Assembly (NCBI GenBank): GCA_001029675.1
Contig: CP011210.1
Location: 948,891-1,012,890, forward strand
From: Candidatus Beckwithbacteria bacterium GW2011_GWC1_49_16
Lineage (GTDB): Bacteria > Patescibacteriota > Microgenomatia > UBA1400 > CG1-02-47-37
Reading direction: 5' to 3'
Length of the DNA: 64,000 nucleotides
Shown: in pieces, positions 1 through 64,000 of the stretch
Numbering within the stretch: position 1 is the first letter of the stretch
Layout: each line of letters begins with the position of its first letter
Translations under genes and position numbers: made by a program
The notes under the pieces: model-generated
Told to the model about the DNA's origin: nothing
Seen by the model: the letters and a program-made list of their open reading frames with translations, nothing else
The model's database searches: none

Positions 1-1309
1 GGAGGAAGCTTGATAAAGAAATGGCTAAAGCCAGGCCTAAAACCGACAGGTTTAAGGAGTAGACGAACCAAAAGCTTAGCGCCACGTTGGTTAAAACGGC
101 GATCGCTCCCAAAAAAAGCGGGGTTTTGGTGTTGGAGAGGGCGTAAAAGCCGCGGACCAGAATCTGGATGGCGGACTGGGCAAAGACAGAGATGGCAAAC
201 AGGGCCACGACCTGGCCGGTTAACAAAGTCGCCTGCCAGGGAAAGCCTTTGGCGCCGAAGGCGAGCCTTACTGCCGGAACCCTTAAGACTAACAAGATCA
301 TGCTGGCGGGCAAAGATAAATAGAGAACCTGATTTAAGGAAGAGACAAACAGGTCTTTGAATTTATCCAGCGATTTGCTGGTTTGCTGAGACAAGGTGGG
401 CAGGGCGGCTTGGCCGATGGTGGCGCCGAAAAGACCGACGGGTAAGGTGTTTAGGTGCTGGGCAAAGTAAAAGATAGCCAAAGACCCTGAAGCCAAAGAG
501 GTGGCGATAAAGACGGCGACGGTCAGTTCAATTTGGGTGATGGCTAAAGCCAGGGTGCGCGGCAGCATCAGACGGCCGATTCTTTTGACTGCCGGGTGGC
601 GGTAGTCGAAGTTGGGACGATAATAAAAACCAATTTGTTTAATTAAAGGAAGCTGGACTAACAGGTGGAGTAAGGCGCCGATGACCACGCCGATAGCCGG
701 GCCGTAGATGCCAAAAATGGGGCTTAAAACCAGGATGCCGAAGATGATGCCGAGGTTGTAGGCGATGGGAGAAAGCGCCGGAACGAGAAAGTGTTGGTAG
801 GACTGGAGCATGCCGGTGACAAAGTTTGACACCAAAAAGCTACCCTGGGCAATGATTAAAACTCGGGTAAGGTTAACCATTAAAACTAGCTCTCTGGCGG
901 TAAAGGTGGGGGCGATCAGGCGGCTTAAGGGTTCGGCAAACAGGGCCAAGAGCAAACCTAAAACCAAAAAAAGGCTAAAGCTTATGGTGATGACGGCCGA
1001 GGCGACGTGCCAAGCCTTCTTGGGATTTTTGACCAGGTACTGGGAAAAAACCGGAATAAAGGCGGCCGACAAAGCGCCGACGACCAAAAGCTGGAAGATC
1101 ATGTCGGGGAGCCTGAAGGCGGCAAAGTAGACGTCCAGTTGCCAGGCAAGGCCTTCACCAAAAAAAGTGCCGGCCAAAAAGCGGTCGCGCAGCAGTCCTA
1201 AGAGGCGGGAGAAAAAAACTGCCGCCATCAAGACCGAGGCGGCGGAAAGAATGCTGTTTTGTTTGCGGGAAAAAAACGAGTGAGAGTTTTTGAGGAAATT
1301 ATTTACCAT
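1..1309 (-). CDS. murJ: Lipid II flippase MurJ/MviN, partial; N-terminus at 1309 and the gene runs off the window start
   Basis: Reverse-complement translation from the ATG at 1307-1309 gives MVNNFLKNSHSFFSRKQNSILSAASVLMAAVFFSRLLGLLRDRFLAGTFF...DVYFAAFRLPDMIFQLLVVGALSAAFIPVFSQ, which matches MurJ N-terminal conserved blocks. It is absent from the ORF track because no stop falls inside the window. The plus-strand ORFs at 10-360, 810-1130 and 1007-1201 are antisense artefacts. Confidence 0.7.
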   Translation of the reverse strand, partial: MVNNFLKNSHSFFSRKQNSILSAASVLMAAVFFSRLLGLLRDRFLAGTFFGEGLAWQLDVYFAAFRLPDMIFQLLVVGALSAAFIPVFSQYLVKNPKKAWHVASAVITISFSLFLVLGLLLALFAEPLSRLIAPTFTARELVLMVNLTRVLIIAQGSFLVSNFVTGMLQSYQHFLVPALSPIAYNLGIIFGILVLSPIFGIYGPAIGVVIGALLHLLVQLPLIKQIGFYYRPNFDYRHPAVKRIGRLMLPRTLALAITQIELTVAVFIATSLASGSLAIFYFAQHLNTLPVGLFGATIGQAALPTLSQQTSKSLDKFKDLFVSSLNQVLYLSLPASMILLVLRVPAVRLAFGAKGFPWQATLLTGQVVALFAISVFAQSAIQILVRGFYALSNTKTPLFLGAIAVLTNVALSFWFVYSLNLSVLGLALAISLSSFL

Positions 1310-1374
1310 GATCAGTGCCCGAGTATAACATGGGGGTTGTCAGACAAACAACCAAAAGGTACAATGCGGGCATT

Positions 1375-1605
1375 ATGCCGATAATTAAGTCAGCCGAAAA
1401 AAAACTGCGATCGGACAAATCAAAAACCAGAGTCAACCAAGCCTACCGCTTAAAGTACCGGGAGGCAGTCAAAGTTGCCCGAGAAAAAAAGACTAAAAAA
1501 GCCATAACCGAGGCGTTTCGGACGCTAGACCGGGCGGCCAAAAGAAAAGTGATCCACAAAAACAAAGCTGACAGGCTAAAATCACGGTTGATGAAGCGGG
1601 CTTGA
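1375..1605 (+). CDS. rpsT: 30S ribosomal protein S20
   Basis: MPIIKSAEKKLRSDKSKTRVNQAYRLKYREAV...VIHKNKADRLKSRL is the typical S20 sequence (IKSAxKR...HKNxAxRxK). The ORF-track start at 1315 is probably an upstream extension. Confidence 0.8.
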   Translation: MPIIKSAEKKLRSDKSKTRVNQAYRLKYREAVKVAREKKTKKAITEAFRTLDRAAKRKVIHKNKADRLKSRLMKRA

Positions 1606-1625
1606 TACCTCTATACTGGTAGGAG

Positions 1626-2183
1626 ATGACCGCTGCCCGGAAGCTGACTGAGATTAACTTACTCCCCAAAGAGCGCTGGGAGACAGGAGTTTTAGGCAAA
1701 CTACTTAAATGGGCCTTGAATATCGGCCGCTACGTGGTGGTGTTTACGGAACTGGTTGTCATCGGCGCTTTCTTGTACCGGTTTGGGCTGGACCGACAGT
1801 TAACTGATCTTAAAGAGGAAATTGGCCAAAAACAGGCGTTGGTAGAAAGCTTTGGCGACTTTGAGGCTAAGTTTCGGGATTTGCAAGAAAAGTTAAAGAT
1901 AGTCAAAGAGATCGAAGGAGGGCAAGTTAAAGCAGACCAGGTGCTTGACGGGGTGAGCCAGATTACCCCCTTGGATACGGTTTATGACTCAATCTTGATT
2001 GACGAGGAGGGAGTAACCTTGGAAGGCCAGACTTTATCGGAGGTGGGGTTGGCGACACTACTTGCCAAAGCTCAAGGCAGCCAGCTATTTGAAGGCGTGG
2101 CACTAGAGAGTGTCAGTTCGGCGACAGACAACCAAGGGGCAATTGAGTTTAGATTGAAACTTAATTATGAAACTAACAACTAG
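1626..2183 (+). CDS. pilN: Type IV pilus assembly protein PilN-like
   Basis: N-terminal INLLPKE motif followed by a single TM helix and a coiled-coil region, the typical PilN architecture. Confidence 0.65.
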   Translation: MTAARKLTEINLLPKERWETGVLGKLLKWALNIGRYVVVFTELVVIGAFLYRFGLDRQLTDLKEEIGQKQALVESFGDFEAKFRDLQEKLKIVKEIEGGQVKADQVLDGVSQITPLDTVYDSILIDEEGVTLEGQTLSEVGLATLLAKAQGSQLFEGVALESVSSATDNQGAIEFRLKLNYETNN

Positions 2184-2796
2184 AGTCAACCGCGGCGGCT
2201 ACTCGGCTTACTGGCGCCGCTTAAGAACTTTATCCCAGGCGCCGTCGGCCAAGGTGTCTGGTTTAGTCAGTCTGACGATTTTTACGGTGGCGTTTTTTGG
2301 CTTGTTTGCCATTTTACCCACCTTCCGCACCATTGCCGAACTGACCCGGGAGATCGACGATGCCAAGGCAGTCAACAGCAGTTTAGCCAAAAAAATTAAG
2401 GCGCTGGAAAACGCCGAAGAAGTCTACTCCCAAGCCTTGCCGCGGCTAACGCTGATTGACGCGGTGGTGCCCGGCGGGCCGGAGTTTGACCGCTTGGCTT
2501 GGCAGATTCAATGGTTGGGGGCGGACAGCGGAGTGAACATTACCAGCGGCAGCTTCGGCGGTTTTCCTTTGCTTTCGACCAAAGAAAGCAGCGAGCTTAG
2601 CCAAATCGAGATGGAACTGACGGTGCAGGGCGACTACGGGGCGATTAAAAACTTTTTGGCGGATTTGACCAAGATCGACCGGCTGGTGGCAATAAATGAA
2701 GTTAATATTACCAGTAAGGGCAGCCAAGGAGTTCAGGTAGTAACGGCCAACATTCAGGCTTTGGCGTATTTTTTGCCGGGAGGAGAAAATGATTAG
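2167..2796 (+). CDS. pilO: Type IV pilus assembly protein PilO-like
   Basis: Immediately follows pilN with an ATGA overlap. Has an N-terminal TM segment, a coiled coil and a C-terminal globular domain; it occupies the PilO position. Confidence 0.55.
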   Translation: MKLTTRVNRGGYSAYWRRLRTLSQAPSAKVSGLVSLTIFTVAFFGLFAILPTFRTIAELTREIDDAKAVNSSLAKKIKALENAEEVYSQALPRLTLIDAVVPGGPEFDRLAWQIQWLGADSGVNITSGSFGGFPLLSTKESSELSQIEMELTVQGDYGAIKNFLADLTKIDRLVAINEVNITSKGSQGVQVVTANIQALAYFLPGGEND

Positions 2797-3130
2797 CGCT
2801 CTCTACGAAAAAAAGCTCAAGCGCGACATCTTTAGGCTGTCGCTGATGACCTTGATCACGGTGGTAATTTGGATCGGGGTAGCCACCTACAGAGCTTTTA
2901 CTAAAAGCCAAGTTGGCGGCAAGATAAAAAGCCAGATTATACCCTTGACGCCTACTCTTGATCTTGACACAATGGAACTTACAGATCAGAGGCTCAAAGT
3001 TGAACCGGTTAACTGGGACAGTCTGCAACCGGTATTTGAGGTGGTGCCGGAAACGGCTGAGCCGGAAGCCTCGCTAAGCGAGGAAGCCTCGCCGAGCGGG
3101 GAAGCCACCGCCAGCGGCTCTCAACTATGA
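2789..3130 (+). CDS. Small membrane-anchored protein, Ser/Glu/Ala-rich C-terminus (possible PilP-position protein)
   Basis: One N-terminal TM helix. Overlaps the pilO stop and the next gene start, i.e. operon-coupled. Confidence 0.35.
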   Translation: MISALYEKKLKRDIFRLSLMTLITVVIWIGVATYRAFTKSQVGGKIKSQIIPLTPTLDLDTMELTDQRLKVEPVNWDSLQPVFEVVPETAEPEASLSEEASPSGEATASGSQL

Positions 3131-4449
3131 AAAAATTTGGTTTAAGCAAAATTCACTTTCCTACTGCCCTAGGACTATTAATTTTATTGGTCGCCATTGG
3201 CGTGGGGGTGATGTTGGTAAGGAATCGCACCGGGGTGGACACGGAAGCGGAAGGGTCGCTGACACCCAGACAAGTGAGGATCACCAATGTGGCTGATACC
3301 AGTTTTAGCGTATCCTGGATTACCGATCAGGTGGCAAGCGGCCAGATCCGCTATGGCACCGAAGCCAATTCTTTGACTAAAACCGCGGCCGACGAAAGAG
3401 ACCAGCTATCGGGAGACACGGGCAGTTACGAGGTCCACCAAGTAACCTTGAAAAATCTGACGGCAACAACTGCCTATTACTTCAAGTTGGAGTCTGGCGG
3501 AAAACAGTTTGACAACAACGGCAAACCGTTTGAAGTGGCTACCGGGCCGACCCTGGGTGACCCGCCGGCGGCAGACCCGATTTACGGCACGGTTTTAACC
3601 TCGTCGGGGACGGCGGCAGAAGGAGTTTTGGTTTACATTAATGTCGCCAACGCCGGGCCGCTGTCGGCTTTGGCCAAGGCCAACGGCAACTGGGCTTTGA
3701 ATTTATCGACCGCCAGGACGGCAGATTTAGGCAGTTACTTGGCTTACGACACCCAAGCGACGATCGTCAATTTGTTGGCTCAGGGAGGAAAACTAGGGAC
3801 GGCGACGGCGGTGACCACCGCGGCCAACGACAGCCCGGTGCCGGACATTACTCTCGGCCAGTCTTATGACTTTAGGGCTGACGCTGCCAAAACCCAAGAC
3901 CAAACCGCCGAGCCGTTAACCGGCTTTGAACTGTCGCCGATTGCCACTGGCTCGGCCGCGGCGACTGCCTCGGGTGAAGTAACTTTAGAGAATCCCAGTT
4001 TTGACGGCGAAGTCTTAAACGCCACCCAGCCGGCGTTTATCGGCACCGGGCCGCCGGGAACGGTGTTGACGCTCCTGGTGGAGTCGGAAAATACCTATAC
4101 CGGATCGGCGACTGTCGATGCTAGCGGCGAGTGGGAATTTAGCCCCCCGGCGGGGCTGACCCCGGGCGGGCACACGGTGACGATTTCCTATATCGACGAT
4201 AATGGCGACGAGCAGACGCTCACCCGTAACTTTGTCATCGCCGCCGCCGGCGACAGCGACGAGCCGGCAATCACCGCTACCCCTTCGGGGCAAACGGCGT
4301 CGCCGTCACCCGCGGCCAGAACCGGACTGCCGGCAACGGACTCGGGAGTGCCGGAGCCGGGAACAGGAGAGATAACTTTATTAATGCTGATTATGGGTTT
4401 AGGCTTGCTGGCCGGAGGAGCGGTAGTCAAAAGGATAAATTCGCTGTAA
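3127..4449 (+). CDS. Cell-surface protein with an N-terminal signal-anchor, an FN3-like (purple-acid-phosphatase N-terminal type) domain and a C-terminal hydrophobic anchor
   Basis: PRQVRITNVADTSFSVSWITDQVASGQIRYG is an FN3-like motif. The C-terminus LPATDSGVPEPGTGEITLLMLIMGLGLLAGGAVVKRINSL has an LPxT(D/G)-like motif, a TM helix and a basic tail. Confidence 0.5.
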   Translation: MKKFGLSKIHFPTALGLLILLVAIGVGVMLVRNRTGVDTEAEGSLTPRQVRITNVADTSFSVSWITDQVASGQIRYGTEANSLTKTAADERDQLSGDTGSYEVHQVTLKNLTATTAYYFKLESGGKQFDNNGKPFEVATGPTLGDPPAADPIYGTVLTSSGTAAEGVLVYINVANAGPLSALAKANGNWALNLSTARTADLGSYLAYDTQATIVNLLAQGGKLGTATAVTTAANDSPVPDITLGQSYDFRADAAKTQDQTAEPLTGFELSPIATGSAAATASGEVTLENPSFDGEVLNATQPAFIGTGPPGTVLTLLVESENTYTGSATVDASGEWEFSPPAGLTPGGHTVTISYIDDNGDEQTLTRNFVIAAAGDSDEPAITATPSGQTASPSPAARTGLPATDSGVPEPGTGEITLLMLIMGLGLLAGGAVVKRINSL

Positions 4450-4458
4450 TATGAAAAT

Positions 4459-5910
4459 ATGGATGACAGCCTGCTGACGCCCTCAACACCCCCCGCCACT
4501 CCACCGACTCCGGAAGACGAGCAGAAAAAAATTGACGAGCTGGCCCAAAAACTCCCCAGCGACCTGGAAAAACCTCTGCCACCGCCCAAACCACCGGGTC
4601 CGCCGCCGCCGCCGCCCTTCACTCCACCAGTTGCTGGGCCCCCGCCGCCGCCCGACGATAAACCCCTCTCCGGCGACGCCAACGTCCCGCCGGAAGAACC
4701 GGAGATAAAAAGTCCGGGTAAATTTAACCAGGTCGGCAAAGCAGTCAAAAAACACGGCGTTAAAATCGCCGGCGGAGCTTTGGTGGTGACGCTTTTAATC
4801 GGCGGCGTCATCGTCGGGCAAAATTTGGTCCAGCAGAGACAGGTGGTGGAACAGCAGGCAAAATTAGGATGTGATTTCACTAATAACTGTTCAGGTTGTG
4901 AGGGTTGGGCGCCTGGAGACGGCGAATGTTGCCCTGTAGGACCGCCTGATGCTTGTGATGATCCTGGATCGTTAATATGTATTCCTGACCCATATGTTTC
5001 AGAGTGCGTGGAATATCCCTATGCAGATAAATGTGAGGGGGTAAAGGGCTTTACCGGTTATTATTGGAGGCCTGTTGAGTTTGAGATTGACCCCGAAACC
5101 GATCCTCGGTGTAAAGAAAGTCCGCCGCCGGGAGGTGAAGGAAAACACACTGAATGTCGTAATAATGCCTGCGAGATCGTTGACGGTTCGGGACCAATCG
5201 AGTGTACTAGCAACGCCGATTGTGCTCACCCCTCGCCTTCTCCCTCACCGTCGGCGAGTCCGTCTCCTTCTCCGTCATCTTCACCTTCGCCGCAACCGGA
5301 ATTGGCCTGTGTGGATTTGAGCACCTCACCGGAAGAAAACGCCATTAAGCTCGGGGACTCGGTGACTTTGACCTGTCAAGCCAGCTTCTCCTCGGTCAGC
5401 CCGGTAGCCCAATTCCGCTACCAGGTCGGGGGCGGAGCCTTTGTGGAGGATCCGACTAGCTTCCCGATTGACACCGGCACCGGCCAAGCCACTAAAAACA
5501 TCACCATCGATCAAACTGGCACCTGGTTGGCGCAGTGCCGAGTCTGTACCGATTCAACTGCCGCCAGTTGTACCGGCTGGGGCCAGGCGGATGGTATTGG
5601 CGGCCCTAGTTTGCCGCCCCCACCAGAACCGCCCGGGCCGCCCGTGCCAGAACAAGCCAGCTGCGACTTGAGTTTATCTGCCGGCAGCGTTTCCTGCGGC
5701 GGCGGGTCTTGTAGCGGAACACTGCGCTGGACCAACAATGTGGTAGTTAATATCATCCAGACCAACCGGGTAATCGCCGCCAGCCAACAACCGCCCAGTG
5801 GTTCCAAACAAATTTCCGCCAGGACGGCGGCGGATTTGGCAATCAGCTGCCAAACTACCAACGGACAAACGCTGGATACTTTAAGCCTGTCGGGGCAATT
5901 TAATCTTTAA
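4459..5910 (+). CDS. Pro-rich / Cys-rich membrane-anchored surface protein
   Basis: N-terminal poly-Pro tract (PPPKPPGPPPPPPFTPPVAGPPPPP), a TM helix, multiple CxxC-rich modules and an (SP)n linker (PSPSPSPSASPSPSPSSSPSP). Confidence 0.5.
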   Translation: MDDSLLTPSTPPATPPTPEDEQKKIDELAQKLPSDLEKPLPPPKPPGPPPPPPFTPPVAGPPPPPDDKPLSGDANVPPEEPEIKSPGKFNQVGKAVKKHGVKIAGGALVVTLLIGGVIVGQNLVQQRQVVEQQAKLGCDFTNNCSGCEGWAPGDGECCPVGPPDACDDPGSLICIPDPYVSECVEYPYADKCEGVKGFTGYYWRPVEFEIDPETDPRCKESPPPGGEGKHTECRNNACEIVDGSGPIECTSNADCAHPSPSPSPSASPSPSPSSSPSPQPELACVDLSTSPEENAIKLGDSVTLTCQASFSSVSPVAQFRYQVGGGAFVEDPTSFPIDTGTGQATKNITIDQTGTWLAQCRVCTDSTAASCTGWGQADGIGGPSLPPPPEPPGPPVPEQASCDLSLSAGSVSCGGGSCSGTLRWTNNVVVNIIQTNRVIAASQQPPSGSKQISARTAADLAISCQTTNGQTLDTLSLSGQFNL

Positions 5911-5919
5911 CTATAAACT

Positions 5920-6828
5920 ATGCCGGAACAACCAATACCAACACCAACGAGCCAACCCCCCGCCGCTAAACCTGCCTCGCCGGCAGGCGGGGCTTCGGCG
6001 GGTAAAGGGGAAAAGAAATGGCTGTTGTGGGGCCTGATTGGCTTTACGGTCATCTTACTTATCACCGCGGTGGTGTTGTTTTTACAGCTAAGAAAACCGG
6101 CGGAAGAACCGGCACCCAGAGTCAGGCCGACGCCGACTCCGGCGATACCGCCGGTTCAGGAAGTAACCGGAGCTGGCGTCTGCGAAACCACCTTCACCGT
6201 CACCGGGCCGACTTGTACCGGAGTGACGATTGATCCAACGGGTACCAGCGTTTCGGCCGGAGATGACCGGGAACTGACGGCAGAGGTAACCGGCGGGTCG
6301 GGGACGTACACCCATGAGTGGACGATTACCAGCGACGGGGCTGATGAGGGAGATTTAAGCTCAACTACCGCCAACCCGACGACCTGGACGGCGCCTGGCA
6401 GCTTAGATGAGTCTCAATCGTGGACGATTACCGATACTATTACCGATGCCGTAGGAGAAGATATTACTACCAGCTGCAGTGTAATTCTAAACTTTACCGG
6501 TTTGGTCGCCTGTTTTGATACCTGTGATACCGACCTAGACTGCGAAGAGGGCCTAAGTTGTACTGATGTGGCCGGTACTTTCCGCTGTGTCGATGCCAAT
6601 TGTCCCGAAGACGTTGATTGTAGTTGTGCCGACGCTTCGCCGTCGCCTTCACCGTCGGTGTCGCCGTCGCCAGGGGTATCTCCCTCGCCTACTCCGCCAG
6701 GCATAACCCAAGCGTCACCGTCGCCGAGAGTGGCTCAACCCGAGCTGCCCGAAGCCGGCTTCTCGGCGCCCTTGGTCATCGGCGTCGCCGGAGGAATTCT
6801 GTTGGTGATACTCGGTCTGTTGTTCTAA
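5920..6828 (+). CDS. Cys-rich surface protein with N-terminal TM anchor, (SP)n linker and C-terminal LPEAG plus hydrophobic tail
   Basis: TM at residues ~35-55; the CxDxDLDCEEGLSCTD module is paralogous to the previous gene; the C-terminus is ELPEAGFSAPLVIGVAGGILLVILGLLF. Confidence 0.5.
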   Translation: MPEQPIPTPTSQPPAAKPASPAGGASAGKGEKKWLLWGLIGFTVILLITAVVLFLQLRKPAEEPAPRVRPTPTPAIPPVQEVTGAGVCETTFTVTGPTCTGVTIDPTGTSVSAGDDRELTAEVTGGSGTYTHEWTITSDGADEGDLSSTTANPTTWTAPGSLDESQSWTITDTITDAVGEDITTSCSVILNFTGLVACFDTCDTDLDCEEGLSCTDVAGTFRCVDANCPEDVDCSCADASPSPSPSVSPSPGVSPSPTPPGITQASPSPRVAQPELPEAGFSAPLVIGVAGGILLVILGLLF

Positions 6829-6829
6829 A

Positions 6830-8068
6830 TTACTTCCAGGTCGGCAGCCAAAACCAATACTTAACCAAGTTTTTGGGGAGATGGACGGCGGTGTTAATTG
6901 GATAGAAGAAAAGAAAAAGAGCTACGACGATAGTCGTGTAGTAGATGATTAGTAGGCGACCTCGCTGGGGCGAGGTTTTTTGAAAGTCAATTAGCGCCCA
7001 GGCAATAATGATGGTAAGTAAGGATAGGGCCGGTAGGTAGTGGTGTAAGAAAAGAATTCTGGGGGAGAAAGACCAAGGCAACCAAAGAAGAAAATAACTG
7101 ACAAGAAGGTAGATCGTTGATCGTTGATGGCGGTAGAGGGCGTAGATCACGGCCACCAGTCCGCCCCAGAAAACGGCCGGGTTGCCCAGGTTATAAATGT
7201 TGGCGATGGTGTCTTTAGCATAGTCGACGTAAAACCAAACGGGACGAGCCAAAAGCGGCCACGTAAGGGCGGCGGTTTGGTAGTCGTGGGTGGCGGAAAG
7301 ACCGGTTTGGTACCAATAGATTTGCTGGTGGAGGTGGTAAAAGTCGATTAAGCTGTGGCCTTGAGCGAAAAACTGAAGGTAGGAAAGAAAGTAAATGACC
7401 ACAGGAATAATCAGTAAACTGTAAACCGTAATCAGTAACTTTTTAGGATTGGTAATTAAAACTTTTAGTTGGGGTAAAAGAAAAACGGCAAAGATGGGGT
7501 AGATGGCTAGGGCGGAGTGCTTGGTGGCAAGAGCCAAGCCGGTAAAGATGCCGGTGAGATAAAGATGTTTTAAGGTCCGACCTTTAAGAGCACGGTAAAA
7601 AAAGGTCAGCGCCAAAAGCATAAAGGTGGTGACGAAGATGTCGTTCATGGTGATTCTGGACATGGTGAGAGCGAGGCCGTCAAGCGAAAAAAAGGCGGCG
7701 GCCAAAAGCGACAGTTTAGGGTTTTTAAACAGGGCCTGGGCGAGAGTAAAAACCGCCGCCACGGCCAGGGTGCCGAAAAGGGCGCTGGGAAACCGCCAGG
7801 CAAAACTGTTATCGCCCAAAAGCTTGACCGAACCTGCCTGGATCAGTTTGGCCAGCGGCGGGTGAAGCCAATCATAAGCCGTCCCCTTTTCGGGGGGCTC
7901 GTGCCACCATTCGTAGCCGGCCGGATTATTTTCAGCGTGAGCCCGGACGGTGACGACATGATAGACTTCGTCAAAAACGTAGGCCGGCGGGATGCCAAGG
8001 CGGAAGACACGGACAACTAGGGTGAAAGTAAGTATTGCCCAAAATGCCTTGGTGTAAAATGACTTCAT
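6830..8068 (-). CDS. GT-C fold glycosyltransferase, PMT/ArnT-like (GT39/GT83 family)
   Basis: Polytopic membrane protein with a DE motif in the first periplasmic loop (YVFDEVYH). The start is probably the internal Met MKSFYTKAFW, which shares a CATG with the divergent gene at 8067. Confidence 0.6.
   Translation of the reverse strand: MKSFYTKAFWAILTFTLVVRVFRLGIPPAYVFDEVYHVVTVRAHAENNPAGYEWWHEPPEKGTAYDWLHPPLAKLIQAGSVKLLGDNSFAWRFPSALFGTLAVAAVFTLAQALFKNPKLSLLAAAFFSLDGLALTMSRITMNDIFVTTFMLLALTFFYRALKGRTLKHLYLTGIFTGLALATKHSALAIYPIFAVFLLPQLKVLITNPKKLLITVYSLLIIPVVIYFLSYLQFFAQGHSLIDFYHLHQQIYWYQTGLSATHDYQTAALTWPLLARPVWFYVDYAKDTIANIYNLGNPAVFWGGLVAVIYALYRHQRSTIYLLVSYFLLWLPWSFSPRILFLHHYLPALSLLTIIIAWALIDFQKTSPQRGRLLIIYYTTIVVALFLFFYPINTAVHLPKNLVKYWFWLPTWK
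7572..7584. repeat. Solo 13-mer AAGGTCCGACCTT inside the PMT-like glycosyltransferase coding sequence
   Basis: Exact 13/13 match to the repeat terminus, embedded as ...LKGRTLK... in the minus-strand protein. Confidence 0.7.
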
Positions 8069-9545
8069 GAGATTTATTGTAGCACTCACGTTTTGGGTAG
8101 TGGTATTTTGGTTAACTTTTAGCCAGACTATGTTCAGGCAAAATGACGGTGTTTTTGGCGCCTGCTCAAACTGCTGGGGCGATTGGTCGGCCCACACCAG
8201 CTACATGGCCTCGTTTGCCTTTGGGCGAAACTTTCCGCCCAGCTTACCGATTTTGGCCGGCGAAAAATTCAGCTATCCCTTTTTAGTGGATTTGATCACG
8301 GCCGGAGTGGTCAAGCTGGGAGTCGACTGGGTGAAAGCAATGGTGGCGGTCAGCTTAGTCACCGCGGTGGGGTTGGCGGGGGCGGTAATAGCTTTTGGCT
8401 GGAAGCTAACCGGTAAGTTTAAAATCGGGGTGGTAACGGCGCTGGTGTTTTTTTTAAACGGCGGCGTGGGCGAGTGGCAAAATCTTATTTCCTCCCAGGT
8501 CGTCCCCCAGCGGGGGCTGGCTCTGGGGATGACCATGGCCATCTGTGTCTACTGGTTGCTGTGGCAAAAGAAACTTTTTTGGGCGGGGGTGGTGGCAGGT
8601 TTGTTGCCGCTGGTTCACGCCCATTCGTTTATGGCGGTAGTCTTGGTGGCGGGGGGGCTAGGGGGCTGGCGAGTGATCAGAGCAAAAAATAAAACCAAGG
8701 AAATTTCAGCCTGGTTGGCTTTTGCTGTCCCGGCGTTGATTCTGGGCGGGGCGCAGGTGAGGTATTTTTACGCCGGGGTCTTGGGCCAAAACTTTGTCAG
8801 GTGGCAACCAGGCTGGCTGGCTGGCGGCGGCCTTTGGGGCTGGGCCTGGTTTTGGCTCAAAAACGCGGGGCTGGTCTTGGTTTTGGCAACAGCAGGCTGG
8901 TGGCTGGCTCCAAAAAATCTCCAGCGTTTTAGCCTGGTATTCTGGGGGTTGTTTTTTCTGGCTAACTTAGTCGTCTTTCAACCTTGGGATTGGGACAACA
9001 CTAAAATGTTGACCCACTGGCATTTAATGGCTTCGGTGCTGGCGGCCGGGGTAATCGTCAGGTTTTTTGACCATAAACGCTGGTTGGTAAAAATCTTAGG
9101 AGTGGGGGTGTTGGTTGCCAGTGTTTGGTTTGGATCGGTTAAGGTCGTGGCCATTGCCAAAGGGGAAAATCAGTATCGCTTTTGGGATAAAAACCAAATC
9201 GAAGCCGCGGCTTGGGTCAAAGACAATACCCCTCCCCGAGCAGTGTTTTTGACCGCTTCAAACCATGATCACTGGCTGCTTCCACTCACCGGCAGAAAAA
9301 TCGTCATCGGTTACCCGGGCTGGCTGTGGACTTACGGGCTTAACTACAGTCAGCGGGAAAAAGAAGTCGGAGAAATTTTTGGCGGCGGACAGACGGCAGA
9401 CAGCCTAATGGACAAATACCGGGTCGACTACGTCGTTTTAGGGCCGGAAGAAAAAAGACTCGACTCTATCAACCAGGAATATTTCCAAACCAAGTTGACT
9501 GAAGTTTACCAGCTTGAGGACTACCAAGTCTTTGCGGTCAACTAA
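8067..9545 (+). CDS. Polytopic integral membrane protein with C-terminal soluble domain (putative GT-C-type glycosyltransferase)
   Basis: About 11 predicted TM helices followed by a ~130-aa soluble C-terminal domain; sits in the glycosyltransferase neighbourhood. Confidence 0.4.
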   Translation: MRFIVALTFWVVVFWLTFSQTMFRQNDGVFGACSNCWGDWSAHTSYMASFAFGRNFPPSLPILAGEKFSYPFLVDLITAGVVKLGVDWVKAMVAVSLVTAVGLAGAVIAFGWKLTGKFKIGVVTALVFFLNGGVGEWQNLISSQVVPQRGLALGMTMAICVYWLLWQKKLFWAGVVAGLLPLVHAHSFMAVVLVAGGLGGWRVIRAKNKTKEISAWLAFAVPALILGGAQVRYFYAGVLGQNFVRWQPGWLAGGGLWGWAWFWLKNAGLVLVLATAGWWLAPKNLQRFSLVFWGLFFLANLVVFQPWDWDNTKMLTHWHLMASVLAAGVIVRFFDHKRWLVKILGVGVLVASVWFGSVKVVAIAKGENQYRFWDKNQIEAAAWVKDNTPPRAVFLTASNHDHWLLPLTGRKIVIGYPGWLWTYGLNYSQREKEVGEIFGGGQTADSLMDKYRVDYVVLGPEEKRLDSINQEYFQTKLTEVYQLEDYQVFAVN

Positions 9546-10755
9546 GGCTTTTGCGCACAAAAACGGCCCTCAAGCTTAAGATTAACAGGGTAATAAGAGT
9601 CAAATTTCTTAAAAGCATCAGGTAGTAAATCGGCAAGCTTCTGCCGGCAGAGTAAAAATCTTCAAGAAAAGGAGTATAGAGGACGGGGTAAACGTTTTGG
9701 TTTAACAGCAGGGCGACAAGGGTAAGGCCGAAAAGAACAAAGTAGTCGTTTTTGGCTTGCGAGCCGGTGAGGCGGAAAAAGGGAAAAAGGGAAACAAACC
9801 ACCAGAGGTACTGGGCGTGGAGGTTTTTGGAAAAAAGCAAAAACACCAGAATAAGGCAAAAAACCAGAGCGAAGCTTAATTTTTGGCGCAATTTCGGCCG
9901 GCGGTAAAGGTACCAGTAAAAGAGAATAACCGGCAAAAACCAGAAGCGGTTAAACCAGGCAAGGCCGACGGCGTCGACTAAGGGAGAATCGACTCCCCAG
10001 ACGCCGTAGCCGCCAAGAAGAGGCAGGGGCCTGCCAGCGGTCAGAAGCGACCAGCCGGTAAGAAGGCTGCCGGGGACGGATTCGATGCTGACGTATTTTA
10101 GGGCGTGGAAACTTAGTCCGGCGCCGATGTCATCGAGTCTGCCGCCGAGATAAAGGTAAGGAATCAGGCTTAAAAGAATCGCTTGAAGATAGTAAAGTAA
10201 GAAAGCGATCGCGGCTTTGGGGTTCTTTTTGGAATAGGTAAGAAGCATTAAATAGGGCAAGATGATGACGGGGTAGACTTTGACCGCGGTAGCCAGCCCC
10301 AAGACAAAGGCAGACAGCGGCGGCTTTTTTTGGACAAACAAAACCAGGCTTGCCGCCACCAACAAAGCGGCCAGGGCTTCAAAGCGAAACAGAATAATCG
10401 GGCCCAAGAAAACTAGGGCAAACGGAAGGGTGAGTCTTTGGATCAAGGGGCGGCGGCGGGTTAAATAAAGCTGGAGGCCTAAAATGGCTAGAATGATAAT
10501 AAAAAAAGCGTTCAAGTAATTCACATAGAGAAAAGGAGCCAGACCGGCAATAAAAGCGGGTAAGAGCAAAAACAGGCTGGTGGCCGGCAGAATTTCTATG
10601 CCGGGAGCGTCAAAAAAGGTGCGGTATTTAAAAAAGTGCTCGACTCTTAAAAAATAATTCCAGACGTCGACTTCAAGATGCCCCCGCCACAGGGGAATGT
10701 GGGCTTGAAAAAAAATCACGGCTAGAGCTAAGAGAGCCAAGCTTAAATACTTCAT
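9538..10755 (-). CDS. DUF2029/GT87-like polyprenyl-phosphate-sugar-dependent glycosyltransferase
   Basis: Polytopic membrane protein with a ...ATAVKVYPVIILPYL... motif typical of the DUF2029/GT87 family. The start is taken at MKYLSLALLALAV (ATG 10753-10755), which overlaps the stop of the LCP gene. Confidence 0.45.
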   Translation of the reverse strand: MKYLSLALLALAVIFFQAHIPLWRGHLEVDVWNYFLRVEHFFKYRTFFDAPGIEILPATSLFLLLPAFIAGLAPFLYVNYLNAFFIIILAILGLQLYLTRRRPLIQRLTLPFALVFLGPIILFRFEALAALLVAASLVLFVQKKPPLSAFVLGLATAVKVYPVIILPYLMLLTYSKKNPKAAIAFLLYYLQAILLSLIPYLYLGGRLDDIGAGLSFHALKYVSIESVPGSLLTGWSLLTAGRPLPLLGGYGVWGVDSPLVDAVGLAWFNRFWFLPVILFYWYLYRRPKLRQKLSFALVFCLILVFLLFSKNLHAQYLWWFVSLFPFFRLTGSQAKNDYFVLFGLTLVALLLNQNVYPVLYTPFLEDFYSAGRSLPIYYLMLLRNLTLITLLILSLRAVFVRKSLS

Positions 10756-11819
10756 GGCGTCTGATTTTGGTAGAAGAGCTCGTCGATGTAGTCGTGAACA
10801 AGAGTCCAATCGTTGTCGACGGGGATTAAGACCCAAGCACCATAAAGGCTGTCGGGCGGGTGGTAAAGTAGCGGCGGGATGTCTTCGACTTCACTCCCCT
10901 GGTTTAAAATTCCGGTTCTTAAGCTGTCCTGGTCAACCCGGAGCGCCAGCTTGGCCAAATCGGACCAGCTTTTTTGAGGAATGTCGGTTTTGACCGAGGC
11001 AGAAAATATTTGGTAGAGACCTTTAACCTTTTTTAGGCTCAAGAATACCTTCGGGCTCAAGAGTTTTTTCTTGAAGCTCAAGATGACCCGCTGTTGGCGC
11101 TGGGAGCGGGCGTAGTCGGTGCCTTCTTCGCCGGCGGCGTTACGGGACCTAATGTACTTTAAAGCCGTGACGCCGTCCATGACTTGGCTGCCGGCTTTAA
11201 ATTCGACGGTTTGGTAGCGGTCGGATTCGGGCTCGGCGTTTTCTTTGCCAGGGATGGGGTATTTGGCATCGACGAAGCCGTGGGGAACGTCGACGCTGAT
11301 GCCGCCGACGATGTCGATGGCTTTTTCAAAACCGGAAAAATCGAGTAAGGCGGCGTAGTGGACTGGCTGGTTGACGATTTCGGCAACGGCGGCTCGGGAC
11401 AAAGTCAAACCCCCGCCGTCCAATTTGCCCTCGCCGTAAAAGTAGGCGGTGTTTAGTTTGGCTTGGAGCGACTCGACCCAAATGTCCCGGGGCAGCGAGA
11501 CCAAAACGGCGTCGCCGCTTAAAAGTTCAACGGAGATAAGCATGATGCTATCGGTTAACTCTCCCCCGGGGTGGTCGCCGCCGGCGACGCCTAAGAGCAA
11601 AAAGTTCGTCCGGCCCTTGAAACTTTCAAGGCTGGTGACGCTGGGGTTCAAAAAGGAGACGGCGGCGGCCGGGCCGCGGGCAAGATTTTTTAAGCCTCTC
11701 CCCAGGGCCGGGGAAAGGAGGATGACTAAGCTCAAAAAGACAGCGACGGCAAGCAAATAAGTTAGGGGGCGGACCAACCACAGGTGTTTATAAAGGCGGC
11801 GTCTCAATTTGGGGAACAT
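10752..11819 (-). CDS. LCP family (LytR-CpsA-Psr) cell-wall glycopolymer phosphotransferase
   Basis: N-terminal TM helix, then FLLLGVAGGDHPGGELTDSIMLISV...VSLPRDIWV...LNTAYFYG, the LCP core motifs. Confidence 0.75.
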   Translation of the reverse strand: MFPKLRRRLYKHLWLVRPLTYLLAVAVFLSLVILLSPALGRGLKNLARGPAAAVSFLNPSVTSLESFKGRTNFLLLGVAGGDHPGGELTDSIMLISVELLSGDAVLVSLPRDIWVESLQAKLNTAYFYGEGKLDGGGLTLSRAAVAEIVNQPVHYAALLDFSGFEKAIDIVGGISVDVPHGFVDAKYPIPGKENAEPESDRYQTVEFKAGSQVMDGVTALKYIRSRNAAGEEGTDYARSQRQQRVILSFKKKLLSPKVFLSLKKVKGLYQIFSASVKTDIPQKSWSDLAKLALRVDQDSLRTGILNQGSEVEDIPPLLYHPPDSLYGAWVLIPVDNDWTLVHDYIDELFYQNQTP

Positions 11820-11833
11820 GTTATGATTCTAAC

Positions 11834-13636
11834 ATGCCCAAATCCCTGACTAAAGCTTTAAACCCGCCTCAAAAACTGGCGGTGACTTTTGGCGAAGGAC
11901 CTTTGCTCATTTTGGCGGGAGCGGGTTCGGGAAAAACCCGGGCCTTGACTTATCGGGTAGCCTATTTGATCAAGGAGCGCCAAGTGGATCCGAAAAGGAT
12001 TTTACTGGTGACGTTTACCAACAAGGCGGCGGGTGAGATGAGACAACGGCTAGAAAAGTTAGTAGGACGAGACCACAGCGCCGGTCTTTTTGCCGGGACG
12101 TTTCATGCCTTTTGCGTCCGGCTTTTAAGAATTGATGGGGGCAAGATCGGCATCGAGCCAAACTTTGTGATTTACGACGAGGCTGACAGCCTGGCGGTGA
12201 TCAAAAAGGCGATCAAAAACTTAAAGCTTAATCCCAAAACCTACAAACCCCGAGGGGTGAAAAGCCTTATTTCCCAGGCTAAAAACGAGCTGATTTCTGC
12301 CGAGGCTTATCCCCAGTACGCCCGGGGCGAGTGGCAAAAGGGGGTGGCGGAGATTTTTTTGGAGTACCAACGCTTACTTAACCGCTTCCGGGCGCTTGAT
12401 TTTGACGATCTTTTAATGAAAGCGGTTTACCTGCTTAAAAAAGACCAACCGACGCGGCAAAAATACCAAGACCGGTATCAGTGGGTACTGGTGGATGAAT
12501 ACCAAGACACCAACAAGGCCCAGTATGAACTGACTAAAATCTTGGCGGGTAAGTGGCGTAATTTGGCGGCGGTGGGAGATTTTTCCCAGTCGATTTATGC
12601 TTTCCGGGGGGCGGATTACCGCAACATCAACCAATTAAAGCAGGATTTTGCCGACTTGAGACAGATAAGTTTAGAACAAAATTATCGCTCGACCCAGACG
12701 ATTTTGGACGCGGCTACCGCGGTGATTGCCAAAAATAGCCTCCACCCGGTGTTGACCTTATGGACCAAGGCGGGTTTGGGGGCGAAGGTAAAGATTTTTG
12801 AGGCAGACAACGAAAAAGAAGAAGCAGGTTTTATCGTCGCCACGATAAAAAACGACCCAGGCAGCCATGCGGTTTTATACCGAACCAACGCCCAGTCCCG
12901 GGTAATCGAGGAGGCGCTTCTTAAAAACGGAATGGCCTACAGCTTGGTGGGCGGGGTGAGATTTTACGCGAGAAGAGAGATCAAGGACCTGACGGCCTAC
13001 CTAAGGCTAATCAACAACCCCAAGGATTTAGTCAGTTACCAACGGTTGGAAAAGTTGGGGAAAAGGAGTCTTAACCGGTTTGTTAACTGGCTCGACCAGA
13101 AAAAAAATATCGACAAGCTGCCGACCAGAAAAATTTTGGAGCAGGTGGTCAAAGTAACCGGCTATCTTGACCGGTTTGACAAAAAGAACGAGGAAGATCT
13201 AAACCGCCTGGAAAACATCGATGAATTAAACAGTGTGGCGGAAGAGTTTAAGGATTTGGGGGCCTTTTTAGAAAACGCAGCCTTGGTCGAGGCGGCCGAC
13301 CGGCCGACGCTAAAGGGTAAAGAAAACCACGAGGGAGTAACCTTGATGACCATGCACAACTCCAAGGGCCTGGAGTTTGATACGGTGTTTATGATCGGCA
13401 TGGAAGAGGGACTTTTCCCCCACTCGCGGTCTAGTTTCAACAAAGAGGATCTCGAGGAAGAACGCCGGCTCTGCTACGTGGGCATGACTCGGGCTAAGCG
13501 GCAGCTTTATTTGTCTTATGCCCGGGGCCGGTTTTATTTTGGCAGACGAAACTACAATACGGTCAGCCGGTTTTTGGCCGATATCGACGAGGGCTTGTTG
13601 GAGTTTGTTAATCAGGAATTTGATATTATTACTTAG
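11834..13636 (+). CDS. pcrA: ATP-dependent DNA helicase PcrA/UvrD (600 aa, compact)
   Basis: Walker A AGAGSGKT; motif III VGDFSQSIYAFRGAD intact; motif VI VGMTRAKRQLYLSY. Confidence 0.85.
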   Translation: MPKSLTKALNPPQKLAVTFGEGPLLILAGAGSGKTRALTYRVAYLIKERQVDPKRILLVTFTNKAAGEMRQRLEKLVGRDHSAGLFAGTFHAFCVRLLRIDGGKIGIEPNFVIYDEADSLAVIKKAIKNLKLNPKTYKPRGVKSLISQAKNELISAEAYPQYARGEWQKGVAEIFLEYQRLLNRFRALDFDDLLMKAVYLLKKDQPTRQKYQDRYQWVLVDEYQDTNKAQYELTKILAGKWRNLAAVGDFSQSIYAFRGADYRNINQLKQDFADLRQISLEQNYRSTQTILDAATAVIAKNSLHPVLTLWTKAGLGAKVKIFEADNEKEEAGFIVATIKNDPGSHAVLYRTNAQSRVIEEALLKNGMAYSLVGGVRFYARREIKDLTAYLRLINNPKDLVSYQRLEKLGKRSLNRFVNWLDQKKNIDKLPTRKILEQVVKVTGYLDRFDKKNEEDLNRLENIDELNSVAEEFKDLGAFLENAALVEAADRPTLKGKENHEGVTLMTMHNSKGLEFDTVFMIGMEEGLFPHSRSSFNKEDLEEERRLCYVGMTRAKRQLYLSYARGRFYFGRRNYNTVSRFLADIDEGLLEFVNQEFDIIT

Positions 13637-13639
13637 GCG

Positions 13640-14785
13640 ATGATTATTAGAGACATTACCGCCAGCGACAGACTCAAGTTTAATGACGCGGTCGGGCATC
13701 CGCTGCAGGCTTTTGAGTGGGGGCAGTTCAGGCAGGAAACCGGAGTTAAAGTGATCAGGAAGGCCATTTTTGAAGGCGATAAATTGATCACTCCGGTTCA
13801 GGTGACCATTCATCAGCTGCCAAAAGTAAATTGGAAAATCGGCTATTTTCCTCGAGGGCCGATGCCGGACGAGGATCAGATGAAGTTATTAACCCAGATC
13901 GGCAAACAAGAAGGACTAATGATGATTAAACTCGAGCCGAATGTGGCAGCGGTGATAAATGACGGCGGGCCAAAAGTTCAGGCCTGGGAGACGGTAAGGA
14001 CGTTTTTGCGGTCTTTCGGGGCCAGGCCGGGAAGGTCGCTTTTTACCGATTATTCGTTTCAGCTGGATTTGACCGAGAGCGAGGAGAAACTTTTAAAAAA
14101 CATGCACTCTAAAACCCGCTACAACATCAGGCTGGCAGAAAGAAAGGGGGTCAAGGTGGCGGTGGATAATTCCCCGGCCAGCTTTGAATGGTTTCTGAAA
14201 CTTCTGTTTGAGCAAACGGTGGTGCGGCAGGGGTTTTATGCCCACACGCCGGATTATTTTAAAAAGCTGTGGGGGGTGTTGGCACCGGCCGGCATTGCCC
14301 ACCTGCTTCGGGCCTATGTGGGCGATAAAACTTTAGCGGTGTTTATGGTGTTTAAGTTTAATAACTGGTTGTATTACCCCTACGGAGCGTCGACGCGGGA
14401 AGAAAAGGAGCTAATGGCGCCAAACTTGGCTATGTGGGAAGCGATTCGCTTTGGCAAAAAGGAGGGGTGTAAGAAGTTTGACCTGTGGGGAGCGCTGTCG
14501 CCCACCCATAACAAAAATGATCCCTGGTACGGCTTTCACCGGTTTAAGGAAGGCTATGGAGGCAAGCTGGTCGGCTTTATCGGCAGCTACGATTTGGTGC
14601 TTGAACCCAAGAAATATTTGGCTTACCGGGCCGGTGACAGCTTACGCTGGGCATACCTTAGGACTGCGGCGGCGGCCAAAAGGATGCCGGGACAACTAAG
14701 CGGAGTTTTCTCTGATGTGCCAGAAAAGGTAGGTGAGGTCGCCAGCGACGCGATCAAGACTTTTGAAAAAGATGACCGATCTTAG
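13640..14785 (+). CDS. FemAB-family peptidoglycan peptide-bridge aminoacyltransferase
   Basis: Length and FemX/FemA-like architecture; the ...SKTRYNIR... core motif is repeated in the adjacent paralogue. Confidence 0.65.
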   Translation: MIIRDITASDRLKFNDAVGHPLQAFEWGQFRQETGVKVIRKAIFEGDKLITPVQVTIHQLPKVNWKIGYFPRGPMPDEDQMKLLTQIGKQEGLMMIKLEPNVAAVINDGGPKVQAWETVRTFLRSFGARPGRSLFTDYSFQLDLTESEEKLLKNMHSKTRYNIRLAERKGVKVAVDNSPASFEWFLKLLFEQTVVRQGFYAHTPDYFKKLWGVLAPAGIAHLLRAYVGDKTLAVFMVFKFNNWLYYPYGASTREEKELMAPNLAMWEAIRFGKKEGCKKFDLWGALSPTHNKNDPWYGFHRFKEGYGGKLVGFIGSYDLVLEPKKYLAYRAGDSLRWAYLRTAAAAKRMPGQLSGVFSDVPEKVGEVASDAIKTFEKDDRS

Positions 14786-15644
14786 GCAAGCTCGGGCTTA
14801 TTGGCGATACATGAAAAGCTTAGGCTGGCGGGTGGTCGACGGCGCCTTTGTCAAAAAACTCCCCTTTTTAGCTTTGAGCCTGGTCAAAATCCAAAGGCCG
14901 GAGCGTCAACCTAATCTTGCCGCGCTGAAAAAATTTCGCCCCATCTACATTAGCTACGAACCAGCGGTCAACCACAAACCCCCTGCCGGTTTCCGCCCGG
15001 GGTCACCCCTTTTGCCGTCAAGAACCATTTGGCTTGATTTGAGAAAGAGCCAGAAAAAACTTTTACAAGAAATGCGCCCCAAAACCCGCTACAATATTAA
15101 AAAATTACGGATTACGGATTACGGATTACGGATTACTCAAGGCAGTCAGCTAAGCGACGATCAACTCGCTGCTTTTTACCAAATTTACCGGGAAAACGCT
15201 AAAAAGCAAAGATTTTGGGGAGCAAGCTTTACTCAACTGAAGTCGTTGGCCACCTGTTTTGGTAAAAAGGCTTATTTAATCATTGCCAGACGGATGGCGC
15301 AGGCAGGGGAAAGCCGAAGGCAGGGTTTGGCTGGCAATGATGTCATTGGCGGGCTTTTAATTCTCGTTCACGACCGCGTGGCGTATTACTCCCACAACGC
15401 GGCCACCAATGAAGGGCGCAGGCTCTTTGTTCCCACCATCTTAACTTGGGAGGCGATTAAGCTAGCCAAAAAACTTGGCTGTCATACTTTTGACTTTGAG
15501 GGTATTGACGACCCTCGCTTCCCGGTCACCCGCAAATGGACGGGGTTTTCTCGCTTCAAAAAAAGCTTTGGCGGTAAGGAGGTCAACTACCCCCAGGCTT
15601 TGGTAAAATGGCAAGTACCGTTGTATCGATACAATAGAACTTAA
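14772..15644 (+). CDS. FemAB-family aminoacyltransferase, second copy
   Basis: Paralogous to the previous gene (RPKTRYNIKK vs SKTRYNIRL; FKKSFGG vs FKEGYGG). The start is taken at the internal Met MTDLRQ to avoid a 53-nt overlap. Contains the heptanucleotide repeat listed separately. Confidence 0.6.
   Translation: MTDLRQARAYWRYMKSLGWRVVDGAFVKKLPFLALSLVKIQRPERQPNLAALKKFRPIYISYEPAVNHKPPAGFRPGSPLLPSRTIWLDLRKSQKKLLQEMRPKTRYNIKKLRITDYGLRITQGSQLSDDQLAAFYQIYRENAKKQRFWGASFTQLKSLATCFGKKAYLIIARRMAQAGESRRQGLAGNDVIGGLLILVHDRVAYYSHNAATNEGRRLFVPTILTWEAIKLAKKLGCHTFDFEGIDDPRFPVTRKWTGFSRFKKSFGGKEVNYPQALVKWQVPLYRYNRT
15104..15136 (+). repeat. Tandem heptanucleotide repeat (ATTACGG)x4.7 inside the femAB-2 coding region
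   Basis: Direct reading: attacgg attacgg attacgg attacgg attac, translated as ...LRITDYGLRITQ... Confidence 0.85.
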
Positions 15645-16102
15645 TGATTGTGGCCTTGGAAAACATCAGGAGTCTTTATAACGTCGGGGCGATTTTAAGA
15701 AGCGCCAGCTTTTTTGGAGTGAGCGAGGTATTTTTGGTGGGGGTAACGGGGTCGAGGAAAATCGGCGGCCAAAGGTGGCTTCACGAAGGGTTAGCCAAAA
15801 CCGCTTTGGGAGCAGAATGGCAGTTACAGATCAAAATCTTGAAAGACAGCCAGAAATTGATTGATCTTGCCAAGAAGAACGGTTTGAAACTGGTAGTAGT
15901 GGAGCAAACGGCGGGGGCAACTCCCCTGTCAAGCTTCCGGCCGGGCAAAAACATGGTCTTGGTCTTTGGCAACGAGGTAACTGGCGTCAGTCAAAAAGTT
16001 TTGGCGGCGGCAGACAAGGTGGTAGAAATCCCCCGACGGGGCAAAAAAACTTCTTTAAATGTCGCCGTGGCGGCCGGAATTGTTTTAAGTCGATTGGGGT
16101 AG
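15644..16102 (+). CDS. SpoU/TrmH-family RNA 2'-O-methyltransferase
   Basis: SPOUT motifs: LYNVGAILRSA...LVFGNEVTGVS...SLNVAVAAGIVL. Confidence 0.8.
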   Translation: MIVALENIRSLYNVGAILRSASFFGVSEVFLVGVTGSRKIGGQRWLHEGLAKTALGAEWQLQIKILKDSQKLIDLAKKNGLKLVVVEQTAGATPLSSFRPGKNMVLVFGNEVTGVSQKVLAAADKVVEIPRRGKKTSLNVAVAAGIVLSRLG

Positions 16103-19100
16103 GTCCTGCCTGTCGGTAGGCAGACCCAGGGGCCAGCAGTGGCGGCGGTATTCGCAGCGAAGACAATGGCGTTGATAGTCGGTGGTGCGGGCAAAGCGGT
16201 GGCGGCGAATGGCTTTCATCGAAGACTTGATGGTGGTCATCAATTTGGCTACCTGATCGTCTGGAATGTCAAAGCTTCGTTTGACAAACTTGGTCTTTTT
16301 TAGGCCGGACTCGACAAAATCCAGCTCGGCTTCTAAGACTTTGTAGCTTAGGCGCGGATCAGCAGCAAAAAGAAGCCTGTAGAAAACCAGCTGACGAAAA
16401 AGGTCGCCCGAAGAAGTTTTGGTCTGGCCCAAAATGTCGTTAGCGCTTTTAGTCGGCCCGGTTTTGTAGTCGGTGACCTTGATGGTCTTTTTGGTTTTAT
16501 CGATTAAATCAACCCGGTCGATTTTGCCGGATAAGGGGATGTCGTCCAGGTAGGGCTTGGAGTAAAAACCGCCAAAGCGCAATTCTACGGCCAACGGCTT
16601 GGTCATCTCTTGATGGTAGTAGCGGTAGTAGGCGGCAAGGGCGTTGACGCCTTTATCAATAAAATCGGCGTGTCTCACCGGAGTTAAAACTTCACTACCT
16701 AAAGCTTTCTTAAACTGGCTTAATAAAAATTCCTTGGCGGGCAAGCGGTTGGTTTTGAGGAAGCGGCGGTAGAATATTTCCAAAGCCTTATGGACGGCGG
16801 TGCCAAAAGATAAGTAGGCTTGTTTGGCCCGGGGGACACGAATGAGGTTGTTTAGCTTGAATTTATAGCTGCAGGCCAGATAGGTGTTTAGGGCCGTAGC
16901 CGAGAGTTTAAAGTCTTTTAAAATGAGGTTGAGAAAATCACTTTCTTTGACGGACGGGGTTACCTGGGGCAGGGGTTTTAAGAGTTTGGTTAGGGCCTGT
17001 TTGGCCTGTTTAGTTAATTGGGGTGAGACGGGTTCAAGGTATTTTTGAGGAATTTCGGAAACAAACATGGAGGGGACGGCTTCTTTGCCGGTGACGGAAC
17101 CCGAGTAGCGGTCGGCGTAAGTAACGCAGACTTTTTTGCGGGCGCGGGTTAGCCCCACGTAAAACAGCCGCCTTTCGTCTTCATTTTTCTCTTTTTTTTG
17201 AAGATCGGTGAAGCTTAAGATCCCTTGGGGAAGTTTGATTAACTCCCGGGTGCGGTTGTTGCCCCATTTTTTATCGATAGCCCGATAAATAAAGACGTAG
17301 TCCCATTCCCTCCCCTTGGCTTTGTGGACGGTAGATAGGGTGACGGCGTTGGTTTTTATGTCCAGATCCTGCTCGACGACGCTCAAACGGTTTTGTTCCA
17401 TCAACTCAAGGGCTTTAATGAAACCAACCAAGTTGAGGCTGTGGTCGGCTTGGTTTAAACTTTTGACCTCGGCAAAAAGCGAGTTTAAACGGTTTAGCTT
17501 TTCGACGCTATCGGGCAAAGTCTCGAGCCAGCTTAAAAACCCCGACTGCTTTAAAACCATTTCGAAAAACTGGCTGAAGGTTTTTTCGGCGTCCAGCTTT
17601 CTCCAATCAGAAAGCTTGCCAATAAACTTAGTGATTTTGGAGCCGGATTTGAGCTTTAATTTTTTAAATTGGGGCGAGAGAATAAAGTCCACCAGATTGG
17701 TGTCGGCTTGGGCGACGGCCCGGGAAAGTTTTAAGATATCCAGGGCGTCTAATTTCAAAAACTGATAGTTTAACAGGGTGAATAAATCAAGGTCGTCACC
17801 CGCGCCTCCGCCGGCGTCGCTGATCACTTTCAAAAGGAGCAAAAACTGGTTTACTACCGGGTCGATTAAGACGTTGCCGCCGCCTTCTATGTCCAAACTC
17901 ACCCCAAACTTGGTGAGCATTTCTGCCAGCGTCCCGGCGTCGGCGTTGTGGCGAAAAAGAACGGCGATACTCTCTGGTTTGGTACCTGATTTGATCAGCC
18001 GGTCTATCTCCCGGGCGAGCCAAAAGGTTTCCAGAGTTTCCGAAGGAAATCTGACCAAAGACAGCTTTTGCTCTTTGAATTTACCTTGGGATTTTAATGT
18101 GGTGGTGGCTTTTTTGAGCTGGAGCTGGTTTTTTTTGATGACGGCGGCGGAGGCATCCAGGATGGTTTGAGTGGAACGGTAGTTTTGCGCCAGTTCAATC
18201 ACTTGGGCTTGGGGGAAAAGATTGTTGAAGGCGATAAAGTTCTCGGTCGAAGCTCCTTGGAAGCGAAAAATTGAATTATGAACTACCACATTGTTGGCTA
18301 CAAAATTGTGGCTAGGCGGTACTTCCAAGTCATAAACATTGATGGTTTTTATTTTCTTCTCGCGTTTAATGACTTTATCGTAGATAACCTTATGCCTTCT
18401 AACCACAGGGAGGTAGTTGCCAACTAAAATATTGCCTGCTTGCATTATTCTTGAGGGGCGGTGCTGTATCCTGGTAGTTCCTAAAGGCGCCTTAATATCA
18501 ATAATTCCAGGGAGTTTTCTCTCAAGCTTTTCGGCAATTTTATACAATTGAGAGAAATCAGTGTTATTTAGTCTGAAGCCTTTACCGATATTTTTATTTC
18601 TAAGCTTAAATCCGAGCTTGTTAAGTTTTTTTATGATTTTTTTGTTTGAAGTTTGGATTCGTAGCTCATGAAGAATGGAGGGGGATTGTAGTAGTCCTTT
18701 TTTATCATATTTAGAGCGATAGTTTCTTGAACACATAACAAGGTTAATTTTGATTCTCCCGTCCCCCAAAGTGGTTGCATCTCGAATATAATGGGGTTGA
18801 TTAAGATTTACCCCGAGATCTTGAGCAAGTATGGCAGCATTTTTTTCTGTATCAAACTCTTGATACAGCTTTTTAAGCCACTTGCCAGTAATTGCGTTAT
18901 TTCTTTCTTGAAAAACAACCGTTGGGATTTTGTAGGTAAGCGATAAAACCATTTCACGGTATCTGGCTTCTGCTTCTGATTTGTGTGCTGACAGGCCAAT
19001 AATTTTATCGGCTCCTGCCTCAATTTTTAGTCTTACTGAAAGGCTTCTTGTAATGCCTAAACGCCAACCCAAGCTTTTTTTATACATGAGGTAAACATAC

Positions 19101-20185
19101 CAGATGTTAGTCATTTCTCTGGGCGGGATAAAACAGAACATTTTATGATTATCTGTAGTAGCTATTTTTTGACCTGACTCGGTTGTAAAAGTAATGAGCC
19201 TAACTTTTCTTTTTTGCTTGAAAACCCTTTTAACTTTAGCGTAAGAGGTGTAGCCTTTACCTACCGCGGTTAAAACTTCATCTCCGGCTTTAATCTTTTC
19301 GATGTTTTTAAGGCCTGATTTGGTGTTGATTTTGATGCCCGCCGGCAAACACTGGTTCGGGTCTCCGACAACAAAGACATTGGCCTGATCGCCCCAGTAG
19401 GAAGCCAGAAGTTGTAAAACCTGGTTTTGAGCCGAGTTGGTATCCTGGTACTCGTCAACTAAAAAATAAAGCAGGCGCTCCTGATGGGTTCTTAATATGT
19501 TGGTATCCTGCTTAAAAGCGACTGCCACAAAATTGATCATGTCTTCAAAGTCATAGCGGCCTTTTTGGGCGAGTAACTTTTGGTAGGTTTGATAAACCCG
19601 AGCCAGGTCGTAGTTTTTGTCCAGCGTTTTTCTAGCGTTTAATAAGGCGGTGGCGGAAAGTTTGTTCTTCTCTTTTACCAACGAGGCTTTCTCTTTTTTG
19701 ACGATGGCGGCAAAAGTGATCGGGCTGACGGCTTCTCTTTTGAGGTCTTTTATTGATTCTATTAGGCTTGGGGTGTAGTAGAGGGGCGAGTTGGCCGGCT
19801 TGATAGCTTTAAAACGGCCGTGAGACAAAATCTGGTTAAAAATATCCACCCTTTCCAGTTCGGAAAGAGGCTCAAGATTCAAAGAAATGGCAAAGCGGTC
19901 GGCAAATTCCTGGATGACCGAGGAGCAAAAAGAGTGAAAAGTGGAGATATTAACGTAATAGGCCGGTTGGCCGATAGTGGCAAGTAGCCTCTGGCGCATC
20001 TCTCTGGCGCCGGATTCGGTAAAAGTTAAAGCCAAAATGCCGTCGGGGGGAGTGTCGGTTTTTTTCAAGATGTAAGCGATGCGCTCGGCGATGATCTGGG
20101 TTTTGCCGGTGCCGGGGCCGGCGATGACCATGACCGGGCCTTCGATGGTAGTGACGGCTTTAACTTGGGCCGGGTTTAGCTTCAT
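16085..20185 (-). CDS. UvrD-family helicase fused to a C-terminal Cas4/RecB-like PD-(D/E)xK nuclease with a four-Cys cluster, interrupted by an intein
   Basis: N-terminal Walker A AGPGTGKT and DEYQDTN. Motif III is split (VVGDPNQ | intein | SIFRFQGAS). The C-terminal nuclease carries Cys residues at YLACSYKF and CLRCEYRRHC. Confidence 0.8.
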   Translation of the reverse strand: MKLNPAQVKAVTTIEGPVMVIAGPGTGKTQIIAERIAYILKKTDTPPDGILALTFTESGAREMRQRLLATIGQPAYYVNISTFHSFCSSVIQEFADRFAISLNLEPLSELERVDIFNQILSHGRFKAIKPANSPLYYTPSLIESIKDLKREAVSPITFAAIVKKEKASLVKEKNKLSATALLNARKTLDKNYDLARVYQTYQKLLAQKGRYDFEDMINFVAVAFKQDTNILRTHQERLLYFLVDEYQDTNSAQNQVLQLLASYWGDQANVFVVGDPNQCLPAGIKINTKSGLKNIEKIKAGDEVLTAVGKGYTSYAKVKRVFKQKRKVRLITFTTESGQKIATTDNHKMFCFIPPREMTNIWYVYLMYKKSLGWRLGITRSLSVRLKIEAGADKIIGLSAHKSEAEARYREMVLSLTYKIPTVVFQERNNAITGKWLKKLYQEFDTEKNAAILAQDLGVNLNQPHYIRDATTLGDGRIKINLVMCSRNYRSKYDKKGLLQSPSILHELRIQTSNKKIIKKLNKLGFKLRNKNIGKGFRLNNTDFSQLYKIAEKLERKLPGIIDIKAPLGTTRIQHRPSRIMQAGNILVGNYLPVVRRHKVIYDKVIKREKKIKTINVYDLEVPPSHNFVANNVVVHNSIFRFQGASTENFIAFNNLFPQAQVIELAQNYRSTQTILDASAAVIKKNQLQLKKATTTLKSQGKFKEQKLSLVRFPSETLETFWLAREIDRLIKSGTKPESIAVLFRHNADAGTLAEMLTKFGVSLDIEGGGNVLIDPVVNQFLLLLKVISDAGGGAGDDLDLFTLLNYQFLKLDALDILKLSRAVAQADTNLVDFILSPQFKKLKLKSGSKITKFIGKLSDWRKLDAEKTFSQFFEMVLKQSGFLSWLETLPDSVEKLNRLNSLFAEVKSLNQADHSLNLVGFIKALELMEQNRLSVVEQDLDIKTNAVTLSTVHKAKGREWDYVFIYRAIDKKWGNNRTRELIKLPQGILSFTDLQKKEKNEDERRLFYVGLTRARKKVCVTYADRYSGSVTGKEAVPSMFVSEIPQKYLEPVSPQLTKQAKQALTKLLKPLPQVTPSVKESDFLNLILKDFKLSATALNTYLACSYKFKLNNLIRVPRAKQAYLSFGTAVHKALEIFYRRFLKTNRLPAKEFLLSQFKKALGSEVLTPVRHADFIDKGVNALAAYYRYYHQEMTKPLAVELRFGGFYSKPYLDDIPLSGKIDRVDLIDKTKKTIKVTDYKTGPTKSANDILGQTKTSSGDLFRQLVFYRLLFAADPRLSYKVLEAELDFVESGLKKTKFVKRSFDIPDDQVAKLMTTIKSSMKAIRRHRFARTTDYQRHCLRCEYRRHCWPLGLPTDRQDLPQST
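18275..19351 (-). mobile_element. Intein (~359 aa) inserted in helicase motif III of the UvrD-family protein
   Basis: Starts with Cys (CLPAGIKINTKSG...). Block B TxxH is TTDNH, ~67 aa in. Block F/G is NVYDLEVPPSHNFVANNVVVHN followed by the +1 Ser. Removing it restores VGDPNQSIFRFQGAS. Confidence 0.8.
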
Positions 20186-20697
20186 TTAAGATGCTGGTAA
20201 AAGTAAATGGCGGCGATTAACCGCCCCTTATAGCGGTTGGCTTTGGGGAGACGGCCATATTGCTTGAAGCCCATTTTTTTATAAAAGGCTAGGGCGACTT
20301 TATTTTCGGCCATACATTGTAAGATGGCGGTAGTTAGTTTCAATTTTTTCCGAGCTTGTTTTAAGGTATAGGAAAACAATTTCTTACCTAGGCCTTCAGA
20401 GCGATATTCTTTTAGAAGGGCAATCCCAATTTCGCCGAGGTGGCGGGAACGACGACCTTGTCTTTCGACGCCGCAGGAACCGATCATTTTCTTGCCGTCA
20501 AAAACGCAGGTGATGACTTTGTTGTTCTGTTTGATTTTTTTAAGGTCTGTTTGAAAGTGTTCCCTCTCTGCTTTTTTGGTGAGTGGTTCATCGGGGCTTA
20601 GGGTGATGAAGGTGTCTTCGGCTTCGATGGTCTTGGCGTAGCGGTAGAGAGCTTCAAAGTCTGTGGGGCGAGGAGGGCGAAAAGTAATTTTTTTCAT
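20182..20697 (-). CDS. GNAT family N-acetyltransferase
   Basis: CoA-binding motif RSEGLGKKL and GNAT fold length. Confidence 0.7.
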   Translation of the reverse strand: MKKITFRPPRPTDFEALYRYAKTIEAEDTFITLSPDEPLTKKAEREHFQTDLKKIKQNNKVITCVFDGKKMIGSCGVERQGRRSRHLGEIGIALLKEYRSEGLGKKLFSYTLKQARKKLKLTTAILQCMAENKVALAFYKKMGFKQYGRLPKANRYKGRLIAAIYFYQHLK

Positions 20698-21677
20698 TTA
20701 AGCTTTTTGGGTTCGTCTTTGGGAGCAATCTGCCTAGTGGAATCGAGTTTTTGGCCCAAGAGGTTAAAGCTTTTGGCGACGTTGGCAAATTGGTTGTAGG
20801 CGTTGTTTAAATGCTTACCTAAAAGCTCCAACACCGATTCAGTTTTCTCGTAGTCTTTTTGGATGGCCCGCATCAGCCGAAAAATTTCTCGGGTTTTGGC
20901 TTCGATTTTTTGTCCCTCAAATGACAACAGTAGGCTTTGCAAGACCATATACAAAGTGTTGGGAGAAACTGGATAAATCCGGTAGGTTTTGGCAAATTCT
21001 AAAAGAGCCGGGGTGGTGGCAATTTCGTGGTAAACGGCCTCAGAAGGAATGTACATGATCGCCAAGTCCAAAGTGCCCTCCTCGGGGAAAATGTATTTTG
21101 AGGCGATGGCGACGACGTGTTTTTTGACATCGCGGGCAAATTCCTTTTTGGCAGCCACGCGTTCTGCCTTGCTGTCGGCAGTGGTCATTTTCCGAAAATT
21201 TTCTAAGGGGAATTTGGAATCTATGGGTAAGATGCCGGCCGAGGTTTTGATGGCGGCGTCGACTTTGTCCCCTGACTTAAAAGCATATTGGAGATGAAAG
21301 CTGTCTTTGGGGAATGATTGGCTGATTAAATCCTTTAACACCTGTTCGCCAATGTTGCCGCGTAGTTTGGGTGATTTTAAAAAAACTTGCAACTCCCGCA
21401 TCGATTGGCCGAGTTCGTTCATCTGACCCACCTCTTTAGCTACGTCTCTTATATATTTGGCGGCGTTGTCCAGGCGCTCGTTTAAAGTTTTGGTCGACTG
21501 CTGCATCGAGCTGGTCAAGGTCGGCGACAGTTTCTGGAGGCTGTCGATTACCTTCAAAAGATTGTCGTCGGGTTTGAGACTATCTTTTAACTGGCTAAAC
21601 TGGCGATTGACCAACCAAGCCACTAAGGCCAAAGCAACGATTATTAAGGCAGCAATCAAGTAAATGTCTGGAGACAT
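20694..21677 (-). CDS. rmuC: DNA recombination protein RmuC
   Basis: N-terminal TM helix, a coiled coil, then RGNIGEQVLKDLI...DAAIKTSAGILPIDSKFPLE, the RmuC core. Confidence 0.8.
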   Translation of the reverse strand: MSPDIYLIAALIIVALALVAWLVNRQFSQLKDSLKPDDNLLKVIDSLQKLSPTLTSSMQQSTKTLNERLDNAAKYIRDVAKEVGQMNELGQSMRELQVFLKSPKLRGNIGEQVLKDLISQSFPKDSFHLQYAFKSGDKVDAAIKTSAGILPIDSKFPLENFRKMTTADSKAERVAAKKEFARDVKKHVVAIASKYIFPEEGTLDLAIMYIPSEAVYHEIATTPALLEFAKTYRIYPVSPNTLYMVLQSLLLSFEGQKIEAKTREIFRLMRAIQKDYEKTESVLELLGKHLNNAYNQFANVAKSFNLLGQKLDSTRQIAPKDEPKKLK

Positions 21678-21703
21678 AAGCGAATTAATTGTAACATAAA
21701 GGC

Positions 21704-22030
21704 ATGAGGTCTAAGAGAAAAAACTTTTTACCGACTCTGGTTTTAATCTTGGTGTTGTGGGGGCTTTTGGGGTTGCTTCTGACCCAGGTTGATCCGGAGC
21801 TGGTAAAGGATATTTTAGTGCCGGGGCTTTACTTGCCGTTTTTTTTGCTGTTTTTTCCGGCTAGTTTTTTAACGCTGGCGGTAGTGCTAGCTAACAGCCG
21901 CCGGGGCTTGATTGTGGCCTCGGCTTTAAATTTGTTTTTGGCGTTACGGCTTTTCGGTTTGGGAAACGTTCTCAATCTAATCTTACTTGCCGGAATTGCG
22001 GTGGCAGTTGACCGCTACTTTGAGGTATAG
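21704..22030 (+). CDS. Small membrane protein, hypothetical
   Basis: Three to four hydrophobic helices; no recognisable motif. Confidence 0.3.
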   Translation: MRSKRKNFLPTLVLILVLWGLLGLLLTQVDPELVKDILVPGLYLPFFLLFFPASFLTLAVVLANSRRGLIVASALNLFLALRLFGLGNVLNLILLAGIAVAVDRYFEV

Positions 22031-22052
22031 TTTAATTAGTTAAAGTTGATTT

Positions 22053-22427
22053 ATGCAAGTTTCCAAGCTGGACGTTGCCAAGGATGTAGAGCAAAAGATT
22101 TTCCGGTCGCTTTATCAGGTGTTAGCAGACCTTAAAAATCCCAATGACGTGGCCAAGTTTTTAGACGACGTTTTGAGTGACACAGAAAGAACGGTTTTGG
22201 CCAAAAGGTTGGGCATTGCGGTGTATTTGTCTAAAAACCGGTCGTACGAGTCGATTAGGCGTGATCTTAGAGTTTCAAGCGCCACGATTGCCAGCGTCCA
22301 AAAGTGGCTGGAACACAGCGGCGAAGGCTTGATGCTGGCCTTAAAGCGGATTGAGGCGGACGAGTGGGCGGCGGTGGCGGCGGGCAAGATTGCGGCATCC
22401 TTCAAACGAGCATTTAAACGCAACTAG
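22053..22427 (+). CDS. TrpR-like YerC/YecD family DNA-binding protein
   Basis: ...LSDTERTVLAKRLGIAVYLSKNRSYESIRRDLRVSSATIASV... is a TrpR-like helix-turn-helix. Confidence 0.6.
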   Translation: MQVSKLDVAKDVEQKIFRSLYQVLADLKNPNDVAKFLDDVLSDTERTVLAKRLGIAVYLSKNRSYESIRRDLRVSSATIASVQKWLEHSGEGLMLALKRIEADEWAAVAAGKIAASFKRAFKRN

Positions 22428-22465
22428 AGTTTGGGATTTTTCGGCTTTGGGCTAAAATAGGACTT

Positions 22466-24010
22466 ATGGCAGACAAATTTTATGTGACGGCGGCGATCCC
22501 TTACGTCAATGGTCTTCCCCACTTGGGACACACCCTGGAGTTTACCATCGTTGATGTAATTTCCCGTTACCAGCGGCTTTCTAGTAAGAAAGCGCTGTTG
22601 ACTTCTGGTTCGGATGAAAATGGCCAGAAGATTTTGCAAGCGGCCAAAAAGGAAAATTTACCACCGCAAAAATTGGCGGACAAGTATACCAAAGATTTTC
22701 TGGCTCATGCCAAACAACTTAACGTTAATTTTGACGTCTGGCGGAGAGGAACGGACAAGAAAAATCACTGGCCGGGGGTGGTAAAGTTGTGGCAGCGGGC
22801 AGAAAAGAATGGTGACATTTACAAGAAAAAGTATCAAGGGCTTTACTGCGTCGGCTGCGAGCAGTTTTACAAAAAGGGTGAGCTTGTCGACGGCAAGTGT
22901 CCGGAGCATTTGATCAAGCCCGAGGTGGTGGAAGAGGAGAACTACTTTTTCAAATTGTCACGCTACCAAAAACGCCTGGAAAAGCTGATTGCTGACGGCA
23001 AGTTGCGGGTGCTGCCCGAGGTAAGAAAAAACGAGACGTTAGGCTTTATCAGGCAGGGCCTGGAAGATTTCTCGGTGTCTCGGCCTAAAGAAAGGTTGTC
23101 CGACTGGGGCATCCCGGTGCCCGGAGATGACTCCCAAGTAATGTACGTTTGGTTTGACGCTTTGACGATTTACATGACGGCGGTGGGGTGGAACTGGGAT
23201 TTGAAAAAGTTTAAAACCTGGTGGCCGGCAGATTTGCACGTTATCGGCAAAGGAATTTATCGCTTTCACACGGTCTACTGGCCGGCGATGCTTCTTTCCA
23301 CCGGGTTCCCCTTGCCCAAAGCGGTCTTAGTTCACGGCTATGTCACTTCCGACGGGCAAAAGATGGCCAAATCTTTGGGAAACGTGGTGGATCCGGAAAA
23401 GTTGCTGGCAAAATACGGCACCGATCCAGTGCGCTACTATTTACTCAAAGAAATTCCTACCCAGTCGGACGGCGATTTTACCGAAGCGCGCTTCAAAGAG
23501 GTCTACAACGCCGATTTGGCTAACGGTTTGGGAAATTTGGTGGCACGGGTTTTAACCATGGCCGACAAATTTACCGGCGGGAAGGTGCCGTCAGTTGATC
23601 AAGACCCGGACGCTCACCCTCTGCGCGTCGATGAAAAAATCTATAACTGGAAAAAGGCCTGGCAGGCGATTGACCAACACGTCAATGCTTATGAGTTTCA
23701 GCGGGCGCTTGAAGCCATTTGGGAGTTTGTCCACGCAGCTGATAAATACATTGATGAAAACAAGCCCTGGGAACTGGCTAAAAAGGGGCAACAAAAAGAA
23801 ATCGACTGGGTAGTTTATGGACTGCTTGATAGCTTGCATCAGCTAGCGTGGCAGATTTACCCCTTTCTGCCGGAAACGGCGCAAAAAGTCGCCCATGCGC
23901 TCTCGATCGAAAAACTGCTGGCTAAAAATCCTATTTTTAAAGATAGCTGGGTGAATATTAAGCCGGGCACCAAAATTAAAAAAATTAAACCTTTGTTTCC
24001 TAGGCTTTAA
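22466..24010 (+). CDS. metG: Methionyl-tRNA synthetase
   Basis: HLGH motif (PYVNGLPHLGHTLE), Zn knuckle CVGCEQF...CPEH, and KMSKS-type KMAKSLGN. Confidence 0.9.
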   Translation: MADKFYVTAAIPYVNGLPHLGHTLEFTIVDVISRYQRLSSKKALLTSGSDENGQKILQAAKKENLPPQKLADKYTKDFLAHAKQLNVNFDVWRRGTDKKNHWPGVVKLWQRAEKNGDIYKKKYQGLYCVGCEQFYKKGELVDGKCPEHLIKPEVVEEENYFFKLSRYQKRLEKLIADGKLRVLPEVRKNETLGFIRQGLEDFSVSRPKERLSDWGIPVPGDDSQVMYVWFDALTIYMTAVGWNWDLKKFKTWWPADLHVIGKGIYRFHTVYWPAMLLSTGFPLPKAVLVHGYVTSDGQKMAKSLGNVVDPEKLLAKYGTDPVRYYLLKEIPTQSDGDFTEARFKEVYNADLANGLGNLVARVLTMADKFTGGKVPSVDQDPDAHPLRVDEKIYNWKKAWQAIDQHVNAYEFQRALEAIWEFVHAADKYIDENKPWELAKKGQQKEIDWVVYGLLDSLHQLAWQIYPFLPETAQKVAHALSIEKLLAKNPIFKDSWVNIKPGTKIKKIKPLFPRL

Positions 24011-24041
24011 ACCCAGTCATACTTAAGATAATTTAAATTAT

Positions 24042-24737
24042 TTAAGTTTTATCCCATCTTTCTTTGTCATGATAAAGTTGCAGCCACTGGTTTAGGGTTA
24101 GAGTCGTGGGGCGGCGGGCAGAGGCAAAGCTTCTTTTAATAAAACTTTGATAGTTTTTTCTTTGAGACCAGGGCAATAGCGGTTTGTCGCGCTGTTGAAT
24201 CCGCAGCAAAACCGAGGCGACTTTAGGTTTGGGCACAAAATCGCGCCGGTGAAATTTGTGGACAATGGCAAAGCGAAACCAGGGACGCCAACAGACAGAA
24301 AACTGACCCCGGTAAGAAATCCCCGACCAGCGCTCGGCCACATCTTTTCTGACCACCAAGTAGCTATCTTGCGGCGGATTAATATCATTAAGTAATTTGC
24401 GAACAATTAAACCCTCAACATCAAATGGTAAATTAGCAAACACCTTGTAAGCTTCGTGGGGCAACTCCCAGGTTAAAAAGTCCTGATGAATAAGTTTTAA
24501 ATTGGGGGTGTTGGAGAAATCGCGGCTAAGCTGCTGATATAGGCTCTGATCCAACTCAACAGCAACCACCTGTTTGGCAACGTCCAACAACTCGGCAGTT
24601 ATGATCCCTTTGCCCGGACCAACTTCAATGACTAAATCGTTTTTACCAATAGAAGATTGCCGTACCAGTTGGTGGACCAACTGACGGTTATGAAGAAATC
24701 GCTGGGAAAGTTCCGGCCTCCGCCAAGACGTATACAT
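24042..24737 (-). CDS. rRNA adenine N6-methyltransferase family protein (KsgA/Erm-like)
   Basis: N-terminal SQRFLHN (cf. GQNFL/SQNFL), SAM motif VIEVGPGKGIITAEL, and NLPF (as ANLPFDV). Confidence 0.55.
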   Translation of the reverse strand: MYTSWRRPELSQRFLHNRQLVHQLVRQSSIGKNDLVIEVGPGKGIITAELLDVAKQVVAVELDQSLYQQLSRDFSNTPNLKLIHQDFLTWELPHEAYKVFANLPFDVEGLIVRKLLNDINPPQDSYLVVRKDVAERWSGISYRGQFSVCWRPWFRFAIVHKFHRRDFVPKPKVASVLLRIQQRDKPLLPWSQRKNYQSFIKRSFASARRPTTLTLNQWLQLYHDKERWDKT

Positions 24738-24838
24738 GGCGGCGGCGGAGCATCATGGTAATCATAGCGGTAGGATTATAACATAACCATCAGGATCATT
24801 AAGGCCTGATCCTATAACAGATGAGATATAATAGGAGA

Positions 24839-25678
24839 ATGTTGGTAGATACCCATAATCATCTTAACTTTGAGGCGTTCGATAAGGACTGGGAAGCGGC
24901 GGTGAATAGGGCCAGCGAGGCCGGGGTAGGAAAAATGATAGTGGTGGGGACGGATATTGATACCAGCCTTAAAGCGATTGCCATGGCCAAACAAAGAAAA
25001 ACGCTTTGGGCCACGGTCGGATTTCATCCCCACCACGTTAAAGCCTTAATTAAACTCCCCTACGCCAGGGTACAGCTGGCGCAAATTACCGACCAGTTGA
25101 AGAAAATGGCCCGAGGTAAACAGGTGGTGGCGGTGGGAGAATGCGGCCTGGATTATCACACTTACCAAAACAGTCGGCATAAACACCCGGACAACGGCCG
25201 GGACTGGGAGAAACTGAAAGACTTACAAAAGCAGATATTTGGGATGCAGATAGAGTTGGCCCGAGAATTAAAGCTGCCTTTGGTGATTCACAACCGGGAA
25301 GCGGACATGGAGGTGTTGGATGCGATTGACCATTTTTGCAAAAAAGACGGCAATGTGCCCCGTGGGGTGCTCCATTGCATTTCGGGCAGCAGTGAGTTTT
25401 TAGAAAAAGGCCTTAACATGGGTTTTTATATCGGGGTTGACGGCAACGTCACTTATGACGGCAAGGTTAAGGCCTTGGCGAAAAAGATTCCTTTGGAGCG
25501 GCTGGTGGTCGAGACCGACTCGCCGTACCTCGCCCCTAAACCGCGACGACGGTTGAGGAATGAGCCGGCCAATGTTAAAATCGTGGCCGAGTTTCTGGCG
25601 AAACTTAAAAATATATCCAGAGAAAAACTAGAGCAGGCAACCACGAAAAACGCCGAAAGGTTATTTAATTTACACTAA
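24839..25678 (+). CDS. tatD: TatD family metal-dependent hydrolase/DNase
   Basis: MLVDTHNHL start and HxH...E...H...H...D arrangement. The ORF-track start at 24821 is probably an upstream extension. Confidence 0.8.
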   Translation: MLVDTHNHLNFEAFDKDWEAAVNRASEAGVGKMIVVGTDIDTSLKAIAMAKQRKTLWATVGFHPHHVKALIKLPYARVQLAQITDQLKKMARGKQVVAVGECGLDYHTYQNSRHKHPDNGRDWEKLKDLQKQIFGMQIELARELKLPLVIHNREADMEVLDAIDHFCKKDGNVPRGVLHCISGSSEFLEKGLNMGFYIGVDGNVTYDGKVKALAKKIPLERLVVETDSPYLAPKPRRRLRNEPANVKIVAEFLAKLKNISREKLEQATTKNAERLFNLH

Positions 25679-25680
25679 TC

Positions 25681-27171
25681 ATGGTGAAAGAGTATTTGAA
25701 TAAAAATCAAAAGCGGGTGATGCGGACTTTGGAGATTCTGCCGGGAGCCATCTCTTGGTCTTTGATTATTTTCCCCATCTGGGGGTCGCTGGTGATACCG
25801 GTGGCGGTCGCTTACTACATCATTGCCTTTGACGTTTACTGGCTGTATCGGTCAATCTGGACGGCGACATTGTCTTTAATTGCCCACTACCGGTTGCGGG
25901 CGGCACAGCAGTTTGATTGGTTAAACGAAGCCCAGTCGTTTCTTGATTGGGAAAGGATCCACCACATCGTGGTGATTCCCACTTACCAAGAACCCTTGTA
26001 TATTTTAAAGCGGACTTTGACCGGGCTTTCCCAGCAGACTTTTCCCAGAGAAAACCTGACGGTAGTGGTGTCTTTTGAAGAGCGGGAAGGAGAGGCGGCC
26101 ACAAAGATGGGGAGAATTTTAAAACGGGAGTTTGGTGAGATTTTTGGCAATTTTATCATCACTTTTCACCCTGATTTGCCGGGAGAGGTTAAAGGCAAGT
26201 CTTCAAACACTGCCTGGGCGGCGCGGCTAGCTAAAAAGAAGCTAATTGACGAACAGGAACGGGACATCAATTATGTGACGATTACCTCAAACGACGCCGA
26301 CGCCTTGCTTCACAAGCAATACTTTTCCTATTTGACTTTCAAGTTTTTGGACGACCCGGACAGATATGAGAAGATTTGGCAGTCGGCGATCCAGTTTTAC
26401 AACAACATCTGGCGGCTGCCGGCCGTCACCCGAGCCTACAACCGGGTGTCTTCGGTAGTTCAGACCGGGATTTTGATGAGAAAAGACAGGTTGATGAATT
26501 TTTCCACCTACACTTTGAGCTTGAAGCTGGTAGATAAGGTGGGCTACTGGGATACGGACGTCATTCCCGAAGACTACCGGATGTTCTTTAAAACCTTTTA
26601 TGCCACCCGGGGTAAGGTCGAAGTCGAACCGATATTTTTGCCGGCGTTTTGCGACGCGGCCGAGTCGACGACGTTTTGGAAGACGATGAAAAACCAGTAT
26701 AACCAAGTCAAACGCTGGGCTTGGGGGGTGTCGGACGACGCTTATATTATTTACAAATGGCTGACGGTGCCCAACATGCCGTTTTGGGAAAAGTCGATCC
26801 GGGCCATGTATGTAATTAAGGATCACGTCTTGTGGCCGGTGAACTGGTTTGCCATCACCTTGGGGGCCAACATTCCACCGCTACTTAATAAAGATTTCAA
26901 CCGGACGATTATCGGCAAGACCCTGCCCCAGGTGTCGTCGGGGATTTTGACTTTGGCCTTGGTAGCACTGGCGGCGATCATTTTTATTGACTGGCAGCAA
27001 AAACCCAAGGCGCCGGAAGGAACTCCCTGGTGGAAGCGGTTTTTTGCGCCGTTTGAGTTTGTGTTACTGCCCATCGTCGGCTTTTTCTTCACCGCGCTTC
27101 CCGGGCTAGACGCCCACACCCGGCTGATGCTTGGCCGCTACATCGAGTACAAGGTGACGGAGAAGGTTTAG
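25681..27171 (+). CDS. Processive family-2 glycosyltransferase (membrane-embedded, QxxRW motif)
   Basis: N-terminal TM helices, a GT-A domain, QVKRWAWG (the Q(Q/R)xRW motif of cellulose/chitin-synthase-like enzymes) and C-terminal TM helices. Confidence 0.6.
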   Translation: MVKEYLNKNQKRVMRTLEILPGAISWSLIIFPIWGSLVIPVAVAYYIIAFDVYWLYRSIWTATLSLIAHYRLRAAQQFDWLNEAQSFLDWERIHHIVVIPTYQEPLYILKRTLTGLSQQTFPRENLTVVVSFEEREGEAATKMGRILKREFGEIFGNFIITFHPDLPGEVKGKSSNTAWAARLAKKKLIDEQERDINYVTITSNDADALLHKQYFSYLTFKFLDDPDRYEKIWQSAIQFYNNIWRLPAVTRAYNRVSSVVQTGILMRKDRLMNFSTYTLSLKLVDKVGYWDTDVIPEDYRMFFKTFYATRGKVEVEPIFLPAFCDAAESTTFWKTMKNQYNQVKRWAWGVSDDAYIIYKWLTVPNMPFWEKSIRAMYVIKDHVLWPVNWFAITLGANIPPLLNKDFNRTIIGKTLPQVSSGILTLALVALAAIIFIDWQQKPKAPEGTPWWKRFFAPFEFVLLPIVGFFFTALPGLDAHTRLMLGRYIEYKVTEKV

Positions 27172-27189
27172 GGCTGATACAATAAAAGC

Positions 27190-28701
27190 ATGCTTAAACG
27201 CGTCTGGCGCTGGGTGAAGAAAAACGAGGCTTTGGCCTGGTTAGTGGTTTTCTCGGTGGTGTTGCGGATTACCTCCTGGTTTGAGCCTTACTGGTACGGC
27301 GACGAGGGTATTTATTTAGTTTTAGGCCAGGCTTTGCGGCGCGGGCTGGTGTTTTACCGCGACATCCACGACAACAAGCCGCCTTTACTTTACCTTTTGG
27401 CGGCCGTCGCCGGGGGCGTCACCTGGTTTAGGGTGATACTGACCGTCTGGTTTGGGGCGACAGTGGTGGTATTTTACCGGTTGATGGAAAAGCTTTTTCC
27501 CAAAAACAAGTTAGCCTGGTATTTGTCGACCATAACCATGATTTTGGGGACGACGGCCACCGAGGGCAACATTGCCAACGCGGAGATATTTATGATCGGG
27601 CCGATTATGCTCGCCATGCTAATGGCCTTGCGGCAAACTCCCGCCTCCGCCAAGGCTTCGGCGGGCAAGCGAAACTGGCTCTTGGTGGGACTTTTGATGG
27701 CGGTGGCGTTTTTATTTAAAGCGCCGGCGGGGGCTGATTTGGCGGCACTGCTCATTTGGTTGGTAGCCTTTACCCGACTGGGTAAAAAAGCTTGGCTCAA
27801 AGCCGCGCTGATCTTGGTAGGATTTTTACTGCCGCTGGCGGCCACCTTGGTTTACTACGCTCAAGTGGGAGGACTGGAGCGTTACGTGCGGTCGGCGCTG
27901 CTTCAGAACATCGGCTATCTTTCATCCTGGCAGACCGGAGAACACTCGGCTTCGGGGTTTTCCTCTCAATCGGGGCTAATGCTTCGGAGCGGGGCCTTGG
28001 CAGTTTTGATCGGGGGATTTTTTTGGCTTAAAAAACGATTTAAGCTGGAAACCAAGTTGAGCCTGATGGTGGTGTGGTTTTTTGCGGCCTTGTGGGCGGC
28101 GTTACTCTCCGAAAGGCCGTATCCTCATTATCTTATCCAGCCGCTAGTGCCGGCGGCAGTGCTGGTGAGCTTTTTGCTTTTTGGCAAAAGAAAGTTGGTG
28201 CGGTTGGTGGTGGTGACGGCGGCTTTGGTGGCAGCGGTAAGCTTCTATCAAATTCGCTTTTGGCAGTATCCGGTGGCGGCTTACTACCAAAATTTTATTG
28301 GGTATGCCTTAGGGCAAAAAAGCCGGGAGGCTTACTTTGACTTTTTTGACTGGCGGGTGAACCAGACTTATCGGGTAGCAGAGTTGGTTAAGAAATATAC
28401 CACGAGCGACGAGCCGATTTTTGTCTGGGGCGACGAGCCGTATATTTATGCGCTTTCCGAAAGGCTGCCGGTAGGCCGCTATACGGTCGCCTACCACATC
28501 TATGATTTTGACGGCTTTGAGGAGACGCTTACCGCCTTGGACGAGAAACGGCCGAGCCTGGTGGTGATGATGGAGTATGAGACACGGCCGTTTGAGGGGT
28601 TAACCGCGAGGCTGGCTACAGATTATGTCTTGGTAGACAAAGTCGACCAGGCCCTGATCTACATGCGGGTTGACGGGGTCACCCGTTCGCCAGGCTTATA
28701 A
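27190..28701 (+). CDS. GT-C fold glycosyltransferase, ArnT/PMT-like
   Basis: YWYGDEGIY DE motif after TM1 and ~11 TM helices plus a C-terminal soluble domain. Confidence 0.55.
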   Translation: MLKRVWRWVKKNEALAWLVVFSVVLRITSWFEPYWYGDEGIYLVLGQALRRGLVFYRDIHDNKPPLLYLLAAVAGGVTWFRVILTVWFGATVVVFYRLMEKLFPKNKLAWYLSTITMILGTTATEGNIANAEIFMIGPIMLAMLMALRQTPASAKASAGKRNWLLVGLLMAVAFLFKAPAGADLAALLIWLVAFTRLGKKAWLKAALILVGFLLPLAATLVYYAQVGGLERYVRSALLQNIGYLSSWQTGEHSASGFSSQSGLMLRSGALAVLIGGFFWLKKRFKLETKLSLMVVWFFAALWAALLSERPYPHYLIQPLVPAAVLVSFLLFGKRKLVRLVVVTAALVAAVSFYQIRFWQYPVAAYYQNFIGYALGQKSREAYFDFFDWRVNQTYRVAELVKKYTTSDEPIFVWGDEPYIYALSERLPVGRYTVAYHIYDFDGFEETLTALDEKRPSLVVMMEYETRPFEGLTARLATDYVLVDKVDQALIYMRVDGVTRSPGL

Positions 28702-28703
28702 AT

Positions 28704-29114
28704 ATGAAAAAGCCACGGCAGATGAGTTTTTTCTCTAACACCGGCGCGGGTTTTGGTGAGGTAAAACTTCAGATCGATACTCTCGCGGCCGACCCGGCGG
28801 CAAAAATTGGCCTAAGGATCGCCTTTTTGGCCTTAGGGGTGGAATTTTTGGTCTTGGCTTTGTCTTGGAGCCGGCTGCCTCCCGAAGTGCCGCTGTGGTA
28901 CAGCCGGCCTTACGGGGAAAGCCAACTGACGGGGGCGTGGTGGCTATGGTTGCTTCCAGGGGTGGGTTTGTTTATAAACTTGGTGTCGATCAGATGGGCG
29001 GGGGTGGTGGTGGCAACAGAAAAACTCTTGGCCCAAATCTTGGTGTGGGTGGGGGCGATGACGGCGGTAATGGGGTTGGCGGCAGTGAGCAAAATTGTGG
29101 CCTTGATGTTATGA
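28704..29114 (+). CDS. Small 3-4 TM membrane protein (possible flippase-type partner)
   Basis: Hydrophobicity pattern only. Overlaps the next gene start with an ATGA. Confidence 0.3.
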   Translation: MKKPRQMSFFSNTGAGFGEVKLQIDTLAADPAAKIGLRIAFLALGVEFLVLALSWSRLPPEVPLWYSRPYGESQLTGAWWLWLLPGVGLFINLVSIRWAGVVVATEKLLAQILVWVGAMTAVMGLAAVSKIVALML

Positions 29115-30205
29115 ACTTGGTTTATTTAATTAAAGTGACCGGGTTAGCGGCGATACTTTCCGCCATAATTACTCCGATAATAATCAGGCTGTATCGGCGT
29201 CTCAATTGGCTCGATGATCCTAAAAAGGCGACTCACCCTAAAGTGATTCACGCTTACCCGGTCCCCCGCGGGGGCGGAGTGGCGATATTTTTGGCGATAG
29301 CGGTTTCAAGCTTGACCTTTTTACCGGTAGACAAGCACCTTTTGGGCATTCTTTTGGGGGCAGGGGTTTTAGCCGTGGTGGGATTGGCGGACGATGTCAA
29401 AAATGTTAATCCTTATTGGCGGCTTTTATGGGGAGTTTTGGCGGCGGGGCTGGTGGTGGGAGCGGGCATCGGCATTCCCTATATTTCCAACCCCTTCCGC
29501 GCCAACGCGGTGATTTTGCTGTCTAGCCCGCAAATCCCGATTTACCTTTTAGGGAAACTCCGGACCATCTGGATTTGGGCGGACGTGTTTGCGCTTATTT
29601 GGATCGTGGGAGTGATGAACTTTGTCAACTGGTCAAAGGGGCTTGACGGGCAGCTGCCGGGGATCGTGGTGGTAGCGGCGACGGTAATTGGGGTTTTAAG
29701 CTTAAGGTTTGTCGACGACGTCACCCAGTGGCCGGTAATTGTTCTGGCGTTTATTTTAGCCGGGGCTTACCTGGGTTTTTTGCCTTGGAATTTTTATCCG
29801 CAAAAAATCATGCCCGGTTATGGCGGCGGGGCTTTGGCGGGTTATTTTTTGGCGGTGTTGGCGATTCTGTCTGGAGCCAAGGTAGCTACAGCCATTCTGG
29901 TTTTGGGGGTGCCCTTGATGGACGCAGTTTACACTGTGGTTAGAAGGGTGGCTGCCGGCCGCTCTCCGGTTTGGGGAGACAGGGGACATCTGCATCATAA
30001 ACTCATGGATTTGGGTTGGGGGAAAAGGCGGGTAGCGCTGTTTTACTGGCTGGTGACGGCAATATTGGGGCTTTCGGCTTTGCGATTGAATAGCACAGCC
30101 AAGGCCTATACAATGGTGCTATTGGCAGTGGTTTTAGGAGGATTTTTATTATGGCTGAATACGGCTACTTACTTCTTAAAGAAGCCCGGCCGCGACAGTG
30201 GCTGA
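29111..30205 (+). CDS. Polyprenyl-phosphate N-acetylhexosamine-1-phosphate transferase (WecA/MraY family)
   Basis: ...GLADDVKN... and ...VMNFVNWSKGLDGQLPG... (cf. NAxNxxDGLDGL), ~10 TM helices. The start is at MNLVYLIKV (ATG 29111) within the longer 28865 ORF. Confidence 0.7.
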   Translation: MNLVYLIKVTGLAAILSAIITPIIIRLYRRLNWLDDPKKATHPKVIHAYPVPRGGGVAIFLAIAVSSLTFLPVDKHLLGILLGAGVLAVVGLADDVKNVNPYWRLLWGVLAAGLVVGAGIGIPYISNPFRANAVILLSSPQIPIYLLGKLRTIWIWADVFALIWIVGVMNFVNWSKGLDGQLPGIVVVAATVIGVLSLRFVDDVTQWPVIVLAFILAGAYLGFLPWNFYPQKIMPGYGGGALAGYFLAVLAILSGAKVATAILVLGVPLMDAVYTVVRRVAAGRSPVWGDRGHLHHKLMDLGWGKRRVALFYWLVTAILGLSALRLNSTAKAYTMVLLAVVLGGFLLWLNTATYFLKKPGRDSG

Positions 30206-31077
30206 AAAACCTGGCGCTTTATACCGGGCTGGTGTTTTCCGGCTGGCTGTTTATAGCGGAAAAGTTTTGGACGGTGACGGCGGCTTTTTTGATTTTTTCC
30301 TTGATGACGGGCTCTGTCTACATCCTGAACGACATTATCGATTTGGAGTCGGACAGAAAACATCCGTTTAAGAAAAAGCGCCCCGTCGCTTCCGGCAAGC
30401 TGCCGATGCCGGTGGCGCTGTTTTTTAGCCTGATGGGGTTGGTGGCTGCTTTCTATCTTGGCTGGAGTCTGTCTTTTTTTCTGTTTTTAGGACTGCTGGC
30501 CTACCTGACTTTACAGCTGGTTTACAGCGGCTGGTTGAAACATATACCGATCATGGACGTGATGCTCATCTCCGCCGGTTTTATCGTCAGGGTGTATACC
30601 GGGGCGGCGATGATCGGGGCGCATATCAACGTTTGGCTGCTACTTTGCATCATTTCTTTTTCGCTGTTTCTGGCTATTGGCAAAAGAAGAAGCGAGCTGA
30701 CACTTTTACAAGGCCAAACTGCCAGCCGCAGGGTTTTGGGCCGCTACCCGGAAAAGTTACTCGACGTTTATACGGCCATGTTTGCCAATACTACCTGGGT
30801 GACTTACGCGCTTTTCACCTTCATGTTCCCGCCGTTTGCTTTTCGGGGGCGGGTGTTGACTTTACTGGCTGATCTGCCCCGGACCTTTAGGTCAGAAAAG
30901 TGGCTGATGGTGACGATTCCTGTGGTCATCTACGGGGTGATGCGCTACCTCCATTTAATTTACGAGAAAAACCAAGGCGAGTCGCCAGAGCGGATTTTGA
31001 CTGACGACCGGCCGATGCTGATCACTGTCGCTCTCTGGGGTTTAATGGTGGTGGGGATTTTGTACGGCCTGGGGTAA
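30151..31077 (+). CDS. UbiA-family prenyl-phosphate phosphoribosyltransferase (decaprenyl-phosphate phosphoribosyltransferase-like)
   Basis: LKEARPRQWLKNL start, the Asp-rich motif YILNDIIDLESDRKH (NDxxDxxxD), and ~8 TM helices. Confidence 0.65.
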   Translation: MAEYGYLLLKEARPRQWLKNLALYTGLVFSGWLFIAEKFWTVTAAFLIFSLMTGSVYILNDIIDLESDRKHPFKKKRPVASGKLPMPVALFFSLMGLVAAFYLGWSLSFFLFLGLLAYLTLQLVYSGWLKHIPIMDVMLISAGFIVRVYTGAAMIGAHINVWLLLCIISFSLFLAIGKRRSELTLLQGQTASRRVLGRYPEKLLDVYTAMFANTTWVTYALFTFMFPPFAFRGRVLTLLADLPRTFRSEKWLMVTIPVVIYGVMRYLHLIYEKNQGESPERILTDDRPMLITVALWGLMVVGILYGLG

Positions 31078-31079
31078 AT

Positions 31080-32006
31080 TTACTCGTACTTCTCGGCGTA
31101 TTTGCCGGTAATCCAGCAGCTCTTACCCGATTCATACTCGACTTGATACCAGCCGGACTGCTCATCCAATAAAGGAAATTTGTCACCGTGGTCTAAAGCG
31201 GCGACGATGGTCTCGTCCCCGCCGCCGGTAGACGGTTCGCTCCTGCAGTTGACGTAACCGTCGGCTTCGTTATCAATGACCACGTAAGGTAAATCCGGAT
31301 CGCCAGCGCCTGAAGTAGGTGAGGCTTTGGGAGAGGCAGTGGTTTTAGGGCTGGGGCTGGCTTTGGGGCTGGGTGAGGGTGAGACTTGGGCAGAGGGAGT
31401 AGCTTCCTGGTCGTCCTCGGCGCCGGAAACGGTATCTCCCTCCCGAGCCAGCTGAACTGAGGCAATCAGTTTGTAACCCTTGACGGTTTTGGCTTTGATG
31501 CTTCTTTCCCGGTAACCGGGGGAAGAAACGACCAAGACGTGGTCGCCTTCGGAAACAGAATCGATAGACAAGGGGGCAAAGCCTCTGGGTTCGCCGTCGA
31601 GGTTGACCACGGCTCCGTCGGGGGTGGTAACGACGGCGATCGAGGTAGCGTTTTTGTCAGCTAAGGCTTCAAAAGACAAAATTTCGCCGCTTGATTCTTC
31701 CTCGGTTAGGCCCAGTTCGCGCTTGACGACGGTCAGAATGCCAGGGGTGAGGTTAACCCGACCCTCCCAGACGGTTAAGGCCTGACCAGAGGACTCGGGG
31801 ACGATTTTCAAGACGTATTCGCCGGGCTTTAGTTTTTCGTTGTAGTAAGGAGTTTGACCTAAATGCTCGCCATCAAGAAAGACGGTGGCTTTAGGGGAGG
31901 CTTCGACGGAAAGGGCGGCTTTTTTACGGGAAGATAACAAACTTCTCACCCCAAAAATGGCTCCGCCGATGAGCAGGATGATTAAAACCCAGGCAAAGCG
32001 TTTCAT
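31080..32006 (-). CDS. Secreted/anchored PEGA-domain protein with (SP/SPK)n linker and a C-terminal SH3-like domain
   Basis: Two PEGA-like motifs (VFLDGEHLGQTPY, VVNLDGEPRGFAPL) and an SPSPSPKASPSPK linker. The start is taken at MKRFAWVL. Confidence 0.55.
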   Translation of the reverse strand: MKRFAWVLIILLIGGAIFGVRSLLSSRKKAALSVEASPKATVFLDGEHLGQTPYYNEKLKPGEYVLKIVPESSGQALTVWEGRVNLTPGILTVVKRELGLTEEESSGEILSFEALADKNATSIAVVTTPDGAVVNLDGEPRGFAPLSIDSVSEGDHVLVVSSPGYRERSIKAKTVKGYKLIASVQLAREGDTVSGAEDDQEATPSAQVSPSPSPKASPSPKTTASPKASPTSGAGDPDLPYVVIDNEADGYVNCRSEPSTGGGDETIVAALDHGDKFPLLDEQSGWYQVEYESGKSCWITGKYAEKYE

Positions 32007-32047
32007 CAGAGGAGATTGTAGCAAAAAATGGTATAATTATCAAACTA

Positions 32048-32119
32048 GGCCTAGTGGCGAAGAGGTAACGCGGCTGTCTGCAAAACAGCCATACGTCGGT
32101 TCGATTCCGACCTAGGCCT
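32048..32119 (+). tRNA. tRNA-Cys (anticodon GCA)
   Basis: 7-bp acceptor stem GGCCTAG/CTAGGCC, T-arm GTCGG-TTCGATT-CCGAC, and anticodon stem GCTGT/ACAGC with loop CTGCAAA. CCA is not encoded. Confidence 0.85.
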
Positions 32120-32159
32120 CTAACTTGACAAAGGCTCTTTTTGTGGTAATATACCTTTC

Positions 32160-32190
32160 TCCTCCCGAAAATGGGAGGATTTTTTGTTTG
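32160..32190 (+). terminator. Rho-independent terminator downstream of tRNA-Cys
   Basis: TCCTCCC-gaaaat-GGGAGGA hairpin followed by TTTTTTGTTT. Confidence 0.55.
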
Positions 32191-32207
32191 GGCCGCATGG
32201 CCCGATC

Positions 32208-32960
32208 ATGAAACGAAAAGAATTTTCGCTTGTAGTTTCGACACTATCGCTAGGTAAGGCAACCACGAGACTTACGGTCAACCTCATCAAGTTTATGGGT
32301 TGGTCGTTGGTGTGGGGAGTTACCATGCTTCCCTATCAAATCTTCCGGGTGTTTTTACCTAAGCGTGGCCCGGGCAGACCCGGAAGCCACCCGATCTCGA
32401 AGTTTTTCCGCAGTGCCTTTGAGAGTAAAAGGGCCCGAAAATTTGTTGGGGCCGGCTTGGCCATGGTCTTGATGCTATCTAACCTGGTGGGTAATATCCT
32501 GGCGGTAGAAGGGACACAGGCGGTTGACCCGACCCTGATTTCTACCCCGGAAACCCAGGTAGTGACCCAAACCACTCTAGAGACGCCTTTAGAGGGGGTG
32601 GTCGCCCAGGGCTTTAACGGGCTCCATAGAGGAGTAGATGTCTTGGCGCCGATAGGCACGCCGATTGAACCGGTAGCCGACGGGGTGGTGAAGGAAGCCA
32701 GCTTTGGCAGATTGGGTTGGGGCAATACCATCGTGGTCGAGCACGAGGGTGGTTTGGCTTCGCGTTATGCCCACTTGAGCCAAATCAAGGTGGTGGCGGG
32801 AGAAAAAGTCAGCAAAGACCAAGTGATCGGTACCGTGGGAATGACCGGGTGGACTACTGGCCCCCACCTTCACTTAGAAATGTACCAAAACGGCCGGGCG
32901 ATTAATCCGCTTACTGTACTGCCGACGTTTCAAAGCCAGCTTCTGGCTCTGGGGCAGTAA
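32208..32960 (+). CDS. M23 family metallopeptidase (peptidoglycan endopeptidase-like)
   Basis: HRGVDVLAPIGTPI...GWGNTIVVEHEGG...GMTGWTTGPHLHLEM are the M23 HxxxD...HxH motifs. The start is taken at MKRKEF. Confidence 0.75.
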   Translation: MKRKEFSLVVSTLSLGKATTRLTVNLIKFMGWSLVWGVTMLPYQIFRVFLPKRGPGRPGSHPISKFFRSAFESKRARKFVGAGLAMVLMLSNLVGNILAVEGTQAVDPTLISTPETQVVTQTTLETPLEGVVAQGFNGLHRGVDVLAPIGTPIEPVADGVVKEASFGRLGWGNTIVVEHEGGLASRYAHLSQIKVVAGEKVSKDQVIGTVGMTGWTTGPHLHLEMYQNGRAINPLTVLPTFQSQLLALGQ

Positions 32961-33094
32961 AGTTGATTTCTTCAATTTGGCCGGCTTGCTCGCGGTTGGC
33001 GGAAAAAAGAGATATTCCCAAGATAGCTAGGGCCAGTAAAAACAAGATGGCGGTGGCCAAGGCGCTTAAAATGATTTGGTGCAGGCGGGAGAGT

Positions 33095-33889
33095 TTAAGC
33101 ATTCTTTCTTAAGAGTAGACCAAGTTGGTAGATATCGGTGTGGGGCGGAGACAAGTAAATAGTAAAGCTATTATCAAGTTTTCTCAAAGCTTTTAAATAG
33201 TCAAAGTAGCTGTTGGCAAGTTGATAGGCTTTAAAATTGGCATGCAGTACCTTGGGCTTCTTCCCTTTAACCTGGCTCATGGCTCGCGCTATGTCCATGG
33301 TTTTTTTGACCGAGTTACAGGCTGAACCAAGAATTAACCCAGAGACATCATCGTCCTTAAGAATTTCCTCCGTCCTCTCTGGCGTAGAGCGACCGCCATA
33401 AATTATTGGGGTCTCAACGGGAATCTGCCTTTTTATGGCCTTAGCGCAGGCGGAAATAAGCTTGGATGCGGGCGGAGGCATATCGTCACGTCCGCTCCCG
33501 CGAGACCCCCACTTGGGCTCATAACCAATCACTAAACCCTCAAGTGAACTCTCCGGAATATCTTTAAAAATTTGAGCTGTCTTTTGACCAACGGTTAGAG
33601 CAACTTCGGTTTCAGCTTTATCCGCAAACTCCTCCCAGGATTCACCTAACAAAACCGTAGTTTTTGATAAAAATTCTAGGCCGAGCTGCTTCTGCTTAGC
33701 CTCAAGGTAAATGAGTTTTTGGCGAATTATCTGAGGATTATCACCAACTTCAGAATGGCCGATGATTACACCTTGGGCCCCGGCGGAAGCTATTTGTTCT
33801 AAACTAACGTCACCCGTGCGAGCATAAGGGTCCAAATTATCCCCCTCATAGATATCAAAGTTTTGAGCAGAAAGAATAAATTTTGCCAT
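33095..33889 (-). CDS. tpiA: Triosephosphate isomerase
   Basis: IIGHSEVG (cf. IVGHSERR) and VIGYEPKWGSRGSG (cf. AYEPVWAIGTG). Confidence 0.75.
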   Translation of the reverse strand: MAKFILSAQNFDIYEGDNLDPYARTGDVSLEQIASAGAQGVIIGHSEVGDNPQIIRQKLIYLEAKQKQLGLEFLSKTTVLLGESWEEFADKAETEVALTVGQKTAQIFKDIPESSLEGLVIGYEPKWGSRGSGRDDMPPPASKLISACAKAIKRQIPVETPIIYGGRSTPERTEEILKDDDVSGLILGSACNSVKKTMDIARAMSQVKGKKPKVLHANFKAYQLANSYFDYLKALRKLDNSFTIYLSPPHTDIYQLGLLLRKNA

Positions 33890-34554
33890 TAGAGCCTGAC
33901 GTCGCCGTAGACGTTGACGGTTCTTAAAAGTTTTTTAAGCTGTTTGGTTTCCTCTTTTAAGATGTTGACCGATTTGTCAACCTTAAACATACCGCCGTGG
34001 CCAGGGACGATGTAGTCGACCAGCTCCCAGATTTTAGCCCGGTTTTTGATGTGGGATTTGGGGCGTTTGCTAAAAGCGATCCATTCGTGGGCTTTTTTCC
34101 AGTCGCCTTGGTATTCGAACAGATCGCCGGTAAAAGCGACCAGGCCTTTTTGGGTTTTAACCAAAACCCCAATGCTTCTGTCGTCGTGGCCGGTCATGCC
34201 GGTGACGGTGACGTTGTCGTCGATTTTGAAGTTTTTATGGAAAAAGGTGGCCAAATCGCCCTGGTAGATGTCAAAGCCGACTACCAGAATAGCTTTGGGG
34301 AAAATGTTGTTGTTTGAGGTGTGGTCGGCGTCGCCGTGGGTGCAAACGACATAATCAATATCTGCTGGCTTGAGGCCGTGTTTGGCAAGGCCTTTGACAA
34401 TCACCTGTTTATCTTTAGGCAGGCCGGTGTCGACGACAATGTTTTTCTCTGATTTGATCAGGGAGATGGTACCGTCGGCTTTTTGGGCTTCGAGCTTTTT
34501 TTGCCAGACGGCGTAGCCGGGCTGAAGTACAAAGACTTGGGCTAGTTTTGCCAT
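33889..34554 (-). CDS. MBL-fold metallo-hydrolase
   Basis: VVCTHGDADH is the HxHxDH motif. Confidence 0.75.
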   Translation of the reverse strand: MAKLAQVFVLQPGYAVWQKKLEAQKADGTISLIKSEKNIVVDTGLPKDKQVIVKGLAKHGLKPADIDYVVCTHGDADHTSNNNIFPKAILVVGFDIYQGDLATFFHKNFKIDDNVTVTGMTGHDDRSIGVLVKTQKGLVAFTGDLFEYQGDWKKAHEWIAFSKRPKSHIKNRAKIWELVDYIVPGHGGMFKVDKSVNILKEETKQLKKLLRTVNVYGDVRL

Positions 34555-34580
34555 ACGGGGTATTTTACCACTTTTGATGC

Positions 34581-35210
34581 CTAGAGCTTAAACGCCTGGA
34601 TGCTGGTGGCATTTTTGTCAGGATAAGCCCAGGCATTGATAAACTGCTTGAGAGTGCGTTTTTGGTTGGGCCTGGCTGGACGGCCGGGGTCGTGGAAATA
34701 AACGTGTTTATCGTTAATATCAAAAACTAAAACAAAGTGGCCGGAGTAACCTTTTTTGTCGTAGAGGGCATAGTAGTTACAGCTGCAACCTGCCAAATAA
34801 CCCTTTCTAATTAATCTTTTTAGATCTTTAAGGGTGGGGGCTTTTTGGTAAAACTTAAAAGTCTTGGTAAAATGGGCGGCAGCTTTTCTTTCGTAGGTAA
34901 TATCGCTGTTGTCAATTTGGGCCTGACCTACCTTTTTACCGTATTTTTTTATAAGGTATTTCTCTCCCTCTTGGGCAAACTTTAAATAATCAAAATCTTC
35001 ATAATACTCGATGTCAAAACCCATTTTTTTGAGACTGATTAAGCCGTGCATCGGCCAGGTCCAAAGACCCTTCTTTTTGGCCACAATTTTATTTAAGCTT
35101 TTCATGGAAAAGTTTTTGGCAGGAAGAAAGTGTTTTAGCACCATGCGCAGGCAAGCTGGGTAACAGGAGGTGTTGTCTTTGGAGTTGGGGTAGAAAGGAA
35201 TTTGGCTCAT
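34581..35210 (-). CDS. Papain-like cysteine peptidase domain protein (C39-like/BtrH-like)
   Basis: A Cys near the N-terminus in CYPACLRM and a downstream His (SGHFVLVFD) in the typical order. Confidence 0.35.
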   Translation of the reverse strand: MSQIPFYPNSKDNTSCYPACLRMVLKHFLPAKNFSMKSLNKIVAKKKGLWTWPMHGLISLKKMGFDIEYYEDFDYLKFAQEGEKYLIKKYGKKVGQAQIDNSDITYERKAAAHFTKTFKFYQKAPTLKDLKRLIRKGYLAGCSCNYYALYDKKGYSGHFVLVFDINDKHVYFHDPGRPARPNQKRTLKQFINAWAYPDKNATSIQAFKL

Positions 35211-35214
35211 AAGC

Positions 35215-35853
35215 TCATTTTTCCGCTTGAATCAGCCCGACATTGAGGCCAAGGTGTTTCCGATTTAATTGTTTAAACCCTGCCTGCCTGACAAAAATAG
35301 GAATTTTGCCTTGGTAGTTATCGCTGGTATGTTCGAGTAAATTCTGGAGCTTAACCAAGGTGGTAAAGACTGGATTTTTTGGCTTGACGAAATCAATTAA
35401 AATCAGTCTGCCCCTTGGCTTTAAAACCCGATAGATTTCTTTTAAGGCGCGTTTTTTGTACTTTGTGGGCAAGTGATGGAGCATCAGGCTGGACCAGACT
35501 AGATCAAAAGAGTTACCTGAAAAAGGCAGTTTTTCTGCCAAAGAAATTTTAAAGTGAATGGCGGCTCCGGCTTTTTGGGATTTTTTTCTAGCAATTTGTA
35601 AAATGCTGGTGTCGGCGTCGAGACCATAGAGCTTTGATTTAGGATAGTGGGCGGCAAGATAAAGCAGGTCATCACCGGTTCCACAGCCGACGTCTAAAAT
35701 CTTGAGTCTGTCAGATAACTTAACATGCTTAAAAACACGCCTGTGGAGCGCTTTTCTTAAACCGAATGGGTTACCTAGATCATAAAAGGGAGTTAAAAAA
35801 TCAAAAAACAAGGGCGGCTTGAATTTGTATGCGGTTTTGGGGCGATGGAACAT
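35215..35853 (-). CDS. Class I SAM-dependent methyltransferase
   Basis: ILDVGCGTGDD motif I and acidic motif II LYGLDAD. Confidence 0.75.
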   Translation of the reverse strand: MFHRPKTAYKFKPPLFFDFLTPFYDLGNPFGLRKALHRRVFKHVKLSDRLKILDVGCGTGDDLLYLAAHYPKSKLYGLDADTSILQIARKKSQKAGAAIHFKISLAEKLPFSGNSFDLVWSSLMLHHLPTKYKKRALKEIYRVLKPRGRLILIDFVKPKNPVFTTLVKLQNLLEHTSDNYQGKIPIFVRQAGFKQLNRKHLGLNVGLIQAEK

Positions 35854-37484
35854 TACATTCCGCCCATGCCGCCCATGTCGGGCATGCCGCCGCCAGCCTT
35901 AGTCTCGTCTTTTTCAGGTAGGTCGCAAATTAAAGCCTCGGTGGTGAGGATCATGCCGGCCACAGAAGCGGCGTTTTGGAGAGCCGAACGGGTGACTTTG
36001 GCGGGATCAACAATACCCTGGGACAGCATCGAGCCAAACTCAAGCGTTAAGGCGTTGAAGCCAAAGTCGGCTTTGCCCTCTTCGACTTTTTTGACCACCC
36101 AACCGGCTTCGGCGCCGGAGTTTTCGGCGAGTAATCTCACCGGTTGCTTGAGGGCGAAACGCAAGATTTCTAAGCCGACTTTTTCGTCTTCGTTATCAGG
36201 AGTAACACCCTCTAGAGTTTTGATGGCTCGAAGCAGGGCCACGCCGCCTCCTGGGACAATGCCCTCTTCGATGGCGGCCTTGGTGGCTTCGACGGCGTCT
36301 TTGACGCGCTCTTGAGTTTCTTTGAGCTCGATCTCGGTGGCGGCGCCGACGTTAATGACGGCGACTCCGCCGGAAAGTTTGGCCAGGCGCTTTTCGAGAT
36401 TTTCTTTGTCGTAGTCGGAGTCGGAGCGGTCGATCTCCTGCTTGATGGCGGCGATTCTGGCGTTGATATCCTTCTTGTTACCCTTGCCGCCGATGATGCG
36501 ACAGTTGTCTTTGTCGGCCCAAACTTTTTCGGCCCGGCCGCAGTCTTCGACGGTGGCCGAATCAAGTTTTCTACCGGTGTCTTCAGAGATGACCGAGCCA
36601 CCGGTTAAAATGGCGATGTCAGTTAACATCTCTTTTCTTCTGTCGCCAAAGCCGGGGGCGTTGACGGCCAGGATGTTAAAGGCACCGCGCAATTTATTGA
36701 CTACTAAGGTAGCCAAAGCCTCACCCTCAATGTCGTCGGCGATAAGAACAATGTTTTTGGTGACTTTAACGGCAGCCTCCAGGAAAGGGAGTAGGTCGGA
36801 GATGGCGGAGATTTTCTGGTCGGTGATTAAAATCAAAGGCTCTTGGATTTCGGCTTCCATGGTGTCGGGGTTAGTGACGAAATAGGCCGAAGCGTAACCT
36901 TTGTCAAACTCCATGCCCTCTTTGTGGTCGATGGACATTTCAAAACCTTTGGATTCCTCGACTTCGACGACGCCGTCGCGGCCGGCCATTTTGAGGGCTT
37001 CGGCGATTTTGGCGCCGATTTCGGGACTGGCGGAAGAAATGGTGGCCACTTGGGTAATTTCCTGGTCGCCCTTGACGTCTTTAGCCATTTTTTTGATTTC
37101 TTCAACCACCGCGGCTACTCCCTTGTCGATGCCTCGTTTCATCAGCATCGGGTTGGCGCCGGCGGTGATGTTTTTCAAACCCCTGGAGACAATGGCTTGA
37201 GCCAGAAGGGTCGAGGTGGTGGTGCCGTCGCCGGCAACGTCGTTGGTTTTGGAGGCAGCTTCTTTAATCAGTTGGGCGCCCATGTTTTCAAAAGGATCCT
37301 CAAGGTCGATTTCTTTGGCGACGGTGACTCCGTCGTGGACGACGCTGGGGGCGCCCCATTTTTTGTCCAGAGCCACGTTTCTGCCTTTAGGGCCTAAGGT
37401 GGTAACCACGGCCTTGGAAAGAAGGTTGATGCCTTTTAAGAGTTTTTGGCGGGCTTCTTCGGAGAAAAGTAATTGTTTGGCCAT
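35853..37484 (-). CDS. groEL: Chaperonin GroEL
   Basis: Full-length typical GroEL ending in the GGM repeat. Confidence 0.95.
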
Positions 37485-37509
37485 ACTTCGACTACGCTCA
37501 GTACAAGTA

Positions 37510-37806
37510 CTACTTGACTAGAGCAAGTACATCCTTGAATTCGATAAATAGTAACTCGTCTTTGTCGGTGGCGCCCATTTTGACTTCGTTGCCGCCCCAT
37601 TTTTTGTAGATAATGCTGTCGCCGACTTGGCAGGGGGCCGGTCTCTTGGCCCCGGAGTCGGTGATTTCGGCGGGGCCGACTGCCAGAACCTTAGCCTGCT
37701 GGGGTTTTTCGTCGTGGGAATCGGGCAAGTAAATGCCGGAGGCGGTCTTTTTGGCCATGTCTTCCGGTTTAACAAGAATGTAGCCGGCGGTGGGTTGAAA
37801 TTTCAT
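37510..37806 (-). CDS. groES: Co-chaperonin GroES
   Basis: [14 protein letters not shown]... The ORF-track start at 37815 is a GTG extension; the ATG at 37804-37806 fits better. Confidence 0.9.
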
Positions 37807-37808
37807 AG

Positions 37809-37835
37809 TTATCACTCAATTAATGTAAGTGCTAT
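37809..37835 (-). promoter_or_regulatory. CIRCE-like inverted repeat (HrcA-operator-like) immediately upstream of groES
   Basis: In gene orientation it reads ATAGCACTT-N9-GAGTGATAA, against the consensus TTAGCACTC-N9-GAGTGCTAA (3 mismatches in 18). Confidence 0.4.
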
Positions 37836-37861
37836 TTTAACAAGCAATAAAAACTTGTCAA
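37834..37861 (-). promoter_or_regulatory. Sigma-70-like promoter for groESL (TTGACA-16-TAAAAT)
   Basis: The reverse complement of 37856-37861 is TTGACA; after a 16-nt spacer the reverse complement of 37834-37839 is TAAAAT, directly upstream of the CIRCE-like repeat. Confidence 0.4.
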
Positions 37862-37917
37862 GGGCTGGTTAATCCCTGTTGACAAAAACTGCCACTTGTA
37901 ATAACATAGTTATTACT

Positions 37918-38160
37918 ATGCCCTACCAAAGTATTTTTAAAGCTGGTAACAGCAACGTGGTTACCATTCCGACCGAGTTAATGAAAGAGCTTAACTTAAA
38001 AATTGGCGAAAAGGTGGTGGTGGAAAAATCACCGGTCGGTCAGGGTTTCTTGGTTAAAAAGGCGCCATCAAAAAGACCTTATCAAGACGAAATGCTTCAG
38101 TGGTTTAAAATTTTTGTCAAAGAAAACGGCGCTATTTTAGATGAGCTGGCAGTACGTTGA
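37918..38160 (+). CDS. AbrB/MazE (SpoVT-AbrB) family antitoxin, Phd-position partner of Doc
   Basis: ...NSNVVTIPTELMKELNLKIGEKVVVE... is a swapped-hairpin AbrB-type motif. It overlaps the doc start. Confidence 0.6.
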   Translation: MPYQSIFKAGNSNVVTIPTELMKELNLKIGEKVVVEKSPVGQGFLVKKAPSKRPYQDEMLQWFKIFVKENGAILDELAVR

Positions 38161-38530
38161 TATCGGCGAGGTTTATACCATTCACCAACTGATAATCAAA
38201 AGGGCTGGGACGAAGGCAAGCATCAGAGATTTTACTCTTCTTCACTCGGCAGTGGAGCGACCAAAAGCCAGCTTTGCTGGAAAAGATTTATACGCCAGTG
38301 TCTATACCAAAGCGGCGGCTTTGCTCCAATCCCTGTGTTTAAATCACCCCTTTAGTGACGGCAATAAACGGACTGCTTGGGCTACCACTCATCGCTTTTT
38401 ATGGAAAAACAAATGTCACTTAAAGGCTAAAACCAAAGACGCGATTGAGTTTATGATTTTTGTTGACATCAAAAAACCGCCACTCGAGGTTATCGCGGCG
38501 TGGCTAAAACAAAGAACTAAGAAATTTTAA
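38141..38530 (+). CDS. doc: Doc (death-on-curing) toxin, Fic/Doc family
   Basis: [13 protein letters not shown] is the Doc signature HxFx(D/N)GNKR. Confidence 0.8.
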
Positions 38531-39296
38531 GATCGATAAAATAGCCCACCAAGTAAGCGGCTAAGGCGGCAATCGCCCCAACCAGGAGCATTTCGATGCC
38601 GGAGCGGAGCGGGTGGCGGCGGGTTACAAGGGTGCGCAAAGAGCCGACGGTGAAAAGGGCTAAAGCGGTAAAGATGATAGATAAGTCAAAAGGGCTTAGG
38701 GGGGAAAGGCGGGCAAAAACGTAAGGTAAAAGGGGGAAAAGGCCGGCGACGGAAAAGGCGATAAAAGTTGCCAGGCCATTTTTGACCGGGCTGGCGTCGT
38801 CTTCGGCGATGAGACCTAATTCCTCGACCATCATGCAGTCGACCCAGACTTTTTTGTCGGCGGTAATGATAGCGACGGCTTTTTTAAGATCTTGGCCTTT
38901 GAAACCCTTTTTTGCCATGATGGCTTCGACTTCTTTTTTCTCCAGGTCGGGGAGATGGTCGACTTCCCATTCTTCCATTTTCCGCTCGCGTTTGATGTAC
39001 TCGAGCTCTGATTTGGTGCCCAAATAGTTGCCGATCGCCATGGCCAAGCCGTCGGCCAGAAGGTTGGCAAAGCCCAAAATCAAAACGATCGCGGGGGAAA
39101 GTCTGGCGCCGGCAACGCCGGCGACCACGGCAAAAGTGGTGACGATACCGTCGTTGGCGCCGTAAACCACGTCTCTGATATAAGTGCCGCCGATGGTGGC
39201 GTGATAGGTTTCTTTGGCGGTGCCTTGGAGGTGTTGGCGTCTGGCCTCGGCGATTTTCTGTTTTAGGCTTTGGGGCATACTAGATTTTCCCCTCAA
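38517..39296 (-). CDS. VIT1/CCC1 family iron/manganese transporter
   Basis: ...[20 protein letters not shown]... and C-terminal TM helices. Confidence 0.7.
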
Positions 39297-39750
39297 AAGT
39301 AATATCTAAGGGTTTGAGGTTGAGGCGTCGGTAAAATTTGATGGCGCGGGTGTTTTTATAATAGCAGTTCACCTGGAGAGTGCGGAGGTTGTTTTGGCGA
39401 CACCAACTTTTAAAAGCGGCAATGAGCCTGGCGCCTACTTTTTGAGATCGGTACTGGGGGAGAACGCCGATGTTTTCCAGCTCGGCTACGCTTCTAGTGC
39501 GATAAAAAAATGCTTTCTTTTTGCCGTTGAGGTAGCCCGCTGGTTTTCCGTCAATTTCGGCGATTAAGCAGCAGAATTTTTTATCCGAGGTAATTTCTTT
39601 TAAATATTTTGTCCCTGCGCGGGTAAACTCCCAGTCTGGATTGAAAAAGGGGTCAAACCGGCTGTTGGCAGTAAAAATTTCGTGGTTTAATTTTTGAATT
39701 TTTTTCCAGTCTTTGAGCTTGGCTTTTCTGATTTTTACAGGAGGGCTCAT
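39280..39750 (-). CDS. GNAT family N-acetyltransferase
   Basis: ...[21 protein letters not shown]... CoA-binding motif. Confidence 0.7.
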
Positions 39751-41135
39751 TTAATTGATTGTAACATTTTGCTGGTAGAGACCCTTGGGTTGTGGGGTAA
39801 AACGACTTTGAGGCGGCCGCCTAATTTTTCCATGATGCGGCGTTTTTCTTTCTGGTTGGGGGTGCTGGCGGAGACGGCCAGGATGTCGGGGCGAATTTTT
39901 TTGATGAGGGCCTCGTGGGCGGCGGGAGAGAAAAATTTCTCCGGCAGGGCAAAGACTTGGTCGGCAATTTTCAAGCGGCGCAAGTTAATCAAGCGCCGGC
40001 TGATGGGGTTGATCGGCCGACCCGGGCCCTTAAGCAGGCTAACCCGGGTGTCGGACTCGACGCCGACTAATAAAATGTCGCCCTGTTTTTTGGCGGCCTT
40101 TAAAAATTTTACGTGTTCTGGATGGAGAATATCGAAAACGCCGGTGGCGAGAACTTTTCCTCTTTCCTTCCCAATAAGGTCCGACCTTTCGCCTGCCGGC
40201 GAGCCCTTCTCGGCTGGCAGCCGGGAATTCCTGTTAAGGTCGGACCTTGATAGCCTAGACAGACGCTGGCGGTATTTTTTCATGACGATTTGGCCGGTGG
40301 GGCGGGGGTGAAAAAAGGCCTGGTGGGGGCCTACCCTTTCGCGGGTAATTTTTGGCTTCATGTACCAAAGTTGGAGGCGGAAGGCGAAGGACTCCAACCA
40401 ATCAATAAGGTCTGACCTTCCCCGATGTGACTTCGGGGGCACCTTCTCGGCTTGCAGCCGGGAATTCCTGTTAAGGTCAGACCTTTGTAAGCGAAAAGAG
40501 TTCGGGAGAAAGCGGGTTACCCAAGAATTGGAGGCAATAAATTTTTGGTAAGTGCCATCTTTGTTAATCAAGGGTTTGACTTGAGCCACTTCGTGGGCGG
40601 TGTAAAGGTTGCGACGAGAGGCGGGTACGGCCAAAGCCGATTCGTCCAGCCAGAGATTAAGACAAAGTTTGTCGGCCACCTCCGAGGAATCCATTCGGCC
40701 ACCTCGGAGGTGAGGAAACAATAAAATCGTTGCCAGCAAGCGGGTGAGCCAGAGGCGATTTTTTGAGGTAACCACCATCAAATCAATGTCGTCGTTTTTG
40801 TCGGCATTCTTCATGGCCAGAGCGCCGGTGACGGCGACCAGCCTGACCGTCGGAATCAGTTTTAACCAGCCGGCGACGCGGCGGGCTAACCTAAGCTTGG
40901 CGGCCGAGATTTGGGCGCGGCGGCGGCGGAGAGCCACTAAATGAGAACGGCCTTTGAGGTGGAAATATCGGCTGGTCTTTACTATAAGGTCCGACCCACC
41001 CTGCGGGTAAATAGCGCCTGCGGCGCTTTCCTTAATGGGTCGGACCTTTAAGTCGCCGGCTATCTGCCACCTAATAATTTCGCTAGCAGTCAGCGGGTAA
41101 TCAAAAATATCCGCGTAGGCGACGGTCTTAAACAT
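39747..41135 (-). CDS. Composite ORF: N-terminal minimal nucleotidyltransferase (Pol-beta-like) domain plus C-terminal RfaE-domain-II-like cytidylyl/adenylyltransferase, with three in-frame palindromic repeat insertions; may be two genes
   Basis: N-terminus YADIFDYPLT...GALAMKNADKNDDIDLMVV. C-terminus ...GVFDILHPEHVKFL...LLKGPGRPINP (cf. GxFDxxHxGH and KGPGRPVNP of HldE/RfaE). The repeats are translated as RSDLNRNSRL... Confidence 0.4.
   Translation of the reverse strand: MFKTVAYADIFDYPLTASEIIRWQIAGDLKVRPIKESAAGAIYPQGGSDLIVKTSRYFHLKGRSHLVALRRRRAQISAAKLRLARRVAGWLKLIPTVRLVAVTGALAMKNADKNDDIDLMVVTSKNRLWLTRLLATILLFPHLRGGRMDSSEVADKLCLNLWLDESALAVPASRRNLYTAHEVAQVKPLINKDGTYQKFIASNSWVTRFLPNSFRLQRSDLNRNSRLQAEKVPPKSHRGRSDLIDWLESFAFRLQLWYMKPKITRERVGPHQAFFHPRPTGQIVMKKYRQRLSRLSRSDLNRNSRLPAEKGSPAGERSDLIGKERGKVLATGVFDILHPEHVKFLKAAKKQGDILLVGVESDTRVSLLKGPGRPINPISRRLINLRRLKIADQVFALPEKFFSPAAHEALIKKIRPDILAVSASTPNQKEKRRIMEKLGGRLKVVLPHNPRVSTSKMLQSIK
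40176..40248. repeat. Miniature palindromic repeat, copy a (AAGGTCCGACCTT ... AAGGTCGGACCTT)
   Basis: 13-bp terminal inverted repeats read directly. Its internal core is shared with copy b. Confidence 0.8.
40407..40485. repeat. Miniature palindromic repeat, copy b (AAGGTCTGACCTT ... AAGGTCAGACCTT)
   Basis: Shares a 45-bp core (cttctcggctKgcagccgggaattcctgttaaggtcRgacctt) with copy a at about 42/45 identity. Confidence 0.8.
40985..41048. repeat. Miniature palindromic repeat, copy c (AAGGTCCGACC ... GGGTCGGACCTT), with a different internal segment
   Basis: The same terminal inverted-repeat motif bounds a distinct ~40-bp internal sequence, which is itself a palindrome (ccctgcgg...gcgcctgcggcgc). 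Confidence 0.65.
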
Positions 41136-42676
41136 TACTTATTGGCGGCTAGACCATACTGGGACAGAACCTGGCTGACACCCTGGGAGAGGGTGTCGGT
41201 GATTTTTTTCTCGGGCTCGTTTTTAAGGTAGGAGTTGATGGCATCTTGGTAGTATTTAATCAGCCGGTCGTTTAAGCCGTTGTCAAAGGTGCGGTCGGCC
41301 AAAGGCCAGGATTGGGCCGAAACGGCTTGGGTGATGATGGCGCCCAAAAAGGGGTCTTCTTGAATGGCGGCGGTCATGTCCTGGCGGGGGTAGGGCTCGC
41401 CGAAAAGGCGTTCCTTGCCGGCCAGGTCGTGCATTTTTAACAGCGTTTCTTTGGAGCTTAGGTATTTGAGAAAGTCCCAGGCGGCGGCTTGGGAGTCGGA
41501 CTTTTTAGAGACGCCTTCGAGCCAGTAAGTGGCCCAAGTGATGTTGGTGCCTGGCAGCTGGGGTACGGGATAGAGTCTGAAGTTTAACTCGGGGTTTAGA
41601 GCTTTGATTTCCAAAGCGCGCCAGGAGGGGGCAAAAATCATGGCCACTTTTTCGTCGGCAAAAGCCAGGGTGGAGTTGGGCAGCTTTTCGTTCCAGGAAC
41701 CGTCTTGGGTGGTAAACAGGGTATAAAACTTTAAGGCGGAAGTGACGGTGGTTTGGTCAGGCTTGGTGGGGTCACCGCCGTTTTGAAGAATCATTAATCC
41801 TAAAATGTCGGAGAAATGGTCGACGTTGTTGGTGGTGCCCAAAGCGATGCCGCCGACGAGTAAGTTGCCTTTGGCGTCTTTTTGGGCCAGTTTGAAGGCG
41901 GTGCTTCTAAGATTGTCCCAAGTGGTGGGAATTTTGAGGTCGGCGTTTTGGGCAAAGATACTTTGGTTGACGTAGAGGGCTAAGGCATCAAACTCTAAGG
42001 GAATGCCGTAAAAATTGCCATTGGTAAAGGCGTCTCTTCTAACGATGGGGTAGAAGGTGGTGTCAAACTCGTTTGGCGAGTAGATGTTTTCGGGAACAGA
42101 AGCCAGGTCGGCTTTGAGCATAGGCAGCCAGGTATTGTGCCAGCGGAATATGTCGGGGCCCTCATTTCGGGCCAGGGCCGATTGGAGGCGATCGCGATAA
42201 TCCTTAGGCGACTGGCGGGTGTAGTTGACGGTAATGTTGGGGTGATCTTGGCGGTAGTCTTCGATGATTTTGGCCATGATGCTCTCCGGTTCCCACAAGC
42301 CCCAATAGTCAAGGGTGACAACGTCTGGTTCAGGGGCCTTTCTGAAACGGGGCAAGATGACTTTGGTGACTAAAAGTCCCAGCAGAATAACGACGATCAG
42401 GCCGATGATGACGGGGAAAAAGCGCTTGAAAAACGGTTCAGCCACCGGCGGGGCTTGGGCGGGCTCACCGGGCGGTGGCGTGGGCGGCGGCTGATCTATT
42501 GGTGGGGGCGGGACAGGTTGGGATTGCTGCTCCGCACTTTGGATCGGAAAGGGGGGGCTTTCCGGCGGCGGCGGAACTGGCGGCGGAGCGGCCGGGGGCG
42601 AAACCGGAGGAGTTTGAGTGGGATCGTCGGGCATATATGTTATCATCTTAACAACAGGTGATAGTTGAAGCAACAT
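41135..42676 (-). CDS. ABC transporter extracellular solute-binding protein (family 1, sugar-type) with a Pro-rich N-terminal region
   Basis: Pro-rich tract, a TM/signal anchor, then a ...DYWGLWEPES...DIFRWHNTWLPML... SBP-1 fold. Confidence 0.65.
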   Translation of the reverse strand: MLLQLSPVVKMITYMPDDPTQTPPVSPPAAPPPVPPPPESPPFPIQSAEQQSQPVPPPPIDQPPPTPPPGEPAQAPPVAEPFFKRFFPVIIGLIVVILLGLLVTKVILPRFRKAPEPDVVTLDYWGLWEPESIMAKIIEDYRQDHPNITVNYTRQSPKDYRDRLQSALARNEGPDIFRWHNTWLPMLKADLASVPENIYSPNEFDTTFYPIVRRDAFTNGNFYGIPLEFDALALYVNQSIFAQNADLKIPTTWDNLRSTAFKLAQKDAKGNLLVGGIALGTTNNVDHFSDILGLMILQNGGDPTKPDQTTVTSALKFYTLFTTQDGSWNEKLPNSTLAFADEKVAMIFAPSWRALEIKALNPELNFRLYPVPQLPGTNITWATYWLEGVSKKSDSQAAAWDFLKYLSSKETLLKMHDLAGKERLFGEPYPRQDMTAAIQEDPFLGAIITQAVSAQSWPLADRTFDNGLNDRLIKYYQDAINSYLKNEPEKKITDTLSQGVSQVLSQYGLAANK

Positions 42677-44453
42677 GAGACAAGGCTTTAAAAAGCTTTA
42701 TAAAAAAATCGTTAAGCGGCCGAGATTAAAGTGGACTTTAATAGCTCTGGGGGTAGTGACGGTTTTGATGATAGCCGTAGTGGCGGCTTATCATCTAGCT
42801 TTCACCCAAAGGGTGTTTCCGCGGGTCAGCGTGGGGGCGATAGAGCTGTCTAATTTGACCATTCCCGAAGCGGAAAGCCTGCTCGTCAAATCCCTGCCGA
42901 GAGAAATTCCGACGGTTAATTTAGTTTTGGGAGGCAACGAGTGGCCGCTTGAATTAAATAAGCTGCGGTTAAAGTACGAGCCAAAAACCACTGCCCAAAA
43001 AGCTTATCTTTTGGGAAGGGGCGGGAGGTTACTGCCGGACATCGCCGCCAAGTGGCGTTTGTGGTGGCGGGGAGAAGCGATGGACTACAGCTATACGGTT
43101 GACGAGTCGGGGTTGGCGGAGAAGTTAAACATGGTCGCCGATCAGCTCGACGAACCGGCGATTGAGCCCAATTTGACGCTTAGCCAAGACGGCCGGGTGG
43201 AGCTGACGCCGGGAAGAAACGGCAGGTTGGTGGATAGATCCGAGCTAATGGAGCTGGTTAGAGCCAGAATCGGCCGGCTTGACTTTGATCAAATCGGCAT
43301 TCCCATAGAATTGGTCACGGTGGCGGTGGATGGGGGTAAACTCTCGGCAGCGCAAGAAAGGGCAGAGAGGCTTAAAGAAAAAACCATCGAGCTTGACTAT
43401 GACGACAACACAAGACAAGTTTCCGGCCAGGAGCTTTTGGATTTGATTGATTTCAACGGGGGCTTTAGTGAAGTAAAAGTAGCCAGCCTGTCTTCGTTTC
43501 TGGCGGCAGAGATTGACCGGCCGGCGCAAAACGCGCTTTTTAACTTTGACGGGACGCGGGTGGTGGAGTTTAAACCGGCGCTGCCCGGCTTGAAGTTAAA
43601 TGAGGCTGAAGCCAGAGCGATGATCGCCGACAGCCTTGCTAAGCTTGAAGGCCAGGAAGAAGCGAGGCTTGCCGTCAGGTTGCCGCTAACCAAAACCGAG
43701 GCGGCGGTAAAGACCGAAGACGTCAATGATTTAGGAATAAAGGAACTTTTGGGTGTGGGCGAATCGACCTTTCATGGTTCGATTGCCACAAGGGAACACA
43801 ACATCGCTTTGACGGCGGCGAGATTAAACGGCGTCTTGGTACCGCCGGGAGAAGTATTTTCCTTTAACCAAATGGTGGGGGACGTGTCGGCGGCAACCGG
43901 TTATCAGTCGGCTTACATCATCAAAGACGGGCGGACGATTTTGGGCGACGGCGGCGGGGTGTGCCAGGACTCGACCACGGTGTTTCGGGCGGCCTTGGAC
44001 GCGGGCTTGCCGATCGTGGAGCGCCACGCTCATTCTTACCGGGTGAAGTACTACGAGCAGAACGCGCCACCGGGAATTGATGCGACGGTGTATGCCCCGA
44101 GCGTGGATTTAAAGTTTAAAAACGACACCCCGGCACATATTTTAGTTCAGGCTTTAGCCGATACCGGCAGTAATTATTTGCGGGTGGAGATCTACGGCAC
44201 CAGCGACGGGCGGGAGGCGACGGTAGAAAACGCCAAGATTTGGGGACAAGCTCCCCCGCCGGCACCGCTTTACCAAGATGACCCGACCTTACCTCTCGGC
44301 ACGGTCAACCAAGTCGACTGGGCGGCGTGGGGGGCGAAAACCTCGTTTGATTGGCGGGTGACAAGAAACGGTGAAGTGATCAACGAAAAGACCTTTTATT
44401 CTAATTTTCGCCCTTGGCAGGCGGTGTATCTTAGGGGTACCGGCGGGATTTAG
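42675..44453 (+). CDS. VanW family protein with N-terminal TM anchor
   Basis: The C-terminal ~150 aa GDGGGVCQDSTTVFRAAL...ERHAHSYRV is the VanW core. Confidence 0.7.
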   Translation: MRQGFKKLYKKIVKRPRLKWTLIALGVVTVLMIAVVAAYHLAFTQRVFPRVSVGAIELSNLTIPEAESLLVKSLPREIPTVNLVLGGNEWPLELNKLRLKYEPKTTAQKAYLLGRGGRLLPDIAAKWRLWWRGEAMDYSYTVDESGLAEKLNMVADQLDEPAIEPNLTLSQDGRVELTPGRNGRLVDRSELMELVRARIGRLDFDQIGIPIELVTVAVDGGKLSAAQERAERLKEKTIELDYDDNTRQVSGQELLDLIDFNGGFSEVKVASLSSFLAAEIDRPAQNALFNFDGTRVVEFKPALPGLKLNEAEARAMIADSLAKLEGQEEARLAVRLPLTKTEAAVKTEDVNDLGIKELLGVGESTFHGSIATREHNIALTAARLNGVLVPPGEVFSFNQMVGDVSAATGYQSAYIIKDGRTILGDGGGVCQDSTTVFRAALDAGLPIVERHAHSYRVKYYEQNAPPGIDATVYAPSVDLKFKNDTPAHILVQALADTGSNYLRVEIYGTSDGREATVENAKIWGQAPPPAPLYQDDPTLPLGTVNQVDWAAWGAKTSFDWRVTRNGEVINEKTFYSNFRPWQAVYLRGTGGI

Positions 44454-44460
44454 GCAAAAT

Positions 44461-45648
44461 ATGGTTCGAAAGCTTCAAAGCCTTAGCTTAAAGCAACTAA
44501 AAAGTTTTCAAAAAGAATTTGAGCGGCAAACTCGAGCCAGGCTGCAACGCCGGGCCAGTTCGCTGGCTTGGTTTGACTCGCTGATTGGGCCGTGGGAGGG
44601 AAAGTTGATGCAAAAAACACCGGTGGCGGTGGTGGAGCTGGGGGGGTCATTTTTGAGGTTGGGGGTGGCAGAAAGCGGCGACGGAAAAACGGTTGGCTGG
44701 CTTAAAAGGCCGCAAAGTCAAAAAGCGGTTAATTACCACCTAAACTCCCAGGATTTTGTCGACTGGCTGGCGGAAAAAACTTTGCCGTTTTTAAAAGCCG
44801 GCCGGGCCAAAAGGGTGGGGTTTATTTTTTCTTACCCCCACCGGCCCAGACTCAACGGCAGGCATATTACCGGAGTGCTTACCAGGCTAACTAAGGCCCT
44901 GGTGATTCCCGATGCTATCGGGGTGAATGTGGGGAAAATGTATCTTACAGCTTTATCCCACCGTGGCTGGCCTTTGAAAAAACTGGTGACTATAAATGAC
45001 ACCGTGGCGGTGGCCTTGAGCGTGCCTGGCGCCTGGATGGGGTTGGTGATGGGAACAGGGGCCAATATTTGCTCTACCCACCCGAAGTTAAAACGCCTAA
45101 GGAACATCGAGGCGGGTAACTTTGACGGCGGGACCCATACTTTGGCCAGCCTAGCCGTTGATTTGCTGGAAAGGCCGGGAGAGCAGACGATGGAAAAACA
45201 AACTACCGGCCGGTATCAATATCGCGTCTTGGCTTTTGCCGCTTTGACGGCGGGAATGAGACCGGAGTTGGCCCGGGCGATCATGGTTGAAGGCGACAAG
45301 GTCGAGTCTGCCTTGGTGGGGAAAATCAGCCGGGGCCAGTTTAATTTATTAAAGTCTGCTTCTTTGACAAAAACAGAAAAACAAGAGCTGAAGATTATGG
45401 CGCAAATAATTCTGGAAAATGCTTGGCAGATGTGGGGGGCGGTGTTGGCGGCAGTGGTAAAAATGAATCCGGAGAGAGTTAAAAACGGGCCGGTAAAAAT
45501 CCCGGTGACGGGCGGGGTGATATTAAATGAGCCGGTCTTTTTTAACGGCCTTAAAGCGACGGTGGGAAAATTATCGGGTAAGAAAATTGAGCTGGTAAAA
45601 ATCGTTGACCCGATCCGCGGGGCAGCGGTAGCGGCGCTCGTGGAGTAA
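44461..45648 (+). CDS. Actin-fold sugar kinase, hexokinase-like (tentative)
   Basis: VAVVELGGSFLRLGV (cf. LDLGGTNFRV), VTINDTVAVALS (cf. LINDTVGTL) and LVMGTGANICS (cf. GTGxNxAY). Confidence 0.35.
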   Translation: MVRKLQSLSLKQLKSFQKEFERQTRARLQRRASSLAWFDSLIGPWEGKLMQKTPVAVVELGGSFLRLGVAESGDGKTVGWLKRPQSQKAVNYHLNSQDFVDWLAEKTLPFLKAGRAKRVGFIFSYPHRPRLNGRHITGVLTRLTKALVIPDAIGVNVGKMYLTALSHRGWPLKKLVTINDTVAVALSVPGAWMGLVMGTGANICSTHPKLKRLRNIEAGNFDGGTHTLASLAVDLLERPGEQTMEKQTTGRYQYRVLAFAALTAGMRPELARAIMVEGDKVESALVGKISRGQFNLLKSASLTKTEKQELKIMAQIILENAWQMWGAVLAAVVKMNPERVKNGPVKIPVTGGVILNEPVFFNGLKATVGKLSGKKIELVKIVDPIRGAAVAALVE

Positions 45649-45659
45649 AATAGAAGTTT

Positions 45660-47954
45660 ATGTTGAATCTGTGGCTGGCGAAACAAGCCAAAAAATATGG
45701 CGACAAAGAAGCGATAGTTTTTGATGATTTTGACAGCGGGAAAAAATGGCGGGTGTCTTACCGGCAACTTAATAGCCTCACGGCTAACCTGGCGGTTTAT
45801 TTGCGTCATTTGGGGCTTGCGCCCGGACAAAGGTTGGCGTTTGCTTTTGAAAACAGCTTAGAAGTAATCCTAATTAATTTGGCTGCCTGGCGGGCGGGAT
45901 TGGTAACGGTGCCTTTGGACATCACCCGGGACACGCCGGAAAGAAAAGCTTACAAATTAAAGTTTACCGAAACAGAAGTTTTGTTTACTAGAAAAGATGA
46001 AAAAAGCGTCCAAGAAAATCGCTGGCTAAAGAGCCGGCTTAAAAACCTGGAAGTAATTGAACTGGCAGACTTTAGTGAATTGAAAGCCAGGCTAGTCAAG
46101 TCCGACAGCAGCCCAGATTTTCAAACCGACCCCGATAGAGATGCTTTAATTTTGTTTACCTCGGGGACGACCGCTTTGCCCAAAGGCGCCAGGCTGACGT
46201 TAAACAATTTGTGGGCCAACGCCCAGTCAATTGTCGACTGGTTGAGGTTTGGCCAGCGCGACCGGTGGCAGGTGGTCTTACCGCTGCATCACATTAACTC
46301 GACTACTTTTGTCAACACCGCGCTGATGGCCGGCGGGACGGTGGTGTTGCTGCCGCGCTACTCCAAGTCGCGTTTTTGGCAGGCTTTGGCGGAAAATCGG
46401 GTGACGGGGACTTCGATCGTACCGACGATCGCCTACGACATGTTAAGCGAAGAAAAGGCTTTTTTGAAATATAAAAGCAAGCTCAAACAAGTACGGCGGA
46501 TCCAGATCGGCTCGGCGCCGGTCCAGCCGACGGTGGTAGAAGAGTTTATGGCTAAATTCAAAATTCCTTTGATTCAGGGTTATGGCCAGACGGAAACCTC
46601 GCTTCGGAGCACGGGAGTGCCGATGGCTTTGACCGCTTCACAATATAAAAAAATTAGACAGCTTAATTCTTTGGGGACTGAACTAAAACACACCCAGGTG
46701 ACCGTGCTTGACCGGGCGGGCCGAGAGGTTGGCGAGGGCAAGGTGGGTGAGATCGTTGTCCGCGGCCCGGTGGTGATGAAAGGGTATTTGAAAAACCCGG
46801 CCGCCAACAAAGAGGCTTTCCAGTTTGGCTGGTTTCACTCGGGCGACACCGGCTACTGGCGGCGGCTTTTCGGCCGGAAGTTTTTCTTTCTTAAAGGACG
46901 AACCAAAGAAATCATCCACAAAGGCGGAGTCTTGGTCTCGCCTTTGGCAGTGGAAAATGCTCTGCTTAAGGCTTATCCTACCCTAAAACAGGTTTACGCC
47001 GTTGGCTTCCCTGATGCCCGCATGGGTGAAAGAATTGGTCTGGTGGCGGTAGCTAAAAACGAGAAAACATTAGCAAAGATTTTGGCCGACGCCGCTGCCG
47101 GGAAGGTTGCCGGCTTGAGCCGGTACGAAGCGCCGAGTGCGCTAGTTGCCATTGACGAAAGCAACTTGCCCAAGACGTCGACGGGCAAGGTACAACGGAT
47201 CAAGCTTAAAGAAAAATTTGCGGTCAAACTTTTGGAACGATCCAGAACCATAACTGAAAGCGATCAATACCGCTTTAAACTCTTGGGGCCGGAAGAAACT
47301 TCCCTTTTGCGTCAAGCACTGGCTATCAACAACCAGCGCTGGGGCAAAAAGCTTAATAGTAATTTGGCCGAATTTAGAAAGCGGGCAGAAAACGGTTTGC
47401 TTTTGGCAGCTATCGATAAAAAATCCCATCGGGTGGTCGGCAGCGTAGCCGCACTTCAATTAAATAAACAGTTACTTCCCCCCACTTGGAGAAAGGCTAC
47501 CGCCGCCGGCACGCTTAAAAACCACGACTATAAAGGAGATAGTTTAGTCTGCGTCAGTATTTCGGCGGCGCAAACCCGTGACTCGAAACCCGTAACTCGA
47601 AACAGTCTTAAAATCCAAAAGACTAAGTTGACGCCAGCCAAACTCAAAGTCTATTTGACCAGCGATAAAGACAATATAGTCAGGTTCCACCGCAAGCCCA
47701 AAGGCGGATTTGGCCGCGGCGCCAGGCTCATCAAAGTTCTCCCCGGCGGAAGATTAGAAGACCAAGACTCGCTGGGCTACAACATTGTCTTTGAGTATCC
47801 AAAACTCACCCATCGACCCAGAATGAGCCAACAAGCGTCAATCGGAGTTCAACTAATTGAAGCGGCATTGATTTATGCCTATGAGCATAAAATCAAGCAT
47901 GTTTTGGCCTACTCGCGTCCGGCAGAGCTTAGCAAATATTTTAAAAAGGGCTAA
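45660..47954 (+). CDS. ANL-superfamily adenylate-forming enzyme (acyl-/aminoacyl-AMP ligase) with a ~250-aa C-terminal domain of unknown function
   Basis: LILFTSGTTALPKGARLT (the A3 motif) and GYGQTETS (the A5 motif); the residues after ~510 have no motif I recognise. Confidence 0.65.
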   Translation: MLNLWLAKQAKKYGDKEAIVFDDFDSGKKWRVSYRQLNSLTANLAVYLRHLGLAPGQRLAFAFENSLEVILINLAAWRAGLVTVPLDITRDTPERKAYKLKFTETEVLFTRKDEKSVQENRWLKSRLKNLEVIELADFSELKARLVKSDSSPDFQTDPDRDALILFTSGTTALPKGARLTLNNLWANAQSIVDWLRFGQRDRWQVVLPLHHINSTTFVNTALMAGGTVVLLPRYSKSRFWQALAENRVTGTSIVPTIAYDMLSEEKAFLKYKSKLKQVRRIQIGSAPVQPTVVEEFMAKFKIPLIQGYGQTETSLRSTGVPMALTASQYKKIRQLNSLGTELKHTQVTVLDRAGREVGEGKVGEIVVRGPVVMKGYLKNPAANKEAFQFGWFHSGDTGYWRRLFGRKFFFLKGRTKEIIHKGGVLVSPLAVENALLKAYPTLKQVYAVGFPDARMGERIGLVAVAKNEKTLAKILADAAAGKVAGLSRYEAPSALVAIDESNLPKTSTGKVQRIKLKEKFAVKLLERSRTITESDQYRFKLLGPEETSLLRQALAINNQRWGKKLNSNLAEFRKRAENGLLLAAIDKKSHRVVGSVAALQLNKQLLPPTWRKATAAGTLKNHDYKGDSLVCVSISAAQTRDSKPVTRNSLKIQKTKLTPAKLKVYLTSDKDNIVRFHRKPKGGFGRGARLIKVLPGGRLEDQDSLGYNIVFEYPKLTHRPRMSQQASIGVQLIEAALIYAYEHKIKHVLAYSRPAELSKYFKKG

Positions 47955-47963
47955 AATATACTT

Positions 47964-48290
47964 ATGGCACAGATGGTTCTGGCTTATATTACCTGCGAGT
48001 CCGTCAAGCAGGCTAAAGTTATCGGCCGGCATTTACTCAATAAAAAACTTACCGGATGTGTCAATATTTTTCCGACGATGCAGCCGATGTTTCTGTGGCC
48101 ACCGAAATCAGGAAAAATTGACGAAAGCAAAGAAGTTGTGCTTCTGGTCAAAACCTTAAAAAGTCGCTATAAGGCGGTGGAAAAAGAAGTGATCAAAATG
48201 CACACTTTCGATACGCCGTGCGTGCTTGAAATTCCGGTGGGGCGGGTGGCCAAAAAATACTTTGACTGGATCAAAGGCGAGGTTAAATAA
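47964..48290 (+). CDS. cutA: Divalent-cation tolerance protein CutA
   Basis: ~108 aa; the VLAYITCESVKQAKVIG... start is typical of CutA1. Confidence 0.7.
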   Translation: MAQMVLAYITCESVKQAKVIGRHLLNKKLTGCVNIFPTMQPMFLWPPKSGKIDESKEVVLLVKTLKSRYKAVEKEVIKMHTFDTPCVLEIPVGRVAKKYFDWIKGEVK

Positions 48291-49137
48291 GAAATTGGGG
48301 TAGGGCGAAAGAGCTTTGGTGGATTTTGGCGTTGTAGTAATTTAAATCTTTGATTGATCTGGGATAAATGTCTTTTTCTGGGTCAAGTTTTTTAGAGGCA
48401 ATGTTCATCAGGTAAAGTCCGCCAGGAATATATTTGCAGGTGACGGAGTAGTTTTTGGCTAGAGAAAAGGTAGTTTTTAGTTTGCGGTTGATAGATTGGT
48501 AAAATTTTTCACCATAGTAGCCATTTTGGCCGTCGGTTAGAAGAATCCCCTGCTGGTTTAACTTTTTAAAGCAGTCCTTGTAAAATCTGGTTTCAAATAA
48601 GGAGAAAGATATGCCTGGTTTGCCTTTGGCGTCGAAAGCTTCGGTACCGGTGACAAAGATTACATCGTAAAAATTTTCTGGTTGGCTTTTAATAAACTGG
48701 GAGCCTTCGGCGATATGAAGCTTAACTCTTTTATCTTGAAAGGCTTTTTTGGCGACCGGAAAGTGCTGGGAGCAGAGTTTGACTACCGTTTGGTCGATGT
48801 CGACCATGTCGATTGGCTCTACCTCTTGATATTTAATGAGCTCGGCGACAGAATGACCATCGCCACCACCGATGAGTAAGACTCTTTTCTTCTTAAACTT
48901 GCCCACACTCATGGGCACGTGAACGATCATCTCGGGCATGGCAGTTCCCTGATCTTCTGTGCGATAAATCCAGTTGTTTAGGAGTAATGTAGTGCCGAGA
49001 GTTTTAGCTTTGACGATTTTAATGTTTTGAAATTTAGTTTGCTGGCTAGCCAAAATTTTATCGATTTTAAAACTTAAACCAGCACCGTCGGCGTATTCGT
49101 CGTAGAGCCAAGATTTTCCGGATGGGCTGGAGGTCAT
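48283..49137 (-). CDS. speE: Spermidine/spermine synthase family aminopropyltransferase
   Basis: [15 protein letters not shown]...[11 protein letters not shown]...DVIFVTGTE are the SpeE motifs. Confidence 0.7.
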
Positions 49138-50120
49138 ATAAGTTTCTGTTGGTCGGGGGCCTGGGGTGGCTTTTTGCCGAAGTGGGTAAAGGCTTTGGCG
49201 GTGGCCATGCGGCCGCGGCTAGTGCGTTTTAAGAAGCCAATTTGCATGAGATAGGGCTCGATGACTTCTTCGATGGTGTCACGCTCCTCGGCGATGGTGG
49301 CGGCCATGGTTTCCAGACCCACCGGGCCGCCTTCGTGTCTGTCGATGATGGCTTTTAAAAGCCGCCGGTCGTTGGCATCAAGGCCCATGTCGTCGACTTC
49401 AAGAAGTTTAAGGGAGTCCTGGAGCACTTCTTTAGTAATCCCCTTTTGACCTTGGATTTGGGCCATGTCGCGGCAGCGCTTTAAAAGTTTTAAGGCAATC
49501 CGGGGAGTGCCGCGGGAGCGGGAGGCGAGGTTTTTGGCGATCGAGGGCTCAAGCTTAAGCTTAAACTTGGCAGCGGCGTTTAAAATCACCTGGGCCAGGT
49601 CGTCGGGGGTGTAAAAGGTCAGGCGGTGGGTCATGCCGAAGCGGTCGCGCAGCGGGCTGGCAAGCAGGCCAATGCGGGTGGTGGCGCCAATCAGGGTAAA
49701 CTTGGGTAGGTCTAGCTTTAGGGTTTTGGCCGACGGCCCTTGGCCCAAGACGATGTCGAGCTGGTAATCCTCCATGGCCGGATAGAGGGTTTCTTCGACC
49801 ACTTTGCCTAGGCGATGGATCTCATCAATGAAAAAGATGTCGTCGTCTTTTAAATTGGTTAAGATGGCGGCTAAGTCGCCGGCTCGCTCTATGGCCGGGC
49901 CGGAAGAGCTCCTAATGTTGACCCGTAACTCTCTGGCAATCAAATGAGCCAAGGTGGTTTTGCCTAAGCCCGGGGGACCGTAAAGGAGGATGTGTTCGAC
50001 GGCCTCGCGGCGCTTTTTGGCGGCTGACAGGGCCACTTTGAGGGAACGCTTGATTTTGCCCTGGCCGACAAAGTCGTCCCAGCTTTCAGGGCGGGCCAGG
50101 TATGATTTAGCTTGGCTCAT
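49134..50120 (-). CDS. ruvB: Holliday junction helicase RuvB
   Basis: Walker [12 protein letters not shown] and a typical RuvB fold. Confidence 0.9.
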
Positions 50121-50692
50121 TGTTGGTGACCCAAACTTTTAATGGCCTTGGCGACAAGGGTTTCGACCGAGTCTTTGGGGCTGGCGACTTGTTTTAGGGC
50201 TTCTACGGCTTCGCGTTTGGTAAAGCCTAAACCGATTAAGGCCTCAAGGGCTTCTTGGGATTGGGGCGACTCACCGGTTAAGTCCAAAGCCGTGAGGTCG
50301 CCGAGTTTGGGCTTTAGTTCGATAATGATTTTTTGGGCGTTTTTTCTGCCCAGGCGGGGAACGGAAGTAAAAAAGTCGACGTCTGCTTGGGAGATGGCGG
50401 TTTGGATCCGGTCGACGCCTTTATCCATAAGCTTGACGGCAATCTTGGGGCCGACGCCAGAGATGGCGATCACTAGTTTAAACAATTGAAGCGCTTCGCG
50501 GCTGTCAAAACCGTAAAGATCTAAGGTGTCCTCGCGGACGTGGGTGTAGATAAACAGAGACGCTTGATTAAGCTTAAGCAATGAATTCCGGGTGGTTTGG
50601 GGCACAAAAACCTGGTAGCCAACTCCCCTAACAGATAATAAAATGCTGTCGAGGGTAAAAGTTTCTGGTTTGCCTGTGAGTTTGCCGATCAT
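50117..50692 (-). CDS. ruvA: Holliday junction DNA helicase RuvA
   Basis: MIGKLTGK... start and HhH motifs. Confidence 0.85.
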
Positions 50693-50696
50693 AACT

Positions 50697-51185
50697 TCAT
50701 TTTACCCTACTTTTTAGTTTGTAGGAAAAGGCGTGGGTTAAAGCCACGGCTAAGGCGTCGGCGGTGTCGTCGGGTTTAGGAATGGCTGGCAACTTTAAAA
50801 TAGCTTTGGTCATCTGCTGGACTTGGGCTTTGTCGGCTTGGCCATAACCGGTGACGGCTTGTTTTATTTGTAAAGGGGTGTAGGAAAAACTGGGGATAGC
50901 GGCGAGTTCGGCGGCGACTAAGATGACTCCCCTAGCCTGGGCCACTTTGATGGCGGAGGTTCGGTTTTTGGCAAAAAACAGGTCTTCGACGGCGACGGCG
51001 TCAGGATGGTGACTGGTCAAAAGCTTGGTAAATTGGTCAAAAAGCTGTTTGAGGCGGGTGGGTTCGGCGAGAGTTTTTTTGGTTTCGATCAAACCATACT
51101 CGCCTACTATCTGGTCGCCGGCCTTGTCGTTGACTATGCCCCAACCCAGCCGGGCCGTCCCCGGATCGACGCCTAAAATCTTCAT
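50697..51185 (-). CDS. ruvC: Holliday junction resolvase RuvC
   Basis: MKILGVDPGTARLGWGIV start. Confidence 0.85.
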   Translation of the reverse strand: MKILGVDPGTARLGWGIVNDKAGDQIVGEYGLIETKKTLAEPTRLKQLFDQFTKLLTSHHPDAVAVEDLFFAKNRTSAIKVAQARGVILVAAELAAIPSFSYTPLQIKQAVTGYGQADKAQVQQMTKAILKLPAIPKPDDTADALAVALTHAFSYKLKSRVK

Positions 51186-51216
51186 GGCTCAATTATAGCG
51201 TGATATAATGGGTTAA

Positions 51217-52164
51217 ATGAAGTTTAGGAAGATTTTGCTTCTAGACTACACCGGCAAAGAGCTGGAAAAGACATATTGGGAGAAGATCGCTAGATTGGCA
51301 GATAAGAAGGTTTTTCTTACTTCTAGTTCTAAAAACTTGGGGAAAGAATTGGTTGAAGCAGATGGAGTGTTGTTAAAGTTGGGGGCCAAATTTGGCCAGG
51401 ACTTAATGGATCAGGCGTCTAAGCTTAGGTACATTGGGATGCTGGGAACTGGAGTTGGTGGGGTTGACCTTAAGTATGCAACAAAGAAAAAAATTACTGT
51501 TTGTAATATTGCCGGCTATGCCACCGAGGGGGTGGCAGAATTTACTTTTGGGGCAATCATAGATTTTCTGAGAGAAATTGAGAGGGCCAAACAACAAGCG
51601 CGCCAAGGAGACTATTCCGAAGCGACTTTTGCCGGAACAGAAATTAAGGGCAAAAAGTTTGGAGTCATCGGCTTAGGAAGTATTGGCGCCAGAACGGCCG
51701 AGCTGGCTTTGGGGTTTGGGGCAAAAGTTTTCTACTGGTCAAGAAACAGAAAGAAAAATTACGAAAGAAAAAGAATAAAATACAGGACAATTGCTAACCT
51801 GCTAAAAGAGTCGGATATTATCACTCTTAATTTGGCGCTTAATCCAAAAACTAACGGGTTTTTGGGCCGAACAAGATTGAGCCTAATTAAGAAAGGGGCC
51901 TTACTGGTAAATCCAAGCCCGATGGAATTGATAGGTCTTAAGGCTTTGGTTTCAAGGCTCAAAAAGAAGGCAATTAGCTTTATATTAGACCACTCTGATG
52001 AGATGACTAAGGAACAATTAAGACTGCTTAAGCCTTACAAAAACTGTTTGATTTATCCCCCAATCGCCTACACCACCGAGGAAGCGACAGCTTTAAAAAA
52101 GGATATTTTTGTAGATAACCTGGAAAACTTTCTTAAAGGAAAGCCGAGTAATAAAGTAAATTAA
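51217..52164 (+). CDS. D-isomer-specific 2-hydroxyacid dehydrogenase (NAD-binding)
   Basis: GVIGLGSIGARTAELA Rossmann motif and catalytic R/E/H spacing. Confidence 0.75.
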   Translation: MKFRKILLLDYTGKELEKTYWEKIARLADKKVFLTSSSKNLGKELVEADGVLLKLGAKFGQDLMDQASKLRYIGMLGTGVGGVDLKYATKKKITVCNIAGYATEGVAEFTFGAIIDFLREIERAKQQARQGDYSEATFAGTEIKGKKFGVIGLGSIGARTAELALGFGAKVFYWSRNRKKNYERKRIKYRTIANLLKESDIITLNLALNPKTNGFLGRTRLSLIKKGALLVNPSPMELIGLKALVSRLKKKAISFILDHSDEMTKEQLRLLKPYKNCLIYPPIAYTTEEATALKKDIFVDNLENFLKGKPSNKVN

Positions 52165-52174
52165 AGTTGCCCCT

Positions 52175-52244
52175 AAGGACAGACCTTCCAGCTTCGCTGT
52201 CCCGGCTTGGCCGTTGGCCACGCCTCCTGTTAAGGTCTGGCCTT
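52175..52244. repeat. Degenerate copy of the same repeat family in the valS 5' leader
   Basis: AAGGACAGACCTTcc...cctgttAAGGTCTGGCCTT; it shares cctgttaaggtc with copies a/b and gaccttcc with copy b. Confidence 0.6.
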
Positions 52245-52262
52245 ATTGGCTATAATACTGCC

Positions 52263-54494
52263 ATGGATAAGCGTTACCAGCCGGACCTGTTTGAGGATAA
52301 AATTTATCGAGACTGGGAGAAGTCGGGGACTTTTACCCCCAAGGCTAAAGGCGAGGCCTACTCGATCATCATGCCGCCGCCAAATGCCAACGATCCGCTT
52401 CATATCGGCCACGCCTGTTTTGTCACTTTAGAGGACATCTACGCCAGGTTTGAAAGGATGCGGGGCAAATCGGTTTTGTGGCTGCCGGGGACAGACCATG
52501 CCGGCATCGAAACCCAGTACGTCTTTGAAAAACGCTTGAAAAAAGAGGGTAAGAGCCGATTTGATTTTGACCGGGGAACTCTCTACCGGATGATTTGGGA
52601 TTACGTTGAGGAAAACTCGGGAACGGCGATAAAACAGATGAAAAAATTGGGGGCAAGCGCCGATTGGAGCCGGACCAAGTTTACTTTAGATAAAGACGTG
52701 GTCGCGATGGTGGTGGACACTTTCAAAAAACTCTACGATGACGGCTTGGTGTACCGGGAAGTGCGCTTGGTTAACTACTGTACTTCTTGCGGCACGGCCT
52801 TCTCTAACCTGGAGGTGAAGCACGTCGAAAGAGTAAGTCCCCTTTACTACATGAAGTACGGGCCGTTTACCCTGGCGACCACCAGGCCGGAGACCAAGTT
52901 CGGTGATACGGCCATCGAGGTTCACCCCGACGACAAACGTTACCAAAAATGGATCGGCCAAGAAGTCGAGGTCAAAGGTTTGGCGGGTAAGTTCAAGATG
53001 CGGGTGATTGCCGACAGAAGAGTAGACCGGAAGTTTGGCACCGGGGTGGTCAAGGTGACGCCGGCTCACGACTTTAATGATTTTGACGTTTACCTCAAAC
53101 ACAAGAAAGAGGTGCCGGGGCCAAAGCAGGTCATCGGCTTTGACGGCCGGATGAACCAGCTTGCCGGAAAGTACCAAGGACTAAAGGTGATGGAGGCAAG
53201 AAAAGCGGTGGTGGCCGACTTGACCAAGCGGGGCTTAATGGAAAAGGTGGATGAAACCTACCGGAATACCATCGGCGTCTGTTACCGCTGTGGCACAACG
53301 ATCGAGCCTTTACCCCTGCCCCAGTTTTATATCAAGGTAAAACCCCTAACCCAAAGGGCTTTGCGGGCATTAAAAGAGAAAAAAGTGAAGATCTTTGGCG
53401 CCGGCTACGACAAAATTTTGAACCACTGGCTCAAGAGCCTTGACGACTGGAACGTCAGCCGCCAAATCGTTTGGGGCATTCGCTTGCCTATATGGTATGA
53501 GGCTGATAAAAATCCGGAGGTTGAAGTTAAGTTTTTGAACAAAGACAAAAAACTCATAAGCGACCAGGTGGGCGAGTTGTTGAAAAATTATTCGTTGGCA
53601 GAGATAAAACGGGGCTTGCAAAGCCTGCGGGCGCCGCTCACGGCCAAGTTTACCGTCTCCCCTACCTCGCCGGGAGAAAATTTCCTCCAAGAAACCGATA
53701 CCTTTGACACTTGGTTTTCCAGTTCCCAGTGGCCGTTGGTTACCCTGAAGACAAGCAGATTTAAAGATGACTTTAAACGCTTTTACCCCACTAGCCTCAT
53801 GGAGACGGCTTACGACATTTTGATTTTCTGGGTGATGCGGATGCTTTTTATGGGACTTTACTTAACCGGCAAGGTACCTTTTGAAAAGGTTTATCTTCAC
53901 GGCTTGATCCGCGACGAAAAGGGGCAGAAGATGAGTAAGTCTAAGGGAAACGTGGTCGATCCGGTCGAGGTAATCCAAAAATACGGCGCCGACGCCTTAA
54001 GGATGGCTTTGGTAATTCGGTCAACGGCAGGCCGAGACAAAAACGTCGGCGACGATGATATCAGAGGCATGCGCAACTTGACTAACAAGATCTGGAATGC
54101 GGCCCGGTTTGTGATCGTGTCCAATAATACCCACTCAGAACACTCCCGGAGTGGGGTTGCGCCTGCGGCACACTCCGGGAGTGATAGCGACCTGAAAGAT
54201 GAAAAATTTAAGAAGGAGCTGTCCGGCGTGGTGAAGCAAATCACCGACCAGCTTGAAGCGATGAAGCCGGGGCTGGCGGCGGAAACGGTTTATTTCTACT
54301 TCTGGCACTGGTTTTGCGATGAATGTATTGAGCAGAACAAGCAGGGTAAAATTTCGCCACTAGCTTTGATCAAAGGTTTGCGGGTGTTTTTGAAGCTTTT
54401 ACATCCTTTTGTGCCGTTTGTAACCGAGGCAGTCTGGAGGCAGTTGCCCAAGACCGAGGAAAAATTACTGATTGGCGCCCAATGGCCCGCCTGA
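52263..54494 (+). CDS. valS: Valyl-tRNA synthetase
   Basis: PPPNANDPLHIGHA (HIGH), LPGTDHAGIETQ (the ValS hallmark) and KMSKSKGN. The start is taken at MDKRYQPD; the ORF-track start at 52167 reads through the palindromic repeat. Confidence 0.85.
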   Translation: MDKRYQPDLFEDKIYRDWEKSGTFTPKAKGEAYSIIMPPPNANDPLHIGHACFVTLEDIYARFERMRGKSVLWLPGTDHAGIETQYVFEKRLKKEGKSRFDFDRGTLYRMIWDYVEENSGTAIKQMKKLGASADWSRTKFTLDKDVVAMVVDTFKKLYDDGLVYREVRLVNYCTSCGTAFSNLEVKHVERVSPLYYMKYGPFTLATTRPETKFGDTAIEVHPDDKRYQKWIGQEVEVKGLAGKFKMRVIADRRVDRKFGTGVVKVTPAHDFNDFDVYLKHKKEVPGPKQVIGFDGRMNQLAGKYQGLKVMEARKAVVADLTKRGLMEKVDETYRNTIGVCYRCGTTIEPLPLPQFYIKVKPLTQRALRALKEKKVKIFGAGYDKILNHWLKSLDDWNVSRQIVWGIRLPIWYEADKNPEVEVKFLNKDKKLISDQVGELLKNYSLAEIKRGLQSLRAPLTAKFTVSPTSPGENFLQETDTFDTWFSSSQWPLVTLKTSRFKDDFKRFYPTSLMETAYDILIFWVMRMLFMGLYLTGKVPFEKVYLHGLIRDEKGQKMSKSKGNVVDPVEVIQKYGADALRMALVIRSTAGRDKNVGDDDIRGMRNLTNKIWNAARFVIVSNNTHSEHSRSGVAPAAHSGSDSDLKDEKFKKELSGVVKQITDQLEAMKPGLAAETVYFYFWHWFCDECIEQNKQGKISPLALIKGLRVFLKLLHPFVPFVTEAVWRQLPKTEEKLLIGAQWPA

Positions 54495-54931
54495 ACCCTT
54501 ACGTCAAAGTTTTGGGGGCGAGAATTTATCGGCCGGTAAAACCGCTGCTTGATCCCCTATTTTCCCGAGTAAAACCGGTACATATATTGATTCTGTTGCT
54601 GGTGGTGGGACTCGGGGGAAGTTTTTGGCCTGTCGTGGACGGCAGATTAAACTTGGCGCCGTCGGCTCAAGAAAAAGCGGCGTGGTGGCCGGGGTCAAAA
54701 GAAACCGAAGAATGGGTGAGCCGCCCCGATAGACTGCGAGCAGAAATTTTAAAATGGGAAAAGGTTTTGCAAGACAGGCCCTACGACCAGGGAGTGCTAC
54801 TCCAACTGGCAGTTCTAAATTGGCAGGTGTACGAAGAGCAAAAAGCGCTGGAGTACTTTGCCAGGGCAAAATACCTTGACCCAAATAACGCTGAAGTCCG
54901 AAGGCTGGGAGAATCTATTTTTCTTTTTTAG
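54482..54931 (+). CDS. Membrane-anchored TPR-like protein, hypothetical
   Basis: One TM helix and TPR-like helices at the C-terminus. Confidence 0.3.
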   Translation: MARLNPYVKVLGARIYRPVKPLLDPLFSRVKPVHILILLLVVGLGGSFWPVVDGRLNLAPSAQEKAAWWPGSKETEEWVSRPDRLRAEILKWEKVLQDRPYDQGVLLQLAVLNWQVYEEQKALEYFARAKYLDPNNAEVRRLGESIFLF

Positions 54932-55643
54932 GTTCAGGCTTGGGCTTGTCGGCGGGTTTTTCTTCCTCTTTCTTCTCCCCTTCTTTTTCAGCCTCGCCTT
55001 CGGCGGGAGCGGTTTCTGCCTCGGCGGCGGCTTCGCCTTCTGCCGGAGCGGCCTCGACGGGTTTTTCTTCCTCTTTAGCCGGTTCTTCGATCTGGACGAC
55101 AATCTCCTCTGGGTTTTCGGTAACCAGTTTGACTTTGGCGGCGTCAACTTTGATGTCTTTTAAGGTCAAGCCCTGGCCGATTTCTTCAAGGGTAGAAACG
55201 TCTAAAACAAATTTATCAGGCAAATCGGTAGGCAGGGCTTCGACTTCGATCTCGTCTAAGACTTGAACCAGCACCCCACCCTTGTTGACTCCGGGGGCTT
55301 CGCCGGTTAATTCAATAGGAATATCGACGGTGACTTTCTTGGTCAGGTCGACCTGGTGGAAGTCAACGTGCAACAGTTCGTCGGTGACGGGGTGAAGGTG
55401 GACGTTGTGGATCAAAGCCGGACGGGCCTTGGTTTCTTTGTCGACCTTGAGTTCAATAATGCCGGTCTCCCCTGCCTGATCAAAGGCGGCTTTGAAGTCC
55501 TTGGCGGGCACCTGGACAGCCAAAGATTTAACGTCCTTGCCGTAGATGTTGCCGGGCAACACCCCCTCGCGGCGGAGCTTTTTAACTTTTCTACCGGTAA
55601 GGTCTCTTTTTATGACGGAAAGCTTGATTTTATCAGTGGCCAT
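54915..55643 (-). CDS. rplY: 50S ribosomal protein L25 / general stress protein Ctc, with an acidic/Lys-rich C-terminal tail
   Basis: ...VIKRDLTGRKVKKLRREGVLPGNIYG... is the L25 signature; a ~60-aa E/A/K/P-rich low-complexity tail follows. Confidence 0.8.
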   Translation of the reverse strand: MATDKIKLSVIKRDLTGRKVKKLRREGVLPGNIYGKDVKSLAVQVPAKDFKAAFDQAGETGIIELKVDKETKARPALIHNVHLHPVTDELLHVDFHQVDLTKKVTVDIPIELTGEAPGVNKGGVLVQVLDEIEVEALPTDLPDKFVLDVSTLEEIGQGLTLKDIKVDAAKVKLVTENPEEIVVQIEEPAKEEEKPVEAAPAEGEAAAEAETAPAEGEAEKEGEKKEEEKPADKPKPEPKKEK

Positions 55644-55670
55644 GATTCACGCATGGTAGCACATTTCCTT

Positions 55671-58600
55671 TTACTTCTCAATAAAGTCGACGGTGAAGAC
55701 ACGGTCGTAGGAAAGATCGGACTCGAAGGTGGTTACTTGGGCAGAAGTGAGGGCCCGGGGAGAAGTGGAGGTGGCTAGTAAGAAAGATGGATGGTTGACG
55801 ATGACCTTGACCGGATCGGCGATGATGCCCGGCTGCTTGGGAATGACGACCGCCAGTTTGCCCTCGCGCGACCCCTCTTGGGGAGCGGTAGCCAGCTTAC
55901 CCGGCAAGCGGTAGGTCATCTCCACCGCCAAGGTGTGCTTGACCGGAACGGTAACGGGGAAGCCTAAAACGAGTTTGTCACCCACCTGGGAGGCATCGAT
56001 GTCGGCCTCGGGGTCAAGCTTGGTCTCGCCTACTTTGACCGAGATGACTCGCGAACCGGCGGGAATGTAAGCTCTTAAATAGCTTCGGTAATTTCCTCCG
56101 GGCCAGGCGTCCGCCGGGCTTTGGTTTTGGTAGGTAATGGTAGCAGTAGATAGAATTTCCTTAGTCTTTAGAATGGTCAGCTGGTATTCCAGCTCTCGGT
56201 TTAAGAAGTAGTTGGCTTTATTGATGCCCAAGTTGGCCTCGACGGGATAAAAGTAGTCGACGATCGGGGCGGGGTTGGCGGCGATTAAGGGGGCATAGAG
56301 AGCGCCGGCCCAGTTTTGTTCTAAAAGAATTTTTTGGCTGCCCTCGTCGTGGAGATTGAGAAGAATTTGTTTTTGGGTCATGGCGGTTTCGAGGGCTTGG
56401 GTAAACTGGAGTAGTTCGCCGGCAGAGGCGTTTTGGGCTCGGTCGAAAAGTTCACGGGCAAGAGACCCCAAAAAGTCTTTCTTTTGAGTTGAGCCGGGGA
56501 AAAAGTCGATTTCAGTGCGGTATTCGGCACGCTCAAACAAGTTGGTGGCGGTGATTTCCTCGTTGAAGTCGGGCAGTTTAACCGGGCCGGTGACTTTAAG
56601 AAATTCTCTGGCGGCCGGGAGGTTGACGGCGATCACCCCATCGACGTTTCTGCCGGTGGATTTGTTGAGAAACCACTCGGCGCGGGGGCCGGAGACGGTA
56701 AAATCGGGGTCCCAGTTCGAGTCCCTAAAAAACCACGAGTTCTGGCCTAAAAACTCCTTGAGGGGTTCGGGGGGTTCGACAAAACCAGACAGCTGGCCGT
56801 CGGCGGCGTAGATGTCTTCGACAGTGAAGTCTAAAAGCTTCCCTTTTTCAAAGGTGAGTAAACCATAGGAACCGATGAATCCCCCTGTAGGACGGATCTC
56901 GGCGTTGTTTTGAAACAAAATTAGGTAGGTTTTTTTGGAGTTTTGAGCGATTAGATCGGGAACCAACGGCAGCATCACCCGAGCCTGGTTGACTTTTTGG
57001 CGAATGGCGGGAAAGTCGGTGGTCAACTGGTGGAGTTTTTGGCTTAAAGGAGTAGACAGGTTCAGACTCAACTGCCTGCCGCTTTGGAGTTCGGACTCAA
57101 CAAAAGAGAGTTCGGAGTAGGCTTGGTCGAGGTTAACCTTGATACGATTTAGGGCTAAATCGAGGTTGCCGTCTTGGTGCTTGAGGACGATTGAGGCTAA
57201 CAAGGTACCGTCTTGGGCGGCGGCGGCTAGGTGGAGAGTCCCCTGGCTTAGTTTGCCGCCGATGAACAGGAGTTGATCAAGGTTGGTAGCCAACTCCCCT
57301 GCCCCAACTGCGCTTAAGACCGCGTGGCGGCTTCGCAGTAACCGGCGGGAAGATTGAAAGTGTCTGTCGGCCGAGGTGGTGAGTTTTTCCAGTCGGTCCA
57401 GGTGGGTAAGGTCGGTCGATGAGGCAGCCTGGTTTAAGTAACTGACACCCAAAAGGGTATGGCCTATCATTAAAACCAGGGGTCCGAGGACAAGAACCAG
57501 GGCGAGAGCGAGGGTGAGGACGGCGGTTTTGGTCCGACGAGAAAGTTTGCTGAAGCCGGGAAATTGGGGAAGCTTGGGAAGTTTGGAAAGTTTGGGATGT
57601 TTGGGAAGTTTGAATTTAGGCAAGGCCGGAAACTTAGGTATAGTAATATTTTTTTTGGGAGCATCGGGGAAGGCTGGCTTAATCCCCAACTCTTCCAAAG
57701 AAAGCTGGTCTTCCCGGCGGGGTGTTTCTGGGGGGGGTGGTTGTTTAATTTCTTCAGGTAGTTTGGCCTGGCCGCTTTGGAGCCATTCTAAGGTGCGGGT
57801 AATCCCCTCTTCAAGGTCTACCTTGGATGTCCAACCTAGGTTTTGTTGAGAATTTAAGGTTTCCTTAGGAAGGCTCATTGGGCCGAGAGTGTCTTCGCCT
57901 TTGACGAAGTCAATTTTCAAACCCTTGTCGGCTAAAACCTCTTTGATTTTGTAGGCCACGTTTAGAAGAGTAATTTTCTCCGGATTTAGCAGGGTGTAGA
58001 TCTCGCCGGTGGAGCTTTGGGTGAACATGGCCTTGGTGAGGCCGTAGACGATATCGGATACAAAAGTGGGGTAAAGAGGGGTGAGGCCGTTGCCGGGGAT
58101 TTCCAGGGTATCTCCCTTTTTGGCGGCAAGAAAGAGTTTGGCCAGACCGGTGCCGGTGGCAAGATCCATGCGGGGGCCGTAGACGTGGGCGAGGCGGACG
58201 ACGCGGGCGTCAAGCTGGTGGCGGTTGACGTATTCAAAAGTTAGAGCCTCGCTGAAACGCTTGGCTTCGTGGTGAGAATAGAGTTCTTGGGCGACGTGGT
58301 CGGAGCCAAAATAATGAGTCAAGTCGCTAGTGGCGAGGCGAGCGGAAAAAATATCGGTGGTGGAGGCGAGAAGAAACTTAGCTTGGTGTTTTTTGGCTAT
58401 TTCTAAAAGCTCGCGGCTGCCCAGGGAGTTGACCAAAAGCGTGTCCAGGCTGACGTCGAGGCCATTGACATAGGCTTCGATGCCGGCCAAGTGAAAGACG
58501 TAGTCGACCTGGGGCAGATTGGTTTTTAAAGGTTTGTTTAGGTCGTGCTCAAAAAAAACAAAGTTCTTTTGGTCAAGCAAGTGGTTGAGGTTTTGTTTTT

Positions 58601-58769
58601 TGCCGCTTAAAAAATTGTCGATGCCATAGACCAAACAGTTTTGCAAAATTAAAGCGTCGCAGAGATGGGAGCCAATAAAGCCGGCGGCGCCGGCGACCAG
58701 GGCGGTGGGGAGGTGAGAAGACGACTTAACTTGTTGGACAGATTTTTTGGCAGGCATAGCTTGAACCAA
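55671..58769 (-). CDS. Fusion protein: N-terminal NAD-dependent epimerase/dehydratase (SDR), central TM and KLPKLP-repeat linker, C-terminal DUF4012-like domain
   Basis: GAAGFIGSHL Rossmann motif; KFPALPKFKLPKHPKLSKLPKLPQFPGF repeats; ...PTGGFIGSYGLL... in the C-terminal half. Confidence 0.55.
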   Translation of the reverse strand: MVQAMPAKKSVQQVKSSSHLPTALVAGAAGFIGSHLCDALILQNCLVYGIDNFLSGKKQNLNHLLDQKNFVFFEHDLNKPLKTNLPQVDYVFHLAGIEAYVNGLDVSLDTLLVNSLGSRELLEIAKKHQAKFLLASTTDIFSARLATSDLTHYFGSDHVAQELYSHHEAKRFSEALTFEYVNRHQLDARVVRLAHVYGPRMDLATGTGLAKLFLAAKKGDTLEIPGNGLTPLYPTFVSDIVYGLTKAMFTQSSTGEIYTLLNPEKITLLNVAYKIKEVLADKGLKIDFVKGEDTLGPMSLPKETLNSQQNLGWTSKVDLEEGITRTLEWLQSGQAKLPEEIKQPPPPETPRREDQLSLEELGIKPAFPDAPKKNITIPKFPALPKFKLPKHPKLSKLPKLPQFPGFSKLSRRTKTAVLTLALALVLVLGPLVLMIGHTLLGVSYLNQAASSTDLTHLDRLEKLTTSADRHFQSSRRLLRSRHAVLSAVGAGELATNLDQLLFIGGKLSQGTLHLAAAAQDGTLLASIVLKHQDGNLDLALNRIKVNLDQAYSELSFVESELQSGRQLSLNLSTPLSQKLHQLTTDFPAIRQKVNQARVMLPLVPDLIAQNSKKTYLILFQNNAEIRPTGGFIGSYGLLTFEKGKLLDFTVEDIYAADGQLSGFVEPPEPLKEFLGQNSWFFRDSNWDPDFTVSGPRAEWFLNKSTGRNVDGVIAVNLPAAREFLKVTGPVKLPDFNEEITATNLFERAEYRTEIDFFPGSTQKKDFLGSLARELFDRAQNASAGELLQFTQALETAMTQKQILLNLHDEGSQKILLEQNWAGALYAPLIAANPAPIVDYFYPVEANLGINKANYFLNRELEYQLTILKTKEILSTATITYQNQSPADAWPGGNYRSYLRAYIPAGSRVISVKVGETKLDPEADIDASQVGDKLVLGFPVTVPVKHTLAVEMTYRLPGKLATAPQEGSREGKLAVVIPKQPGIIADPVKVIVNHPSFLLATSTSPRALTSAQVTTFESDLSYDRVFTVDFIEK

Positions 58770-58862
58770 TTCATGTTACTTGATAAACGGCCTGGCGGCA
58801 ACTCTGTACTGCGGTAAATCCGAAGCTTTGTCTTCGGTCACTTTACTCTGGAAATTCGGGGT

Positions 58863-59288
58863 TTAAACTTCGTCCAAGGCCTGGTTGACCAGTAAATCGG
58901 CTTCGAAGTTTTTGGCGCGGGGAATGGCGGTATAAGAAACAGCAAGGCCGAGTTTACCTTCAAGCTCCCTGACTTCAATGACTTTTTGGCGCAAGGAAGC
59001 GTCTTTAACTTTCCAGTTGCCGTTTAATTGGTTGACGACTAGGGTGGAATCCAAAAAAAATTTACAATTTTTGAATTTAGATTTTCGAATTGTTTCCCGG
59101 TGACTGGTCAACCACTCCAGGGCGACGATGACGGCTTGGTACTCGGCTTGGTTGTTGGTGGTTTTGCCGATATATTTGCCAAACCGGTGGAGGGTTTTTT
59201 GGTTTTGATCTTTGATGACGACGCCGGTGGCGGCTGGGCCGGGGTTGCCGCGGGCACCGCCGTCAACAAAGATATTAAGATTGTTCAT
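58863..59288 (-). CDS. rnhA: Ribonuclease HI
   Basis: ...IFVDGGARGNPGPAATGVV...TNNQAEYQAVIVALEW... Confidence 0.85.
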   Translation of the reverse strand: MNNLNIFVDGGARGNPGPAATGVVIKDQNQKTLHRFGKYIGKTTNNQAEYQAVIVALEWLTSHRETIRKSKFKNCKFFLDSTLVVNQLNGNWKVKDASLRQKVIEVRELEGKLGLAVSYTAIPRAKNFEADLLVNQALDEV

Positions 59289-59739
59289 CGGCCAAGCGAA
59301 CTATCAGGTGGCGGTTTTTACCCTCGCCTTGGGACTCGGTGGTGACTTCGGGGGTAGCACTTAAAAACTGGTGGATGAGGCGGCGCTCGTAGGGGTTTAA
59401 GTTAAAAAGAGCAATGGGCTCGCCGGAGTAGATGACTTTCTCGGCGGTGGCCTGGGCCATTTGCTCTAAGTCTTGGGACCTTTTTTGGCGGTAGTCGCCG
59501 ACGTTAACGACCACTTTGACCCACTGGCCTTGATCTTTATAAAGGAGCAGGCCCAAAATCAGCTGGAGGGCGGAAATAGTTTCGCCGTGGTAGCCGATGA
59601 GCACCCCCGCGTCCTCATCGGAGGCAACGATGTCGACTTGATAGCCATCGTCCGGGTTCTTTTTAACACTGATTTTTTCCGGCTTGATGTCCAGGTGGTC
59701 AAGAAGGTCGCCAAGGAGAGATTTAATTTTTTTGTCCAT
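59275..59739 (-). CDS. khpB: Jag/KhpB RNA-binding protein (KH and R3H domains)
   Basis: ...GYHGETISALQLI... KH motif and ...ERRLIHQFL... R3H motif. Confidence 0.8.
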   Translation of the reverse strand: MDKKIKSLLGDLLDHLDIKPEKISVKKNPDDGYQVDIVASDEDAGVLIGYHGETISALQLILGLLLYKDQGQWVKVVVNVGDYRQKRSQDLEQMAQATAEKVIYSGEPIALFNLNPYERRLIHQFLSATPEVTTESQGEGKNRHLIVRLADEQS

Positions 59740-60511
59740 TTTTTAGTCTCATCTGCTGGATAAGCATAAAGATAGAAAAGGTTAGCCAGTATAGTACCAG
59801 GCCCGAAGGAAAACGCAAGCCGACAAACAGGGTCATGATGGGAAAGAGATAAAGCATCTGTTCCTGCATGGCGGCGGCGATGTCGTCGGATTTGGCTTCG
59901 GTCTTTTTGGCTTTGGCCTGGGTGCCCTTGGTGGCGGTGAGCATTAAACGAGAGGAAAAGAATTGGATGATGGCGGCGGCGATCAAAAAGGGGCCGGGGA
60001 GGCTAGAAAACTTTATCGGCCCGAGGTTAACTTGGGGGACAGGAATTAAGTCGGGGCGGGTGAGGTCAAGGTAGAAAAATTTAGAGTTGATGGTGGCGTC
60101 GGCGGCCAGTTTTAGGGGTTGATAAAGCAGTTGGTTTAAGCTGTCGACGACGTTGCCGCCATTTTGGAGGACTTGGTTAAAAGCTTGAAAAAGGGCGATA
60201 AGGATGACGATTTGGACGATTTGGGGTAAGCAGCCGGCGGCGGGGTTGACGCCTTCTTTTTGGTAGAACTTTAGTTGGGCCTGGGCGAAGGCTTGGCGGT
60301 CTTGGCCGTATTTTTCTTTGAGTTTGGCCAGTTCCGGCTGAAGCTCTTTTAACTTTTGGGCGGATTTAATCGACGGAGCGGTTAAGGGGTTTAAAGCGCC
60401 TCTAATGACGGCGGTCAGGCCGATGATCGCCAGGCCTAAATTTTGGCCTAAAACCTGGTAGAAGAAAATCAGGGCATTGACCAGCGGCTGGAAAAAAATA
60501 AGTTTCCACAT
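59723..60511 (-). CDS. yidC: Membrane protein insertase YidC (short form)
   Basis: ...AIIGLTAVIRGALNPLT... and the typical 5-TM arrangement. Confidence 0.85.
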   Translation of the reverse strand: MWKLIFFQPLVNALIFFYQVLGQNLGLAIIGLTAVIRGALNPLTAPSIKSAQKLKELQPELAKLKEKYGQDRQAFAQAQLKFYQKEGVNPAAGCLPQIVQIVILIALFQAFNQVLQNGGNVVDSLNQLLYQPLKLAADATINSKFFYLDLTRPDLIPVPQVNLGPIKFSSLPGPFLIAAAIIQFFSSRLMLTATKGTQAKAKKTEAKSDDIAAAMQEQMLYLFPIMTLFVGLRFPSGLVLYWLTFSIFMLIQQMRLKNGQKN

Positions 60512-60515
60512 AGTG

Positions 60516-60728
60516 TTATTTTAATGGGTCGGAGCCTCCGGCTGACCAGGGGTGACAGCGAACTATTCGCCTCAGCCCGAACCACGAACCTTTTAATATA
60601 CCATACTTTTTGATGGCCTCATAAGAGTATTGGCTGCAGCTGGGAGTAAACCTACAGCCGCCTTCGACCAGATGAAACCAGCGGTTTTTTTGGTATGTCT
60701 TAATCAGCTTTAAAATGAGGCGCTTCAT
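60516..60728 (-). CDS. yidD: Membrane protein insertion efficiency factor YidD
   Basis: ...[19 protein letters not shown]... Confidence 0.8.
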
Positions 60729-60984
60729 AAACTAAAAACAAATAATCTTTTCCGGGCTCATAAGCTCCTATTTGCTTTTCAATTGCTATCATGGTTTGTC
60801 GTTTCATGTTGTTGCGCTGGACGGCGCCGCGAGCTGCCTTTTTGGTGATGACTACGCCGAAACGGGGGCGGTCCAAGTGGTTTGCCGCGGCCTTGACGGT
60901 TAGCCCGGGCTCGCGTTTAACCACCGGCGCTGACAGCAGTTGTCTAACGCGGTAGCCGGGGAGGCGGTGAACTCGGGGAAGCAT
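60700..60984 (-). CDS. rnpA: Ribonuclease P protein component
   Basis: Basic ~94-aa protein, ...RLGVVITKK-like [22 protein letters not shown]. Confidence 0.8.
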
Positions 60985-61024
60985 AACAAAATTTCTAATT
61001 TCTAATTAACCTAAGTGCTATCGG

Positions 61025-61162
61025 TTATACCGCCAACCTCTGGCGTTTTTTGGCGCGGCGGCGCGCCAGCACCTTTCTGCCGGCGGCTGTGCTTTGTTTT
61101 TTTCTAAAGCCGTAGCGGCGGCTGCGGCGGCGCTTGGAGGGTTGATAAGTGCGTTTAGGCAT
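61025..61162 (-). CDS. rpmH: 50S ribosomal protein L34
   Basis: Translated by hand: [45 protein letters not shown]. It is below the ORF-track size cut-off. Confidence 0.85.
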
Positions 61163-61199
61163 AATTTAGCCAAGTATATATTACTTTGCTTTTCCCAAC

Positions 61200-61212
61200 A
61201 AGGTCCGACCTT
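61200..61212. repeat. Solo 13-mer AAGGTCCGACCTT in the rpmH–dnaA intergenic (origin-proximal) region
   Basis: Exact match; it lies ~37 bp from a perfect DnaA box. Confidence 0.7.
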
Positions 61213-61248
61213 GTTGTTAATTTTCGTGTATTGTTGGTGTTGACGGGG

Positions 61249-61257
61249 TGTGGATAA
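61249..61257 (-). promoter_or_regulatory. Perfect DnaA box (TTATCCACA) upstream of dnaA
   Basis: The plus strand reads tgtggataa. Confidence 0.5.
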
Positions 61258-61292
61258 GTGGGTATGGTGGTAATACTCCTGCCTAATGTAAC

Positions 61293-62696
61293 ATGAATAA
61301 TGAGTCGTTGTGGTCGGCGGTGAGAAGCGAGCTTGAGTTAAACTTGTCGCCGGGAAACTTTGCTACTTGGATTGCGCCTCTGGCGCTTTTATCGCTTAAA
61401 GAAAGCGGTGGTAAGTCAATATTGACGATCGCCTGCCCGTCGGTGTTTCATAAAAACCAGATTAGCGAGCGGTATTTGGGCCAGATAGCGGCAGTGGCGG
61501 AAAAGGCATTAAAGAAAAAGTGTGAGATTAAACTAGCGGTGAAGCAGCGGGCGGTAAAGCAAAAAAAGGGCCGGCGGGGGAGCGGTGAGGGCGAAGATTT
61601 GTTTTCGGTAGACATAGCCAAAATGGAAAGGGAGGCTTATCTTGAGGCGGCGGCCAGGGTGGGCTTGTCTGCCGCGCTGACTTTCAAAAACTTTGCCGTC
61701 TCCGGCTCCAACGAGGTGGCTCACGCGGCGGCGAGAACTGCGGCCAAAAGCCCGGGGCAAGTGTATCGGCTCGTCTTTGTTTATGGCGGGGTGGGGGTGG
61801 GCAAAACCCACCTGATGCAAGCGGTGGGGCACGAGATTCTAGCCAAAAACCCTGACGCGGCGGTGGTGTATTGCACCGGCGAGGAATTTACCAACGAGAT
61901 CATTGAAGCGATCAGAAATAAAACCACGGCCAACTTTCGCCACAAGTACCGCCAGGCTAGGGTGCTACTTTTAGATGACGTCCAGTTTATCGGAGGAAAA
62001 GAAACGGTTCAGGAAGAGTTTTTCCACACTTTTAACGCGGTCCATAAAGAGGGGGGCCAGGTGGTTTTGACCAGCGATCGGCTGCCAAATGAAATCGCCG
62101 GGCTTGAGGATAGGCTTAGGTCGCGGTTTGAGGGGGGGCTGACGGTAGATATCCAACCGCCGGGGTTTGAGTTGAGGACGGCAATTTTACTGATTAAGGC
62201 CCAGCAGCTCAATATGGAACTGCCAATGAGGGTGGCCCAGGTGGTGGCGGCCAACGTAGAATCAACCCGAAAACTTGAGGGGGTGCTTCTAAGGCTTAGC
62301 GGAGAACAGGTGGCTAAAAAAGAGGCCCTGACCGAAGAGCTGGCGATGGCGCTACTTAATAAAATCAACGGCGAGACGGTAAGACTTAAAAGCCGGGTGA
62401 CGGCGACGCAGGTGGTGCGCCTGGTGGCGGAATACTACCAGCTAAAGACTACCGACATTCGGGGAGAACGACGGCTTAAAACGGTGGCCTTGCCGCGGCA
62501 GGTCGTGATGTACCTTTTGCGTAAGGAGCTGCGGCTGTCTTTGAAAGAAGTGGGTCGGGTTTTGGGCGGAAGGGACCATTCGACGGTGCTTCACGGACAA
62601 GAAAAAGTCTCCCGGCTTCTTTCCGAGTCGGAAGATTTGCGCCTCGATGTTATCAACATTAGAAAGCAAATTTATCAAAACAGGGGAAAGGTTTAA
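61293..62696 (+). CDS. dnaA: Chromosomal replication initiator DnaA
   Basis: AAA+ Walker A GGVGVGKTHL and the C-terminal DNA-binding domain. Confidence 0.95.
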   Translation: MNNESLWSAVRSELELNLSPGNFATWIAPLALLSLKESGGKSILTIACPSVFHKNQISERYLGQIAAVAEKALKKKCEIKLAVKQRAVKQKKGRRGSGEGEDLFSVDIAKMEREAYLEAAARVGLSAALTFKNFAVSGSNEVAHAAARTAAKSPGQVYRLVFVYGGVGVGKTHLMQAVGHEILAKNPDAAVVYCTGEEFTNEIIEAIRNKTTANFRHKYRQARVLLLDDVQFIGGKETVQEEFFHTFNAVHKEGGQVVLTSDRLPNEIAGLEDRLRSRFEGGLTVDIQPPGFELRTAILLIKAQQLNMELPMRVAQVVAANVESTRKLEGVLLRLSGEQVAKKEALTEELAMALLNKINGETVRLKSRVTATQVVRLVAEYYQLKTTDIRGERRLKTVALPRQVVMYLLRKELRLSLKEVGRVLGGRDHSTVLHGQEKVSRLLSESEDLRLDVINIRKQIYQNRGKV

Positions 62697-62700
62697 TGAG

Positions 62701-62870
62701 TTGTCCACTGTTTTTAGGTTATCAACAAGATATTCACAAAAACATCCACCGCCGGAGCGGGGGTTATCAACAGGAAAAAAAGGCAAAGATTTTAGGGGAA
62801 AAATCGATTATAATGAACATATCAAAGCCGCCTACTAAAACTACTACTAATACTAAATAATTGTAGGAGA
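62701..62870. promoter_or_regulatory. Putative oriC: cluster of DnaA-box-like 9-mers followed by an AT-rich tract in the dnaA–dnaN spacer
   Basis: TTGTCCACT (62701), TTATCAACA (62719), ATATTCACA (62730), TTATCAACA (62764), then ...ctactaaaactactactaatactaaataatt... Confidence 0.45.
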
Positions 62871-62875
62871 AGAGA

Positions 62876-63997
62876 ATGAAACTATCCATACTTCAGGAGA
62901 ATTTGGCCCACGGGGTAACTGCAGTAAGCCGGGCGGTAGCCGCCAAAGCGCAATTGCCGGTTTTGGCTAACATTTTATTGGCCACAGAAGGAGGAAAACT
63001 TAAACTTTCGGCGACAAACCTAGAAACAGGAATTACCGTTTGGCTTAACGCCAAGGTGGAGAGAGCAGGCAAAGTGACGGTGCCGGGGAGGGTTTTTGGG
63101 GAGCTGGTGACCAGCTTGCCGCAGGAGGCGGTGGAACTAACAGTATCGGAAGAAAAGGTTCAGGTAAAAAGCGGCGCTTACCGCGCGACGGTTAATGGGA
63201 TTAGTGCCGAGGAGTTTCCGGAGGTGCCGACCCTAGCCGGCAAGAAAGCGGCGGGAGAGTTGGGGCTTGATGGGGCGGCTTTATCGGAGGCGGTCAGCCT
63301 GGTGGCGTTTGCGGCGGGGACAGATGAGGCCAGGCCGATATTTACCGGAGTAAAAATGGAGTTTAGCAAAAAAGGCCTGCGGCTGGCGGCGACCGACGGC
63401 TATCGCTTGAGCGTTAAAAGCTTGCCCGGGTCAAAAATTAAAGGAGCGGGCAAAGAGATGGTGGTGCCGGCCAGAGCCCTAACCGAGCTAACCAAGATGC
63501 TTAAAGATGAGGAGGGGGAGGAAGTGCGGCTGGCGGCGACCGACAAGGAAAAGCAGCTGATTATGAGTCTTGATGGGGTGGAGGTGGTGACCAGATTACT
63601 CGAGGGTGATTTTCCGGACTTTGACAAGATCGTTCCAGGCAGCAGCAAAACCAAGCTGGAGCTGGAAACGGAAGAATTACACCAGGCGGTCAGAGCCGCG
63701 GCGATTTTTGCCCGAGACAGCGCCAACATTGTCAAGTTTAAGATAGAAAAAGACAAGCTGACGGTGACGGCCAACGCGCCCCAGGTGGGCGAAAACGAAA
63801 TAGGCGTGGCGATTAAAAAAACGGGCGAGGACAGCGAGGTGGCGTTTAACAGCCGCTACTTACTGGAAATGTTGTCGGCGGTGACGGCGGAGAGGTTGGG
63901 GTTGGAGCTGTCAGGGCCGCTTTCACCAGGGATGTTTCGGGCGGCGGGGGACGACTCCTGGCTTCATATCATCATGCCGGTGAGGGTGCAGGGGTAG
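62876..63997 (+). CDS. dnaN: DNA polymerase III beta sliding clamp
   Basis: MKLSILQENLAHGV... and three-domain length (373 aa). Confidence 0.9.
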   Translation: MKLSILQENLAHGVTAVSRAVAAKAQLPVLANILLATEGGKLKLSATNLETGITVWLNAKVERAGKVTVPGRVFGELVTSLPQEAVELTVSEEKVQVKSGAYRATVNGISAEEFPEVPTLAGKKAAGELGLDGAALSEAVSLVAFAAGTDEARPIFTGVKMEFSKKGLRLAATDGYRLSVKSLPGSKIKGAGKEMVVPARALTELTKMLKDEEGEEVRLAATDKEKQLIMSLDGVEVVTRLLEGDFPDFDKIVPGSSKTKLELETEELHQAVRAAAIFARDSANIVKFKIEKDKLTVTANAPQVGENEIGVAIKKTGEDSEVAFNSRYLLEMLSAVTAERLGLELSGPLSPGMFRAAGDDSWLHIIMPVRVQG

Positions 63998-64000
63998 GGG

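Follow-up and report, generated by a model that had tools for sequence, protein, structure and literature searches.

A single open reading frame (ORF) of a Candidatus Beckwithbacteria genome joins a domain resembling sugar-nucleotide epimerases to a membrane-anchored DUF4012 region, which raises the question of what such a fusion could do for the cell. The gene occupies positions 55671..58769 on the minus strand of the 64-kb stretch of DNA that was analyzed (referred to here as the window). It encodes 1032 amino acids from a TTG codon to a stop codon at 55671-55673 and is uninterrupted; the public record instead starts at an ATG at 58757, four codons in, and gives 1028 amino acids. The ORF product is 100% identical to Candidatus Beckwithbacteria protein OGD50381.1. 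An earlier note, made from the sequence alone, had described a sugar epimerase/dehydratase fused to a DUF4012-like domain through a repeat. Domain profiles and topology bear out this architecture, in which an extended-SDR fold and a membrane-anchored DUF4012 region are connected in one ORF by a repetitive Pro/Lys-rich linker. No in-frame stop splits the ORF, and the similarity to DUF4012 is strong. The ORF encodes a genuine membrane protein that is widely conserved among Candidate Phyla Radiation (CPR) bacteria. Its host is a Patescibacteria/CPR bacterium and not an actinobacterium, a point on which the earlier description needs correcting.

Hydrophobicity identifies a single transmembrane (TM) helix at residues about 415-443 (57441..57527, minus strand), which is the only hydrophobic segment in the protein; an N-terminal signal sequence is absent. 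A single TM helix is also found in 85 of the 86 homologues scored. Because basic residues (KLSRRTK) lie N-terminal to the helix, we assign an N-in/C-out topology that places the SDR domain inside and the DUF4012 region outside, in agreement with the membrane anchor originally proposed. The two TM helices flanking a periplasmic PCP-fold domain that define the Wzz/PCP type are not present.

The extracytoplasmic region, encoded like the rest on the minus strand, begins with a stalk consisting of a bundle of about five long helices (residues 444-606, 56952..57440), continues with the DUF4012 alpha/beta core (residues 607-826, 56292..56951), and ends with a beta-sandwich of the DUF4424 / LTA4H-N-domain / OST1 type (residues 836-1032, 55674..56264). 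Pfam DUF4012 (PF13196) matches residues 612-747 (E 3.5e-28), scoring 99.4 bits, far above the gathering score of 28, so that the DUF4012-like assignment holds; the motif PTGGFIGSYGLL, cited earlier for this region, is indeed present. Within the core, the signature loop QNNAEIRPTGGFIGS (residues 620-634, 56868..56912, minus strand) is the likely functional site: Glu624, Arg626, Gly629, and Gly630 are invariant among 337 sequences, and Asp657, Arg682, and Asp683 are near-invariant in the same set. Structure prediction returned a pLDDT of 93.1 and a pTM of 0.90 for the ectodomain, and a pLDDT of 88.8 for the core modeled alone. In the predicted structure the core has a central sheet with flanking helices, the alpha-beta-alpha arrangement of LytR-CpsA-Psr (LCP) proteins. 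The outer domain is thus predicted to share the fold of LCP enzymes, which join sugar polymers to the cell wall, the fold evidence being a predicted, not a solved, structure. The ectodomain has a very wide distribution, with matches in about 11,000 clusters at 50% identity, and DUF4012 is among the protein families enriched in CPR and Gram-positive bacteria (PMC6744442). Literature searches on DUF4012, PF13196, and IPR025101 turned up passing mentions only, in three papers.

LCP proteins (Cps2A, TagT/U/V, Staphylococcus aureus LcpA/MsrR, and A. oris LcpA) resemble the present protein in the predicted fold of the DUF4012 core and in having an N-in membrane anchor with an extracytoplasmic domain. 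Pfam LytR_cpsA_psr (PF03816) gave no match in the protein at E up to 0.1, and hhalign of the DUF4012 core against a narrow LCP alignment (CPR LCPs only, Neff 3.7) gave nonsignificant probabilities of 0.3% and 1.2%, a weak negative in view of the narrow alignment; the second of these profile-profile runs used 337 diverse DUF4012 sequences. In Cps2A, an arginine cluster (R267/R362/R374) binds pyrophosphate and D234/D246 bind Mg2+ (PMC7831098), whereas the conserved set in DUF4012 is QNxxExRPTGGFIGS, DGQ, and RDSNW. DUF4012 proteins further differ from LCP enzymes in adding a helical stalk of ~160 residues and a C-terminal beta-sandwich of ~200 residues, to which the present subfamily adds its large cytoplasmic SDR-like domain.

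The position of the gene points to the cell envelope as well. Immediately downstream lies rplY (ribosomal protein L25/Ctc; 54915..55643, minus strand), an adjacency conserved in relatives. Upstream is a co-directional block (58863..61162, minus strand), also syntenic in relatives, that comprises rnhA (58863-59288), jag/khpB (59275-59739), yidC (59723-60511), yidD (60516-60728), rnpA (60700-60984), and rpmH (61025-61162). The string rpmH-rnpA-yidD-yidC-jag-(Wzy-Wzx)-rnhA-X-rplY, in which X is the fusion gene, is oriC-proximal and conserved down to 32% identity. Of 80 species-level loci, 19 have a Wzy-like gene no more than 3 kb away, and 12 have a Wzx-like gene no more than 1.5 kb away. In the 64-kb window, searches seeded with Wzy and Wzx proteins from relatives found no homologues at E below 0.01, and the unannotated membrane ORFs produced sub-threshold GT-C-type matches only. 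No DUF4012 paralogues were found in the window or in five related loci, and a scan of the operon for consensus promoters and terminators gave nothing useful. From its conserved place near oriC, beside yidC, jag, Wzx, and Wzy, the fusion protein seems to belong to the core machinery with which these ultra-small bacteria build their envelope. Stand-alone DUF4012 proteins share PF13196 and an association with Wzx/Wzy-type polysaccharide loci with the fusion, but they have no SDR-like domain in the cytoplasm and are just as uncharacterized in function. An example is BL105A_0406 of Bifidobacterium longum, whose gene lies between a priming glycosyltransferase and wzz in an exopolysaccharide (EPS) cluster (PMC5412050). 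The long N-terminal regions of distant DUF4012 proteins appear by eye to be low-complexity and charged.

We consider the chances about even that the protein serves in envelope glycopolymer assembly, combining an LCP-like outer domain with a noncatalytic cytoplasmic domain for nucleotide binding or dimerization. The model we propose builds on the observed architecture, topology signals, loss of catalytic residues, synteny, and conservation pattern, and on the LCP-like predicted fold; what the protein acts on, by which chemistry, and what its cytoplasmic domain does are inferred. In this model the protein would be a bitopic (N-in/C-out) envelope assembly protein, and its gene belongs to the core set of many Patescibacteria. 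Outside the cell, the helical stalk would hold the LCP-type alpha/beta core with the large beta-sandwich adjacent to it. By analogy with LCP phosphotransferases, the outer domain would bind a polyprenyl-(pyro)phosphate-linked glycan on the outward-facing side of the membrane, after the glycan had been flipped and polymerized by the Wzx-/Wzy-like proteins encoded beside the gene in many relatives. As the glycan is attached to the wall or to some other acceptor, the domain would transfer or release it, at a putative site formed by the invariant Glu-x-Arg...Gly-Gly loop together with conserved Asp, Arg, and Asn residues. Inside the cell, a descendant of UDP-xylose synthase (UXS), whose Rossmann NAD-binding signature and fold are both retained under strong constraint, would bind a nucleotide or nucleotide-sugar, or would dimerize or dock, and so link the outer domain to the state of the cytoplasm. 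The LCP-like predicted fold gives the uncharacterized DUF4012 a testable hypothesis, namely binding or transfer of a polyprenyl-pyrophosphate-linked glycan, with Glu624 and Arg626 as candidates for mutation. A bolder form of this proposal, which we advance tentatively, is that DUF4012 might constitute a second branch of the LCP phosphotransferase superfamily, unrecognizable by sequence. In Patescibacteria, as in the EPS loci of Gram-positive bacteria, it would be the ligase or pyrophosphatase for a glycopolymer made by Wzx/Wzy, and in Microgenomates and WWE3 a catalytically dead UXS domain sensing NAD(H) or a UDP-sugar would control it from the other side of the membrane. If true, this would constitute a transmembrane link between the cytoplasmic precursor or redox state and the attachment of wall glycopolymer.

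The predicted fold is also compatible with a protein that performs no catalysis. The DUF4012 domain need not be the ligase, because the genome also encodes a canonical LCP (10752-11819, in the same window). An LCP-like fold could then serve as a structural or regulatory partner of Wzx/Wzy or of YidC-inserted envelope proteins, with roles such as chain-length control, polymer guidance, or glycan binding, in which the beta-sandwich would be a binding module. We rate this reading as a serious though distinctly less probable competitor of the glycan-transferring assembly protein proposed above. No canonical LCP Arg/Asp constellation is apparent in the sequence, a long helical stalk with a large beta-sandwich is what scaffolds typically have, and the B. 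longum protein has been labeled an "auxiliary protein" (PMC5412050).

The proposal of an assembly protein with a noncatalytic inner domain further depends on whether the SDR-like domain is a working enzyme. This cytoplasmic extended-SDR domain (residues 20-335, 57765..58712, minus strand) was delimited by profile match and alignments, and Pfam Epimerase (PF01370) matches residues 23-258 with 92.6 bits (E 3e-26), well above its cut-off of 20.9. The best solved relative of the domain is UXS1, at 3.7e-43, and the family profile searched against the PDB likewise finds human UXS1 at 4e-78, with the next SDR at 6e-43. By sequence comparison, the domain is derived from UXS. It has kept the GAAGFIG motif, Asp51, Thr137, and Lys170, and the Gly columns of GxxGxxG are conserved in 111-115 of the 115 aligned sequences. 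At the catalytic Tyr of YxxxK, however, stands His166; Leu232 occupies the position of the UXS Arg, and Asp139 that of the UXS Glu. These UXS-specific Glu and Arg residues (STSEVY and QTRAF in human UXS1) are assigned the roles that they have in UXS and ArnA. Across the family (n=113), the Tyr column reads H84/L12/F9/Q3/S2/Y2/K1, with Tyr replaced in 111 members, and a His-His pair is common at this position (His in 84 and 70 of the 113, respectively). The Arg column holds Leu, Ile, Val, or Glu, and the Glu column is mostly Asp (D75/N12/Q9/E8). The catalytic Tyr was also absent from 34 more diverse SDR-like domains, and no Tyr was found in the WWE3, Saccharibacteria-labelled, and Nomurabacteria fusions.

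An active bifunctional enzyme, in which a functional epimerase, dehydratase, or decarboxylase of NAD-dependent type acts on UDP-sugars and feeds a modified sugar nucleotide, at the membrane, to the machinery served by DUF4012, would be in keeping with the Epimerase score, the proximity to UXS1, the retained Rossmann motif, Thr137, and Lys170, and the strong constraint on the domain. Its identity is 63% among close relatives and 43% among far ones, surpassed only by the DUF4012 core, and the His-His pair, present in most close relatives, might conceivably serve as acid/base. Public records, moreover, name the protein UDP-glucuronate decarboxylase or nucleoside-diphosphate-sugar epimerase. Nevertheless, it appears unlikely that the domain acts in this way. 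The residues that replace Tyr (His, Leu, Phe, Gln, Ser, and Lys) are chemically unrelated, and none of the NCBIfam equivalogs (dTDP-glucose 4,6-dehydratase, GalE, LegB, and others) comes near its cut-off, the best being TIGR01181 with 71.5 bits against 365.1. In other lineages, furthermore, the ectodomain is retained, and the SDR-like domain is either missing or decayed, with even the Gly motif lost. The description of a "typical UDP-sugar epimerase/dehydratase" therefore stands with respect to the PF01370 match and the Rossmann motif, but not with respect to the catalytic residues. The domain is probably not a working epimerase or dehydratase and, because the catalytic Tyr and the UXS Arg are lost, probably neither synthesizes UDP-xylose nor epimerizes sugars. 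In the present lineage, its strong conservation and the His-His pair at the Tyr position leave room for a noncanonical activity that the domain may have. The names in public records thus likely represent a systematic misannotation of proteins without the catalytic Tyr, one that affects metabolic reconstructions of CPR genomes, which are already sparse.

Known systems offer partial parallels for a noncatalytic SDR-like domain at the membrane. UXS/UDP-glucuronate decarboxylase (human UXS1, PDB 4gll/2b69) and the ArnA decarboxylase domain share with it the extended-SDR fold, GxxGxxG, the Asp ending beta2, the Ser/Thr, and the Lys, and UXS1 is the best sequence relative; eukaryotic UXS1 is likewise membrane-anchored, as a type II protein. 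Apart from the His, Leu, Phe, or Gln at the Tyr position and the lost Arg, the present family differs from UXS in having HLAG[LIV]E..Y in place of HLASPASP and in the fusion of the domain upstream of a TM helix and ectodomain. NmrA and HSCARG/NMRAL1 are Tyr-less Rossmann SDR folds that bind dinucleotide and are used for sensing and protein-protein interaction. We propose them as a working model for the cytoplasmic domain, with putative ligand binding, although they are soluble regulators and not homologous at the subfamily level. PglF, WbpM, and CapD (Polysacc_synt_2, PF02719) resemble the fusion as membrane-tethered SDR-fold nucleotide-sugar domains in polysaccharide pathways, but they have N-terminal TM helices, an active C-terminal SDR with intact catalytic residues, and no ectodomain; a Pfam search of the present protein gave no match to PF02719.

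Between the SDR-like domain and the membrane lies a Pro/Lys-rich cytoplasmic juxtamembrane linker (residues 336-414, 57528..57764, minus strand). Linker length ranges from 27 to 142 amino acids across homologues (median, 73), with ~15% Pro and 22% Lys+Arg, and identity is just 31% among close relatives and 12% among far ones; the motif LSLEELGIKPA is conserved in the close relatives. The imperfect 9-bp tandem repeat noted earlier is present at 57558..57612 (minus strand; 6.1 copies with 82% matches in Tandem Repeats Finder), with the plus-strand consensus GGGAAGTTT, and encodes KFPALPKFKLPKHPKLSKLPKLPQFPGF, that is, (K-[LF]-P)-type tripeptides. Also present is the A8 homopolymer (T8 on the plus strand) at 57649..57656 in the linker coding sequence; a C8 run (G8 on the plus strand) at 57730..57737 encodes PPPP and is the sole G/C run of 8 in the window. 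A phase-variable (contingency) gene, in which slippage in the repeat or in the homopolymers A8 and C8 would turn the protein on and off or alter its size, might be suspected from this crowding of a repeat and two homopolymers of 8 within 180 bp and from the differing linker lengths of homologues, but we regard it as very improbable, the idea being already largely refuted. The 9-bp unit preserves the frame and therefore cannot turn the gene off; one and the same linker sequence occurs in all six members of the 90%-identity cluster; and the exact 1028-aa protein is indexed, intact, in 78 blocks of the assembly collection. No length variants of the repeat or homopolymers were seen among strain variants in this six-member cluster and the indexed assemblies. 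Runs of 8 occur at background frequency, with 11 in the 64-kb window, three of them in the gene (T8 at 57649, G8 at 57730, and A8 at 58551) and A/T runs about once per 6 kb, and the gene is located in a housekeeping operon. The A8 tract thus does not hold up as the slippage site suggested for it. In the proposed assembly protein, the Pro/Lys-rich repeat would instead be a flexible basic tether by the membrane, whose length drifts over evolution and which would not act as a phase-variation switch.

That assembly or annotation joined two separate genes is, finally, refuted for practical purposes by the more than 110 full-length fusions with the same domain order from independent sources (NCBI, JGI, ENA, and Logan), by an intact copy on a 1.05-Mb contig, and by further fusion loci (L027 and L045) in records titled chromosome or complete genome. 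Nothing was found that speaks for such a joining. These homologues are 31-63% identical to the present protein. The fusion of Epimerase and DUF4012 regions, once called unusual, stands out only in comparison with well-studied bacteria; among Patescibacteria it is common, as a core gene with conserved synteny.

The open reading frame lies exactly where the earlier note had placed it (55671-58769, minus strand) and runs to 1032 codons from a TTG, with an internal ATG, four codons in, at which the public record starts its 1028-aa protein. The encoded protein is 100% identical to a record of Candidatus Beckwithbacteria bacterium RIFCSPHIGHO2_02_FULL_49; the setting is therefore a Patescibacteria (CPR) genome and not an actinobacterial one. 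Both expected domains were recovered far over the Pfam cut-offs: residues 23-258 match Epimerase (PF01370), and residues 612-747 match DUF4012 (PF13196). The membrane anchor is likewise present as one hydrophobic helix (approximately residues 415-443) flanked on its N-terminal side by KLSRRTK. No N-terminal signal sequence was found in the protein, and this, together with the single helix and its basic flank, places the SDR domain inside the cell and the DUF4012 region outside.

A confident AlphaFold2 model of residues 415-1032, built from a 73-sequence alignment (pLDDT 93.1, pTM 0.90), predicts that the transmembrane helix runs on into about five long helices (416-606), followed by an alpha/beta domain (approximately 612-819) that holds the Pfam DUF4012 match and, last, by a beta-sandwich (approximately 836-1031). 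Structure matches of this ectodomain include generic helical bundles (Bro1, MIT, TPR) and 4g2a, a DUF4424 protein whose 19-stranded sandwich resembles the LTA4H N-domain (PMC3848476); the latter match accounts for the C-terminal domain. Nine of the PDB entries considered are also retrieved by sequence with the window's own LytR-CpsA-Psr (LCP) protein (10752-11819), and a further entry, 5v8c, is an LCP by name. We detected no sequence link between DUF4012 and LCP, with no PF03816 match in Pfam and an hhalign probability of at most 1.2%, so the relation is one of fold, drawn from predicted structure. At that level, the DUF4012 core very probably has an LCP-like fold. Across 337 diverse DUF4012 cores, Glu624, Arg626, Gly629, Gly630, and Asn685 are invariant, and Gln620, Asn621, Tyr654, Asp657, Arg682, Asp683, and Asn743 are conserved in at least 93%. 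The first strand ends with the invariant Glu-x-Arg, where LCP enzymes have their Asp-x-Arg, and on strand order alone the two motifs may be equivalent. The modeled outer part thus consists of a helical stalk, a beta-sandwich, and between them a predicted LCP-like core whose invariant residues include charged ones.

The gene is the seventh of eight tightly packed, co-directional genes on the minus strand (rpmH, rnpA, yidD, yidC, jag/khpB, rnhA, the fusion gene, and rplY), a string divergent from dnaA-dnaN and found again in relatives whose proteins share 57%, 36%, 35%, 32%, and 32% identity. Two related loci (L003 and L005) carry Wzy_C and Polysacc_synt (Wzx-type flippase) genes between jag and rnhA, and a third (L002) has a Wzy_C gene nearby. 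Scanning a single genome for each GTDB species yielded 80 DUF4012 loci, of which 30 share an RNaseH, L25, or Wzy neighbor; 19 have a Wzy-like gene no more than 3 kb away, and 12 have a Wzx-like gene no more than 1.5 kb away. The link near oriC to yidC, jag, Wzx, Wzy, rnhA, and rplY is conserved; our 64-kb window itself contains neither a Wzy nor a Wzx homologue. The EPS cluster of Bifidobacterium longum has a stand-alone DUF4012 gene between the priming glycosyltransferase and wzz (PMC5412050), and DUF4012 is among the families enriched in CPR and Gram-positive bacteria (Meheust et al., PMC6744442). Based on fold and neighborhood, the outer domain may handle a polyprenyl-(pyro)phosphate-linked glycan, by transfer or release, in a Wzx/Wzy-type pathway. 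That it is instead a non-catalytic scaffold seems unlikely to us, though it is the strongest of the alternatives.

An envelope gene cluster (3127-15644) in the same window encodes an Ig/fn3 surface protein, a PMT-type GT-C (6830-8197), a sub-threshold GT87-like membrane protein (9538-10836), the canonical LCP, and two tandem FemAB-family proteins (13640-15644). The genome thus holds a bona fide LCP besides the DUF4012 protein. The window further encodes a GT2, a GT4 (MraY/WecA-type), a UbiA prenyltransferase, and a sub-threshold PMT_2-like membrane protein.

The cytoplasmic domain had been described as a typical epimerase/dehydratase, a description that its active site contradicts. Among solved structures it is closest to human UDP-xylose synthase UXS1 (3.7e-43 when searched with one sequence; 4e-78 with the family profile, the next SDR reaching 6e-43). 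HMMER and MAFFT both align the Lys of YxxxK (EAKRFSE versus EGKRVAE) and put His166 at the position of the catalytic Tyr. This column contains H84, L12, F9, Q3, S2, Y2, and K1 among 113 full-length family members, and Leu, Phe, His, Ile, Gln, Thr, or Val but never Tyr in 34 more diverse domains; Tyr is also absent from the best-preserved WWE3, Saccharibacteria-labelled, and Nomurabacteria fusions. The Arg of UXS1 QTRAF is replaced by Leu, Ile, Val, or Glu and the Glu of STSEVY mostly by Asp; the original Arg and Glu we take, from UXS and ArnA, to be catalytic. A family signature, DY[IV]FH[LM]AG[LIV]E..Y, stands where UXS has HLASPASP, and the protein approaches none of the NCBIfam equivalog cut-offs. 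GxxGxxG, Asp51, Thr/Ser137, and Lys170 are retained. Identity to the query in close and far relatives is 63% and 43% for this domain, compared with 74% and 46% for the DUF4012 core (the highest of the regions compared), 61% and 30% for the beta-sandwich, and 52% and 18% for the helical stalk; in this subfamily the SDR-like domain is strongly constrained, second only to the DUF4012 core. Elsewhere it decays: some lineages have cytoplasmic regions of 170-345 aa with just weak, partial, co-linear SDR matches, the Gly-rich motif is lost in loci L020, L030, and L037, and in some lineages the transmembrane helix lies within the first 63 residues, so the cytoplasmic domain is missing.

These are therefore conserved proteins of N-in/C-out topology whose cytoplasmic domain, derived from UXS but Tyr-less, is quite probably neither a canonical UXS nor a canonical epimerase. 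We read the fold as in use, though not for canonical Tyr-dependent redox chemistry. Extended SDRs dimerize via the helices bearing YxxxK, and the inner domain would likely be a module for dinucleotide or nucleotide-sugar binding, or for dimerization, rather than a sugar-modifying enzyme. The His-His pair at the Tyr position could conceivably underlie a lineage-specific activity; that the two halves form an active bifunctional enzyme is improbable. Taken jointly, an LCP-like outer glycan handler with a nucleotide-binding or dimerization module inside is an explanation to which we give roughly even chances.

The 9-bp repeat reported in the linker was confirmed by Tandem Repeats Finder (57558-57612, 6.1 copies, 82% matches). 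Among homologues, the segment between SDR domain and membrane spans 27-142 aa (median 73), with approximately 15% Pro and 22% Lys+Arg and KLxLPK-type units recurring immediately ahead of the membrane, while sequence identity is poor (31% in close, 12% in far relatives). The repeat is one local case of a family-wide basic tether conserved in composition. The A8 tract (57649-57656) also exists as described; it is at background frequency, since the window has 11 such length-8 homopolymers, three of them in this gene. The linker does not differ among the six members of the 90%-identity cluster. One member is AKM79831.1 (on a 1.05-Mb contig, named "UDP-glucuronate decarboxylase"), and the assembly collection indexes this exact 1028-aa protein in 78 blocks. 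These identities, and a 9-bp unit that cannot shift the reading frame, lend no support to slippage-based switching, and phase variation is very improbable. Among G/C homopolymers, the window has a single one of length 8 (57730-57737); it too falls in the linker, where it encodes PPPP at a distance of 74 bp from the A8 tract, and it is invariant in the six strain variants.

The fusion is real and, contrary to the view that it is unusual, common: more than 110 full-length homologues of about 1000 aa (31-63% identity; NCBI, JGI, ENA, and Logan assemblies) keep the Epimerase-DUF4012 order, leaving an assembly or annotation artefact a negligible prospect. With just the ectodomain as query, a search of 1.84 billion representative proteins returned 10,928 clusters at E ≤1e-3 (3,821 at E ≤1e-30); the best 150 of the 10,928 are mostly 900-1100 aa with matches beginning at residue 350-550, and an HMM of the family SDR domain matches 110 of 139 new representatives. 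In the 80 species-level loci the SDR domain is strong in 15, weak in 11, and absent in 54. Their record titles name Beckwith-, Gottesman-, Woese-, Shapiro-, Curtiss-, Levy-, Nomura-, Moran-, Uhr-, Falkow-, Magasanik-, Doudna-, Peri-, and Saccharibacteria and WWE3. The CPR-type string yidC-jag-Wzy-Wzx-rnhA-DUF4012-rplY also occurs in MAGs titled "uncultured Gammaproteobacteria," "Pseudomonadales," "Lysobacterales," and "Bdellovibrionales" (L007, L009, L010, L013, L018, L021-L023, and others), labels that are probably wrong. Several distant SDR-less proteins (L048, L059, L067, L068, L075, L080) have long, charged, disordered-looking N-terminal tails, several of which share the motif SP[HY]V[VIL]xL (e.g., VSPHVVSLKNEE, ISPYVLNLKA).

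Databases name the family "DUF4012 domain-containing protein," "nucleoside-diphosphate-sugar epimerase," or "UDP-glucuronate decarboxylase"; the latter two are probably wrong. AKM79831.1 and JGI entries put enzyme names on proteins lacking the catalytic Tyr and the UXS Arg, which looks like systematic over-annotation and could mislead metabolic reconstructions of CPR genomes. Our literature search found neither a characterization of DUF4012 nor a DUF4012-LCP link. The family is best described as a degenerate SDR domain joined to a core of predicted LCP-like fold, of moderate interest to specialists in the cell envelope and CPR biology.

Downstream, the L25/Ctc protein (54915-55643, minus strand) ends in a highly charged, Glu/Lys/Ala/Pro-rich tail of about 55 residues (…EEPAKEEEKPVEAAPAEGEAAAEAETAPAEGEAEKEGEKKEEEKPADKPKPEPKKEK). 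Convergent with rplY, a 149-aa ORF (54482-54931, plus strand) with only sub-threshold TPR matches overlaps the valS end by 13 bp; a small opposite-strand ORF occupies this place in most related loci inspected (L001, L003-L006), with faint TPR matches in L003 only. PilN- and PilO-like genes at the window start (1626-2796, plus strand) fit with the type IV pilus systems that are reportedly common in CPR bacteria. In a 1366-aa UvrD/AddA-type helicase-nuclease (16085-20185, minus strand), an Intein_splicing domain (PF14890; residues 312-637) is inserted between the helicase N- and C-terminal domains. Finally, a 395-aa protein (44461-45648, plus strand) matches Pfam Hexokinase_1 (E 6e-14) and Hexokinase_2 (E 5e-9), eukaryote-type families that would be an unusual choice in a bacterium, and not a ROK-type glucokinase model.
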